A DNA stretch of 63,887 nt, the filler included, from Hausera hauseri (lineage: Eukaryota), in NCBI GenBank assembly GCA_046269625.1. It is 12 parts of 12 records of this genome, joined end to end, with 100 filler letters (N's around TTAATTAATTAA, not from the genome) between each part and the next. Parts side by side here need not be neighbours in the genome. Positions count along the whole stretch, not along the records: positions 32,327 to 38,283 come from JBJURY010163198.1; 11 more parts are not named here. One strand, written 5' to 3'. Of this stretch, positions 1-63,887 are shown piece by piece. The notes under the pieces were generated by a model. It searched no databases, had not been told where the DNA came from, and saw nothing but the letters and a program-made list of their open reading frames with translations. Both the position numbers and the translations under genes were made by a program. How positions within the stretch are numbered: position 1 is the stretch's first letter; each line of letters starts with the position of its first letter.

Positions 1-1238
1 AGTACGCTGGCGTACCTCTTCGAGAGAACAATATCGTGCATCATGTAAAGGTCCATCAAGATTGTAAAGTTGACTCCGGAGACCGTCAAACGAGTGATAT
101 AAACGAATGAGTTCTGTTAAATAGAATATATCGTAATGTCATACCGTAAAGAAGCGCATGTATTTATACTGAAATGTAACAAACAAATTATACTGATTCA
201 CGAAATCAAACATAGCAAAATATATATATATGAATAAATACGGTCAATCAATTTTTCATTACAATAAAAAGCGAAGCATTAAATAGAAGTCCAATAAAAA
301 AGTTAATACGTCATTGTCGTTTTCTTCTCATTTCATCCTTGATACGTTTTACGAACAGCGGTATGACTCTCCCCTGCTCATTATTCTCGTTTCTGTGTGC
401 TCACATAACAACTGTACATCAAACATATATCCGGTCAAAATGTCATAGGTCAATCTGTGGATTTGATTTTCAATATACTATTCCATTTGATTTAGTATAG
501 TAATGTTGAAAAACGTTTATAGCCGATTTAGGCGACGTCTGGGACTGCAGTAAGGGGAATAAGTTATGGTGTATTGCAGTTAAATTTACTTATTTATAAT
601 TAATACATTTTATTTGTTTTTAGTTTAATTTGTTTATCATTCAGAAATGTTTGCAATATCCAGTGTATTGCGTTTCCCGCATATATGAGGTGAACAATGC
701 CACAAGTAAATTGCCAAATATTATTCAGTGGCCAAGGACACGTGCTGTATCCTGTGTGTTTTATTCAAAATACATGCCCGTACGCCAACTTTTATGAAAT
801 TCTCAAGAATCATCTCGGGACCATAAAGTACATGACGTTCGTGGTTGCCGTAGTGCAATGGAGCAATACTATGGCAGCACAATGGTGCACAGAAAACGGG
901 CCTATGTATGTCTTAGTTGGTCTATAGCTGATGATAAAATTAACTATGAACTATTTTATAATCAGCACCGTGATCACTTAAACCACTTTGAGCGGCAAAT
1001 ATTAAGGAACGCAGCAAAAAGCAGCAGTAGCAGTATTCCCTCAACAAGTAGGAAACATCAGGCATGAACAAGTCTTAACGAATACTTGCAAAAAAAAGAA
1101 ATCAAAAACAACAGAAGCAGCTGCATCAGGAACAGGAGCAACAGGGATGGAACCCTGCTTTAGTGTCATGTACGATTTGAAAAAGTCGTACATGGATATG
1201 AATTGAACATGTGAGCGACAACAACAACAACAACGCAA

Positions 1239-4200
1239 TTGAGACATGTTCCATCCATTGTGCGAAGCTGGTTTGGATATGAAGTGGACAAATTCAACCA
1301 CCACTACAAAGAGCAGTATTGTGCACTTGCAGAATTCGAAAACTTGAAAAGCTACAGGAAACAATGGTACCTGTCACATCGAGCTGTACTATATACCGAG
1401 GATTTTATCTCTGAGATTGGCGAAAAACTCGAGGCGAAAATTGCCAACTACACGAAAAAGGGTAGTGGATGGCGAATTGTAAAGATTGTCACTCTGGGCT
1501 TTATCATTACAAAGTCGAGTGGCATGATTTACATGTCGAGGTGGTCATTCATACCTACAACTGCAGCCCTGAAGCACTCTAAAACTGTAGTCAATGTAGA
1601 AAATAATGGCTACGAATACTGCTTTTTTGCAGTATTTTAGCCATATTAAAATATGATAAAGTACCCAGAAATCGTGCAAATCGTTCAAAACAATATCGTC
1701 CGTATTTTTCCGAATTGGACTTTGATGAAAGTTGGATGCCGATGAAACTGAAAACCATTCCGGCTTTTGAATGGCGTAATCCCACACTGTAAATCAACAT
1801 TTTCCTATAAAACTCAGTAATAGAGATACGGGCAGATGAGAAAATTTACAAGAATCCTTACGTTGACATAATCTATCAAAGTCGGAACCTGAATAGACGT
1901 CCAGTATCCCTATTCCTGTTAGAGCAGGCAGAAAAATTTCATTACGTAGCCGTAACAAATCTGGGCAGACTGCTGAACATGGATCATGACCAGTACATCC
2001 AAAAACAAATACGCTGCAAATGGGTCCCTATATGTTTGCATAATTTTAGATCAGAAGCGACATCGGAAAAACATGTGGCGCTATGCAGGTTAAACGTATC
2101 TGGAACAGCAATGTACGTCATGTCAGTCGAAAGGAGCTGAGATTCACTGACTGGTGGAAAACGCACAGTCCAGTATATGTAGTCTGTGCCGATATTAAAG
2201 CAATTCTACTGCAGCAAAACGTATACGACCAAAAGCACATCCCAATCGCCTTCGGTATGTTGCTAATATTAATAAAATCCACCGGCCAACCGCAGTATTA
2301 CGCTTTCCACGGATGAAAGTGTGAACGTGATTTCCTGCAACAGGTTGAGGCAATAGTGGAAGCGGAAATCGCACCGCGGTGCAGTAACAACGTCACTAAG
2401 CCTTTGATCTGTACAGACGAGGACGAACGCCTTACGTTTGCAGTCACAGAAAAATGATACTTGTGCCATAAAGTATTACCATTCCATAAACAGGAATGGC
2501 TCGTAGCTGATCACGACCACTTTGCCGAACGATACATTGGAACAGCAAGAAATTCATGCAATTTAGGACAGCGTGTGCGGCCATTCCTGCCGGTGATATT
2601 CCATAAATTCAGGAGTTATGATTGTCACCATATTCTGAAATGTGCCATTAATGGATTTCCACACTTTGAACTGTCTATAATCCCAGCAACAATGGAGAAA
2701 TGCCTGTCTCTGTCGGCACGCATAAACCGGTTCCAAGTGAAATTCTTTGACTCGTTACAATTCCTCAATGAGTCTGTAGCAAAGCTGATAAATGCCTTGC
2801 CGGATGTGCCGTTAAAATCAACGCAGCTTCCGATGCATATTGCACATAGCAAAGGCATATTTTCGTATGACTTTGCCGTATCGTACGAGCGGTTTCAGAT
2901 AACAGAGGAATTGCCGCCGCATTGGCTCAGTATATAACAGACGATGAATACCACAGAGCACAGGGATCTTGATCATAGCTCGGCTGCAGAAACCTGTTGG
3001 ATTACATGCTCCAGTATCTGAAATTGGACGTGTACTTGCTTGCCGACGTGTTTCAGAAATTTTGGACTAAGGCGTTTGCGGAATATAGGCTGGAGCAGCT
3101 CAACTTTTACTCCATACTGGGAATAACTTCGTCATCGGCTTTTATATCACTGGACCGGAACATTGAGCTGTTGCAAGATCCAGAAATGTACCGAATGTTT
3201 GATGTTGGAATTCGTGGCGGCATGGCATTTGTCAACAAGCATCACGTAATCAGTGATGATACTACATCACGGTTGTATATCGACATTAATAATCTCTACG
3301 GTTAGGCGCTTTCACAACCCTTGCCGTACGGTTCATTCTAATGGATAGTAGACAAGCGAGAGCTGGACTCAATAATAGAAAATCTGCCAAGAGCAGACAC
3401 AAGAGAAAACAGCTCAATCGGATACCTGATGGAAGTCGATCTCGTGGTACTAGATGAGCTGCATAACTTTCTGTACGAACTGCCGGTCTTACCAATCGGG
3501 CAACCTATGCCGTTCTCGAAGGTGAAGAAGACGCTTATGATGCATGGACGTCAACAAAATTATATGGTTCATTGGTATCTCTTGAAATTTTACATGTAGT
3601 TGGGTGTACGCATTACACAGCTACTTCGCGCAATACGATTTGCACAGGCTCCGATATTCAAGGCGTGTATCAGCCGGAATTCGGAAAAATGAGCTTCAGC
3701 TTGTACAAAGTTCGGAAAGAACTACTACAAGTTGAAAATTAATTCTCCTACGGCAAAACAGTAGAGAACCTCAAAAGGCGACTTAATGTGTGCCTATGTA
3801 ACAACGAAAAGCGATTGGTTACGTACACCAGCAAAGCTCAGTTCAGGCGATCAATGCACATTGCCGATGGATTGATAGCCGTGCTGTTAAACAGGGAAGA
3901 AGTCGTACTGAACCTATCAAACTATATCGGACAAGTCGTGTTGGACCTGAGCAAGTTGCGAATGTACTAGCTGCAGTATTGCAACTTGGCATGTTACCGG
4001 CAAATGTTTGACGGCTGTGAGATAAGTATCGTTGTCGGTAACACAGACAGATTTTTCCTTCAGTTGAAAGACGTCAATCGCGATTAACTGCTCCGTCAAA
4101 TGATGGCAGATGGACTACTGGACACGTCCCATTACCCGCAGAATCATCCGTTGTATAGCAACGCCATCGCGAACAAAACTGTCTGCTTCAAGGATGAAAG

Positions 4201-4522
4201 CGAAGTCCGTGTTCAGTACCGAGAATGCATATTCCTGCGCCCAAAGTGCTACAGTCTCCGGACGTACTGTGGACCGAAAATTCACGCAAAAGGAGTTCAG
4301 CTGTCCCAGACGGAAATAAACCACATTGATTATCGCCATATTTGTGAAGTAGCAAAACAAGAAGACAGAGGACGACAAGGAGGAGGACAATTAATGGCTG
4401 TATGTCAAACGATTATACGGTCGATTGAGCACCAGCTGTATACTGTAACAAACATAAAAATCGCTTTGCCATGTATTTGCAATAAGCGAAAATGGGTGGG
4501 ACGAAATAAGAGTTGGGCGTGA
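1239..4522 (+). pseudogene. Protein-primed family B DNA polymerase (Polinton/Maverick/adintovirus type), fragmented
   Basis: Collinear motifs across broken ORFs: KGSGW, SFIPT..VVNVENN..CFF, HYVAVTNLGRLL, CxxC..H..C finger, ExoI ADIK, EndoVII-like DHDHF..CNL, ExoII FHKFRSYDCH, FFDSLQFL, KGIFSY, ExoIII YLKLDVYLLADVF, GIRGG, motif A YIDINNLYG, motif B KxxxNS.YGKTVEN, FKDE, LRPKCYS, AKGV. Many stops and frameshifts. Confidence 0.93.
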
Positions 4523-4729
4523 TTCCTTATGTGATCCGACTATTCGAGGCAGACAGTTGCAGTCATTTGTGTATTGTGGCAATTACTGACATTTTGTGAT
4601 TTTTATTGGTGCTATGTTACAGTAATGTATTTTTGTTTACATACTTTTTTTTTGTTATGTTTCACTCACACCTAAAGGTTTATAAGAGAATGTGGAGTTA
4701 GTGTCTACATTATTTTCTTTGACCTATGG

Positions 4730-4930
4730 CACATATTTGGGTTATGTGGTCATCAAATGCCAGATTGCTGTTACTTTCTCAGAGAATTTCCCCAGTACTC
4801 AGTTTTAGAGGCTGAGGAATCTAGAAGCCATTTTGGTTGAAAAAAAATTCAACCCACCACAGTTGGGACTGAACCCATGAACATATGATTGGCAGACAAG
4901 TGCACTAACCACTACAGCACTGTGGCTCAA
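4730..4930 (-). mobile_element. tRNA-derived SINE-like element (degenerate)
   Basis: Minus strand reads gagccacagtgcTGTAGTGGTTAGtgcac...atgGGTTCAGTCCC, with A-box- and B-box-like motifs at tRNA spacing, then a CAGCCTCTAAAACTGAGTAC body motif typical of invertebrate SINE cores. No valid cloverleaf. Confidence 0.55.
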
Positions 4931-5219
4931 ACCCCTGACATGGCACAACCATTAAAAATTATATGACCAACTCATATTTCATTCTGATGTTCTTAGGGTG
5001 TTTCAGATTTATGCGGAAATGTACTAGTACTAAGTCGTGTTTACTTTCCGCGACTGATCCAGGCAAAGTTCTTGTTGTGGATTTGTTTTTTTCCTGAACT
5101 AAATCTGCTGACGATCCTAAGATAATCTATTTTATTGAGGCGTAGTTTGTTCGGAGAATGCCACATGTTTATTCTGGATTCTTCGCGCATTCATAAAACG
5201 TTTACCAGCTTATGGTTCT

Positions 5220-5395
5220 TAAATCTGGCAAAGAATTGAAATTCCAGGAAAAATCTACACAACCTACAGTGTCCTCGCCGGCGCAACGGAGCTGAGATCC
5301 TACAGAATGGAGGAGAACGGAGCATTTATGGATATATATCCGCGAACGAAGATATTGTCCCCTAGACTAAACTAAACTAAACTAAATCTGGCAAA
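5220..5395 (+). mobile_element. 5'-truncated non-LTR (RTE-like) insertion with (ACTAA)n tail and 13-bp target-site duplication
   Basis: TAAATCTGGCAAA at 5220-5232 and 5383-5395 flanks ~150 bp ending in ACTAA repeats. Translation gives DPTEWRR, resembling the RTE ORF2 C-terminal A.DR..WR motif. Confidence 0.75.
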
Positions 5396-5544
5396 TTCTA
5401 ATAGTCTGAACATGCGTTTTTGTCTTGTTGCTGGAAGGTTCTACCTCGTACCATTATTTCTATGCATCTTGTCCCACCTTTGCTTTTCGTTTGTCTTGGA
5501 TAACAATTCATCTTTGGTAGGTGTTTTATTAACTGTGTTCCTAA

Positions 5545-5644
5545 NNNNNNNNNNNNNNNNNNNNNNNNNNNNNNNNNNNNNNNNNNNNTTAATTAATTAA
5601 NNNNNNNNNNNNNNNNNNNNNNNNNNNNNNNNNNNNNNNNNNNN
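5545..5644. other. Artificial contig-joining spacer (first of 11)
   Basis: 44 N + TTAATTAATTAA (stops in all six frames) + 44 N. Identical spacers start at 12118, 17422, 23445, 28099, 32227, 38284, 42351, 48269, 55590 and 59800. Confidence 0.98.
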
Positions 5645-6094
5645 ATAGTAGTCTCTAAATAAGGGATGATTATAATAATACTTTAAATCAATATGTGATT
5701 TTTTAAGAGCAGGTTTACGACTAGTGATCGTCCGCTTGATCGTCGAAATGATATTCACGGAATTAAGTTGTTCAAATTGGTTTGAGTTAATCAAGCAACA
5801 GCGTCTGCAATCTACTAGTAGTTGGTAATGGGACAAAAAGTCTGATCCCAATATAGGTGTTTGGATGTTGGCAACTGTGAATGTCCAATTGTATGTGATT
5901 TTGCTGCCTGATAATGTAAAAGTGATGTTGGTAGTGCCGAAGGTATTTAGTGCTGCTCCTGATGCAGTGAATAATTTTTTGTGTAAATTTTTGTTATGTA
6001 CCTCATATTCAGGAGGAAGCAGAGAGACAGCTGCTCCAGTGTCTATGAGGAAATTAATGTTATGTTTTATTGGAGTAACGACAGTTGCCTCCAA
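5645..6094 (-). CDS. Retrotransposon aspartic protease (partial, runs into gap)
   Basis: FLIDTGAAVSLLP active site and ILGSDFL C-terminal motif. Confidence 0.9.
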
Positions 6095-6199
6095 CGTAAA
6101 AACTGCAAATGTTGTGTTTCGGCTGTAATTTTGTAATGTGGAGCCTTTGCTAAAGGTGGCCGATGACTCTAGCGGCGTTATTAGTTTTTTTGCTGTGTT

Positions 6200-7222
6200 T
6201 GATTTTATTTGTTAGTTAAGGATTGCCTATTCTCATGTGAGTTGAAATTGCATCCTGGTAAACATTTTATAGCCTTGGTGTTGAATTTAGAATGGTAAAT
6301 GCAGATGTTGTTGCCTGACTTAAATGTAGGTGCAAAGAATTTGCACCCAATGCAACATTTGTGTGAGTTGTTTCCAAAATTATGATGATAATAACAAATA
6401 GACGATCGTACGGGCGATGGCGATCGTCTGTTGCGCAGTGGTTGTCTATCAGAATGGGCGGCACCAGGGAAATTTTGTCTTTAGAGAGTCAATTGGTTTA
6501 ACTTATTGTTTATGCTGTTGATGGTTTCTAGCAGCGCTTTATTGTCGGCTTTTAATTGAATTATTTGTTCGCGCAATGTGTTTTGCTGTGTGTCATATGG
6601 TGTGATGGTAGTAGAAATAAGTGGGGAAGTGTACGTCTGCAATAATTCATATGATTTGTCAGCTAACTCAGTTAATTTATTAAGGTCTAAGGATTCTTCA
6701 ACCACGGTTAACAAACCCCTAATTTGTAAGGGTAGGGTGTGGAGAAAATACCGTCTTAAAAGATCTGCGTTGTGTTCCTGTGTTACTCCGAGTGCTTTCA
6801 AGTTATTTAGAGCTATTTGTAAGAATTCGGAGGGCTTCCGATTGCCTAAGGTGTTCTCATTGAAATAACGTTGAATAATAGAATCCAAAGAAGGCTGTAT
6901 AAGCCCAAGAACAGCGTTGTATAGCTCTTTGTAAGGATCAGGCTGTTTGAAGAGTTGTAGAAGGTTAGTTATTCGAGTTTTAATTGAATTTGGTGGATAG
7001 TAGAAGAGACTGGGCCTTTTGAAGAGATTCGGTGATGTTTGCAGAATGCATCCAGAGCTGATGGAATTGAAGCCAGGTTTGGCTTGAGTTCTGACTGTCG
7101 ATAAAGAATTCGGTACAGTGGTGGCCGAAAGGGCGGCCGGGAGGTGTGACTGTACCGGCGCAGCGTAATATCGGAATAAATTTTGGTTTTTCCGTTGTGT
7201 TAATCGAAGATGGAGAGTTCAT
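6200..7222 (-). pseudogene. Gypsy gag, fragmented
   Basis: LGNRKPSEFL, LLRRYFLHTLP..IRGLL, LADK and Cys/His C-terminal motifs. Homologous to ORF 28335-29276. Confidence 0.82.
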
Positions 7223-8358
7223 GCCGCCAAGGATTTTGAAATTGATTTGAATAAAAAAGGAAGTCTGTCTGAAAAGGAGAAAATCATGGAAGTTGTAGAT
7301 GAGACCGTTGTAGGATAGGAAAAAGGTAGAGGTGCCTAGAAGGTTAGAAAGGTGGTGATAGATATGTGTTGTGTGTGGTGTGTTCTTGCATGTGTGTATA
7401 TGTTTTTATTATTGATTAAAAAATGGAAGGAAAGGTAGGGGGTATGAGCGACGGGTGGGCATTGCGGCGCGTGACGTAAGCACGTCCGGCCCTCGGACGG
7501 CACTGGCGCGACAGCCCGACGCATGACACCACTGCGCCGGCGTGGCAAGCTCTGGTTGACCGAATCTACGTAACAAGATCCGATAAGGGCCCGGAGGTCT
7601 TTGTGATGGCAGATGTTATGGGTATCCGAATCTCTCTTTAAATCGTGCAAGGTATTCGATATATATGGCAATAAGGTTACAGATCGAAATAAATCACTGA
7701 TTAGAATGAAATTATTTTTTGGTTTAAGAAACAATGCAATAATATTCTTACTGTGTCGGCAAATGTCATGTAAATCGACTTTCGTCAAGTCGGTGAGTGG
7801 TGCTGATGTATTTGAAAGCAGATGAGTTGCAGCACAAATAAATATGGCATTGATAGTGTTGTCTTTTGTCAATGGAACGGTTTGTGATTTCCATATCGAG
7901 TCGGTGGACTTGTTGAGCAGAGTGTATTGCTGCATGTAGGAGATTTAGTCACTGTAGAGCATGGCGATGTACACATACGCTTGGTATGGTTCCAGAATGT
8001 CAGAATCATGGTTTGCAATGGACGAATTTAGTTCACCGTCTGTTGAAAAAAATGTGTATTGGTAGTGGATTTTGGTTTTGTTCGGAGAGGTGCAAAATAG
8101 AGGCGTCTTTGATTATTTCTGATGCACAGCATATCAGATTATCATCAGTATCTTTTAAATATTTTTCGGTGCTGATATTTCCGATTTAAACAAAAACCTT
8201 CTCCCATTTCGATTGGAATAGTTTCTCCAACGTCAATGCCATTTTTAATAAATCGATATGCGGCTAATTAAAATTGCAAGAATTCAGGAAAACAAACATG
8301 TTCGTTTGTGATTGTTGAAGATTGGAAGAAATATCCAAAAAATCCGCTAGAGTGAAAT

Positions 8359-8621
8359 CTGTCACCAAAATGTTATATCCACAATGACCAAATAAAAAAT
8401 GATCGAATTTGGAATCAATACAATTATGTAAATATTTAAGAAATAAATAAAATTGCCTTAATGACTGGAATTACAAAATTACAATGATATATTCTTTCGC
8501 AAAACACAAATGGCGACAAATTTTAAGAGAGTCGTAACTGTATTTATTTTTTTATACCATATATAAACAATCACAATTACATAACGGATTTGTGTGATAA
8601 AAACGTTCATTTCCGATAACA
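8359..8621 (-). repeat. Putative 5' LTR (8371-8621) plus primer-binding site
   Basis: TGTTAT...ATAACA terminal inverted 6-mers. On the minus strand the LTR end is followed by ttt-TGGTGACAG (PBS-like). No partner LTR in the contig. Confidence 0.6.
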
Positions 8622-9106
8622 ATATAACGGGATCAGTTTTTTCTTTTTTACAACAGGCCCATCAGTAGCATATAGAAAATATGAATACATCTATTGAAAC
8701 CCAAGAAAAGAAAGAAATCAATTATGTACACAACCACAACCACACACAAAAAATAACCCCGCCTCCACCAAAATAAAAAAACAAATTTCCTATGGATTTA
8801 TAAAAATAATCTTTCGTCTTTGAACGTAAATATTAGACCATACAGAACTAAAAACAAGAGATAGATATAGCAAAGTTATCTTCCATTTGTGATGATCTTC
8901 ACGATGTCAAATGGGGTGCATTATAAAAATGTTGAATGGTTGAAAAAGAGTCGTATATTGGTCATTCAGTCAATGTATATGCCTTCGTCAGTAGACTTCA
9001 TCTGACTTTCCCGTCATGTACTGTCTCCAGTATGAGAACTTTGCTTGTTTATATAATTTCTGCTTTTTGAGAATCAGAAATAAGAGCTTGTTTACTGCCC
9101 GGAAAC

Positions 9107-12100
9107 TGTAATTACTAGGATGGGCTTGTTGGACGACACGGGTTCCGTAGTGGCTATTATAATTATTGGGATATCTAAATTAGGCTCATGTTAACATTGA
9201 TGTCAGTGAGCCACAAATATTCTTCTAACGAGGAAGCATCCAGTAAAACCTGGGTTGAGTGTTCATACTGTCGCGCGGCAACGGGACCCGGCGCAAGAGA
9301 TCGGTACGGTTCGAGGCCTGTGACGCCATTAAAACGATGGCAGGCACCCGACGTCGTCCAACCAACCGGCCGCGGGGCGTGCAAACGGTGGGCACCACAC
9401 TACCCCTCCGTAACGAAGTGTAAACTATAAAGGATAAAAAATAAAAAGAAGGAAATGCGCAAAACAGGAAAAAGTACGTATTGAAGTGTATGTTGAGATT
9501 GTTGTATACCCTGGTGATTTTAAAATGAGGTGTCATGGAACCTTACTGTTTTCTTTTGTGGGGTGCGTGTCCTATTTTATTAAAGAGAATTTTTGGCTAA
9601 AACGGATGTTAAATTTTGGGTTGTGTTGTGTGAGGTTGGAGATAGAAGATGAGGAGATGAAGAAGAGGAAGTAAAAGTGACAGGAGGAGCGGAAGTAGAG
9701 GTGAAAGAGTCAGTGAGGGAGATTGGGGGAAGTGAAAGAGTTGAAGGTGGAAGTGTAGACGTTTGTAAGAAAGTGAATTGCGTAGAGTTGTGGAAATAAA
9801 AATCAGTAGGTGTGTGAAAGTTTAAGGTTGAAGAAAGTAAAGGAGATAAGCTGGAAAAGGTGGAAGAAATTTGATGCTTTTGTGGAGGTCGGTGAGGGAG
9901 TGTATTAAAGAATTGGACCGAAATTGGAGGTAGTGAGGTCGTCGAAGTGTCAGGCAAGGTATGTGAAGTAGTGGAAAACAACGAAGGCTGAGATGTAATA
10001 GCTGGTTGAGTGTATGTTTGTGAGGACTGATTGTCAAATTGACTTTGGGTGTTTGCGGGGGTCGACAACGGAGTAGTTTCAGCTGACGTGGTATCGTCAA
10101 TAAAGAAAGCCGGTTTTAAGTTAGTAATATGGACTGATTGTTCCTTGTTGTTCTTAAGAATTATGGCGTGATGGGAATGAAGTGAAAGAAGTTTATAGGG
10201 GCCGGTGTACCGTGGCTGAAAACCGACCGGAATTTGGTTTTTTAACCAAACGAATTTAGCTGTGTAGAGGTCGTTAGGAATGTATGGTCGATTGCATGTA
10301 GAACTCTAAAAAAAGTGTCTTTGCTAATGGCAACAAAATGTTCCTGGGCCACCCGAATTGTTTCATGATTAGGTGAGTTGTCTTGCTCAGTTAACTCAAA
10401 AAGGGAACCTAGTGCTGTGCCAAATAGGGCTTCCGACGGGGAGCAACCGGTTGATGTGGATGGGGTGTTTTGCCATCCGAGTAAGACAAAAGGTAGAAGG
10501 TTTACCCAATGGGGGTTGTGTTCAGCTAAGATTCCGAGACAGGTTTCATTGTACGATGAAAACGCTCTAAAAGGCCGTTCGACTGGGGATGGTAGGGTGT
10601 TGTGTGGATGTAAGATATGCCCAGTCGATTTACTAGTGATTTAAAGAGTCTCGACTCGAATTGGGGGCCTTGGTCGGTGATGAAGGCGTCAGCTATGGAC
10701 TCAGTGTTCGTGGATCGAAGTGGAACTGCTTCTGTCCATCTAGACGAAAGGTCCATTATTGTGAGGATGAATTGGTGACCATTGTCTGGTGGAAGAAGGA
10801 TGACGATATAGAGATGGACTGTATCAAAGCGTGACGTACAGGGAAAATGATAAAGTGGCGGCTTTAGTTGTTTAGTGATTTTAAATTTTTGGCATGCCCA
10901 CACTCCTTAACCCATGCCTGTACGTCTGTTTTCATTGATGGTCATGTAACTTGGCGTTTTAAGAGGTGGTATGTGGCCTTAGATCCTGGATGGTGTAAGC
11001 CATGAATATTTGCAAAGGCTATTCTTTGGAGAGAAAAAACTAGTATGATTTTAGGCCGTCCAGGGTCGGTGGTATCGAAGGCCACCCCATCAGTGATTTT
11101 GACTGATTTATAAGAAGTGAGAGTTTCATCATCCGGTTGATTCCGTCGAAGCGTTTCGTTGTCTAAAATTGGTTTAAATGTTATCGAATCAACTGAACGT
11201 GACAAAAAATCAGTTACAACGTTGTCTGTGCCGTTTATATGTTTTATTGTAAAATTGAAAGTTGACAAATAGGATATATGTCTTTCCTGATGTAGAGAAG
11301 GAGATTTCATGGTGAAAATATGTAGCAGCGGCTTATGGTCTGTTTGGATTGTAAAGGTGCGTGATATTGAGAGATGTTTGAAATGCTTGACTGCGAGGAC
11401 CATTGCTAAAGTTCTCTATCGAAGGTAGAGTACTTTTGTTCTGTTGTAGTAAACTTTCTAGAAAAGAAATCTAAAGATTGATGCGTGTTGTTTTTAAATT
11501 GGTGGAGTACTGCGCCTGCAGCAATAGTTGATGAGTCCGTTGTAAGAAAAAGTTCTGATGTAGAATCTGTATGGGCTAATATTTCTACTGTTTTGAGATT
11601 TGTTTTTATGTGTTCGAAAGCATTAACAAGGTCAGGTGTCCAAATAATAGGTTGTTTCTTTTGACCAGAATTTAAGATAGCGAATGGAGAGGTTAAGCGA
11701 AACAATGCGGCACGTATTTGTGAATAAAATGCAAGGTACCGAGGAAGGAACGCATTTCTGAAGTTGTGCGTGGTAATTGAATATTTTTCAGTTGAGTGAT
11801 GCGGTCTTGCTGTGGAGCGTGTCCGGTTGGAGTAATAATGTGTCCGAGAAAATTAATTTTTCGTTTAAAGAAGGAGCATTTTGCGAAGTTTATTTGGAGA
11901 TTGTTTTGGTGGAGGCGTCTGAAAACAATGCGTAGGTGCTCAGTATGCTGTTTAGAGGATGAGGAAGCAATTAAAATATCATCGATGTAGGGATATCCGA
12001 AGTCTAAGTCTGCGAGGATGGTGTCTATATGCCTCTGAAAGGTTTGGGCTGCACTGCGTAAGCCAAATGGCATGTATAAATATTCAAAAAGTCCGAAAGG

Positions 12101-12117
12101 AGTTGTTACTGCCGTTT
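9107..12117 (-). mobile_element. Ty3/gypsy element, 3' part (RT-RNase H-integrase-S/T/P tail-PPT-3' LTR), degenerate
   Basis: MPFGLRSAAQTFQR, YIDDILIAS, LTTDSS, YSTFDREL, TDHKPL, HHPG..C..C, ITDQGPQFES, YHPQSNG..ERFH, GPY. PPT ggaggggtag is followed by TGTGGTGCCC at 9399. Probable LTR 9107-9399. Confidence 0.93.
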
Positions 12118-13211
12118 NNNNNNNNNNNNNNNNNNNNNNNNNNNNNNNNNNNNNNNNNNNNTTAATTAATTAANNNNNNNNNNNNNNNNNNNNNNNNNNN
12201 NNNNNNNNNNNNNNNNNTAAACGCATCCATTTCAAGGGGGGCTATAGGGTTTTGGGCCAGAACTCTCATTTTTCCTCTACTATAGCACTTGCTTTGTTAG
12301 AATGCCGCAAATCAATGTAATGATTCCGTTAGCATTTATATCAAACTTGCTTTGCATTGAAGTCCATTATCACCGAATATATGTCTATATCCTTGTCCCA
12401 TTCGAATTTGGTGAAGTGAAAATAGTAATTTTCACTAAATTGCATAAAGTCCGGAATTGAAAAAATTAAAATAATTGAATGAATGCACGGTGAAAAAAGT
12501 CTCTGAGGAGTAAACTGTGCAGGTTTCTACATTCCATTGTCCTAAATGTGACGTATATGTGAAATCTTATACATATATATAACCATATATTACACAACAT
12601 ACCTCCATATTGTGTAATATGTGTGCGAGTATGGGGCTTCGACCCCTGGACCTCCGGCTAGGGGCTGTGCCCCTTTGTAACCCCCTGTTGGGACCTCGAA
12701 ATAGTATTGCCTTTTAACTATATCGGGCGTTCCGTGGGCATATTTTCGTTTGTTTTTTCCTTTTTGTTTGGTACATCTTTGATTTTTGTTGCACTTTTCT
12801 TGTTTTGTGGATTTGGTACGGTTTCTTCTTTTTGTGTTTGTTTGTTTTTTTCTTTTTCGTGCTTCTTCAGTTTTTGTAGTTTTAAGGTTTCATCTTACAA
12901 AAATACTATTAACAAAATTATAAAATAACAATCGACAACATCACAGATTCGGCCAAAATAAAATACATCAAAAACAAATAAAATCACGGATTCGGTAAAC
13001 ATCAAAATTTCACCCATACAAAACAACATAAAAAACATACAAACTAAAAATCAAAAAGGGGATTGCAAGTGCTGAGGCAATCAGCACTTGTAGCCAACAA
13101 AAGTCACTAAACAAAATCTGTGGATTTAAACTCGTTTGCTTAAATACGCAGTTTAAAAATCAGTTGTAAAGTTTCAATACAAAGTAATCTTTCACAAAAT
13201 ATCCACACACA

Positions 13212-13814
13212 ATGTCGGAAATCTTGAACACCATCGGAAAAGCATGTACAACGGAGAAATCAACCATGCTTGTGCCGCTTCCCACCAACCCAAAGATCAG
13301 TGAACCCACCACCCGAAAACAGGCTTCAGGAATCACAGCGAAACAGGAGGTCAATAAAATCACTAATTTGACTCCAGGATACCGGATCCCTAAACGATCC
13401 CAATCCGAACTGGAGAGAAAGCAGGACCCAGATAACAATCCAACCTCGACCATCAAGCCCGAGCAGCCATGCCCGACCCAGCGAGACGCCGTTTCCCGCA
13501 GAAAACGACACCGCATCCGGGATTGTCAAGCTCCGTGCCGTTATGACTCTGATTATCAGACGGTACGGGAGTTGCTGCAGCGGAGCCGTTTCGTGCGGCA
13601 CCTCAGCAGACTAGACGAGAACGATCTATACTGCCTCCCGACAGGACATCTTAAAAGATTCTACGCCGATGGAGACAGCCGACGGTTGTTCGACTCCTCC
13701 GCCTTCCTACCAGTCTTTATAAGACTGATGGCAGCTATAGATTTGCTTTTCGAATCTCTGGTTCCATCTGAGAGCCAGTTGATTCCAGAACGTAGAATTC
13801 CTAAACTGCAGTAG
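13212..13814 (+). CDS. Unknown protein, repeated gene family copy 1
   Basis: 200-aa ORF with a core about 70% identical (48/69 aa by hand) to ORF 39736-40134. Similarity continues past the stop to ~14010, followed by AATAAA. Confidence 0.7.
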   Translation: MSEILNTIGKACTTEKSTMLVPLPTNPKISEPTTRKQASGITAKQEVNKITNLTPGYRIPKRSQSELERKQDPDNNPTSTIKPEQPCPTQRDAVSRRKRHRIRDCQAPCRYDSDYQTVRELLQRSRFVRHLSRLDENDLYCLPTGHLKRFYADGDSRRLFDSSAFLPVFIRLMAAIDLLFESLVPSESQLIPERRIPKLQ

Positions 13815-14427
13815 ACGACAACGTCGAGCTCAGACGACATGCCAGTCCCGCCTCGTAGACGCCGAGTAGTACCGATGCGAAGGGAAGCACCCAGACCACC
13901 ACCAGCCCGGACGATGTGCGGGTACCACCACAACGACTTCGCAGACTCGGATCGTCCCAATCCAGTACGAACAAATCGTATGCCTCGTTGAACGAGCTTA
14001 ATATGGAGCAAAATAAATGTTTTAAATCTTATTTCTTCTTTATTCTTTTGGCGTTTTATTCCGTGATTTTACTCGACCATTTCATAAATCGAAAAACCTC
14101 AAAACTAGTTTTTTTCTTTGGTTTTTGGCGCTTTTGTGATATTTTTCTGTTTTCTGATTTTTCCTTCCAGACAATTTCAATTGTAGAGGTTATATGTTAT
14201 GCTGCAGTTGTTGTAAACATTTAAGTATACATCATCGAACTATTATGACAAAAATTTTTGAAAAAGATCAGTTCAAATTGTGCAACAACTCAGTTTTAGG
14301 AAAAACTATACAGAATAAGAAATAGGCTGTAAATTGAGTTGGTCAACGACTGGACAAATACAAGAAATTAATTGCAAAGCCGCATTTTTTACATAGCACT
14401 ATATATTCGGAAAATTTTGCTAGTATC

Positions 14428-14627
14428 TGTGGTGCCCGAAACGGGCGACGCCCTCCGGCCCATTTGGTTGGACACGGCCGGGCGTCCGGTGCCGCCGCGT
14501 AGGGCCCATAGGCGGGCCTCAGATCTTCCGCCTCTAAAATTTCCGTGGATTTATTCAATAATACTTTCAAACCGCATCTGTCCTTCTTGGATTCACTTTT
14601 ATCCGGTCAACCATTGCTAACAACACA
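14428..14627 (+). repeat. Solo LTR-like sequence of the local gypsy family
   Basis: Starts TGTGGTGCCC and is closely similar over ~80 bp to the LTR start at 45053 (minus). Candidate end ...ACACA; no TSD confirmed. Confidence 0.65.
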
Positions 14628-15019
14628 TAATTGTTTCTTATACCAAAGAAAGATTATAAATATTGCAGTAAAGATAATACTCTAGACTTTTCGCATTCGA
14701 ATTTCACCATAATGTCATCGGCAAATAATTGCACAGTCAATGAAATCCCGATGTTGTTACAATGTTGTCTGTACAATTCAGATCCACAAACAGTGTCAGT
14801 GCCACACAAAAAGGCGTCATCATCACCATCATCACTTAACGAAATCAATTGTGATTACTCACGATCCCGCTGATCCGACTGTCAAAAGATGCCATCACAA
14901 ATACGGTCTTTCGCATCATCATTATCATCATCATCATCATAAACATTCAAATGATATTCTAATCAATCGAACACCTGTTACTGAGAGCTGTATTCCAAAG
15001 TGTTTGCATTATAATTCGA

Positions 15020-15630
15020 ATTCAAATGTTGCCATCAAAATCATTCGGAATCAAAGAAGATTCGTGCAACAAGCCGAGACAGATATTCGACTTCTGCGAA
15101 TGTTGGCCAGGTATCAGGAAGACCAAGATTTCATCAGCATGCAACATTGAGATGCTAACTGCATTGTTCGATTGAAAATTCATTTCATGTATCGAGGACA
15201 TTTGTGCCTTATGTTCGAATTGCTCACTTAGTCTGAATGAGTTACTGAAAAATACCGGTTGCAGTAGAGTATCCCTAAGTTTGACAAGGAAGTTTGTACT
15301 GCAGCTGTGTTCAGCACTCCATTTTCTTAGTCAGCCATCACTACAGATTGTACATTGTGACTTAAAACCCGAAAATGTTCTATTAGTTCATCCTCGACCG
15401 TCTACCATTAAAGTTTTAGATTTTGGCAGTTCTTGTCGACTAACGAATGACTCTATGTTAACATTCAGTCTCGATTTTACAGAGCTCCAGATGTTTTATT
15501 GTATCTTCCATACAATATGGCCATTTACATGTGGTCACTCGGCTGTGTTTTGGTTAAGCTGCACACAGGCCATCCACTGTTTGTCGGTCAGTGTGAGCAT
15601 GGACAAATACAAAGAATTATCGATTATTGG
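15020..15630 (+). pseudogene. DYRK1: DYRK1/minibrain-like kinase fragment, disrupted
   Basis: [76 protein letters not shown]. Stops and frameshifts; no introns seen. Confidence 0.88.
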
Positions 15631-16899
15631 ATATTATTTACGACATCTCAAATTCAAACGTTATTACTTTGGATCGCAGCAAAATAAACGTCTCAATGAC
15701 TTGTTTTTATGCAGCAGATTCTGAGCAACATCATCCGAACAATTTGAAGATGTTAAATATCAATGAAAACAGTTTAGGCAAAATAATTGTGAATTTTTTA
15801 AGTTCCGGTAATACAAACTTTTCACTTGTATATNNNNNNNNNNCTTTACAAATTACAGTATTTGCTTATGATGCCTATCAGAAGGCCGTGTATTCAAAAG
15901 AACATGTCCTGCCACATTTCAAATACTCAGTGAAGCAACTTTTATTTATTAAATTAACACAGATCTTTTGTTCCAACATTAAAGAAAGTTATATAAATCA
16001 ACTCCATAAGAAAAATGAATTAATCGACAAAGATATCGTTAATTTTCTGATGCAACTGCATTCATTCAGAGATGCTTTTCAGTGCTATAGAAATTCCAAT
16101 TATACCAAAAATCAGTGTTGTAAATTTATTTTTTGATATATTTTCTGTATATTTTTTTGAATGGGCATGGTCTGATTTTATATATTTCATTGTAGTGCAT
16201 TTTCAGAAAATGATTGAGTTATTGAAAAGTTGTTGTTTAATAATATACACTTTCAACTTTTTGAATTTGATGTGAAATTACTTCCGTCATATTAAACGAA
16301 TTTGGTTATTTTTAAAGAATTTGCTGTTCTGATTTTTTTTAGTTTGAATCTGTCATTTTAGACAGATGATTGTGTTTTAATTTGAAGTCATCTCTACGAT
16401 ACTTTTCCTGAATTCGTTTGGATTTCACTTTTTTTTTAGAAAAAGAGATGAGTTAGTTCGCGTTATACAATGTTAAATGCAATCCAATCTATTGTTTTTG
16501 ATGAGTTCTACCTTAGTATTTTCATTGAAATTCCTCATGAGTGGACCGATTTTTTCGAATTTTCTGTTGGTTTTGCGGACACTCCCGGCGAAAGTCACAC
16601 TGGGAAATTCTATACTGTTGGTAGAACATTCAGATTTTGACAATTTAAAACGATTTCTCAAACCCTCAAATTCCCGATAAATTATCGACACAGAAGTTAT
16701 TTAATTATTTAGATGGGAACATTATCGACAGACGGAAGGTTGATTTAGAAAGATTTTTGATGAAAGATTAATTCAGAGCTAGTTCATTACTCAAAAGAAA
16801 ATTTACCAAAAACGTCGTTGGATTTTCGCTGTAAAGCTAAGTGGGATAGTGGTGGATTCGTTCCAGAGACACGTAGCTGCATTGAGCATCAACGAATCA

Positions 16900-17250
16900 A
16901 TAATAACAATACGAGTAAATCGGTGTCGGGTATTTTGATGTTGATGATTAGTGATAATTTCCGCCAAAATGGGTTTACGAATAATGATGGGAAATTTCAA
17001 TTTAGTAATTTGTTACCAGGGAAATACTATTTATGACCAATTATTGAAGGAATATCAGAGGAAATGACAATTCGGGAAATTCGTGCATCATTTAGTGTTT
17101 ATGGGAAAATTATTTCAATGAGTAATGAACCAGAAATTGCCGTAATCGTTGAGTTGCATCCATTGCAAATGGATTATGAAAACAATTCGTCATTGGTCTG
17201 TAAAATGGACTTGTTGCGTATAGAACATGAAGTGACAGATGAAAAAACAT
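16900..17250 (+). pseudogene. NOMO: Nodal modulator (NOMO)-like fragment
   Basis: SGILMLM...FRQNGFTNNDGKFQFSNLLPGKYYL and FSVYGKIISMSNEPE...VTDE match the NOMO C-terminal repeats. Interrupted by a stop and a deletion. Confidence 0.65.
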
Positions 17251-17779
17251 TACATGCGGGGGCCTCGGCTACCCCGAAGTTTGCGGTCGCCGTGGCGAGA
17301 CCAAATTCCCGGTCACCCACTCTATACCATTGGGTCAGGCGGCACCGTTTTCTGACGCCCCACGACACGCCCCCGGCTACACGATATGGTTTATGCCTGT
17401 TCTAATTTTTTGTTCAACGTCNNNNNNNNNNNNNNNNNNNNNNNNNNNNNNNNNNNNNNNNNNNNTTAATTAATTAANNNNNNNNNNNNNNNNNNNNNNN
17501 NNNNNNNNNNNNNNNNNNNNNATATTTATATTTAGAAATTTTAATATTTTTAATATTTACTAAACAGAAGGTTTACCATGAATCTAGATATGTAACAAAA
17601 TACATAAAAACAATTTTTAATTTTTAATACATTTTTTATACTTTAACGGATAGTTTGGAACGAAATTTAAATCCAGGTTTGGTTTGTCAGTTTCCAATGA
17701 ATGCCATTCTTTTATAATTTTTTAATGTATTGTTTTAAGTTTTTTAAAAGCCCATCGTGGAAGACGAAATAGGGTTGAT

Positions 17780-20700
17780 CGAGACACATTTGATGACGAT
17801 TTCCGATTTGTGACAGATTCGATTGTGACAGATTTGGTGAATTTCATGAAGATTTCGGATAAATTCATTGTTTTGGAAAATTGGACGACCGCCGGACAAA
17901 CCAGAACTGGCAGGCATCGAGTAGCTAAACGCTTGCTGTCAGTGGTGGTGACGTCACAACAGCGGCAACACACCACCTCCTGCAACAAAAAGACAGTATA
18001 ATAGAGAGCGAAAATATGAAGAAAAAATCGCAAAAAGGTAAAGGATTTGCTTTCTACTCGGGTTTTGTATGTACAAGACGTCGATATTTTGCTCCTTATT
18101 GTATTAACTGAGAGTAACTCTACGTGGTCTGTTTTCGTTTGATATGTTTGTTTGCAGAGGTTTACGTAAGGGTGAAAACTCTGTCGTATTTTTGGGCTCA
18201 TTGTTTTGTGTTGAAGAAAGTGAAAGTTATGATGAAAGATTAGTTAAAGAAATGGAGGAAGAAGGTGAGAAATGAGGAATTGAATGTGAGGAATTGGAAG
18301 TTGGAGCGGAAATTGGATCATGTGGTGAAGTAAGGTTTGTTGCGTTGGATGAAAAAGGAGCAGTAGCAAAAGAATCAAGAAAAGCGTCAGTGGAGTTGAA
18401 GTTGTTTTGTGTATTATCAGTAGAATCATCAACAAAAAGGCTGGTTTTAAGTATGTGATGAGAAAAATTTGCTCTTTGCCACTTTTGAGAATCGTAGCTG
18501 TATGAGAGGATAAAGTCAAGAGTTTGAATGGTTCAAAATATTGTGGTTGGATTTTAAAAAGTTTGACTCAAAATGTGGACCTTGATCTGTAATTATGAAA
18601 CGAAATGAGCCAAACTTGCTCATTCAAGTTTTGATAAAGACCACATCTATGGTGTCCGTGTTTGCGGAGTGTAATAGAATGTCCTCTGGCCATCGAGGAG
18701 AAAGATACATCATGGTGAGTATGAAATGATGGACGAAGAGGGCTGACTAGGTCTACATGAACGGATTCAGAACGCGACGTTCAAGAAAAATGATACAATG
18801 GTGGCTTCAAATGCTTGTTTATTTTGAATTTTTGGCATGCCACGTACTCCGTAACCCAAGCCTGTACATTTCATCTCATCGACGGCCATGCAGCGGAATG
18901 GACCGGATGATGAAGAGAATGAACGCTATGGAATGCAGTTTTCTGCAAAGATGAATACAGTACTGGTTTGTGATTATCGGTTTTAGAAGTGTCATAAGCA
19001 ATTCTGTCAATGATTTGGTGTGATTTAAAGGATATAACAATATCCCGCGTTGATGCGTTTTGCTCAAGCTCTGCCTATGAAAAAATCGGGCTGACTACAA
19101 AATGTTAACTGATCTTGACAAAAAAATCAGTTCCCGAAATATGTACCATTTTAAAATTGAATGTCAACAAGTATGATATGTGACGTTCTTGTCGATGTGA
19201 AAAAGTTTCCATATTCATGCTGCGAATCATTGGTTTGCGGTATGTTTGGATGGTGAAAGATCTGGCAATTAGTAGGTACGAGAAATGTTTTAAGGCTAAA
19301 ACAATAGTTAGGAGCTCTCTGTCGAAAGTTGAGTAACCACTTTTTGGTGGTGAAAGTTTCCGAGACTAAAACTCCAGGGTCTTGTTGATGCCATTAGAAA
19401 TTTGATGCAGTATTGCACTGACTGCTGTGGTAGAGGCGTCTGTGGTTAATATTAGTTTTGCATCAGGTTTGGGGTATGCTAGAGTTTCAACGGTTTTCAA
19501 ACCATCACGTAAATGGTGAACTTGGTTGACAAGTTCATGCGTCCAGTGAATTAATTACTTATTTTTTCCAGATGATAGAAATGCAAAAAGTGCGGTTAAT
19601 TCGGCGCAATGCGTCACGTATTTGTGAATGAAATGGAATGTGCCACGAAAAGAGTGCATTTATTTGTTGTTTATGGCAGTTGGATGTTTCAAAGCTGAGT
19701 TATGCGGTCTTGTTGAGAAGAGTGGTCAAATTTGGTGATGACGTGACCAAGGAAGTGGATCTTCTTTGTCGGAAAAAGGATTTGGCGAAATTTGCTTCTA
19801 AATTATTTTGATGAAGGCGTTGAAAGACTAAGCGTAAATGCTCAGAATGTTGTTTAGGAGATGACGAAGCTATGAGAATATCATCTATGTAAGGAAATGC
19901 GAACTTTAAACCAGCAAGGAGTGAGTCAATGTGCCTTTTAAATGTTTGTGAGACACTATGCAGACCGAAAGGCATGAAAGTCGAAATGTATTGTGACAAC
20001 CGCTTTTGGTATGTCAGCAGGTGAACCAGGAATCTGATGGTAGGTTTTACGAAAATCGACGGATGAAAATATGATGTTGCCATTGAGTCAGTGTAGGATA
20101 TCGTTGATAAGCCGTAATGGATATGCATCCATTACCGTAATGGTGTTCAAATGGCGATAATCACCACAGGGCCTGAAAGTACCGTACGTCTTTTGGCACT
20201 ACGTGTGGAGACGAGGCCAAAGATGATTTTGATCTTCTTATGATGCCGGCTTTTTCTAATTCATTGAACGCTGATTCTACAGCATTGCGTCTGCGTGGCG
20301 AAAGTGGCCTAACCTTCTGTTTGACTGGCCTTTGGAGTTCAGTGACGATGTGATGGTACGTAGTAGAGACAGGCTTAAAATTGGGATTTTTCTTTAACTT
20401 TCTTGGACAAGAATTAGTGATGTTGTCATGAAGAGGTACATCCAGTGCATAAATGGAGATTAGGGCTGAGAGGTCATGTCTGTGTTGGCAATTGTTTTTG
20501 TTATTACTGAATGAATAGAAGCGTCACAATAGGAGTTGTCAACACTCAATTTATCTCGTTTAATAATAGATTTCTTTAATATAGACTTCGGTATTACAAT
20601 CAACTGCACGACAAGTGGTGCATTATTTTGTGATTTTGTATGATTGATTGAATTTTTGATCACACGATGCTGTCTGCAGTCGATCAGCAAGTCGTAGTGC

Positions 20701-21300
20701 GATAAAAATCAGACCCTAAGATTGGTGTTTTGATACCTGCAACAATGAACTTCCATTGAAAGATATCAGAAAAATGTGGTAGGGTGAAAGACATTTCTAA
20801 AGCACCAAAAATGGGCAATTCTTACGGTGATGTGAAAGATGAAGACAGTAATGTAACAGCTGAACCTAAATCGATCATAAATTTTGTATTGTATGGGAAA
20901 GATGTGAGCACAGCATCCAATAAGAAAACGCTGTTGGTAAAAGTACGGCATTCAAAACGGAACGGATAGCCTTTGCCAGAATTTGCGGCAGTTTCGGGTG
21001 GATTTATGTATTTTGTTGACTGTGAAGCAGAAGTAACTGAAGTGTTCTGGGAGTAAAACTTATACCGGAGTAGGCAGAGTTTTTCATTGTCTTCAAACTT
21101 ACTGTGGTAGATGCACACTACATCATGTGATTGGAAATTCTGTGTATAGAACTTACAGCCTATACAGCACTTTTAGTATCTCCATTGAATTTGGTGTGAC
21201 AATAGCACACCATTTGTCGCGAAAGTGACTGGGCGTGCCTACAGTTCGCAGACGACTGTCTGCTTCGATGCGTTATTTGACGCCGGAAACGGGAGGGAAT
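17780..21300 (-). mobile_element. Ty3/gypsy element, heavily degenerate (gag end-PR-RT-RH-INT-PPT-LTR start)
   Basis: MIDLGSAVTLL (decayed DTG), ILGSDF, RPCGDYR, MPFGL..QTFKRH, YIDDILIAS, TTDAS, YSTFDREL. PPT ggaggtggtg is followed by TGT near 17970. Confidence 0.88.
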
Positions 21301-22579
21301 ATATAACTTGGTTGAGTTTAATCTCCGTCCTTTCAGATGGGGAATTTTCTTGCGATTAATAGCTTTGCTATCAATTATTTCATAAGTTCGTTGCAAACTT
21401 TCCAGAAATACAATAATACAGCCAATGACAAATTGGAAGTTTACGAGATCTGTTTCATATCTTATATTATCACGTAAAATCGAACCTAAACTTTTTCGAA
21501 TGTCAAGGAAACTTTCTTGCAAATCATGATTATTTCCAGATTGTTGGCAGTGTGCGCATCCACGCCGTTCACGTCACCGCCCAGCCGGGGTAGGGTTGGA
21601 AAACCCCCGACCCCAGGTCTTTCTGTTGAATCAGAATGGGGTCGTTTGAGATTACTCATTGAAAAGTAAACACCAGTAGAAATTTTTACTATAATCCAAA
21701 TTATTTATTTTGAAACAAATTTTCCAAATTTAAATTAGATTTTCACTATTACGTTAAAATTTTAATTAATTAATTTTAATTAAATTTTTAACCAATTCCA
21801 AATTGGAATCTCAATTTAAATTTAAAAATGTTTCTTATTTAAATTTAGAACTTCTGTTCTCAATTATATCCTCACACTACCCAAGCTGGGAGATGAGGTG
21901 GGTGGCACGGACACGTCCGCGGCCAACAGTCGATGTGAGAACAGTATGTATTGCGATGACTGTCGTATGTTCAGGATCGCCCCAAACTCCTATAGGGAAT
22001 CTGGCGCAACTATTCGTCGCAATTTCTTGCTTCCTCCTTGAAGAAAATCGACTCGACTTGTTGTTCATTAAATTCACCATGGCCGATTTGATAACTCTAG
22101 ATGTTTTTGAACCGGAAAATTGCTTCTAAAAATTGCTGTTTTTTCTTCCGGCTTTCTTCCTTCTGCTGAAAGAAAAGGACCTCGTCTTGTTCAACAGTTA
22201 AACTCACCGTGTACCAAATAACAAAAGTACACGCATACTCGCATCAAGCACGACTGCTATTGGCCGAATATGGCGGGGTTTGCGCCATAATCCCCATTTT
22301 CAAATTACTTTGGCGATATTAATGAAGTGATTAAAAGGTAGAAGAAGCTAAGGAATAGAAAATACAGTTCCTCTGAGAAAGGAAACACGCAAAAAATTAA
22401 AAAAACATGTTTGATTACAATCAGACAATGCAAAATTCAGAAAAGATCGGATTCGAATAAAACGAATTCGGACTGGTTAGAGATGCAACAAAGTGGATCA
22501 TATTATCAGATAATGTAGGCAACAAGAAGAAATAATGTTTTGCCTGAAAAAACTACGAACACATAATGTACAAATGTCC

Positions 22580-23400
22580 AAATGTCAATTATGGATTTCG
22601 TCACAGACGGAACTATACTGAATATCGGTGCTATGCAAAAAGAAATCAATCAAGCAAATAGCTACAGAACACGAACACGCTTTGGTATAACTTCAAGAGT
22701 CATTAATGCTCTGGAACAAGTGAGGACGACATGCTGCAGATTTGAGACGATCACGGAGAGTTTGAAGATCGACTTGTAGAAAATTTTAAAATGTGCAATT
22801 TCCGACGCGAAGGAAGGTCATCCAAGGAATACATCAAAAACGAGTGTTTTTCTATGAATTCCTTTATAAAACAATCTAAATAATAATAGTATATCTAAAT
22901 GCATTGATAATGATTTTATATGTATGATTGAATATGAATATTTGAATGTTTGCCTGAATAAAAGTGTTGAATTTTTAGTGGTAGACCTAATTTAAAGATT
23001 TTACTTGATGGATACTATGTAGATTGTTTGTTAGATACTGGTTCGACTATAAATATTATAGATAAAAATGTTATGAAGAAGCAAGGTAAAGTTAAAATTG
23101 TTAGCTATTATATGTAACAAGGTGAATTGTGCAAATGAAAACAGCCTGACTGTCATAGGAGCGATCGTTGTAAATTAAAGACAACACTGATGCGATATCA
23201 AGCATTATGGAAATATGTGGTTTTGAAGCTAAGTACGAACAAGAAATGTTAAATGATTATACATCATAACAAAATACGCAATAGTTTTTATGGCTCATAA
23301 GTGGAGCATTGGGACGATCTATTTACTTAAACACGAGATTGCGACAACATCAGAACCTCGCAGACTCCAATCGATTTAGTTCACCGTGGAATTCACTGCT
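22580..23400 (+). mobile_element. Second gypsy-family remnant (gag end/protease/pol start)
   Basis: RPNLKILLDGYYVDCLLDTGSTINII at ~22985-23065, followed by VFM.HKWSIG..LLKHEIATTSEP, the typical pre-RT region. Confidence 0.65.
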
Positions 23401-23544
23401 AATATGTATATAGAATAATGAAAAAATCTTAGCAAGTTATGCTTNNNNNNNNNNNNNNNNNNNNNNNNNNNNNNNNNNNNNNNNNNNNTTAATTAATTAA
23501 NNNNNNNNNNNNNNNNNNNNNNNNNNNNNNNNNNNNNNNNNNNN

Positions 23545-23620
<76 letters not shown>
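23545..23620 (-). repeat. (TTA)n microsatellite 3' tail of the LINE
   Basis: About 25 perfect TAA units on the plus strand. On the minus strand they directly follow AATAAA. Confidence 0.92.
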
Positions 23621-24140
23621 TTATTTCCAACACAAAACACAAATACAATAATTTTTTCAGGAATACATATACACATACACATACAAATAGATTAGTTTTA
23701 CCAAAATTCTTTTTTTTTGTTGCGCGAGGTGGAAATTACCCTATCCAACTATGGTTAACCATGTCCTAGGATAGGTGATATCTTATAAATCTATGGTAAG
23801 TGAGCTCACATTAGTCAGTAGAAATAATTATCTATAATTATTTCTACAAAAACCAAATTACAATTCTTATAGTTTTCATATTCATTAGAAGTTATAAAAT
23901 AAATGAAATTAATTTAGTTACGTTACCTACATTTTCCCTTTTTTAAATAATACAACTACATAGATAAAGAATTGCATGCTCATACACAAAAACATCCCAA
24001 TAAACACAATATCCAATAATTAATTAAAAATAATATTCAGAATATTGAAAAATATATATTCGCAAACACTCATAAATTTTCCTATGTTATATTTTTTCAT
24101 TTTTACATGTATGCATTTTTCTCTAAAATCAAATAAATTT

Positions 24141-27104
24141 TCAATATGAGGAACAAGATATCAAGTCCTCTATGTGCTGTCTTCCTGCATTTATCAACCA
24201 TCTACTCACATGGTTCTTAAAAAGTGTAGTATTCAAGCTTTTCAAGTCACCAGGGAGCAGATTGTATATTTTTGGTGCTAAATAATTAAAATGTCGTTGG
24301 TAAAGGGCCTTCTTTGCCAACTGCGGCAGGAGCAAATGTCGGTTTCTCGTCGAATACTGATGGGCTCTTTCCTGCATACTGTCTCTGTTTTTATGTAATC
24401 TGGTCAAAATTTCCTTAGAGTACAGCTGCCTAATATCTAAAACTTGAAAATCCGCAAACAGTTGTTCAGAGGAATATCTTATTGTCTTCTTGCTTATTAC
24501 TTTTAATATTAATTTTTGTACGTTCAGCAAAGGACTCATGTGACTATATGAGGCCCCGCCCCAACCTACAATCCCATATGTCAGCAGCGATTGAACAATT
24601 GCATAATAAACAGTTTTTAGTGTGGCTTTATCTAAAACCGTTCTAAGTTTTTTAAATAAATAGACTGTCCTCCTGAGTCTTTTACAAAGTCCCCCAATGT
24701 GCTCATCCCAGCGCAGCGAGGAATCAATGATTATTCCCAGATACTTGACTGATTTTTTCCTAGTCACTGTTTGACAGTTAACTCTGCAACCGGACTCATT
24801 TACGCAGCTATGTACCACTAACTCCTGAAAAGTTGTTTCTCCATGAGCAGTTGGGGAAAAACCGAGGAAGAACGTCTTTTCATAATTCATGCTAAGCAAA
24901 TGCAAATCCAACCACTGCTTAACAATCCTGAGGCCCATCTCCGCCTTTCTCTGTACATCATTCCAGTTTGCACCAGAAAAAAGAATAACGGTATCATCAG
25001 CATATGCTACAATTTTGCCATCCACCAGTAGTTCACACAAAGGATTTATATATAATAGAAAAAGAATTGGCCCCAAGACTGTACCTTGTGGTACGCCGTA
25101 ATCCACAACTAACTTATCACTGAGGTGCCTGTTCACCCTAACTCTTTGGACCCTACCTGCTAGATAACTCTCAAAAAGCTTCAAAGCCACTCCCCTCACT
25201 CCCATTATATGTAATTTTGACAAAAGAATCCGATGTGATATTGTATCAAAGGCCTTCTTTAAATCTAGAAAAACAGCCAAAGTCTTTTCATCATTATTTA
25301 TGTTGCTTATAACATCAGTTAAAAGTCTATGGATTGCATCATTTGTGCCGCGTGATGAGCGAAAGCCAAATTGATTTTCCGATATCAGACCATGCCTGTC
25401 AAGAAACCCAACCAATCTAGATTTTATGCATTTTTCATAAATTTTTGATAAGGTACCAGTCAGAGAGATTGGCCTGTAACAATTTATATCACGCTTATCT
25501 CCACCTTTAAATATAGGACAAATTATGGCCTCTTTTAAATTCTGGGGGAAAACTCCCTCTACAAAAGATAGGTTCACAAGCTTAGCTATTGGTATACTTA
25601 ATACAGTTTTATTCTGTTTAAAAAAAGTTGGCTTTAGTTGATCTGGTCCTGAAGCACTATTACTTCTTAACTCGTCTATAATTTTAATTATTTCATTTTC
25701 CGTGACTGGTCTCAGAAAAAGCGACTGTGATAAGTTTTCTTCAGTTTTGCTGACCGGTTCCTTGGTTGGTTGCTGATGTGTCTTCAAAATTTTCTGAGCC
25801 AAATCAGATCCAATTTTAGTGAAGAATACATTGAAGGCATTAGCCATTTCTTTATCATTGTCCCCAGCATTTAATACTTTGCCACACACTACAACTTGCT
25901 TGATGTTTTCCTTGTTAACTTGATCATCTGTGATTTCCCTTATTGTTTTCCAAGTATTTTTTGAATCTTTTGAAAATTGTAATTTTCTAGCAAAATGCTC
26001 TCTCTTTGTACTCTCTATTAACTTAGTTAGTAAGTTTCTGTATCTTTTATAGTATTTTGAAAGCGCTTGGTTGTTTGGATTTGACTTACATAATTTGTGT
26101 AATTTATCACGCTTTCTTATTGAAGTTACTAGACCGAAAGATATCCAAGGTTTAAGTTTTCTATTATTATGAGAAAGTGTTTTTACTTGTTTACATTTAA
26201 AAATAACATCCTCAATTATCCTCATAAACTCCTGGAAAGCAGTCTCTACATCTGTTTGTAACATGACTGTATCCCAATTTAAATTTTGCAATAATGTTGA
26301 GGCTCTAGATTGATCTACTATTTCACAAAATGTTTCTCTCTGTATTTTTTTTATTTTGGAAACATGTTTAATACCGAGCATTGTGGTATAATGATCAGTT
26401 ATTGAGTTTTGAAAAACGATAGACTTCATTTCCATGTTAAAATTTACCAGAATGTGATCTATACAAGTGGCTGAATTTTTGCTGACACGTGTAGGCTGCG
26501 TAATACAATGAGTGAAATTATAACTGCTGAGCAGATTTTCATATTGTTCAATCTGTCGGTGCTGTGCCGGTTCCTTAGTGTTTATGTTTACATCACCAAG
26601 AAAGATGCAGTAATGCATTTTTTTTGTGTCAAGGATTTCATCTAGTTCAGTTATAAACTCTGATATATCATAATATGAAGGAGACCTATACAATGCTATT
26701 ATTGAGAATATATCCTTTTCAACTGAGAAATTAATAGATAAACAGTTTGCTTGACTGATATATGGTTCTGTAAAAGTTACATTAAATTCCGACTTGACAT
26801 ACACGACCACTCCATCATTTTGTAGCCTATTATTTTTTGTAAAGTGGGCTATATAACCTTGCATTAAACGAGGAATAAAACCATCAGCAATCCAGCATTC
26901 AGTTAATATGATAGCGTCAAAATTAACTTTCAACTCTTCCATTTGTATAAAAAATTCATCTATGTTTTTACAATAACTCCTGATATTAAAACTAACAATT
27001 TTTATATTGTAAGGTGTAAAGTCCCTTCTAACGCTTTCAGAATCCAGGCTAACCACTTCCTGAATATTTCTAAATGAATCCAACTCTTCCAATAATGGTT
27101 CCAT
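24141..27104 (-). CDS. LINE ORF2: APE endonuclease + reverse transcriptase (987 aa)
   Basis: APE motifs: SFNIRS, LTECW, GVVVYV, YRSP, LGDVNIN, PTR, CIDHI, TDH. RT motifs: YRPISL, QFGFR, FLDLKKAFDTI, GVPQGTVLGP, YADD, YLGI. CR1/L2-type C-terminus YYAIVQSLLTYG..WG. Uninterrupted. Confidence 0.97.
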   Translation of the reverse strand: MEPLLEELDSFRNIQEVVSLDSESVRRDFTPYNIKIVSFNIRSYCKNIDEFFIQMEELKVNFDAIILTECWIADGFIPRLMQGYIAHFTKNNRLQNDGVVVYVKSEFNVTFTEPYISQANCLSINFSVEKDIFSIIALYRSPSYYDISEFITELDEILDTKKMHYCIFLGDVNINTKEPAQHRQIEQYENLLSSYNFTHCITQPTRVSKNSATCIDHILVNFNMEMKSIVFQNSITDHYTTMLGIKHVSKIKKIQRETFCEIVDQSRASTLLQNLNWDTVMLQTDVETAFQEFMRIIEDVIFKCKQVKTLSHNNRKLKPWISFGLVTSIRKRDKLHKLCKSNPNNQALSKYYKRYRNLLTKLIESTKREHFARKLQFSKDSKNTWKTIREITDDQVNKENIKQVVVCGKVLNAGDNDKEMANAFNVFFTKIGSDLAQKILKTHQQPTKEPVSKTEENLSQSLFLRPVTENEIIKIIDELRSNSASGPDQLKPTFFKQNKTVLSIPIAKLVNLSFVEGVFPQNLKEAIICPIFKGGDKRDINCYRPISLTGTLSKIYEKCIKSRLVGFLDRHGLISENQFGFRSSRGTNDAIHRLLTDVISNINNDEKTLAVFLDLKKAFDTISHRILLSKLHIMGVRGVALKLFESYLAGRVQRVRVNRHLSDKLVVDYGVPQGTVLGPILFLLYINPLCELLVDGKIVAYADDTVILFSGANWNDVQRKAEMGLRIVKQWLDLHLLSMNYEKTFFLGFSPTAHGETTFQELVVHSCVNESGCRVNCQTVTRKKSVKYLGIIIDSSLRWDEHIGGLCKRLRRTVYLFKKLRTVLDKATLKTVYYAIVQSLLTYGIVGWGGASYSHMSPLLNVQKLILKVISKKTIRYSSEQLFADFQVLDIRQLYSKEILTRLHKNRDSMQERAHQYSTRNRHLLLPQLAKKALYQRHFNYLAPKIYNLLPGDLKSLNTTLFKNHVSRWLINAGRQHIEDLISCSSY

Positions 27105-27106
27105 AT

Positions 27107-28098
27107 TTATGAAACTAATTTATTTTTGTTTTCCCTGAAAATTCTATTTAAATTCCACTGCTTAAGCTCCTCTTCTGTTGTACAATCGAGCCTTTTAATG
27201 AGTTTTTCTACGGCATCATCTTCTCCTGTAGTTAAATACCTAAAACTATTTGTGTGTCTAGAGAGAGCTACAACAGCATGCGGTTCGCTATTATAAATTT
27301 CTTTTGATCGCGAATCTATTCTAACTAAAAGGACATTTTTTGAAGTCTGTCCTTGGGCCTCATGAACCGTAAGTATATTGATTCCTGTAAGCCTAAAACG
27401 ATACAAAGTATCTATTAATATACGCTTTTCTTTTTGGGTAAAAGTAAGAATCAAAGTATCTGATTCCAACTGGTAAAATTGACCGTTTTTAATTGTGGGC
27501 CATACAGATTTTATTTTACTACTTGTTGTTATAATATTTTCATAATAGCAAGACAAAGCATAACAGACATCTACAGGGCATCGGCGTGTCTTATCAATGT
27601 TCTCAGCAGGGTCACAGAAATTTGACAGTTTGGACCAGTTTGTTTTACTGTTTGTCCTTTCAATATATGGGATCTGCTTTGAATCGCCAACCACTACAAT
27701 TTCAGAGGCACCACTCAGAATTGCAACAAAACCTATATATCCTGCGTGCATTAATAATCCTTCGTCAATGTACACCCTGTCATAAGCCCTGCTTTTATGA
27801 TTTATAATATAGGACGCAACCGTTCTATAGTCTTCGTATAATCTTAGACTTTCCTTACTATCAGAAAACTGCTTGGCTACAGTCTCCCGAATGTCTTTAA
27901 CTCCAGCTCGTGTTTGACTTAGTATAAGATCCCTGCCAGGTTTATGATCGGAAACGATGTACCAGGTTTTCCCCGATCCTGGTACTCCTTCTATCCATTT
28001 TATTCTCGGCAATTTACTTTCATTAATTTTAAGTTTATTTATTTTTGAGGTAAGTTCCCCATTTAACATTAACTCAGTGTCACGTGTCACTAAAACAT
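27107..28098 (-). CDS. Viral superfamily-1 RNA helicase (alpha-like/virga-nege type), N-terminus truncated by gap
   Basis: Motif I GVPGSGKT, Ia LILSQTR, II YIDEGLL, III VGDSKQIP, IV TRRCP, V TVHEAQGQT, VI VALSRHT. The frame is open up to the gap. Confidence 0.95.
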
Positions 28099-28334
28099 NN
28101 NNNNNNNNNNNNNNNNNNNNNNNNNNNNNNNNNNNNNNNNNNTTAATTAATTAANNNNNNNNNNNNNNNNNNNNNNNNNNNNNNNNNNNNNNNNNNNNAG
28201 AAAATCGATGTGTGAACTATCGCTGCATAAAAGTGCAGCTTTCAACAGAAAGACTGCAGAGGCGGTGTTGAAACGACCAGAAGATTGAGCGATATTGCCT
28301 AAGCCAGAATGTGCCGTAATATCTGGCGGTATTA

Positions 28335-29747
28335 TTAGTTTTTTGGAGGATTTGGAGGAAAGAAAGAAGAGGAAGAAAAGCTAGGAGAATTTCTGTTATA
28401 ATGTTTACAACCATGCACACATGATCTGGCTTGTGACTGATATTTGTTGTGGTATATACAAATAGGGTTATTTACAACGTATCGCTCACTAAAGAATCGA
28501 CAGCCCAAGACACATTTCCTTGCTTCCTTTCGAAAACGCATGTGGTAAAAACAAGTCATGCGTCCGCCAGGTGAAATTGACCGAAAAGAGTGCATTGAAG
28601 TGCTTCGCTCCCGTGAACGTCTGGTTTCACTTCGTCGAGGCCCATTAAGACTACTTAGTTGGCTAGTAATGGCCAAGATCGATTGTTTTATCATGTCAAA
28701 CTGTTGCTGCATCATTTGCAACTGTTCAGTAAAGAGTGTTGTATCTGTAGTTGGAGCACATGCGGTTTCAGCAGCAACGGGGAGAGAACTGTTAGTATAA
28801 AGAATCTCAAAAGATTTCTCAGCCATTAATGCCAGTTTTTTGATTGCCGTGGATTCGTCAACAACGGTCAGCAAGGCTCTAATTGAGTTGAGCAAAGACG
28901 ATAAAAAATAACGGCGAATTAAATCCGCGTTATTCGTAGGTGTCACTCCTAGCGCGCTGAGCTGTAGAATGGCTGTTTGGAGAAAGTCGGATGGTTTTTG
29001 GTTCCTTATCGCGTGGTCATTAAAATACTTTTGTATTATGTTGTCAATCGAAGGATCTGTGACATGCAGTACAGCTTCACAGAGTGTCTCGTAAGACGTC
29101 GATGATTGTAGCAACTCAGAAATATTGTTAATCTGCTGCTTGACGTTGGCAGGCAAAAGAATTAAAAGGCTATTGGCTCGCACAAAAGAATCTGTGATAT
29201 TGTTCGACTTTAGCCACTGTTGGTGGAATTGGAGCCATGGTTTGCTGGAGTTGTTCTTATCAAGGAAAAACTCCACACAAACCTAATTTAGCGAAACTTG
29301 GGACTGTTGGGATTGTGGCAGACGACAGATGTTGCCCGTATTCGTGGATTTATCATCCGAGCAAGACGGATTTAGATCCGATCCACCCCGGCGGTGAAAA
29401 TGGAGCATAAGGTGGATGACTAGACGTTCGTGGCACACGATAGGCAAGAGTGAGTCGGCGGGATGTACAGTGATACCTCGATGTGTGAAATAGAAAGTGG
29501 CAGTGTCGAGTAAAGAGGATAGAGAGGTGTATAGTACCTGCGTAGTGGAATTGATAGGAGCATTAATGGTCGTTATGTGTTGATTGTTATTGAAGATAAG
29601 AAAGGAAAGTTGCAGCGAAGCAATTCCAGGAGAATGGTAAAATGCAAAAGGAGCTTGTGCGGTTTGCTTCCGTGCTAACAAGATATGGGCGTGCAGCCGG
29701 ATAGCGGTGGCAAGTGATGCTTGGAGTAAAAGAGTGTCTAAAGACAT
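28335..29747 (-). pseudogene. Gypsy gag with in-frame upstream extension (one TAG at 29283)
   Basis: RNQKPSDFL, LIRRYFL..L, and two CxYH..Y...A..C...C knuckles. Homologous to gag 6200-7222. Confidence 0.85.
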
Positions 29748-30049
29748 TAGGCTGAAAATCTTTTAGAGTGCAAAATGATGGGAGCTATAAAGAATTTGTA
29801 GATGCGAAGTACATGGCCACACCGGTGGGCATAAATCAGTAAAAAGAACTTCACCCATCTGAGTTTGAATATCTGAGTCCTGGGTGTCGAATTTGGCCAC
29901 ATCTGTAGTGTTTTTCCCAGTGGATCATCCTTGTTGATTAAATGGACGCCGGTCTCGTCGACACCTCTCGAATGTTGGTTCTTTCTTTTGGTAAATATAT
30001 TGTTGCTGAGAGATTTTAAGAGGATATTGTGAAGAATTGTAACGAATTT

Positions 30050-30340
30050 TGAGCTCGTCGACTGATTCTCGCTACACAAGAAATGGAGAATACTGGCAGT
30101 AAAGTAACCGCCAGATGCTACCAAATTTAACATAATGTAATCGGATATATTGCGGTGTTCGATCATGGCATTACTGTTGACGAGTTCTTCAACTATTTCC
30201 AATTTGCCGTTGGCGCAAGTCAATGACAATGCGGTGTCTTTTCTTCATTCCACCATAGACTCGATGGCAAAACCGGAATATAACAAGAATTTCACAACTT
30301 CTAAATGTCCATTCAGAACTGACACTTGTTTGCTATAAGG
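30050..30340 (-). pseudogene. Ankyrin-repeat fragment of MASK/ANKHD1/ANKRD17 type
   Basis: GHLEVVKFLL..G..IE...*RKDTALSLTCANGKLEIVEELV....IEHRNISDY..L.L.ASGGY matches the MASK-family KDTPLSLAC...EHRNVSDYTPLSLAASGGY. Internal stop. Confidence 0.75.
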
Positions 30341-31362
30341 CGGAACTAAACAATTGTCAAATTCGAGATCGGATTCGTGGTCGGGATCATTGGTTTCTTG
30401 ATTTTCCATTTCCTCAACGGCTTCTAGATTGTCAACTTTGCAGCTAACTTTACCAACAATTTCACCTAATTTCCAAATGGATATACTATCACAATTATCA
30501 ATGTTTATCTTTGGCATGAATTCCATATGATAATTTGGCGACACAAAAACGTGTTTGCTGTTGCAGTTGTGGGCAAGATGGCGGACATGAGAGGAATAAG
30601 TAGTGGTGTTTGTAAGTACGTCGTTAGCGTTATTGTTTTTACGCATCTCACTCAGCATAACATGTTGAAAGATTGTATCTTTGTTAACGGTAGTGAGGCT
30701 GTTTTTATCAGCGAGATAAAAATCTGAATTTGAACTGCTTTGAAGACAATCATGAATAGGTAAATTTATTTCAAAAATTGTCTGATGTCGAAGAAATATT
30801 GAAAGAATTGATAATAATTTAAAGTTTATTATCTGAACTAAGTGATGACGCAGCAGCAGAGCGGAATGTCGACAGTGGAGTCCTCTGACTCTGTTGCAGA
30901 AGCCTTTTAACCTGTAAAACCTGTTTCTAAAAAGGTGTTGATGGCGTTTGGGTTGTTGTTTTCAGTTTGATTGTTGTTAGGGTAGCAGAGTTGGAAAATC
31001 ACTTTACGTCATTGTGAAAATCATCATGTGATTGGAAAGACAAATGTAAAGATTTTGTGTTATTTTTATTAAGAGAAAATACATCAAAATTTGTAAATGG
31101 TGTCGCTGCCTTATTTAGCATACGATAACGGCGACAGAATGCAGCTGCTATACGCAGCAATGATTGATATCGTTCAAGAATAATGTCCTTTTCTTTACGT
31201 TTCAAAACCCCGATTTGTGATCGGTGTTATTCGAGAGACGTATCAAGTGTCAACAACCAACTATTTATGTTCCAGCATGAGATGCAAACTAACTCTGGCT
31301 GCCCAAATACCAAACCGGTATCGGAATTCAATATGCAATGCGCACAGAATCTCAGTGAATCA

Positions 31363-32226
31363 TTATACACTGCCTTGTGTCACGTACAACTGTGCCAGAC
31401 TTAATTGGACCTTAACGAGACTTTCATCGCCCATGGAGTTCTTTTCGATTGAATCAAGATAATCCTCAAGAAATTTTATAGCTTGCGATGTCTCCTTTTC
31501 TTTGCACAATTGGGCTGACTTCGTTAATACCGCTCGGATACAATCCGAACTGTGGACCAACAACTCCGAAGCCATGTTTTTAACAGAATCCCATTGGTTA
31601 CTGTAATAGAGAAAGAGAAAATTGTTCTCTTAAATAGCTTCGCGTTGCTTCGAAATCAGCTTTTGTAGACAGACATCGTTCATGGCTACTTTAATTTTAT
31701 TCCGACTATCGAATATGTTCTGATCTTGGTTAATACAAATAACCTTATTTGCAGAAACTCCCAATACGTCACCTTTACCGCACCTCTTCTTCGGAACATC
31801 ATGGTAAATAGTACTAGCTTTTTGTATTTTGTTCATTTTCTGTAAACAGTAAGCTCGTTGAACTCTTATTGTACAAAGTTCCTCATCCGTTTGACTTGGT
31901 GTTAAATCCTGTTCTTCTGATGAACGAATACACATTTTTTCGGCTTTGTTAAGTTTATTCAATGCAGCACCGTACTAAATCAGTGCAGCTAAATGACATG
32001 CTTTGTTGAAGTACGTTTCGTACAACGATTCTGGTACATTTGGAAATTCCTTCTTCCTTGCCAAAAATTGTGCTACAGCAGTTATAGTTTCACTCATATT
32101 AACAAACCTTTCATCCTTATATACATCTCTAATATTATTTGTCAATGTCTTGTACTTTTCCAATGCATCTTCGTATAATTCCTGCTTGTGCAGAATTTGA
32201 GCCAACTCCTGCCATCCGTATCTTGC
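31363..32226 (-). pseudogene. SRP72: Signal recognition particle 72 kDa subunit, disrupted
   Basis: AQIL...Y....KY..L.....D.Y.DER..N, E..FN.AC, L.KAE..C, EL..I.VQ.AY.LQ, V.AN....IN.DQNIFDS..K.K are collinear with SRP72. In-frame stops. Confidence 0.82.
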
Positions 32227-32326
32227 NNNNNNNNNNNNNNNNNNNNNNNNNNNNNNNNNNNNNNNNNNNNTTAATTAATTAANNNNNNNNNNNNNNNNNN
32301 NNNNNNNNNNNNNNNNNNNNNNNNNN

Positions 32327-34470
32327 ATCGTACTTGTCTTTGTTTTAAGTCTTGATAAGGCGTCTGCGTCTACATGTTTACTTCCGGGTTTATATTGAAA
32401 TTCGATATTGTACCGCGAAATTTCCTCAATCCATCGATTCAATCGACACGTCGGGTTATTATTCCTGCCCTTTAGTGTGGTAACAGCTTTATAATCGGTA
32501 ACTCTAATAATTTTCTGACCGTAGACATAGACATTAAAATGTCTCAAGGCTTCTTTTACGGCTAGTGCCTCTAAATCAGTGACTGAATAGTTTTTTCAGC
32601 TTTCTTAAGCGATCGTCCTCCATATGCAGTTGGATGCTCCAATTCTTCGTCTTCTCGTTTTTGAGCTAAATCGTAAACAAGTCCTTCCTTACTTGCGTCT
32701 GTTTTAATTATAAATGGTAAATTGAAATCCGGGTATCTTAACACTGGTTCACTCGTTAAAATTTTCTTTATTTCATCAAATGCTTTCTGTTCAACATGGA
32801 TCCATTTCCATTTTATGCCTTTTTTCAATAGACGATATAAAGGTGCATTTATTTTCGAACTGTCTGGTACGTAGGTGGCATAATATCCGCATAAGCCTAA
32901 CATATGTCTTTATTCTTTTTCATTTTGGAGTTCCATACAATCTGATATTTTGTTTAATAAGGATTTATCTGGCTTTGATCCTCCTTCTCCAACTATATGT
33001 CCAAGATAAGATACAGCATTTTGTGCCCATTTACATTTCTTTGGGTTCAGTTTTAATCCTGCCTGTTCCAATCACATAAGAGTATCTTCGATGTACTTTA
33101 GGTGTTCTTCTTCTGTTCTTGACGCTATCATTACATGGTCTAAATATGCGAACGCATGATCAAGTCCCATTAACATTTTATTCATCATTCTGGTGAAGAT
33201 AGCTGGGCTGGTTGTTATACCGAACGGCATGACATTAAATTCGTAAACTCCGTCGTGTGTCTTAAATGCAGTTTTATAACGGTCATCCTCTTCAATTTTC
33301 ACTTGCCAAAATCCTGATTGCAAATCTAAAGTGTTAAACCACTTTGCTCCTGATAATCGGTCTAAAGCTTCTTTTACTGACGGTAGTTGAAATGAGTCCT
33401 TCATCATAAGCGTGTTCAGGGCTTGGTAATCTATACAGAATCGATGTTTTGTGGTACCTTTTTTCTTGACCATAAATATTGGTAAGTACCAAGACCGGCA
33501 GCTTGGGCGTATTATGTCGGCCTTTAACATACATTCTACTTCTTTAGTTATTTCGGGCCTTAATGAATGAGGCGGTGGATACCATTTTGGCGTTTTTTGC
33601 TCTTCCAAATCGATTTCGTCGTTGGAGCGAGGTTTATTTTTTAATGGAATGGTTAGCCTTAATGTCTTTGCTCTACCTATGTATTCTTTGTTTTGAGCAA
33701 TAACCGATTTATATTTACAGAGTAATTTGTAAAATTGACAATACGCTTCTAGTGAAAATTTTGTTTCGACATGAGGTAGAAATTCGGCACATTTAAATGG
33801 CTTTTCCTCGATTGTTATTGCCGATACCTTATAAGTATGACCCAAGGTAGTATTGACATACAATTTTACGCGAGTAATTGCATTATTTACTATTCTGATT
33901 GGTATCCTTCCTTTTGTTACTCGTGTCAAAATGTTACTAAGTATGATATTTGGATTAACGTTTTCTTGTGGCTCAAAATATACCGGCTGGTCGTCTTCTT
34001 CTCGGATCTGGGCATAAATTAACATTTCGGTTATGGGTGGAATATATTCATCGACGGGGATCCATACTTCGCCTAGTTTCCTTCCTTTCATTATTTTAAT
34101 TCCTTTCGGTGGTCCGAGTTCAAGTAATTTTCCAGTCTGTACGTTATCGCAATATTGGGTAATTGTTTCAGTATGTCGCAACCTAATACTACATCATGGG
34201 TTAGGTGGTCAATTACGGCAAATTCATGTCGAAGAATTTGGCCCATTAGTTGAACTAAGGGAAACTATTTAAATTTCGGTTTGGATTCTTGCCCGAAGGC
34301 TCCTATGCTTCCTGGATTTGATGACGATGCTGGCTGCATTTGTTTCCGTAATATCGGCGGTATTGATTCTAATTTGATAAACGATTTTTCCAATCCGGTG
34401 TCGATTAAGGCATAGACTTCCTAATCGTCAATGGTAACTTGTGTGAAGGGTCTACCTTCCATAACTGTTC
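32327..34470 (-). pseudogene. Ty3/gypsy pol: protease-RT-RNase H (degenerate, cut by gap)
   Basis: ALIDTG at ~34400, RFCIDY, LDLQSGFWQV, KTAF, MPFGI, AYLDH (decayed YLDD), LGLCGYY, IKTDAS, TDYKA, YKPG..H..ADALSR. Confidence 0.93.
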
Positions 34471-34970
34471 CATAACAACACGACACGTCCTTTGGTCGTT
34501 TAACTGAAGAAATCTTATGTCCGTTTATCATTATTTCTGGTGATGAAATGATATTCTCGGTCAACTGTTTCAGTTCTTCGTTAGGGTATAAGTCGTTGAT
34601 TGTTACATTACCTGCGTTGTTTCTAATTAATGATTCTTGTATTATTGGGTTTTGAACCGATTTCAGTCCTTGTGTTCCCCAGACTCTTGATCTTGTCTCT
34701 ATATTACGAGCTATTCTCGGTTAATACAATATCCTCTGGTCATTTTCCGCTGGTCGTTGATTAGTTATTTGCATTTTCTTTAATACCCCATATTGTTTTG
34801 TATTATTGTAATACTCCGATTTATATGACATCATAGATGTTTTGTCGCAATCTTCATATATTGGAGCTGTGGGTGGAATAATGGGCCAGGGTGCATTGAT
34901 TACTGAATACATTTTGTGTCTGTTTTGTCTGAGGATTGTTTCTCCTTCCTTAGGCTAGTCGTCACCGGAG

Positions 34971-36900
34971 TCATTTCTTCGCGTTGTTAATTTTACGTTT
35001 CGATTGAAATGTGGGTCTTGCTCGTCGTTTATAATTATGGTAGCCGACATGGCGTTCAGCGTCATTTTTCCCTCGTTTTTCTTCATAGGCTTTAAGCATT
35101 TTGCCGAAAGGTGTTATAATTGCAGTTAGAATCTTGCAGAAAAACTCTATTAACGTGAGTATTTTGTACCCATTTATGACTGCTTGGATTACCGCTTTAC
35201 TAGTCCAGATGCGGCTTGTCCAAATATTAAAAATCTTTACGATATTTTGTAGAGTATTTCTGTGGTTACTCGCTGGTAATGGTTCGCACCAAGCAGGGAT
35301 TCCCATTTAGCCTGGTAGCGGGTATAGTCCCCTATGGTTGCCATGGCTGGGTTTAATTCCTGTGTTCGCTGTCATGGAAAAGCGAGAAATTTTCAAAAAG
35401 TTTCGATTTCTTTAGGCCTGTAAATACCATTTTGAGATGTATCCTAAAACTTGTCATCAGTAATTCCTTTTGCTAAATTATTTCCCGTTAGTTTCTTAGG
35501 AATGATAGTAACACTTCCATTAGGTAAGCTAACCCAATCTGTTTCACTACGCCTGAACATTGGTTCACCCAGACGTGCTTTGCAATCCATTAAAATCGTG
35601 GGGTGTGTTGCATTATCGAGCAACACTCTAGTGAGGGGAATGGCTAGATGTGGAGTATTCTGGTAGATTACAGGAAGCTCTTGTATGCATCGTTTTTCTT
35701 CGACGTCGATTGGTACATCTCTTTTCTGGCATTCATATGTCAGTACAACTTCGCCAGTAATTCGGCCAAAAATTCTTTCTCTCATAGGAATAATCGGCGA
35801 GGCTAACTCAGGGTTCGCATAAGTAAGAGCTAGTTTTGTCCTCCTAATCTCTGTATCCAATTTGCAGTCGTTAATTATCATCTTGTGGTATAATTCGGCT
35901 ATTCCGACTTGTCCTTTATAATAAAAATAGTCGTCTCGATTTTTAAGGTAATCTTCGATTCTAATATCTTGCGTTTCCAAGTTGTATGTTTCTGCGTTTA
36001 TCTCCGTTTCTGCGACAAAGAACACTTCGTAGATAGTGGTGAACATTACTACTTCGCAACGTGAAATCATTTTCTTTTTTTATGAATTTCAATACATGCT
36101 GATCAGAGATTAATATTGTGGGTGTAAAATGCTCTGATACATCTTCCCGTGCTCTTAAACAGATGTCAGATTTAATTACGTATCGTTTTCGGTAGTCTCT
36201 TTAAACTTCAATTCCTTAATTTTAATAAAGTTACATCCTTTTCCAGTGGGCGGTTCCCATATGAAGACAGAACTTCTAAAGGCACAGGTTCCGCCCTGTA
36301 TGTGACATCTTTGGTTCCCGGTATACAATTTAGTAACTCTATGGAACATCACTTTCTGTACTCGCATTTCTGATTCGTAAAAGTCCACTACTACTACGTT
36401 TGCTTCTAATCCTTTTCGGGTGTCGTATTCTGCTCCACTACAATGCCCGTTATGCATATTTAATCTTCCGACTACTATCTTGTATGCTCTGATTATTTTT
36501 CCGGGTTGCATTTTTAATTCCATACTATTTCATTTCAGTCTTCCGCTTTCTCTGGCCTGTTTGCAGTGTTGTCTTTCCAAATTTTTTGGAATCGGTGGGG
36601 TTGTTGGTTTGATTATCGAAGAATACTCGTGCATTATTCCACAGCGGAAAACACTGCGAGATTGTCTCAGCATAAACTCCATGCCATCCAAAGATATCAA
36701 CTCTTGTTATTGGTATAGATAATAACTCTTCTCCCTTGTTTCTAATTTATGTGGTTTAGCATCTTCACATGCTTCTAAGTCCATTAATGAATATTTTTGT
36801 CCAAGCTTCAATTTATCGCCATCGTAGACAGTAACAGCACCCGTTTGTTTTATCTGCATCATTATAGTGAGTAAACTGATTAACAAATTTGATTCGTTCT
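34971..36900 (-). pseudogene. Chuvirus-like (class III-type) envelope glycoprotein, fragmented
   Basis: Signal-like hydrophobic stretch, then VYDG...YSLMDLEAC, RSVFRCGIMH, QHCKQ..SG, NGHCSGAEY, NVVV, C....GTC....FIW....CNF, NDC, GRITGEVV..YEC..V.....C.QELPV, PLTRVL...DC...PMF, and a C-terminal hydrophobic VINGY region. This is the Cys/motif order of chuviral G proteins. Confidence 0.8.
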
Positions 36901-37559
36901 TCGTATTGTTATTATCTGTTGTCGTTAGATTTTGTATAATGTCTCCGAATACACTATTACTGTTCCTTTTGTCTTCTTCCTTATCAAATAATTTTGGCCA
37001 ATTTACTTCACACGGGAGTTTTCTAGATGCTCTTCGCGCCAAACTTGTGGCTCGATTTAGTTCATTTACTCGATTTGGATTTGTCTTGATTGCCAAGTAC
37101 AATAATACTTTTCTTAGCTCTTCTATCGTATTCTACACCATAATTTTTTCAACTACTGCGTCATCAGTTAAACTACTTTTTGACAGTTTGAAACGCGAAG
37201 TTCTCATTGTCCTAATTGCGTTAAATATCGCCTTTTCTTTGTCATGTAATGTATCTCTACAAAGACTTGAATAATTTACAATACGTATTAGATTCTTCAT
37301 TAGCTCGTTTAACTCTTCATTGTCGGTGCTGAAGGTAGGGATCTACATCTGTCTCAGCTCTCTAATTAACTCTCCATTTATAGTCAACTTCTCGGGGCTT
37401 CCTAGGTCTGCCGACTGGGCGTCTTGGTCTCGGAGCATTGGCTGCAATTCCATTTAGCGGCACTAGATTTTCGTTGTATTGTTCCTTGTCTTCATTCGTT
37501 TGTAAATACTCAAAATACATTGCAGCATCTCTTATTCCTATGATTTTTCCTACGCATTC

Positions 37560-38273
37560 TTACGTTTTAGCCTTCCGCGTGGCTTGTCCTTTCGTCTGAT
37601 CATTGGTTATTGTTACTACTATCCTATTTGTTTCACCGGGGATGATTCCTACGTCTATTAATTGTTCTAAATCGTCGACTGTTCTTCCTCTAAAATAAAA
37701 TCTGTAATTTAGTTCATTTGTTTCGCCGTTATTTAATAGCCATTCTCTTACGTCCTTTACGTAGAAATGCGTGGTTAGCTCACATTCTTTTTCGTCTGTC
37801 CAGTCGGATGATATCATTATTTTCATCGTTAACTCAGGTTTAGCCCTCAAAGTGTTCGCATATTTCTTCATCAAAAGTTTCGGCACCGTGCCGTAAATTG
37901 TGTTCTCATTAGCCAGTTTAGTCAAGGTCGGAATAAGTTGTCTTAATTTATTTTCAGAAACATTTACGTTAATTAATTCAATTAATTCCTTTTCAGTCTG
38001 CGCTGAGTCCAGGAGCATCTCCACGTTGAATTTCCTGTCCTGAGGATACATTTCTGTTTCATTTAGATGTACCGAAGTTACAGGATTTTCTGCCGTTATT
38101 GCTTCTAAGTAAGTATCCCATTCTGGTTCATTAGCAATATCTGAAAGTCCATAGTCTACTAAGGCTGTGTTCGTCCCTTGTACATTCTCTCGAATTTCTT
38201 TCAATTTTGGTTGTATTTCTTTCATCTGCGTAGTCCGGAAACCTATTCCGTTTCCACAGGCGTATTGAATCAT
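37560..38273 (-). CDS. Hypothetical protein with C-terminal ubiquitin-like domain
   Basis: MKIMIS...VKDVRE.L......YRFYFRGRTVDD...L.D.GI..G....IV aligns by eye with the ubiquitin fold. No diglycine. Confidence 0.55.
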   Translation of the reverse strand: MIQYACGNGIGFRTTQMKEIQPKLKEIRENVQGTNTALVDYGLSDIANEPEWDTYLEAITAENPVTSVHLNETEMYPQDRKFNVEMLLDSAQTEKELIELINVNVSENKLRQLIPTLTKLANENTIYGTVPKLLMKKYANTLRAKPELTMKIMISSDWTDEKECELTTHFYVKDVREWLLNNGETNELNYRFYFRGRTVDDLEQLIDVGIIPGETNRIVVTITNDQTKGQATRKAKT

Positions 38274-38383
38274 TTTCAGTAATNNNNNNNNNNNNNNNNN
38301 NNNNNNNNNNNNNNNNNNNNNNNNNNNTTAATTAATTAANNNNNNNNNNNNNNNNNNNNNNNNNNNNNNNNNNNNNNNNNNNN

Positions 38384-39320
38384 AACGCTGTTTTCAGCTT
38401 ATGGATGCCTACCAAGTTCTCAGCATATATGGTGCTGCTGTGGAAGTTAGGCTTGACAATATGCTTTTTTGTCCGTTTCTAGTCACATACTAGCTCGATG
38501 TTTATTCTGTTGCGGATATTCTCCATCGTCTTGCAAAAGACGCTTATTATTATACAGCTTAAATTGATTATTCTCGAAATCGTTCTTGGCATTTGTCCGC
38601 AGCTTGGTATTCAGATCAATATAGGGCTGCAGCCACATGGACTGGCTGAACTTTAGGGCTCTATGGACTTTAGTAATGCGGAGACCATGTTTAACTGCCT
38701 GCTGGAGATTAATGTAATGAACTGTATACCTTTCCCTATTACCCAGATGATAAAGCAGCTTTCGCTGCTTTCTATTGTGCGGTGGCCTGCTTTCAGAAAG
38801 GAAAGGCAGCTGTTGATGCCTTGTTTGGATGGAAGTCGGATATTCCATATCCACCTTCAGTATGTAGCCGATATCTCCAGTAGGATCCATGTCCAGGATA
38901 GGGATGTATTCAGGATGCTCTACGCACTTGAAATTATCATATGGCAATGGGGCGCGCATTGCCCATCCATACAAGTTGTTGGCATCCAGGTAGGATATAT
39001 ATGATGACTCCTTTGTTAAGTCGTAGTCAGCCATATACGTCTTGGTGGCCTCGCTATACCGGTGAATGGCTTGGCATATTCCCCATCTAATGTCTATTTT
39101 AATTAGAAGGATCATGTCGCAATGCTTAATGATTTGGAGCCTGATACCGGTGTAGTGCAGCATTGCTGCCCAGCTCATCCCTGGAGCCGTGAAGAAATGA
39201 GCCGGATTTAAAGTATAGCTCTTCATTGCAACATCCCTGAAACTTTCAAAAACATCTGTCAACAGCAGCACATCGGTTTGGAGATATATATCACTATATT
39301 CCCCTAATGTTCAGCATTAG
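38384..39320 (-). pseudogene. Protein-primed PolB fragment (second lineage)
   Basis: EYSDIYLQTDVLLLTDVFESFR, PAHFFTAPGMSW.AML, IR.GI.Q, YLDANNLYGWAM, GYILKVDMEYP, F.QS.WL.PYIDLNT.LR..AKNDFE, KL.NN. Confidence 0.92.
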
Positions 39321-39469
39321 AATGCCTGCCAGACGTTCTGAGTTTAGGGGTCTGACGATTTGTGCCGGCATTACCACTGGCCCATCACTTAAGAGCGATA
39401 AAACAATAAACCAAAAAGGATATGGGACAATGACAAGAAAAAACGAGATAATTGTCACAACTTTTATTG

Positions 39470-40290
39470 CTAACATAATCGCTGTTGACCGAGTCAACCG
39501 AGGCATACGAGGCGTCCGTGGAGGATGATGCCAGGTAGTTTCAGAGACCGCGGAGTACACGGGTCGGAGCGTCGTCCGAACTCGAGTCCGACGGTGCGGG
39601 TTTTCTTGGTGCCGGGTCAATACATCGGCGACGAAGTAGTTTCGGTGCACTGCCTGGGCTCGAAGTCCTTCTAGGCATTCGTTGGTGATCTTGTCGTGTC
39701 GGGACTAACCCGCTGTCCGATGGTTCCACGGATTCTTAGAGGCGGTCGGAGGCCGCCATCAGTCTTAGGAAGACTGGCAGAAAAACCGACGAGTCAAAAA
39801 GGCGTCGATTTTTCCCGTCCTCGTAGAACCGATGAAGCGTGGTCGTCGGTAAGGCGTAGGGATCGTATTGCCCAAGACGGGTCAAGTGCCGTAAGAAACG
39901 GCTCCGTTGTAGGAGCTCCCGTACCGTTAGAAAGTCCGAATAAGACCGGTACGGGGCTGGACTGTTTGTGTCGCGACGGCGTTTTCCGCGGGAGGCGGTA
40001 TTCCGTTTGTTGGTGTGTAGCCATTTATCTGGTCGACCCGGGTCCAGTGAGGCGGTGCGGCTGTCGGCGTTATTGCCCGCCTTGGCATGCACCGGTCGGG
40101 GTATCTTGGGAATACGATACCCCGTAATCGGCATAGTCTTTCTGTCACCGAGGGTGGTGTTCGCTGCGTTGCTGTGTCGGCCGGGATGGCCTTTGTATCG
40201 TTCCGGGCAATTGGTTCGCCGGGTTTTGTCGTTTTGGCTGAGCTTAATTGCTCCGCGACATACTGGTTGGCCCTTGGATGCATCATGCCG
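39470..40290 (-). pseudogene. Unknown protein, repeated gene family copy 2 (disrupted)
   Basis: GYRIPK and TVRELLQRSRF...RRLFDSS.FLPVF.RLMAA are shared with 13212-13814. Shared SYAS C-terminal motif and downstream AATAAA. Confidence 0.7.
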
Positions 40291-41018
40291 TTATAACTGG
40301 CCGGCTTGTCCGTCTTTTCTTGAGAGTCATTGATCCGTTTATTTTGTTTTTTTTTAATACAATGTGCAATCCTTAGACTGTGGATTTAAACAAACGGATT
40401 AAATCCACAGATCTTGATTGTTAATTTTTATTATTACAAGTGCTGGTCACTTCGGAACTTGTAATCCTGATTTATTTTATGATTTAATTTTATTATTTCA
40501 ATTTATCTGTGATGTTGTATAAATTTAAGAAATTTTTATGTTTGGTGAATCCGTGATAATCAGTTATTGGTTTTATTTTTTGACCAGGTATGTGATGTTG
40601 AATTAATATTTTTTTGAGATTTCAATTTTAAATTAGCGTATTAGTAGAGAAAATTACCCGATTTTAATTTTATATATAGGTGAATTAAATTTTCGTGTTA
40701 GATTAACTTGTATTTAAGTATTTGATTTCTTCGTTGTGTGATATAACTTACATGTTTGAATGAATTTTTATAAAAATTTTAGATTGTAAGGTAGAACCTT
40801 ACATACATGTTGCAGTATGTTGAGCTGCAAACTTAAGGGTATTTGTTCGGATGTACACTTAAGCTTCTTGCCGGTGATACTGATAGTTTTTTTCTTCAGT
40901 GTCAAAATGAAATATAAACGCGTAACTACGAAAAATGAAGAATGACGGCTTGTTGGATATGTCAAGTTACAGACCGGACAATTGACTATATTCAACGGAA
41001 GTTGCAAATAAAATTGGC

Positions 41019-41345
41019 TTGGTTAAAGGTAAAAGTTGTGAGGTTTTTCACTTTACTGAATGGATTTTCCTTCGACCAAAATGTTACAGTATGTTAATTA
41101 GTGGCGGATCAGAAAAAATGAGAGCAAAGGGCGTTTCGTTGAAAAGGACCGCTATAAATCATGATTCGTTTAAAAATACGTATATTCATCAAAGTGAATG
41201 TCGAGTTGAACAGCGTCTCATACAGTCTATAAACCATCAATTGTATACAATTAAAAGAAATAAAATTGCTCTATCATCCGTGGACAATAAAAGACATTGG
41301 ATCAGCTGTAATGAAAGCCGTGCATATGGACATTACTCGCTTTAA
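41019..41345 (+). pseudogene. Protein-primed PolB C-terminal fragment
   Basis: EWIFLRPKCYS, RAKGV, I.SINHQLYTI..NKIALS..DNKR, RAYGHY; closely similar to 4100-4522. Confidence 0.9.
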
Positions 41346-42457
41346 TCGTCTGTTGTAAATATATTTTTCCTTCTTTCGATTTATTTGTTATAGACTACCT
41401 TTCTATACCTTTTCTGTTTGATGAATAATTACTACTTTGCTAAATATGTATAATTAATTTAAAACTTTATTCAGTCGGGATCAAATGGAATATTTTGTGA
41501 TGCAAAAAAGGTTTTTGATTACTACATGAACAACTTACGAAAACCTATTTTAATTAAATTGAATTTGGTCACTATTGTCTCAGGACACTCCCACATCTTT
41601 GGTCTTTTTACCCTAACCTAAAAAAGTAGACTGTTTTCAGTACAAATGCTTTTCTTAAAATAAGATAAGCTGAAGATGACAACACATCTTGAAATACATG
41701 GCAGGTGTAGTTAAATGATTAAGGTCCTGTAATAATAATCAGTAAAGTAGTGGTTCTGTTGGCAGTGTTGGGGCCCCTGAGCTAGGTCCCAAACCATCAA
41801 ATGCTCAAAAACCAGTTTATTTTAAAATAATTGTACATCGCTTTGAATAAAAGCTACATAAATACAGTAAATGTATATTATTACTAATATAAAATGTTCG
41901 GCAATCAGTCAATTCAGTAATTATTATTTTTAGGTAAGTTGTCAGAAAATTGCAGTATTGTCTATTTTGTTTCTTGCTTGTAAAACGTGTTTGGTTGTCA
42001 TAGTAACCTGACTGTTTGCGTAAGGTTTCAAGCCATTTAATAAGATTCACAAGATGCAGCTTCCAAGATATTAATATGCAAGTTTCTTTCAGTTGTATTA
42101 ATTTTTACAAAACTGAGTGCTTATGGTTGAGTATTACACTGCTGTATATGCTATTGGAACCAGCATCATGACATTCACAGCATTTCTTATTTGCTTTGTT
42201 TCCCATTTCAGCATCCACCAAAAAGTGTTTTCAGTAACTGCTTCAGTAACTTGTTGATTGCATGCCATCTTCCTGAGACTACATACACTCTTCCTTCACC
42301 CTTTCTCATACAAGAATCTACTATTCTACTTATATAACCATTATTTTCTCNNNNNNNNNNNNNNNNNNNNNNNNNNNNNNNNNNNNNNNNNNNNTTAATT
42401 AATTAANNNNNNNNNNNNNNNNNNNNNNNNNNNNNNNNNNNNNNNNNNNNTTCCATA

Positions 42458-42910
42458 ATGTTAGATAATATCAATTATCGCGGACATGTTACCGAGTGTA
42501 ACATTAACACACTACCTTTTAATCAATGGAAATCGAGGCAGTATGTACTCAAGTGTTCACCGGATTTTACATGCATTGTATTTCAATCGGGAAAGTGTCG
42601 TATTATGGGGTGTCGCAAACCAATCACAGCTGACAGTAACAGTAAAATACTACAATTCGGAATTGTCATTGACCAAATCTAATCAATAACGGTAACGACT
42701 CAGTTAGACTACCACCAAACAATTAATCTGTACAAATTAGCAATGGCCACTACTGAATGTATATATGAACCCGAACTATTTCCTGCACTGAGACTGACAT
42801 AGTTTCTCCCACTTTGTGTCAGTGTGTTTAGCAGTGGTAAAATTGTTGTACTCGGTATTCGGGCAGTGGACTATGAACCGATTATTAATCAAATTAAAAA
42901 CCATATAAAT
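42458..42910 (+). pseudogene. Divergent TATA-binding protein (TBP)-like ORF, two in-frame stops
   Basis: Both TBP repeats are visible: TCIVFQSGKCRIMG, then I*SITV...INLYKLA...YEPELFPALRL...VSVFSSGKIVVLG. Confidence 0.8.
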
Positions 42911-44876
42911 GTTTTAGTGAATCAAAATAATGTACATTGCACAACAAACTATAAATACCATTCCCATGGTTATTCAGACATTACTGCCATGGAAGACGAC
43001 GACAAAACGATTCTAATTAATGATGATGGTTGTGAGAATGATGAAAGTTCAGATTGGTCGTGGTTTTTTGGCTACAAAAAGGACAATTCTGATGTCAAAT
43101 TTCTGGAAACGAAAACAGAACCTTCTAATGGCGATTGTCTGCAGGGTGATTGTCCGGAAAAGAAAAAGAAACTTGCTCAGAAATCATCATCAGCAAAACC
43201 GACGTTAAAAAGGCAAGTGGCAATGATTGGAATATGTAATGGAAAATCAAAACCGTCGTCGTCGCGCCAAACACATATTTTTACTGAAACGAATTTTTCG
43301 CAAATATTAAATTCATTTTCTGAAAACTCCCGTACTGATTTCATTGAATGATTCCGTGTCTCTATGTGCACCCAAGAACTGCTATCATGTAAAACGGCTT
43401 TCGGGTGAAAATATGGATAGACTTTCTGATGCTATACATTAATTAAACGTGGATTTAAAATTGAACGAAACGACCGCGCAAATGCAATCTGTCGTTTTAC
43501 AGGCTCACAAAACGAAATTGTTTGATTTTATCTGTCACGAAATGCATCATGTACCCGACTATAATGTTTAGTTCCGTTGGATGATTGAAATCAATTTCGA
43601 TGATGTTGTCATGAATACATAAAGCAACAGAATCCGTTTCAACAATCTCCGCTAAACGTCTCTGATTTTGTAATAACTCCCTCTTAATATCCATTGCTTC
43701 AAACTCAATTTTGCACTTCAAAAAATATAGTTAAATCCCCAAAAGAAATTTCGTGACAAAATATCTATAAGATACTGAAAATGACAATATGGCTAGAGTA
43801 ATTATTCAATTTAAAAACAAAAAAAAAATTATTTAATATTTAAACACTAACTTTTTTACATATAAAAACAATAAAATTCTACATATATCAAAAGAAAAGG
43901 TTGGTCAAATCTGACGCATATTCCATAAAACCACCGGCAGCATTAATCGTTAATTTATGATTATTAAGAACTGGTGAACAATGTAAAAATCTACGTTTCT
44001 TCAATTGGGCCACAAAATTATCAGGAATCAAAGAGTTTCGTTTGTAGACCATCCAGAATGTTGGTACAAACTCCGAATGTAGTATATAAAACGTATTATT
44101 ACTTGGTCCATATTTTTAATACATTTAAAGGTAAGACAGAGAATCTTGTCTGGTAAAATTGAAGAACTTTCTGACTTCATTGAGTACATCCAATCCGCCA
44201 AAAGCAAAAAAGAATTCTGATCCGTATTTAAAATCAGGTGGTGACAATTTTTCTGTTTCATAAGCAGAAATCTTTTTTGTAGAAATCCGGATAACAAATT
44301 GCATTTCATCTTTAATTCTAGAAAATGCAATATTTTCGGAATTTTAATAGCAACGACTGATAAGCGTAGGATTCCAATATTGAATAACATTCTTTTGGGT
44401 AAAATATTGGATGGGTAACTGGTACAACTGCTGAAGGATTATCGGTCTTTGAACACTGAACAAAATTCTGATTTTCAGTGTTGTTGATACAAAAGTATCC
44501 ATATAAAATGTGCTGTGTAGCTTTTTTTAAAGGACCTCGAATTTGAAAAAGATAATCGGAGGGTTTATCAATGATTCCAATTGAGATTGCATAATTAAGA
44601 ATATTTTGAATTTTAGAATGATCGCAATTGCATCCATCAATTTTCTCGAGTCTTCTCGACGGACGGTTGAATTAATTGTTGAATTTTTAGTTTGTGCCTT
44701 TTTCATCCAAGGATAGATAACTATTGGCCTCATCATTTGAGGGTATTTATTTGGAAGATAACTAGACTTTAATGCCGCTGTTCCATTGCTTTTGGCTAGC
44801 GATTCTGATGATGATGAATTAGACAGAGAAATCTTTTAAGTCTACAAAGGTGTTTTACCATTTTTCTGAATATTAG

Positions 44877-47800
44877 TGCGTAGCGTGGACGTGATCGATG
44901 ATGGATGGCAATCGGGAGCATCTTTTCAATTTTGATTTTTGGATCAAAGAGTTGGAAAATCGGACTTAACTATGGGCATGACGCGGCGGCAGCGGACGTC
45001 CGGCCGTGCCCGACCAAATGGGCCAAAGGGCACCGGCCGCTGGAGGCACCACATCACCCCCCCCCCCGGTTGCAAAATGAAAACTACGAAGATCAAAACA
45101 GACTGAAAGAAAAAATCGCTAAATGAAAAATGTCTGTGTCAGTTGGTTTTAGTGTGGACAAGACTTTTGGTGCCTTCTGCTGATATTTCCCTGCTATACT
45201 TGCTAAATGTGACTCTGCGTGTTTGTCTTTATGCTGTGTGTTTGCTTGCAGAGGTTAAAGTTGGGGAAAAAATTTGTCAGATTTTGTTGTGAGTGTTGTG
45301 TCATGCAAATCCTAGTCAGAAAAAAGAGAAGAAGAAGAAATCGAAGTAGGAAGAGAGATTTTAGGAGATGGATGGTTGAATGTCTTCAAGAGAGTGTTGG
45401 AAGATAAAGGACTGAAAAGAGGTGTAGTGGCGGATGAAGAATGAGAGACGAAAAGTGGTGTAGAAATTGAAATTGTAGTGTGTGAAAGAGTAGAGGTAGA
45501 GGATGAAACAAAGGTAGTAGTGGAGAGAGGAAAAGAGATATGGATAGAAGCATAGATTAGAGGAAGTTGCGAAGCGGAAATTAAAAGGGTAAAAGACAAT
45601 GTGTGAGCAGAAAGGGAAAAGGAAAGCGCCGAAAATGAGGAAGGTGTGGACGGAGAAAGAGAGAGAGAAGAAGGCGGAGAGGGACAAAGCGGAAAAGAGC
45701 AAGAAGATGCAGAAGGCAAAGGAAACTAGTTGGAAGGTGGTATGCAAAAGGCTGGAATGATGAAAGGAATGGATGGAGAGATTGGTGAAGTTAAAGTGGT
45801 GTTTGGCGGAGGAGGTTTTGTAAAAGGAGAAAGAAAGTTGTCATCAGGGGATGGAGGAGGTGTTAGAAGGCTTGAAGTTGCAAAACCGGATGGGGAAAAG
45901 GAGGCTGAACTGTCAGAAGAAATTGAAGTAGAAGTCTTGGGAGAAAACGTAGGTAAAAGTGGATTAAGAAATTGAGCAGAGATGGAAGGTGAATTGTTGG
46001 ATTGCTGCGCGTCGTGTAAAGATGTTGATAGAGAAGTGGTTTCAATGGGAGACGTGTCCTCAATGAAGAAAGCCGGCTTAGCGTTTTTGATGTGAACTTT
46101 TACTTCTTTGTTGTCCTTGAGAATGATGATATTGTGAGAGTGTAAACGAATTACTTTGTAAGGGCCAACATACTAAAGTCGAAAACCACACGGTGTCTGA
46201 TTCTTTAGCCATACGAACTTGGCAGTGGATAAATCGTGGGGTATGTAAGGTTTATTTCCGTGTAATAGTCTACAAAATGAGTCTTTGCTGATAGCAACGA
46301 AGTGTCTCTGAGCCGCTTGTATGGTTTCGTCTGTAGGAATATTGTCCAGCTCAGCCAGCTCGAATAATGGTCTGATAGAGGTACCAAATAATGCTTCTGC
46401 AGGTAAACAGCCTGTAGAAGTTGATGGTGTGTTCCGCCAGCCAAGCAGAACGTATGGAATGAGTGTAGACCAACTGCGATTGGACTCAGAAAGGATTTTG
46501 AGAGACGTTTTCATCGTTTGTTGAAAGCGTTTGAGAAGGTCATTCGATTGAGGATCACATGGTGACGTGTGAATGTGATTAATTCCCAATCGATTGACAA
46601 GAGCTTTAAACAGGTTGGATTCGAACTGTGAACCTTGGTCCGAAATGATGTGGTGAGATGATCCAAACTTGCTAATCCAAGTGCGGATGAAAACGTCTGC
46701 GATGGATTTGTGTTGGTTCTCCGAAGCGGGACGGCCTCTGGCCATCGCGAGGAACGGTCCATCATTGTGAAGATGAACTGATGGACGTTGTCTAAAGGTA
46801 ATGGGCCTGCAAGGTCAATGTGAACAGGTTCAAAACGAGACGTGCAGGGAAAATGATATAGTGATGGCTTTAGGTGCTTTGTAACTTTGTGTTTTTGGCA
46901 TGGCACACACTGCCTAACCCATGCCTGCACGTCAGAGCGCATCGACGGCCATACTACTTGGCGTCGTAAGAGTCGAAAAGTGGCCTTGGTACCGGGATGA
47001 TGCAACGAATGGATGCTGTTGAATGCTTCTTTTTGAAGCGATTCAGAAAGTATGACTTTAGGATTATTAGGTTTAAAGGTGTCAAAGGACACACCGTCAA
47101 TGGTTTTGCACGATTTAAAAGATTTAAGGATGTCAAGAGGTGGCTGGTTTTGTTGAAGTTTGGATTGAGGGAAAATTGGTGTAAAATCAATCGAGCTGAC
47201 CGATCGGGACAAAAGGTCAGCTACTAAATTGTCGATTCCGTTTATGTGCTTAATTTCAAAATTAAATGTGGATAAGTACGATATTTGCCTCTCCTGACGT
47301 GGAGAAGGCGATTTCATTGTCAGGATTTGAAGCAAGGGCTTGTAGTCCGTTTGTATTGTAAAAGTTTGTGCAATTAGCAGATGTTTAAAGTTTTTTACGG
47401 CAAGGACCATTGCAAGCAACTCTCGGTCAAAGGTGGAATATCTTTGCTCTTTCGCCGTGAATTTCCGAGAGAAGAATTCTAATGGTTTATTGGATCCATT
47501 TTTGACTTGATGGAGGACAGCACCTGCAGGTGTTGTGGATGCGTCTGTGGTTAAGAAGAGTTCTGCATGGGAGTCGGGATAAGACAGGATTTCTACGGTT
47601 TTTAGATTATTTTTAAGGTGATCGTAAGCGTTGACTAGCTTGGCGGTCAATTGAATAGGCTGTTTTTTCTTGCCAGAGTTTAGGGATGCAAATGGAGCGG
47701 TTAGAGTGGAGCAGTGTGGAACATACTTATGAATAAAGTGCAGGGCTCCGAGGAATGAACGCATCTCTGTTGATGTACGTGGTAACTGTATGTTTTTGAG

Positions 47801-48268
47801 CTGTGTGATGCGGTCTGGCTGAGGTGAATGTACGGAGCAGCTAATAACATGTCCTAGGAAGTTAACCTTATGTTGAAAGAAAGAGCATTTGAAGAAATTA
47901 ATTTGCAAATTGTTTTGGTGCAAGCGCTGGACGATTAGACGTATGTGTTTGGAGTGTTGTTTTGAGGAAGATGGTGCAATTAAGATATCATCGATATAGG
48001 GATAGGCAAAGTCTAAACCTGAGAGAACTGTATCGATATGCCTTTGGAAAGTCTGAGAAGCGCTACGGAGTCCAAAAGGCATGAAGAGGTATTTAAAGAG
48101 GCCGAAAGATGTAATGACAGACGTTTTCGGAATGTCTAGTGAAGCCACCGGAATTTGGTGGTATGCTTTATGTACATCAATGCAGGAAAAGATGGTTGAA
48201 CTATGGAGCCTGTGAAGGATACGTTGATTAATGGTAGAGGGTAGGCATCCATTGTTGTTATAATGTTG
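44877..48268 (-). mobile_element. Ty3/gypsy element, 3' part (RT-RH-INT-S/P tail-PPT-3' LTR)
   Basis: 545-aa ORF 46511-48148 with YIDD, TDAS and HHCC. Integrase core continues frameshifted in 46173-46745, then GPY. G11 PPT at ~45057-45067 is followed by TG(A)TGTGGTGCC. Same family as 9107-12117. Confidence 0.95.
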
Positions 48269-48592
48269 NNNNNNNNNNNNNNNNNNNNNNNNNNNNNNNN
48301 NNNNNNNNNNNNTTAATTAATTAANNNNNNNNNNNNNNNNNNNNNNNNNNNNNNNNNNNNNNNNNNNNAAAAGGTCAATTTGGAATTCTGATCGATTTTT
48401 TGATTTTTTTGATTCAGATTTTTGGGTAATTAAGAGATCCTAACAACAGAAAATACTCAATTAATTTATTTAAATATTACTTCTAAAATTAATTTTATTG
48501 AAAAATTAAATTAAATTAAATTTATTTAATTTTGCTAAAAAATAATTTGTTTCAAAATTAATTTTAATTAATTCATTCTTAATTAAGAAATA

Positions 48593-51430
48593 ATGAAATC
48601 CAGAAAGAGAGCAGCAGTTCGAAACAATAATTTTGAAGATAGTGATTGCGAATATGATGAGTCAGAAAGAAGAAATGCAAAACGACGAAAGGCGGTATCA
48701 GAGTATATTTTAGATGAAGCCTCAGTGGCAGATGAAGATGAGGAATATGAGAGTTTTGAGGGAAATGATTATGTCGAATCATTGATAAACGATGATACTG
48801 ATGAATTTGACGAAGAAAATGAAGTTGACATTGGATTAAACCACAGACAAAATGACAACGAATTCAATCAGTTAATGGAAAAGAATGACGACGAGATTGA
48901 AGAATTCTTTGAAAACAGATATGGTGAATCATCTGTTCATCAATACGGAAATGGAAATGTAGATCGAGATGTTTCAAATCAACGTTTCCTTCCAACTTAC
49001 AAGGATGCCACAATATGGCAAGTTCGGTGCCATGTAGGAAAGGAAAGAGAAGCTGTGTTTAAATTGATGCAGAAATGTCAACATTTCTATACGAAAGGTG
49101 AACAATTGGGAATAATATCCTGTTATTATAGAAATTGTACTCCGGGAATTGTATACATTGAATCAATGAAAGAAAATTTTGTTAAAAATGCATTGATTGG
49201 AATAAAATGTCTGGAAAATAAGTATGAAAATATAAAAATAGTTCCAATTGAAGATCGTACAAATACGTTGAAAGTTGTAAAAGGAAGAACAGTGAAGATT
49301 GAAGATTTCGTAAGAATAAAGAAAGGTTTATACAAAGATGATTTGGCAAAAGTTGTCAAAATTGATGCAATTGACAATACAGTAACAGTAAAATTATTGC
49401 CACGAATTAACTACAAATCTCTTGGAAAACAACAGTCAAAGTCACGCAATGAACGATTTGTACGACCATCTGCGTCTCGATTCAATGCTGCTAAGATCGG
49501 CGAACTTGGATTTGAAGTGATTGTAAAGGGAGGATTAGCAAGATTCAAAAATCACGTGTACGATGAAAATGGCTTACTTCACATCAAAATGAAAATGGAA
49601 AACATTCAGAAAGATGATGTTCGACCAAATGAAGATGAAGTAAAACAATTCATTGATCAAAATGCCAATTTCAAAGGAAATCAAAACATTTTACAAGAAA
49701 CTAACCAAATATTTTACATTGGTGAAAATGTTATCGTAATCAATGGTGCCATGGAAACAATGGAAGGAGAAATTGTGTCGATAATGAATGGGACAATATA
49801 TGTGAGAACAAGTGACATTGACGAACCAATTGGGTTTCAAGAACACGAATTAGAAAAACGTTTCAAAACGGGTAGTCATGTTCAGGTATGTTCTGGTGCA
49901 CATAAGGGAGACACTGGAATTGTCGTAAACTCCAAAGGTTCTCTAGTTTATGTCTTAAATGAAAGTAGAACAAGTCAATTTGAATTATTATCGAGGAATT
50001 TGGTTCTGTTAAATAAAGATTCATCAGATATCATAAACAACAGTCAATTCCAAATTGGAAAACTCATTTCCATTGATCCAAAGACAGTAGGGATTGTTGT
50101 AGAAATTCAACATTCATCCATTAAAGTATTGACAAATGATAATAAGATAGTGACATTTGATAAAAATGAAAATTTCAAGGAAATTGTAAACAAGAGGTGT
50201 GCTGCATTGGACACAAACAAAAACGAAATCAGACTGAACGACATAGTCAATGTCATTAGTGGAACAAACAGTGGTAAATCTGGACAAGTGAGACACATTT
50301 GGAAGGCCTTTGTGTTTATCCATTTTGGTCAACTTCAGAATCAATGTTTCGCTGTTGTAAAGGCTGCTTGTGTTAGTAAAAAAGGAGCTGTGATAACATC
50401 CAAGCAAAAACCCAGTTCACCCAAGAGAAAATTCGGAACTGAAGAGAATAAAAATCAGAGACGTGAACAATTCAAAACCCCATTTCCAACACAAAATGAC
50501 AGGAAAACTGTTGGGTCCACAGTGAAAATTATACGAGGACCACTGAAAGGATCAGTTGGAATTATCAAAAATATTTTAGTCGGTGAATCCAAAATTGAAC
50601 TTCATTCAACATTCCGCACCGTCGTAGTGAAAAAAGAAAACTACATCATTTGTGGCGAGAACAATCAAATAACACATTCAACAAATGAAAATTTGTCAAT
50701 CAGATCCAATTCCAATTGCAGTTTAAACAGAACTCCAGTTTTCCAAAATCACTCATCTGCATCAAAGACTCCACAATATGGTGAAACAACTCCGTTTTAT
50801 AAAAATTACGAACCAAGTCAAATTCCGACGATGAATAACTTTTCTACACTTTCTTCAACAACTCCTTCCCATGCGGCATTTGATCCAATTGGATCCACTC
50901 CAATTTATCCAAATTATGCATCTTCGTCTATGGATAACAAATTGAATGGTATTCGAGATTTAGATGCTGCTGATGAATCCAGTAGTTCATTTCATAGAAA
51001 TCTGAATGAAAAATCAGTTTCCTTCAGTCCAAGAACACCAATTCTGTCAGATGGCATAGATGGTGAATCATTTACCAAAGTATTTTCTAAATCTCCATGT
51101 TTATTGAAGGAACATGTTGTTCAAAATGCAGAAGTTTATGTTTGTAATTCTCAAATAGCCAATGGAGAAAAAGGAGTAATAGTTGGCAATGTTTCTGACA
51201 AAATTACTGTACGGTTGTTACGTAACAACAACACAGTTCATGTTTGTTTAAATGATCTTCGACGAGTTGTTCCGATTGCTGGAAATCGAGTATGTATCAT
51301 TACAGAAAATTCACATTCAAATACATTTGGAATTTGTATGTCAATTGATGACTTAGAAGTCTGTGTGAAAAAGGATGATGGGAAATTGCGATTGTTAAGT
51401 CCAGATAGACTTGTAACAATTCGACAATGA
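48593..51430 (+). CDS. SPT5: Transcription elongation factor SPT5 (DSIF large subunit), intronless, 945 aa
   Basis: Acidic N-terminus (YILDEA.V), LPT.KD..IW.V.C..GKERE NGN domain, KOW1 VRIKKGLYKDDLA.V...VKLLPRINY, further KOWs (KRFKTGSHV.V.SG.HKGDTGIVV; VKIIRGPLKGSVGIIK...ELHS), short CTR (KTPQYG, TTP) and terminal KOWs. AATAAA follows the stop. Confidence 0.95.
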   Translation: MKSRKRAAVRNNNFEDSDCEYDESERRNAKRRKAVSEYILDEASVADEDEEYESFEGNDYVESLINDDTDEFDEENEVDIGLNHRQNDNEFNQLMEKNDDEIEEFFENRYGESSVHQYGNGNVDRDVSNQRFLPTYKDATIWQVRCHVGKEREAVFKLMQKCQHFYTKGEQLGIISCYYRNCTPGIVYIESMKENFVKNALIGIKCLENKYENIKIVPIEDRTNTLKVVKGRTVKIEDFVRIKKGLYKDDLAKVVKIDAIDNTVTVKLLPRINYKSLGKQQSKSRNERFVRPSASRFNAAKIGELGFEVIVKGGLARFKNHVYDENGLLHIKMKMENIQKDDVRPNEDEVKQFIDQNANFKGNQNILQETNQIFYIGENVIVINGAMETMEGEIVSIMNGTIYVRTSDIDEPIGFQEHELEKRFKTGSHVQVCSGAHKGDTGIVVNSKGSLVYVLNESRTSQFELLSRNLVLLNKDSSDIINNSQFQIGKLISIDPKTVGIVVEIQHSSIKVLTNDNKIVTFDKNENFKEIVNKRCAALDTNKNEIRLNDIVNVISGTNSGKSGQVRHIWKAFVFIHFGQLQNQCFAVVKAACVSKKGAVITSKQKPSSPKRKFGTEENKNQRREQFKTPFPTQNDRKTVGSTVKIIRGPLKGSVGIIKNILVGESKIELHSTFRTVVVKKENYIICGENNQITHSTNENLSIRSNSNCSLNRTPVFQNHSSASKTPQYGETTPFYKNYEPSQIPTMNNFSTLSSTTPSHAAFDPIGSTPIYPNYASSSMDNKLNGIRDLDAADESSSSFHRNLNEKSVSFSPRTPILSDGIDGESFTKVFSKSPCLLKEHVVQNAEVYVCNSQIANGEKGVIVGNVSDKITVRLLRNNNTVHVCLNDLRRVVPIAGNRVCIITENSHSNTFGICMSIDDLEVCVKKDDGKLRLLSPDRLVTIRQ

Positions 51431-52572
51431 TTTTTGTTTTTTTAATAAATTTTTGTTTCTTTCATCTAATTTTTTATTGTTTTTATATAATTTCTGAATG
51501 TTATTTAATTACAAATTTCAGTTAATGAATTAATTTGTCAAGCTGTCCTGTTTATCCATATTCTGTAGAAAATCAGAATGATAAATTTATTTAAAATTTC
51601 CTATATTTCAATGAAAATTATATAAAAACCATTGAAAATGAAATAATAGTCACCAATCATTAAATAAAATATCAATATAAAATAATTTGTCGAGAATATT
51701 GGTAAAAATTATTTCCATGTCCATATGGTATGGAAATGCAGAGTAGTCAATTGAATTACAAAAAATATTTCCTATACCCGATTTAACAAGTAAAATACAT
51801 CATTTTTCAAAGGAAAAAATTGGCTCAATCGGGATTCGAACCTCTCCATCTTCCGATTTAAAATACACTCAGAGATCCGAACTTCCGGGCTTCGGAGGTG
51901 TGGGAATTTTGCCCCAAACCTAGTTTGATGAAGTAAAATTTTAGAAAAATCCTGTTTGAAATATTAATAGAATGCCTTAATGGAATGGTTTGATATTCCA
52001 TTGAATAGAGTATGTAAAAGGGTTTGATCCATGTGTTGAATATAATTAACGATGAACAAATGCCGATATTGATGAACAAATATCGATGTCGACGAAATAA
52101 CGTAATCGGAATTCTATAAAACTGTGCTAAAAATTTGATTTAATTTACTCACAACTAGACGAATTAGCATTTTTTTGTTATTCAACTTGAATTTTTCTGT
52201 ACTCTTCTTATTCTAAATTCATTTAATCTCGTTTTGCGTGTCATTTTATACAAGTATATTGGAATTTTTCTTGATATTGTGACACAAATTATTTTCTTTT
52301 GATGGCAAGAAAACAACGATAGTATTACCAGAAAATGAATAAAAATTATTTAGAAAATTATATTTATTTGACAAATAAAGTGAATAACAAAGGAAATTGA
52401 ACATAAAATATGTCACATAATTAAATACGAAATGTAAAGTATGAAATTATTCGATGGTCAGTTCAAATAAATATTTTATGTGGAAGAAGTGGGAAAAAAG
52501 AAAATAAAATAATTAAATAAATATATTTGAATTATTTTCCAATAAAATTTTAAATAATTAAATTGCGGAAAA

Positions 52573-53279
52573 TTGTTTTATTCATTTCCATTTCTAATTG
52601 AAATAAAAATCATAATTCGTGCGGCAATGAAAACATTTTTAATGAAAAAAAAGCAATTACAAGAAAACAAAATAAAAACAAAATTAGAATTGTGGAAACA
52701 AAAAATTGTAGAGAAAAAGGAACAAATTTTTGTCGATGTCAAGAAAAAGACTAACGAAATTAAATCCGATGTGACTCATCGAATAGAGAAAATAGTAAAC
52801 CATAAGAAATCATCAGAGAAAATTAAGGAAAGTCAAAGTATTTCGCCATTTTATGAATATATTTCCCGAATGCAAGATATTATTAATGAGGCAGGAGAAA
52901 GTGAAGATGGTATGGGGTAAATTTTATAAACAAATTAAATCAACACAACAATGAGTACGTGGATATCAAAGTTGTGCCGATTGTAGAAATGGGAATTCCA
53001 ATAGAAGAAATAAAATTTCCAGAAAATCAGTTCAATAAGAGTCCCTCATCCAATCAATCAGAACATTTGTCAAACAAACAAAATGATGCAACAGTTATCG
53101 ACATGTCTGGACTTTGTGAACAATTTGAATACTCTTTGGAAATGACAAATGAAAATAAAAATGTCGAGTTAAATGTAACGAATTTCGGCAAAAGTACGTT
53201 AGCAAATGTTCTTTCAAAATTGCAATTTATTGCTGTTATGATATTCGTCTTTCTATTCATTTATATGTTCGCTTTGTAA
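52573..53279 (+). CDS. Hypothetical host protein (Lys/Glu-rich coil plus C-terminal transmembrane segment), split into two ORFs
   Basis: Two adjacent ORFs; the second ends in the hydrophobic FIAVMIFVFLFIYMFAL followed by AATAAA. No frame-restoring intron verified. Confidence 0.35.
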
Positions 53280-54199
53280 ATAATTTTCATTGAAATAAAT
53301 TTTTATGTTTTATAAATTGTTACTTTTTACAATTTTTACAAGTTGTTTATACATGATGTTGTGTTATTAGTAAATTGCATCAATTTAAATGTCTAGGTAA
53401 TAAAATTTTCACAAAAGCCTAACATTTTATGTAGTATATTTAATATCCTATAAATCAGTTATCAAGTAAAATATAAATAAATATTAATAAATAATACATA
53501 AGTAATAAAGGAAAATGAACAAAATTTTGATTGAATAAATAATTTCTTATACTACAAAATAAATATTTTTTGATCTATTTTCATTCATTTTTGTTTAAAT
53601 AAATTACTTTAAATGAATTTAAATTGAATTTTAAATATTTGATCTCATTACTCTTGTACATAATTTTCCCGTAACGCACAACACCAATTTTACCACAAAT
53701 CATGGTGTCCGTCTAACTTTAAACATATTAACCTTAAATATAATACTCATAACAATTCAATTTTGTAATTCAGAACAATTCAGAAACCATTTCTTGAAGA
53801 AAAACTTTAGACAAATGTTTTTATAGTTAAATTTGGTGTTCAGCTTTGTTCAATATTTAGAGTTATGTGGATACCATGGATTTTAGTAAAATTTGCGTTA
53901 TGCATTACAGGAGAATAATGTACAAGTTTTAAATAAATATTTTTTTCGTAAACAAAAAGTCAGAGAGGGGTAAAATATAATGTCGATTAGTAATATGTAA
54001 AACATTTTGCCTAGAAATCCAAAATAATAATAATTCTTCAATATAAAATAATTCTTCATAAATAATTCTTCATTACTTTCATGGGAATATTTGTATTTCT
54101 TCTCGAAAGTGCAATTTCCTTTTGCGCATGCCCAACACGCTCCTTTAGCAATTGGAATCTTCTCCTTGACTTCGGTAAAGTGGTTATGGTGATAATTTA

Positions 54200-55577
54200 T
54201 CCTTTTCTCTTCGGAGCCATGATTTTGACCGTAATCATTACCCTGGATATGCCTGTAGTCATTAGGTCTTGCACCTCTTTACTCTTTTTTCTCTGAAACG
54301 TCGATTCCATGCGCTGATGCCGATGACACACGACAAATATCGGCTTCCTCTTCTAACCAATATTTCAAATCGCCGACAGCTTCATCTTTTCTACAACTTC
54401 TACGATGCCTTTCCCATTGACTGATTAATGTCTCTGGTAGCTTCTCTACGACAATTTTATATAGCAATCCACTATCAAGATCATTTTCTTTGTTCATGTT
54501 TCTCAGTCGTACTGTAACGGCTTCCAATAATGATACTAAATTATCTACCTGCTTAACGTTATTTATGCTTATCTTCTCGAATTTACGGATCTCGTCTTTT
54601 ATCGCAGCGAAATTCCTTTGTTTCCACCATAAAACCTTTCAAGTTTCTGTAAAATTGCTTCGTACGACGTTTCGCTGATCCCAAAATTTGCCGGTAAATT
54701 TTTTGCTTCACCACTAAGACAAGATTCCAACTTTATCTGCTTTTCTACTGCTGATATTGGAGTTCGGTGTACATATACATCAAACGTTTGCCTCTATTTT
54801 TTGTAATCATCAACGTGTCCGCTAAATTTCGGCAATTCTATCCTGCTCAAGCGGGGACACAAATTGTTAGTAACTGTAGTCTCTGTGGTCTTTTGTCGAT
54901 TTCTTTCCTGGTCGTCCCGTTTAGCTGCTATATTCCGAAGTCCTGCCACTACATCTGCATTTAGCTGACTTAAGACTTCTCTGTCTTGAATCAGGTCTTC
55001 TAATTCGTCGGTTCACTTTTCTGTTATGCGACAATTTGCAATTCTAATATTTCTGAAAAAGTTTCTTCACAGATTTCGCAAAAATCATCATAAGTTTTTC
55101 GAATTCCTTTTTCGGAATTGTCAATAACCTTCCGTGTATACTCTCCAACCGGGACTTCAATTTTTCTTTCATTAGCAGTCTTGTTTCGAATTCCTTTGCT
55201 AGTAGTTTTGTGTTTTCGGTATTCGACTTGAGTTTCTTCTCGTAATTTCTATTTGGTTTTTTGCTGCCTCCTTTTAATCCAAGAATCAAATATATTGTAG
55301 TTCCGTGAACTAGCTTCTCTACATCATTATCTGTTACTATTCTTTTACCTTGATAGAACAATTTCAATGAATCTGCTGATATCTTCCATTTTTCTTCTAT
55401 TTTGACAATCAGTTCATTTCCGGATCTGATCTTTTCCAAATTGATTTGGATTAATATACCTTCTTGAACTCTTATGAACATTTGTCTAACGTTTCCATTT
55501 GATGTCGTATTTTTCTCATTTTCCTTTTCAATTGGGAAAGTGTGTCTTTCTTCTTCCTTTATCCAATTTTCTTCCAT
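54200..55577 (-). mobile_element. BEL/Pao gag remnant (DUF1759-like) preceded by a ubiquitin-like domain
   Basis: VHRTPISAVEKQIKLESCLSGEAK, LLEAVTVRL......DL..GLLY.IVVEKLP..LI.QW.R and L..WL..EA are Pao-type gag motifs. The upstream ORF has a Ubl ending LILGLKGG. Confidence 0.75.
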
Positions 55578-56076
55578 CTTCTTGAAAATNNNNNNNNNNN
55601 NNNNNNNNNNNNNNNNNNNNNNNNNNNNNNNNNTTAATTAATTAANNNNNNNNNNNNNNNNNNNNNNNNNNNNNNNNNNNNNNNNNNNNAAAATGCACAT
55701 GGGTATATTTTCATTGATTTTACACAACAATGTCCAGATGATGAACGGGTTAAAACAGATATATTTTATCAGAATGGAATAACTGTGTATAAACAAATTT
55801 CTTTCAATCGGGTATTCGCGGGGCATGACTTTTGAAATAAGCATAGGGTTGTTTCCGATGAAAACCCCAGTCTCTTGTATATAGATGTAAATTACTTATA
55901 TTGCTGGGCTTTATCACAACCTCTGTTATTTGCGAATCTGACTTAAATTTACGATGAGGACGTTTAGACTAGTCTAAACCGACAATTACTGTTATCGTAT
56001 TGAGTAAAAATATCCGTAGGAGCAGAATTAGATTAATATAAAATATATTCCAGAAATTGAATACGAGAACCAGCAA

Positions 56077-57560
56077 TTAAATTTCAAAGTTAAAATGTAT
56101 AAACTGATATAACCTGAAAATTAAAATGGATGATAAAATCGATTTATTCAAATTTTTTATGTTTGCTCCCCATTTCATTAATGAGCTGATTACCATTGTT
56201 ACACGGATTCGAGGATAGCTTATCATTGCACGACTTGCAATAAAATTATTTTCCTTAAAAATAAATTTCATGTCGATAATTTTCTCCTTGCAATGTTGAC
56301 ACAGGAAACAGTCGTAATAGTACGACATATTCAGATGCGACGCTCCGCCTTCCAACACGGATTTGGAACGTTTCGTACATTTCTTAACGTGTTTCGGTTC
56401 TAAACACTTTGAAAAAACCGATTTGTTTTCCATCTTGATGAAATTCTCATTGCCAATAGTTTTCTTACAATCATCGCACGTGAAACAATCATAGTGCCAG
56501 CTTTTGTCATTGAGACAGGCGATTTTCTTGTCGCATTCCACATGCAAATTGAACTTTGGATATTTCGGTACAATCTTTTCTTTGTGACATTTTTCACAGA
56601 ATAATTTCTCAAAAACAAACGCGACTGATGCCAAAGGAGCTCTTTAAAGCTGATATCCGGAGATTCACAATTGATTGTTTGTTGGCATTTCGAACATTTG
56701 TGCGCTAGCTTTTGGTTGTAACAGGCCACACACACGGATTTATTATCACGTGATAAGTAACGCTGTTTGGCCAACGAGGAATCGCACAACGCGCATGCGA
56801 AATGGTTGAGATGGAAGTCTTCATCATTTGCACGGATATATTCCACGGAAAATATCAATTCGTCACATGCACCGCATCTAGGTCTGATATTTGTAGCATA
56901 ATGGCGGATGCAATGGACTTTATTGTTGTGTGCAGCATAAATGTAATCCGTTAGTAACTCGTGACAAGTCGTACATGTGAAGCAATGAGGATGCCAATAC
57001 TGTTTCGAAACGGAATTGGTGTCGATTGTTACTGCGAAATCAGTAACTTTAATGGTCACTTGGCATTCAACACAAATGACATTATCATCCACCACTCTGC
57101 AGACATATGCAATTCCAATATCTCTTGTATTTTGATTCAACAAGAATTTTTCTGCTTCTTGCCGTTCCACAGCGGTGTGTAAATGGCAGAATTTCTCAAC
57201 ACATCTGTCTTCCACTGTGATTTGCAGTCGAATATTTTTCTTTCGCAATATTTTACCGGGAATTTTTTCAAACATTTCCAACGATCCAGCAACTTTATCT
57301 GTTTCATTCAATTTTAAACCTATTGGAAGCCATATTTTATCAACTTTTGAAGCAATTGATAATGCCTCTTGATAGCTGTTATAAAACGGTTTGCCGAATA
57401 ACTTCGTTTCATCAAAAATGGGCAAGGTTGATTCATCGGAAATATCGTGTTTTTCAACACTACAGTTGCAATCTAGACAGTTTTTTCTGCAACTATGAAT
57501 CTTAAAGCCATTACATTTCGTACAATTGTTACAACTCAATCCAATGTCTGATTAAGTTTT
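56077..57560 (-). pseudogene. PET + multi-LIM protein (testin/prickle/limpet-FHL family), frameshifted
   Basis: N-terminal C..C.GF..H..RK.C..C.C...H, PET-like region, and five or six LIM fingers (WHPHCFTCTTC, RPRCGACDELIF, FHLNHFAC, WHYDCFTC). Frameshift near 56625. Confidence 0.88.
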
Positions 57561-57629
57561 TGTCGCCTTTTGTCGCACTTCCCAACGCCAATTCGGCCTA
57601 TCGAAACTTTAAATAAACCATTTGGTGCC

Positions 57630-57685
57630 CTTCATTAAAGGCTCGAATTTTGGACCACCGGGTAAAGCAACATTCAATGCCTGAT
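57630..57685 (-). pseudogene. PRP8: Short PRP8 fragment
   Basis: ALNVALPGGPKFEPL matches the conserved PRP8 N-terminal ALN.AIPGGPKFEPL motif. The flanks do not match. Confidence 0.6.
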
Positions 57686-58249
57686 AGCAACAGAATTCTG
57701 ATAAGGATTTATCGGATGAAATTTTCAATCTTGGATGTAATTTGAAAAGGATTTTCAAAACCAACGGACAAGCAGAATAGCCCTGATCGAACTTTTTAGA
57801 AAAATCCGAAAATTCTTCATCACGTGACAAACTCTCCAATTTTAAATTAGCTGAATCTTGTGATACTAAAAAATCCGAACAAATTCGACTTTTAACTAAT
57901 TTTTTAAGAAGCATACGTTGATTAACGTACTTTATGCGTGTGTTAATTTTATCAAAAATGGCACCAAGTGAATAACAATGATTACCTAATCTTTCTTTTC
58001 CGTCTTCATTAATATTGTCACAATTGTCAGTATGATGAAAGTAAAGAAATAGTTGCTTCTGTGAATTAATGACTGCGAGTATTAACCAAAATGGTGCAAC
58101 ATTTCTTTTAATATTACTGATTTTGCTTTCGAACACCGGATTGGAAGTCCAATTTTGGTAGACTATTCTAAACGAATAGGACAATTTGCCAAATGACTTA
58201 CTAGTAGCAGCAGCTTTCATATTATCACATCGAAAAAACGTTTTCAATT

Positions 58250-58434
58250 GAACGTAAAACCATATCGATTATATCCGTGATATTCACTTTTCCATACTTC
58301 TTATAAGCCAAATTAAAACCTGACAAGATTCCCGGAATAGCAACAGAATCAGCGACTCCATATCCGGTAGAAATAAAATCGCTTTTTACATTTGAAGGTG
58401 CGACGCAAGAAAGATCTATTATTTCTGACACCAT
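58250..58434 (-). pseudogene. Gamma-glutamyltranspeptidase-like fragment
   Basis: IID....AP.......SVAIPGILSGF..A.KKYGK resembles the GGT ID.RE.AP...SVAVPG.L.G...AH.KYG motif. Confidence 0.55.
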
Positions 58435-60004
58435 TTTATTATCTGAACTGTTTGATAAATATCCATTTACACAATATACATTTGAAAATGAGCGATTAAT
58501 TTAATTTTAGAAATAAAAGATGATCGGATTAATTCCAATGGTAGAGAATAAAAGAAATTTCGATACATTTCCAAATAAATAGAGCACAAATTCTAAAAAA
58601 ATTAAGATCCGACAATCTAAAAAGAAAATGTTTGCTAAATTTGTATCCAAATTAAATTACAAGCTGTCTATCAAAACACATTTACATTATTTAAACAAAG
58701 ATTTATTTATTGACAAAAATTATGATCACAATAAAATCTGGTTTGGTAATCGGGATAGGTTTTTCATTACATCAACGAAAATGCTTGTATGATTTCGAGT
58801 TAAAATAGAGTTTAAAGTAGCAAATGGATGTTTGATAATCTTAGTGTTAGGTTTTTCCACTTCTTCGGATTCGCCTTTAAATGTTTCTTTCGAATCTAGG
58901 AACGCATTATACTAACGTTCGCAATAATCATTATACTTTTTCTAAAATTCAGCAATTCTTACAAAATTAATCATGAGGTTGCAAGTTTCTTGTAGTAAGA
59001 CAACGGTTTTTTCCATATTAAACAAATAACATGGAAAAGAGGTTCTGTCAGTTGAGTAATTTTGCCAGATTCAGACTGTTCTAATCCTTCAAATTGATTA
59101 CGCAATGGAGACAAATACAGATTGGTAGGTTTTCATTCTTTTAATGAAGTCGCGACGGACTTGAACGTGTTTTGAATGGTAACCCATACGAGCTGTCAAC
59201 TTTTTACGCCCATTTTCTTTACTTTCAGTAAAATGAGTTGCACACAAATATATTGGAGATTTCGACATCTCGTATTCCAGTAGTCCAATTCGACAAACGG
59301 TGTCGGATTCAATCCTACTAACAACTGTTCTGCTCAACTCTTTTGCAGGATGTCATTGATCTAATGGGTCTATTCAACGACAGTTGTTTCGACTGTGTAA
59401 ACTAAACTTCTTGGAATGTTACTTGAAAGCAGAAGCATACGAATTACTATCGTTGAATGCCTCGCAAATATTATTCACTAATCGTCAATCTAAATCTTCC
59501 GTACTAGCCCAAAAAATTTTAATGATCACTAATAAAGTCTTTTCCAATGGGTCTAGGCAACTGTAACTTTGTTCAGTAAAGATCTTGAAAATCTATTTAA
59601 ATTCATTGAGTGACACTTTGGCTAAGATTTCTGACTTTAATTCCAGATATTTGGACTTTATGGGTTGGTCTTCATTGCCTGGTGATTCGGTACTAACAGA
59701 CGGACTGCTATTTGCAACAGTGATTGGAAGACGTCCTTCTTCATTATTGGAAGCAGATGAATTGTGAAAATCGAAATTGATAGCGTTAATTGAGTAATCN
59801 NNNNNNNNNNNNNNNNNNNNNNNNNNNNNNNNNNNNNNNNNNNTTAATTAATTAANNNNNNNNNNNNNNNNNNNNNNNNNNNNNNNNNNNNNNNNNNNNT
59901 GTTTATACTATAGCTATTTATATGCGTGTAACACGATTATAAACAAATCATGTGGTGAGGAAAGGTTGTATTATTATTATTACTATTATTAGGTGAAGCT
60001 ACAG

Positions 60005-60600
60005 AATGATGCAATTTTCCAGATTGTAGGCCCCAGTGGAAGTGGCAAAACATATGTTGTGTGTAAACTATTGCAGAACTACCGTGACATGTTCCATTCA
60101 CCGCGGTACAATCACATATAGTGGTATCATGGTGTTAGTGATGATGGTGAGTCCGGTCTGACACATTGGGAATTTTGTAAACTGAAATTGATAACGGTAA
60201 CTGATGGGTTTGATGAGAATTGGTCAGAGAGATTACGCAATGGTGACGTTATTGTTGCTGATGATTTATTTCAAGAGGCAACAAAACAATCGGACTTCAA
60301 CAACCTGTTCACGAAGATTGCACGACACCGTGGTGTGACGGTTATTTTCATTACACAAAACATGTTCTATCAGGGCGGACAAATTCGGACAAGAAATCTA
60401 AACGTACACTATTTGGTGTTGTTCAAAAATCCCTGTGATCAGACTATCATTGATTATGTTGAACGACAAGCATTCCTCACAATCGAGCCTACTTGATAGA
60501 TGCATATCATGATGCTACGACCGAGATACACGGATACTTATTCATCGACTTTACACAACAGTGTCAAGATGACATGCGTGTACGAAAAGGCATTTTCAAT
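60005..60600 (+). pseudogene. Polinton/adintovirus A32/FtsK-like DNA packaging ATPase
   Basis: Walker A IVGPSGSGKT at 60029, Walker B IVADDLF, LFTKIARHRGVTVIFITQN, R...LN.HYLVLFKNP.D, DAY.DAT...HGYLFID....D.MRVR..IF. One stop and one frameshift. Confidence 0.9.
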
Positions 60601-60959
60601 CCGAAAGGTGGTGTGTGTCTACAAGCAAATTCGAAAATCTACGACATAATTGTGATAAAAATGAAGAATGTCCAAAAAACGATTGTTAAACGCAAACTTA
60701 CCAAGCGGATGTCCGCCAAAAAACGTGTATCAAAACTAATCACCGCTACAGTCAAGCGATTAATCAATTCTGTGCTTCGAACAACAATAGAAGCAGCAGC
60801 TAGATGCAAATTACCGCCACAGTGGCAACAGTTATATATAACTACGCCTCATCAGCATCAGTACGTCCAAAAAAATGCGATTCAAACGTAGTCAGCCGTA
60901 CTTTATTGCTTTGATCAAGGCACCTACCTGACATAAGCGAAACATGCTGCGATCATTCC

Positions 60960-61180
60960 CACAATTTGTAGTAGACGATTTGATGGAAATTTTATACAAT
61001 ATTGTTGTGGGTCACGTTGACATTGGTAGTGGAAAGCGCAATTTACTGAAGTATCGAAAACGACCCATTGGCTTTGCCAACGCCCATAGTAAATGACTGA
61101 AACGAGAGGATATGTACCAACAAGACGGCGGATTCCTTGGTGCAATTCTACCGATTATCGCGTAATTACTGGGTGGAAGT
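60960..61180 (+). pseudogene. Small basic Polinton/adintovirus protein ending in Q.GGFL + amphipathic helix
   Basis: L.EILYNIVVGHVDI...K..L.KYRK...QQDGGFLGAILPIIA*LLGG, directly downstream of the ATPase. Confidence 0.6.
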
Positions 61181-61239
61181 ATGGAGAAAATGTGCCTTTT
61201 GGTCCCACCCGGGGGGGGAGTAACCGATAAATCGATTTT

Positions 61240-62510
61240 GCACACGTGCCGATCGATAGTGCACACTGTGCACTATCGATCCATAAACTGCCTAGCAACG
61301 GTGCCGTTGCTAAGGGCACTTTTGCACTTTTTACATATCGATCGCTGCACAGAGCACAATTGATCGAATCGATCGAGGCAAAGTGCTAATCGATAGAGCA
61401 CATCAGGGCGCATCGATTGGTGCACAGTGCAAGTGTGCAGCATATGTGCAAGTGTGCAAAAATCAATAATATTGGATTTTCTAGTTTTCAAAAATCGATC
61501 GTTCGGGCTCGGGACCGGGTGCAGTCGCAAGTGCACTTCATGTTGTATATGAATGTGCATTTAGAATTTAAATTGATTGATTGATTTTCGAATAATTCGC
61601 AAGTGGGCCAGAACCGCCATAGGCCTTCCCGGAACAAATTTTAAATTAATGATATCAAAATGGTACATGTACAGGTGTGTGCAGTAGGCGATGCACTTTC
61701 AATCAGTGCACAATTTAAGTGTGTACTGATTATCGATCGGTGTGCAGGTGCACTTTTTTACTTTACACACTTTTGCAATTGTGCAGCATAGGATTGATTT
61801 AATTGATCGGGAACAAATGCAGTTAGATAGAGCACATTGAGATGCATCTTGATGGATGGTGTGCAGTGCAAAAACATGTGTGCAAGTGTGAAAAAATCAA
61901 TAATTCCGAATTTCCGATAAATCCAATATGGATGACTGGTACCCGTGACCAGGTGAAATCGGAAGCAAACATGATGTAGCATATGAATATGCAGTTAGAA
62001 TTTTAATTTATGGATTAGTTATTGATTAATATCGATAGAAAGTGCAAAATGGTTATTTTTTCAGTGTGTTTTAAGCGTAGGGAAGCAAAATTCGACCCAA
62101 CATTGAGCGGGGACAGATAGGAAATCAAGCATACTGAACTCGAATATCGAGTTGAAAACTCGATATTTGAAGATTTTCGAACACAAAAATCGGAGTTAGA
62201 ACTATTCGAAAAATCTGATGCTGGGAATCGATTCTTCATATTCGAAAACCAACCCTATGCATAAAAATTGCGTCTCGAAAATGTACTATATAGTCATAAA
62301 ATAAATATTTCAAATTAAGCAAACTGTGCATTTAAAGTGCAATGAAGCGGAAATCGATAAATCTTTAAGCGTAGTTGGATAGGAAAGCTGAATCTGAATA
62401 TGAAGTTAGATGAATAATTAGATATTCGAACTCGAACATTCGATGATGTGTGCATAATTCGAAGAATCTGATGTCACCAATTGATTCGTCATGGTCGAAA
62501 ACCTATTCAA
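61240..62510. repeat. Non-coding region of diverged direct repeats rich in GTGCAC/ATCGAT/TTCGAA palindromes
   Basis: 61317-61580 resembles 61750-62015 (GATAGAGCACAT, TGTGCAAGTGTG.AAAAATCAATAAT, ATATGAAT.TGCA.TTAGAATTT). 62070-62250 resembles 62364-62502 (TTAAGCGTAG, TTCGAA.AATCTGATG, TCGAAAACC). Confidence 0.75.
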
Positions 62511-62793
62511 AAATGGCGCGCGCGATAATTTAAATCATTTGATGCATTAAGAAAAACAATAAGTATATCACAAGTTCATGTAATGAAACATTCACTATAT
62601 AATATTCATTGCTGAATTTACCCCACCATTAAAATTATTTCCTGGCCAGTCAAAATTACTATACATACATGTTTTTGTTTTACTGCATCAATTATCAAAA
62701 TTAAAATAAAAATCAATAAAAATAGACAGTGCGCGTTGACATAGCTATATTTTTTATTATTTCCAAATTCAGTTCCACAAATCACTTTCGAGA

Positions 62794-63385
62794 ATGGTAA
62801 GTACTTTCTTATTTGTTGTCGTCAATTAATTTTGTTTTCAGGTGTGCAAATTGTGCAATGAATGTATGGCTCCAATACACGAGCCAGAAACCTGCTACAA
62901 TACCATGAGGATTTATTATGGTCACAAATTCAGTCAAATACTTTATTATATATGCTCTACATGTAACGTAGTGTCCAGGATGGAGTACGAAGAATTCTGC
63001 GTCGTACATAAACGTCACTTGATATCCTTCGTCAAATTGAAGAAACAAATATTCTGCAGCAATATGTCAGAAACGTCAAACGTGCCAAAAAAACAAAATG
63101 TGCAATTCATATATATATTGCACATGCACAACATATAATCCCGACAATTGCCACAAAACCACGAGGATCTATTATGGCCACAAATTCAATCGAATACTTT
63201 ACTTTATATGCCCCGGATGTGAGACTGTATGTCAGGACGAATACATGCAGTTTAATGATGATCATAAGGATCATCTGGCCGACTTTGCATCAAAGTCAAA
63301 GAATATTATATTTAATGAACATAGGCCAGCTGCACAGTTCTCAGTCCAGTCCTCAGTCCCATCCACAAGAGTAAAACGTCCATAA
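62794..63385 (+). CDS. Cys/His-rich tandem-repeat protein (putative Zn-binding) with an ATG-only first exon; frameshifted between repeats
   Basis: ATG|GTAAGT...TTTCAG|GTG, a 45-nt phase-0 intron at 62797-62841. Two repeats of C...T.RIYYGHKF..ILY.IC..C......EY..F...HK.HL..F....K.IF. Confidence 0.6.
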
Positions 63386-63887
63386 GCTCCATCAGGCTCA
63401 ACAACTGTAGCAGTTTCACCAAAAAGCCCAAGATAGAGGCCGGTTAATGCTTAAACATTAAATAAAGAACACAACATAAATGCTGCATTAAGAACACATG
63501 AAGCTGATCCGTGAAGCTGATGAGAGTTAAGAAAAGAAGAGTAGATGGGCTCTAGCAACCATCAAGAGATTGATTATATATGTGCACAAATATTCCCCCA
63601 TGTAAGGCAGCTCATATGTACAGCTTCCGGAATGGATTCGACAGAAAAATGCATGTATCAATGTCCATAACAATGACCACAAATGATTCATGTATGCTAT
63701 TTTATGTCAACTCGTACAGGATCAAAAACATGCAGCAGACCAAATGTGGTTATATAATGATCTCCAACACAACTACGACTGTTAGTGTATCACATTCCCT
63801 CCATCCCTAGATGAAATCAAGAAGTTCAGCCGCATCAACAACATATCCATCAATATCTTTGGATTCGATGAGGAGGAGAAATTCTAC

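Follow-up and report, generated by a model that had tools for sequence, protein, structure and literature searches.

The window, i.e., the whole stretch of 63,887 nucleotides analysed in this study, consists of 12 contigs of 4-7 kb joined with an N/TTAATTAATTAA linker. Two copies of a repeated unit are present in it, copy 1 on the contig at 12218-17421 (5.2 kb) and copy 2 on the contig at 38384-42350 (4.0 kb). The copies are not physically linked, because they lie on different contigs and the linker is artificial; since the contigs were joined artificially, only linkage within a contig was counted. A profile of the family matched copies 1 and 2 and nothing else in the window, and the repeat, described in a sequence-only reading of this DNA as a gene in two copies, is real. 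Apart from the unit, the window contains Gypsy, BEL-type and LINE pieces, debris of protein-primed DNA polymerase (pPolB), LIM and kinase pieces, and a host-type Spt5 frame that looks intact. Decayed host-type fragments among these are the kinase piece, which shares its contig with copy 1, and the LIM-domain piece from elsewhere in the window. The contents suggest repeat-rich remnants of an animal genome, probably that of an invertebrate. The pPolB debris is abundant and was found with a pPolB profile (length 1192, built from those 32 of 120 fetched relatives that had at least 1050 aa) on 4 of the 12 contigs, not counting the contig of copy 1.

Copy 1 is read on the plus strand. It begins with a leader of ~290 nt (12922..13211), which is 47% A, contains no ATG, is 68% identical to that of copy 2 at the nucleotide level, and includes two hairpins (hairpin 1, with a 13-bp stem, at 13063..13093; hairpin 2 at 13114..13154). 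The leader is followed by an open frame of 200 aa from an ATG (13212..13814), within which lie a GYRIPK island (13377..13394), a conserved core predicted to form a small four-helix domain (13527..13745) and, after the core, a second RIPK motif (13794..13805) that reads RIPR in the relative P0001 and RMPR in copy 2. The stop of this frame precedes a broken but conserved C-terminal tail (13815..14017), in which Ser/Asp patches alternate with Arg clusters and which carries SYAS (13976-13987) and AATAAA (14012-14017). Further downstream on the same strand is a pPolB remnant (14233..14427; profile positions 917-985, in the region of motif B; iE 1.9e-12). It is cut by a Gypsy LTR, of which the 5' piece (14428..14540, plus strand) was inserted directly behind it and is outside the unit. 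This LTR piece matches 45053-44943, a stretch preceded, at the end of a Gypsy pol contig, by a G-rich purine tract. Acceptor-like sites are present at 12870 and 14170.

Copy 2 is arranged in the same order on the minus strand, with a leader (40332..40612; hairpin 1 at 40464-40434 and hairpin 2 at 40414-40375), a broken coding region (39451..40331; GYRIPK at 40122-40105, core at 39960-39742, stops at 39738-39736 and 39543-39541), AATAAA (39468-39463) and a downstream pPolB remnant (38392..39343; profile positions 670-989) that runs to the contig end. Another C-terminal pPolB remnant, of a different subfamily, is located on the plus strand some 185 nt past the copy 2 leader (40804..41342).

The core (13527-13733, plus strand; 39960-39754, minus strand) aligned without gaps, with 48 of 69 residues identical (70%), just as the sequence-only reading had stated for a core of ~69 aa. 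The dN/dS of the core (Nei-Gojobori) was 0.195 over 69 codons and 0.183 over 73 codons, i.e., far below 1 rather than near it, and the differences were distributed over the three codon positions as 18/16/41 (Fisher p 2.5e-8). Of the six frames, both copies are without a stop only in the one read here; pS > pN was also seen in the antisense frame that has the same third positions, but this frame contains 4 stops in each copy. The values of pS were 0.62-0.65, close to saturation of the synonymous sites, and the copies therefore diverged far while the protein was still selected. The repeated unit is thus a protein-coding gene once under purifying selection, which is what had been proposed for it. 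Moreover, the GC3 of the core (0.58 and 0.63) is element-like, compared with 0.51 in the pPolB of copy 2 and 0.25 in the host-type Spt5.

Both copies are now broken. In copy 1 the stop at 13812-13814 interrupts the gene and the tail motifs are spread over two frames; in copy 2 there are the two stops given above and the N-terminal motifs lie in differing frames. The two tails are homologous at the protein level, as two frame pairs could be aligned, each with 0 of 300 shuffles scoring as high. GYRIPK, the basic patch, SYAS and the downstream AATAAA, all previously listed as common to the copies, were found in both. LVPS is present in copy 1, but copy 2 reads VEPS, and the SSSDD of copy 2 pairs with TSPDD of copy 1, not with the SSSDD of copy 1. 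The impression that the spacers diverge strongly was right for the N-terminal coding part, where the comparison of the copies scored 19.5 against a null mean of 22.6, but wrong for the leader.

The leader alignment scored 167, compared with a null maximum of 83.5 (0 of 200 shuffles), so that the leader is better conserved than the N-terminal coding region (167 vs 19.5), and a leader profile gave two significant matches in the whole window. Hairpin 1 of copy 1 folds at -22.4 kcal/mol (z -5.5, 0 of 500 shuffles) and that of copy 2 has z -1.6 in sense and -3.3 in antisense. Hairpin 2 is stronger in copy 2 (z -6.1, 0 of 500 shuffles) than in copy 1 (z -2.1, 15 of 500 shuffles) and folds about equally on either strand. 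Over the 28 pairs of both hairpins, 92.7% of the cells pair and four cells are broken; four changes keep pairing, three of them G-U and one two-sided, and in hairpin 2 the copies differ by one two-sided and one G-U change. Covariation was rejected as evidence for the hairpins (249 of 500 shuffles were as high), and its significance is out of reach because just two sequences are available. The search of Rfam with the window gave no match at the gathering score, the best E in 12600-14300 being 0.45.

The homology begins at the same point in both copies. Upstream of it the flanks scored 38, with 19 of 200 shuffles as high, and the trailers of copies 1 and 2 likewise gave no alignment above chance. 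This shared start, with unrelated flanks before it, would be expected if the unit were a self-contained 1.1-kb cassette of leader, gene and poly(A) signal, either autonomous or hitchhiking on Polintons, that inserted into or beside pPolB. The leader hairpins would then be cis signals, to which the basic protein might bind. The conservation of the leader beyond that of the N-terminal coding region, the four pairing changes in 28 pairs, the pPolB of the other subfamily just ~185 nt past the leader of copy 2, and the differing internal positions at which the downstream pPolB starts could be explained in the same way. However, had the unit simply inserted into pPolB, the part of that gene ahead of the insertion point should remain upstream on the same strand, and it was found upstream of neither copy. 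Furthermore, the copies have no terminal inverted repeat or target duplication in common, a poly(A) tail was not found, and the unit is without any transposase or reverse transcriptase domain in Pfam. The cassette hitchhiking on Polintons is the main rival of the interpretation preferred below, but is regarded as unlikely.

A link to terminal inverted repeats or target-site duplications, proposed as a check in the sequence-only reading, was not found for the pair of copies. A 14-nt inverted pair (12877-12890/14094-14107) flanks copy 1 only. The string AGTAGAG at 40643 was considered as a Polinton end and rejected, AGTAG[AT]G strings occurring 13 times in the window. The T-rich flanks were likewise rejected as direct or inverted terminal repeats, as their scores (40, 31.5 and 44.5) fell inside the shuffled ranges.

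In copy 1, 216 nt of T-rich DNA separate AATAAA from pPolB, and in copy 2, 120 nt; a poly(A) run after the signal was found in neither copy. This is consistent with a genomic Pol II gene but not with a retrocopy. A retrocopy or chimeric cDNA, produced when the reverse transcription of viral mRNAs switched templates from pPolB mRNA truncated at its 5' end to the mRNA of the gene, would account for the shared 5' boundary and for same-strand pPolB truncated at different 5' points, and retroelements are numerous in the window; on the other hand, the 120-216 nt of T-rich sequence resembles genomic DNA, and this origin is considered highly improbable.

The gene belongs to an orphan family, for which the evidence comprises three members. 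A search among proteins of near length confirmed one relative out of 68 candidates (P0001, a protein of 213 aa with 50% identity across 74% of the query), and the coding region shows no intron-sized gap against it. A profile of the three members, run without length limit against 1,835,955,588 representatives, found only P0001, itself part of the query. None of 57 candidates was confirmed in the search among shorter proteins and none of 63 pattern matches in GTDB genomes, and no relative was matched among phage and plasmid records. In Pfam the best E for the core was 0.033, below the cut-off; PHROGs and PDB sequences gave no matches; and in the ESM Atlas residues 95-200 had a single match at 0.76, under the lead level, with none usable for the whole protein.

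The AlphaFold2 model of the copy 1 open frame has a pLDDT of 53 as a whole, residues 1-55 and 62-109 being below 50, and its best structural match (Z 7.1) is to the helical part of an unrelated methylase. The N-terminal half is thus predicted to be disordered and the remainder to contain a small helical core, which was modelled from three sequences as four helices with a pLDDT of 75.6. The best structural match of the core (Z 6.5, rmsd 2.7, 68 aligned) was again the helical part of an unrelated methylase, a common helical arrangement. Foldseek gave no match for the whole-protein model, and with the three-sequence core model it returned none at E <= 0.001 in the PDB and viral libraries. The statement that no known domain could be recognised accordingly agrees with Pfam, PHROGs, PDB sequences, the 1.84 billion representatives and the Foldseek check suggested for the core, which brought up no known domain. 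The gene appears to be an orphan on sequence grounds, and as the model is based on three sequences, the absence of matches does not imply a novel fold.

Same-strand pPolB starts 216 nt past AATAAA in copy 1 and 120 nt past it in copy 2. The two remnants are homologous to each other at the nucleotide level (score 67.5, null maximum 35, 0 of 200 shuffles), and that of copy 1 is closest to P0005 (53%). The remnant of copy 2 matched PF03175 in Pfam (E 5.2e-13) and the pPolB profile (iE 3.8e-127 and 1.5e-13). A search with it yielded 4968 candidates and 4580 relatives; among the best 120 of these, the named ones were Polinton-type pPolBs from arthropods and carried PF03175, many also had the endonuclease VII domain PF02945, and most were chromosomal proteins. 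For a random point and strand in the window, the chance of same-strand pPolB within 250 nt is 0.012, and 1.5e-4 for both copies, as computed post hoc in a window rich in pPolB debris. The link to pPolB that the sequence-only reading had envisaged was thus found behind both copies, with related remnants on the same strand. That reading had also placed copy 2 between two pPolB fragments; both are indeed present, but they lie on opposite strands and belong to different subfamilies. The remnant at 40804..41342 is 43% identical to a pPolB on the first contig and at the median 32% to the relatives of the downstream pPolB, and it is probably a neighbour outside the unit. As it is of a different subfamily, the idea that the two pieces around copy 2 once formed a single inverted gene was rejected. 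The idea that the gene is an N-terminal portion of pPolB was rejected too, as no match was obtained in the 120 relatives (best E 1.2).

Because related same-strand pPolB follows both copies, a reading of the unit as an accessory gene of a Polinton gains support. Our preferred interpretation, to which we would give a probability of about two in three, is that the unit was a lineage-restricted accessory gene of a Polinton/adintovirus-like element encoding pPolB and has since decayed. The observations that carry it are the related pPolB found behind both copies on the strand of the gene, the protein-level selection in the core and in GYRIPK, the element-like GC3, the conserved structured leader, and the T-rich DNA without poly(A) tail after AATAAA. 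The sequence-only reading had left the choice between an accessory gene of a Polinton-like virus and a small mobile unit; the former is favoured by the pPolB behind both copies, and the latter is the weaker rival. Membership of the Polinton group is supported through one gene, pPolB.

Polintons (Mavericks), which are virus-like transposons, are defined by long terminal inverted repeats and a target-site duplication. No long inverted repeat was found in the region of either copy on its contig, and the far end of such an element would be off the contig. The contigs of the two copies, with lengths of 5.2 and 4.0 kb, cannot hold a whole Polinton, being too short and too decayed for it; integrase, packaging ATPase, protease and capsid genes were seen on neither, and the suggested link to an ATPase was accordingly not observed there. 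On another contig a frame at 60122-60496, without Pfam hit, is presumably ATPase-like, judged by its motifs. A point against the Polinton reading is that neither copy is linked to an intact element, to a terminal repeat, or to an integrase or capsid gene.

The linked pPolB begins at an internal position of the profile in each case (917 of 1192 in copy 1, 670 of 1192 in copy 2), and the flanks of both copies are without an N-terminal pPolB remnant; two separate deletions are therefore needed. In Alpha and Beta adintoviruses it is this N-terminal part of PolB that carries an OTU domain. The remnant of copy 1 has a GC3 of 0.29 and 2 stops in 65 codons, compared with 1 stop in about 270 codons of the gene (p 0.10), and may be older than the gene.

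Two other origins were considered. The gene could belong to a fast-evolving, lineage-specific host family, for example one encoding a transcription-associated protein that uses YRIPK like SETD2, with its pseudogenes beside pPolB by chance or as captured Polinton cargo. A host protein would be the most ordinary carrier of an SPT6-binding motif, the window does contain decayed host-type fragments such as the kinase and LIM-domain pieces, and the sole relative, P0001, comes from a single 1,788-nt contig. A host family, however, would not be expected to show a GC3 of 0.55-0.63 against 0.25 in Spt5, to lack any intron-sized gap against P0001, or to have only that one relative among 1.84 billion representatives, and same-strand pPolB beside both copies is unlikely by chance. 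We judge a host origin quite unlikely.

Similarly, the unit could be a segment of a pPolB-encoding, bidna-like or Vesanto-like segmented DNA virus that was endogenised twice, the hairpins being part of a terminal repeat used in replication. In the available text of the respective sources, PolB of the Alpha type is related to bidnavirus PolB (PMC8502044), and Vesanto segments are 3.3-5.8 kb long with common terminal repeats, several of them encoding PolB (PMC8363768); the nearly equal folding of hairpin 2 on both strands would suit such a repeat. Nevertheless, chromosomal proteins of arthropods prevail among the best 120 pPolB relatives, the endonuclease VII domain is present in many of them, an inverted copy of the leader was found on neither contig, and predicted viral structures gave no matches at E <= 0.001. 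Such a virus is a very unlikely source.

Within a region that cannot otherwise be aligned, GYRIPK is invariant in all three proteins of the family. Its codons differ at the third base in six of six positions between copy 1 and copy 2, and it is therefore the peptide that is conserved, not the DNA. The pattern [YF][RK]IPK occurs at 2 of 127,770 six-frame positions of the window, just in the two copies, with 0.0006 expected from composition, and it is absent from the 106,325 residues of the 120 pPolBs. A second RIP[KR] follows the core in two of the three members (copy 1 and P0001). The flanks of GYRIPK have low pLDDT and are predicted to be disordered.

The five residues YRIPK are identical to the motif by which human SETD2 binds SPT6. 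It was reported that YKIPK of yeast Set2 binds the death-like domain of SPT6, that the human motif is SETD2 2023-YRIPK-2027, that it is conserved in fly and worm, and that its alanine substitution impairs transcription-coupled H3K36me3 (PMC12851032, available text). Further accounts agree on the binding of the Set2/SETD2 motif to this domain (PMC12572195 and PMC13535259, available text), and according to the accessible part of one of them the short conserved stretch of SETD2 by itself failed to restore activity, a longer region being required (PMC12572195). The match in our gene was made post hoc, by querying the literature with the conserved motif, and motifs of five residues can match by chance. 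Since binding is here argued from likeness of sequence after such a post hoc match, docking of the protein on SPT6 through YRIPK is kept as a tentative and rather doubtful proposal. In the literature searched, which covers few subscription papers, no use of a YRIPK/SPT6-binding motif by a mobile element was found and no paper had 'SPT6' together with 'polinton'; the matches listed for the SPT6-binding region concerned only Set2/SETD2 or histones. The 21 'yripk' strings in the available text of PMC10291038 were rejected as occurrences of the motif, being the word 'myriPKS4'.

Based on the results of this study, the repeated unit is indeed an orphan gene that was once functional and that is associated with Polinton pPolB. 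The protein family is a new one; a small folded domain is predicted for it, and its gene has a structured leader that is conserved. How an accessory gene of this type could have worked may be sketched as follows. The gene would be cargo or an early regulatory gene, situated ahead of pPolB and in the same orientation. The copies would stem from two diverged lineages of the element that became integrated independently of each other and later decayed, with a different 5' part of pPolB lost in each. Host Pol II would transcribe the gene into a message with a long structured 5' leader. The protein, which has Arg clusters and Ser/Asp kinase-type sites, would be nuclear, basic and phosphorylatable, a mostly disordered motif scaffold. 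Its YRIPK might bind the death-like domain of SPT6, as the SETD2 motif does, and SPT6 thus bound would tether the helical core to elongating Pol II, or the protein might compete with SETD2; either could favour expression of the element. Taken together, the accessory gene and this mechanism are held with slightly better than even confidence. A more far-reaching version is speculative and rather improbable: a Polinton-type virus would mimic the SETD2 motif, with a new small helical domain tethered to elongating RNA polymerase II via one or two YRIPK-type motifs and displacing SETD2 or recruiting factors, which would lead to escape of the integrated element from chromatin silencing, and with the two-hairpin leader controlling the expression of its own gene.

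To our knowledge, the transcription of Polinton genes and their avoidance of silencing after integration are poorly understood. If a Polinton gene does copy the recently described SPT6-binding motif of SETD2, host transcription would be attacked at a new point; should the motif match be due to chance, a decayed orphan cargo gene remains. Adenovirus E1A and the plant VANC anti-silencing proteins are short-motif hijackers of host transcription. The predicted protein resembles them by functional analogy only, as a small, largely disordered, motif-rich regulatory protein of a mobile element; no sequence or structural relationship with them was found, and its proposed target, SPT6, is different.

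Closer parallels exist among adintoviruses. The linked pPolB is PF03175, which corresponds to the Alpha class of PMC8502044. In the available text of that source, the Rb-binding motif LxCxE, kinase sites and paired CxxC define Oncoid genes, whose typical place is upstream of PolB, and the regulatory accessory genes described from adintoviruses and Polintons are defined by Rb-binding motifs. Like Oncoid and Adintoc genes, the present gene is located upstream of PolB and encodes a small protein of short linear motifs (PMC8502044, available text). It also shares with Oncoid genes the (S/T)xx(D/E) sites of casein kinase 2 type, including SSSD in both tails, although this common pattern carries little weight. 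However, LxCxE and CxxC had no match in the seven readable pieces of the three members, and the gene was therefore not filed as an Oncoid. Unlike Oncoid and Adintoc genes, it carries YRIPK and a conserved helical core of no known relative. Moreover, Adintoc proteins are conserved among adintoviruses as far as the accessible text of PMC8502044 goes, whereas the present family has one relative in protein collections.

The gene may be compared in the same way with the cargo of nematode Mavericks, the WASP proteases and KRMA kinases. The cargo regions are GC-rich and poorly conserved (10.1101/2022.07.12.499685, available text), and the present gene resembles this cargo in that it is associated with a Maverick/Polinton without being one of its core genes and likewise lies in DNA that is GC-rich and little conserved. 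According to the same text, WASP and KRMA cargoes are enzymes with ubiquitin-like domains, and their place is the stretch separating the left terminal repeat from the integrase; our gene, on the other hand, is without an enzyme fold and adjoins pPolB. With Set2/SETD2 the likeness consists of five residues identical to the human motif within a region predicted to be disordered (available texts of PMC12851032, PMC12572195 and PMC13535259). Unlike SETD2, the protein has no SET or other SETD2 domain in Pfam, and its binding to SPT6 is putative, but the identity of the motif with that of SETD2 hints at how such elements may tap host transcription.

Copy 1 of the decayed orphan gene, which lies on the plus strand, is flanked by two pyrimidine-rich tracts preceding YAG (12846-12870 and 14146-14170, +), which are two of the four richest in pyrimidines among the 2916 such sites of the window. 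Both are in the sense orientation, 1300 nt apart, and by their appearance they look like splice acceptors. The T-rich regions holding the two tracts gave no above-chance score when aligned with each other. Copy 1 is also bracketed by an inverted pair of 14 nt (12877-12890 and 14094-14107; 93% complementary), and no counterpart of this pair was recognised in copy 2, the second decayed unit. In the broken C-terminal tail, the 12 nt that would translate to the four residues SYAS (13976-13987, +) are the same in the DNA of copy 2. Because this identity includes the third positions, the stretch, which lies ahead of the AATAAA, may be a cis element rather than a peptide motif.

On the same contig as copy 1, behind a 5' fragment of a Gypsy LTR, lies a decayed kinase piece with His-rich stretches (14713-15724, +; PF00069, E 4e-12 in Pfam), which we take to be DYRK-like. 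Remnants matching the profile of the protein-primed family B DNA polymerase (pPolB) were found on three other contigs (1044-4498, 55860-55949 and 63492-63881, all +). A frame at 60122-60496 (+) carries motifs that are presumably those of the Polinton packaging ATPase, and it had no match in Pfam. Between this frame and the pPolB remnant of the last contig sit two diverged direct repeats, one of 69% (61359-61596 and 61793-62030) and one of 86% (62893-62955 and 63149-63211).

A frame for a viral RNA helicase of superfamily 1 (27110-28096, -; PF01443, E 6e-32 in Pfam) lies immediately 5' of an intact LINE endonuclease/RT frame of 992 aa (24141-27119, -), and theirs is the only contig of the window with CpG depletion (observed/expected 0.58). 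A retrotransposon RT frame (33072-37132, -) has contig and strand in common with a piece of a Monjiviricetes-type fusion glycoprotein (35447-36079, -; PF24664, E 1.9e-16 in Pfam), and together they are possibly an LTR element carrying a captured RNA-virus envelope gene.

Fragments of host-type genes occur among repeats at 56403-58268 (-), 44527-44835 (-) and 42803-43351 (+). They include LIM domains and a weak TBP-like match (E 0.05 in Pfam); further pieces, presumably Prp8-like and Hox-hexapeptide-like, had no support in Pfam. The Spt5 frame at 48587-51430 (+) is uninterrupted over 947 aa, contains all KOW domains and has a GC3 of 0.25; it has seemingly diverged far from typical animal Spt5.

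Follow-up and report, generated by a model that had tools for sequence, protein, structure and literature searches.

Does the viral-type fusion glycoprotein (G) that lies ahead of a gypsy-type pol on one short contig from Hausera hauseri belong to the same retroelement as that pol, and is such a gene order new? The window, the whole 63,887-nucleotide stretch analysed here, is a set of contigs strung together by N-linkers; the finding is one entire 5.96-kb contig (32327-38283), flanked by N-linkers at 32227-32326 and 38284-38383. As this contig is cut on either side, gag, integrase and LTRs fall outside view. We find that it is a decayed Ty3/gypsy-type retroelement, broken by stops and frameshifts, and that this copy is unable to make the protein. 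Its intact parent was very probably a giant Burro-like polyprotein (Gag-Ubl/accessory-class III envelope-protease-RT-RNase H-integrase) of which the contig is a broken internal piece.

A decayed gypsy-type element

The element copy occupies the minus strand of 32327..38283 as an internal fragment whose ends were cut by the assembly, and 30 of 30 bins along it are covered by copies in the public run X1. Every part named in the original prediction was found on the minus strand, where the domain order reads ubiquitin-like, AT-hook-like, helical, glycoprotein, linker, protease, spacer, RT and RNase H; Rfam gave 0 matches in the window.

The pol order PR-RT-RH of LTR elements, with an LTR-type RNase H, is present on the contig. 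The retroviral-type aspartic protease (34160..34459, minus strand) carries its DTG at 34402 and matches PF00077 (E 7e-5), and a conserved PR-RT spacer (33692..34067, minus) is detected by a profile of 7 relatives (E 3.7e-16). The reverse transcriptase (32980..33470, minus, lower bound approximate; PF00078, E 3e-26) is damaged in this copy: a stop interrupts its frame, and the catalytic motif (33146), which in relatives reads YxDD, is degenerate. RNase H (32410..32804, minus; PF17919, E 5e-20; PF17917, E 3e-13) falls into two frames, with the break near 32590. RT-RH is 41-46% identical to env-pol relatives of gypsy order, a different gypsy element in the window shares 29%, and an RT tree of 15 rows, built without named references, sets the window element on a long, weakly placed branch. 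The Kuafuorterviruses and Troyka, like the window element, are LTR-like retroelements of animals that fall outside the textbook clades; we rejected them as candidates, with an RT motif of IADD/VADD/LADD versus the YxDD of the window relatives and with no env described in the available portions of the reports (PMC11673190, PMC12440569).

A class III envelope glycoprotein

The envelope (35065..36889, minus) is a class III glycoprotein of the chuvirus G/herpes gB type, interrupted by stops and two frame excursions. It matches PF24664 (Monjiviricetes/chuvirus-type) with an E of 3e-36 over 36877-35198, retains 12 of 14 clade-conserved cysteines, opens with an internal signal segment (about 36889-36838, minus) and ends in a damaged C-terminal membrane region (about 35240-35100, minus). 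Of the G piece originally drawn at 37102-36707, glycoprotein is found from about 36889, while 37102-36890 belongs to the preceding helical domain. Foldseek searches with a predicted model (pLDDT 51) returned chuviral G (E 3.5e-23) and herpes gB (E 4e-10); the viral matches include chu-, qin-, xinmo- and nyamivirus G, and of the 97 PDB matches at E<=0.001 those listed are all herpes gB. TM-scores for this pLDDT-51 model reach only 0.14-0.24 for PDB and up to 0.42 for the viral library. Together, PF24664 and the structural matches uphold the proposed chuvirus-like class III identity. The PDB sequence search with a G profile gave no glycoprotein match, and a viral-contig scan with one G piece as query yielded 5 pattern matches and no relative.

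A shared, largely open frame from envelope to protease

As first proposed, three G pieces, the linker stretch 34912-34721 and the protease motif have one frame in common. Between 37381 and 34094 this frame contains 23 stops in 1096 codons, and the two remaining frames have 73 and 102; none of 1000 base shuffles gave any frame with 23 stops or fewer (mean best frame, 70). For linker and protease together, the counts are 4 stops in 323 codons versus 20 and 34. The shared frame is interrupted where coding departs and comes back twice: at ~36160-36075, where weak matches to relatives back coding in another frame, and at ~35195-35065, where the sole strongly hydrophobic segment sits in another frame. 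Outside the shared frame, too, are the Ubl ORF, the RT and the final part of RNase H. Among 40 sites listed in run X1, 4 stop codons of the window copy differ in other copies, and length varies among copies near 4 of its frame changes; because other copies differ there, we take these 4 stops and 4 frame changes to be copy-specific.

The region joining envelope to protease (34460..35062, minus), a cytoplasmic tail or unconserved linker, is coding with a frame largely open. It is here that a chance juxtaposition would have to lie, that is, a chuviral glycoprotein EVE or other element sitting beside or inside a gypsy pol, or an assembly chimera. Three observations would suit such an accident: the relatives offer no homolog of the linker, RT-region depth exceeds G-region depth in run X1, and the assembly is fragmented. 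Against it, the frame stays largely open through the linker, depth is similar on either side and in the linker bins themselves, and there is no dominant joint in 34470-34970 among the joints listed; furthermore, the G search and the RT search retrieve the same relatives, which hold both domains in one ORF. The RT depth excess would be in keeping with other gypsy families cross-mapping there at 80% likeness. Chance juxtaposition is thus largely refuted, and we regard it as very improbable; nor is the element a nested insertion. The linker yielded no direct repeat family, LTR-like repeat or gag, and no CCHC was found in any of six frames, just as none had been seen between G and protease. No contig in run X1 spans G to protease.

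Relatives carry envelope and pol in one ORF

An HMMER scan gave 134 matches, and a word-indexed search of longer proteins produced 486 candidates, none significant. Among G-clade relatives, 19 of 24 run from G into protease in a single ORF; RT is reached in 11/24 and integrase in 10/24, a CCHC Gag lies upstream of G in 10/24, and PR or RT precedes G in none (0/24). The longest ORFs among relatives reach 4844 aa, and one of 4057 aa (P0153) holds the complete series CCHC-Ubl-AT-hook-like-G-ankyrin-PR-RT-RH-IN. Domain matches and relatives of the same order hence agree with a gypsy-type element with G 5' of pol. Because of these ORFs, 10 of 24 with a CCHC upstream, the parent would be Gag-accessory-Env-Pol with Gag past the contig end. 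The single polyprotein X-G-PR-RT-RH of the original prediction therefore survives, on the open frame and the relatives' ORFs, with the correction that "X" includes a normal Gag.

The absence of integrase and LTR from the contig, both of whose ends are cut, together with accessory genes resembling viral counter-defence cargo, would also be compatible with a pararetrovirus-like animal virus encoding glycoprotein and PR-RT-RH but no integrase, and leaving endogenous copies. We hold this to be extremely improbable: RNase H ends almost at the contig end, precisely where integrase would begin, and integrase directly follows RNase H in 10 of the 11 RT-reaching clade relatives, the eleventh (P0013) stopping at RNase H.

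In the G tree, which excludes 53 of 140 G matches as shorter than 380 aa, the window G nests among other polyprotein-embedded Gs. An independent chuviral capture by this element, as previously suggested, is not supported; G is, judging from the tree, inherited with its clade and not freshly captured. One distant match, P0033, among those excluded by length, carries RT-RNase H before G.

Accessory modules and the likeness to Burro

Upstream of the envelope, a helical and ubiquitin-like accessory module (37604..38000, minus, within ORF 38282-37560) is matched by a profile of 9 relatives (E 2.5e-19) and aligns with residues 703-844 of P0153 (pairwise E 7e-8), whose residues 769-835 match PF00240 ubiquitin and PF11976 Rad60-SLD below curated cut-offs. 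Pfam gave no direct ubiquitin match for the window copy, nor did the PDB sequence search with ORF1. By this indirect route through P0153, a ubiquitin/SUMO-like domain appears to be present upstream of env; the module is common to 9 of 18 long relatives (E<=0.01), upstream of G every time. A motif at 37400..37427 (minus, GRP core at 37412), which we take to be AT-hook-like, has similar counterparts upstream of G in 7 of the 18. Directly before the envelope signal lies a helical domain (36920..37381, minus; all-helical in a low-confidence single-sequence fold, pLDDT 39), at the position that a Bcl-2-like domain occupies in Burro and some relatives. A Bcl-2-like profile scored non-significantly against it (97 of 1000 shuffles score as high), and a pairwise comparison found no match. 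A Bcl-2-like domain does occur in the clade relative P0012 (Pfam E 1e-3), and ankyrin repeats occur among relatives.

This architecture closely recalls Burro/GYPSM1, a group of giant Ty3/gypsy LTR retrotransposons known from dugesiid planarians (Arkhipova and Yushenova, 2019; PMC6431247) and described as about 30 kb long with an ORF of 4873 aa, comparable to the longest ORFs of the window relatives, in the order Gag, Ubl, BCL2-like, in-frame env, PR, dUTPase-like and RT. Burro and the window element share an in-frame env between gag and pol (gag being inferred for the window), an env of the mononegavirus fusion glycoprotein type, an upstream Ubl/SUMO-like domain, a domain between PR and RT, and high copy number; decayed Burro copies with stops and frameshifts are likewise described in D. 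japonica (PMC6431247). The PR-RT spacer sits where Burro has its dUTPase-like domain, and gave no dUTPase match by Pfam and nothing by PDB sequence search. The MATH, BIR, ankyrin and midasin-like cargo described for Burro in the part of the source available (PMC6431247) is not seen on the 6-kb window contig.

GAG-ENV-POL "ancient errantiviruses" with an HSV/gB-type env have additionally been reported from Platyhelminthes, Bryozoa and Nematoda (Chary and Hayashi, eLife, PMC13524379), with 9 flatworm and 10 bryozoan elements in supplement 1. They share with the window element a Ty3/gypsy pol, a gB/chuvirus-type class III env before pol and an ectodomain between two hydrophobic segments; the main text is silent on polyprotein fusion, ubiquitin and Bcl, and the genome list has no Xenacoelomorpha entry (PMC13524379). 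A new lineage, as read from the original prediction, is not supported: its gene order was described for planarian Burro in 2019 (PMC6431247), and GAG-ENV-POL elements are on record in three phyla. Chuviral G also occurs in a different setting. Dezordi in 2020 reportedly described the Anakin BEL/Pao elements with a chuviral G. Anakin env follows pol, unlike the window env. Anakin has the same G family in an LTR retroelement, but its pol is BEL/Pao, whereas that of the window is gypsy-type (PMC13524379, PMC12440569, as far as the available text describes it).

Burro-like membership is by architecture and not by phylogeny, the comparison being with the published description of Burro. The window element might instead belong to a GAG-ENV-POL errantivirus lineage unrelated to Burro, its layout reached by convergence. 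Indeed, the order is non-monophyletic and spread over several Pol clades (PMC13524379), the helical domain and the spacer lack significant Bcl-2-like and dUTPase scores, and Burro hosts are planarians, which the window's host need not be. Yet the Ubl between Gag and Env, of the same Pfam family (PF11976) in P0153, matches Burro, as do the Bcl-2-like (P0012) and ankyrin domains of relatives, unusual Burro cargo in the available description (PMC6431247). Because such cargo is hard to explain by convergence, we consider a separate origin unlikely and favour the Burro-like polyprotein.

Copies and host

Run X1, which may be the window's own source, contains 18,197 contigs covering all 30 bins of the element. 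Depth over the Ubl, G, linker and protease bins is 2.6-12.6 thousand, versus 19 for the host SPT5 gene, and every element part stands at ~130-650 times host gene depth, although depth summed over contigs does not give a true copy number. Within its host, likely an invertebrate animal, the family probably rose to a few hundred copies. SPT5, on another contig, is animal-like: its best PDB matches are chains of 1087 and 1107 aa (334-337 bits; others, 184-248 bits), presumably mammalian, and its identity to 7 database matches is only 23-29%.

Discussion

In active members, the internal signal segment and C-terminal anchor would thread the polyprotein through the ER membrane, with G facing the lumen and the Gag/accessory domains and Pol cytosolic. 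Cleavage by host signal peptidase and by the element protease could then separate the products. RNA packaging would fall to Gag, and copying of the RNA into the genome to RT and integrase; particles that bud with G on their surface may fuse with other cells, passing from soma to stem or germ cells, and accessory modules might target host ubiquitin or apoptosis pathways.

Env before pol within one polyprotein is an exception to the retroviral gag-pol-env rule, and a Gag-Env-Pol polyprotein implies that Gag, Env and Pol are made in equal amounts, from a precursor that spans the membrane and whose processing the cited papers do not describe. The Gag-Env-Pol layout is already published and the window copy is dead; what it contributes is a divergent family and about two dozen relatives from metagenome assemblies, which suggests greater diversity in the Burro-like group than the few named planarian elements show. 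More tentatively, the host may be a fast-evolving animal outside the phyla with this layout on record, and Burro-type polyprotein elements a broad, old, virus-like Metaviridae lineage. If so, this lineage would combine one inherited class III envelope with exchangeable cargo directed against the host (Ubl, Bcl-2-like, AT-hook-like, ankyrin, C2H2, tandem proteases), at hundreds of copies in the host, and membrane-spanning Gag-Ubl-Env-Pol elements of the Burro type would be no mere planarian oddity.

Results

The decayed Ty3/gypsy-type copy on the minus strand fills exactly one of the window's 12 N-linked contigs (32327-38283), and both of its ends are cut. The original prediction placed the pieces of its chuvirus/gB-type glycoprotein (G), the linker and the protease motif in one reading frame; they do share one, and it holds 23 stops in 1096 codons where the other two frames hold 73 and 102; 0 of 1000 shuffles came near that openness. 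Translated with X at stops, it matches the Monjiviricetes_fusion domain (PF24664, E 3e-36) at 36877-35198 (-) and a retroviral protease at 34459-34160 (-), while RT and RNase H follow the protease in other frames. The first predicted piece of G is part of the shared frame, but its first 70 codons are part of a helical domain preceding G; the sole strongly hydrophobic segment (35162) sits outside this frame. Given its many stops, about seven frame changes and degenerate RT motif, the copy is dead. Stop clusters and homology place frame changes near 37380, 36160/36075, 35195/35065, 34140 and 32590 (-).

A nested insertion, with its boundary between G and protease, was the alternative that the prediction itself had raised. 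The linker-protease stretch carries 4 stops in 323 codons of the shared frame against 20 and 34 in the others, and the window repeat analysis found no repeat family there. Furthermore, the public sequencing run X1 contains the element stretch, with 18,197 matching contigs covering 30/30 bins, most of them 80-95% alike to the element where aligned; none of the X1 pieces listed spans G to protease. The contig of the host gene SPT5, our depth yardstick, is also present in X1 at a depth of ~19, and the Ubl (ubiquitin-like), G, linker and protease bins reach 2.6-12.6 thousand (130-650x SPT5, median about 300); a few hundred copies can be estimated from this, but summing contig depths does not count copies, and the window may itself derive from X1. 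At least 4 of the window copy's stop codons read differently in other copies (among the 40 sites listed, a further 1364 lying outside the list), and close to 4 of its frame changes the other copies depart from it in length; these lesions are therefore copy-specific. G and protease-pol belong to one element, with no nested insertion.

The chuvirus-like character ascribed to G held up in a predicted structure, built from a 9-row alignment and partly confident (pLDDT 51). Among viral proteins it comes closest to the glycoproteins of chu-, qin- and xinmoviruses (E about 1e-23 to 1e-21), and every PDB match listed is a herpesvirus gB (best E 4e-10, with low TM-scores); 12 of 14 clade-conserved cysteines are retained. 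On fold matches and cysteines, G is a class III fusogen of gB/chuvirus type.

Relatives came from HMMER, queried with the longest piece of G (134 proteins), from a second search (6 more) and from a cluster look-up (3 more). After 53 shorter hits had been dropped, the tree comprised the window G and 87 other G domains; the window G groups with 24 relatives in one clade (FastTree support 1.0), separate from the remaining 63 proteins, which are mostly 400-1100 aa long. Because relatives were gathered with the window G as query, this tree speaks to inheritance within the clade, not to the origin of the capture. The RT tree gave no resolution, with the window RT on a long branch. Within the clade, G runs into protease in one ORF in 19/24 relatives and on to RT in 11/24, none of the 24 has protease or RT upstream of G, and five have ORFs that stop in or at G. 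The predicted single polyprotein is thus borne out among relatives; for the window copy, which is broken, we infer it. CCHC knuckles lie 5' of G in 10/24, ten reach integrase, and the relatives P0017 and P0140 also show a weak Retrotrans_gag match. P0033, a distant G hit, has the opposite domain order.

Upstream of G, the window ORF matches a helical+Ubl module (profile E 2.5e-19) that lies between Gag and G in 9/18 long relatives; in one relative, P0153, this module has PF00240 and PF11976 hits below cut-off. Before G there is also a GRP motif resembling the window's in 7/18. Some relatives carry a Bcl-2-like domain 5' of G (P0012, Pfam E 1e-3; 3/18 have a W..GGW-type motif); the window helical domain at that position gave no significant score as Bcl-2-like.

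Several relatives have further features. Among P0138, P0149-P0151, P0153 and P0014, whose ORFs span 2300-4800 aa, several have repeated aspartic-protease motifs (up to 5 in P0138, some after integrase), and some have ankyrin repeats or C2H2 fingers. P0007 (HBK71150.1), a 2627-aa CCHC-Env-PR-RT-RH-IN polyprotein, was deposited as a Flavobacteriaceae MAG protein, which probably reflects contamination of the bacterial bin with animal DNA.

The other window contigs hold animal-type genes (LIM, peptidase M13, kinase, SPT5) and many mobile elements. The SPT5 ORF at 48587-51430 (+) has 947 uninterrupted codons and low, even X1 depth; its identity to its 7 database hits is only 23-29%, a sequence divergence that points to a fast-evolving animal host. 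A decayed TPR-type gene at about 31300-32226 (-), with only a weak ARM_TT21 match in Pfam, looks by eye like SRP72. Copies of an ordinary, env-less-looking gypsy family, 67-81% alike in DNA, lie at 5645-7218, 9580-11995, 18683-19661, 28335-29282 and 45726-48268, one with a weak DUF7041 gag-like match. Polinton-like organellar/viral type-B DNA polymerase fragments (PF03175) occur at 38483-39310 (-) and 2458-2937 (+). On separate contigs, ORFs 13188-13814 (+), with no Pfam match, and 39736-40290 (-) share by eye a conserved block of roughly 70 aa; since the latter adjoins the 38483-39310 fragment, this gene is possibly Polinton-associated. Within 23545-28098 (-), a viral superfamily-1 RNA helicase ORF (PF01443, E 5e-32) lies immediately before, and overlaps with, a non-LTR endonuclease-RT ORF that is open over 992 aa (27119-24141). 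RNA helicase captures have been reported for insect LINEs (PMC4686597, PMC5563155), whereas the host here may not be an insect.

Discussion

The element is a real, decayed feature of a described kind, a Burro-like or GAG-ENV-POL errantivirus. The planarian Burro/GYPSM1 is reported to encode a 4873-aa ORF with Gag and CCHC knuckles, a PF11976 Ubl, a BCL2-like motif, env, PR, a dUTPase-like domain, RT, RH and IN, its env matching arthropod and fish mononegavirus glycoproteins (PMC6431247). As in the window element, Ubl and env lie upstream of PR-RT-RH, a likeness drawn from description rather than from a tree with the named sequences. Likewise, gB-type, chuvirus-like env is reported beside gypsy pol in many phyla; GAG-ENV-POL elements occur in Nematoda, Bryozoa and Platyhelminthes and are non-monophyletic in the Pol tree (PMC13524379). 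The new inverted-order lineage originally proposed therefore gives way to a layout that both accounts already describe.

Alongside the domain order, the breaks in the copy and the single-ORF relatives, all observed directly, we propose that one polyprotein would thread the ER membrane twice, with G on the luminal side and the Gag/accessory parts and Pol cytosolic, and would be cleaved by signal peptidase and the element's own protease. Reverse transcription and integration would proceed as in other LTR elements. The Ubl and Bcl-2-like cargo may act on host pathways, and G on budded particles could allow the element to spread from cell to cell.
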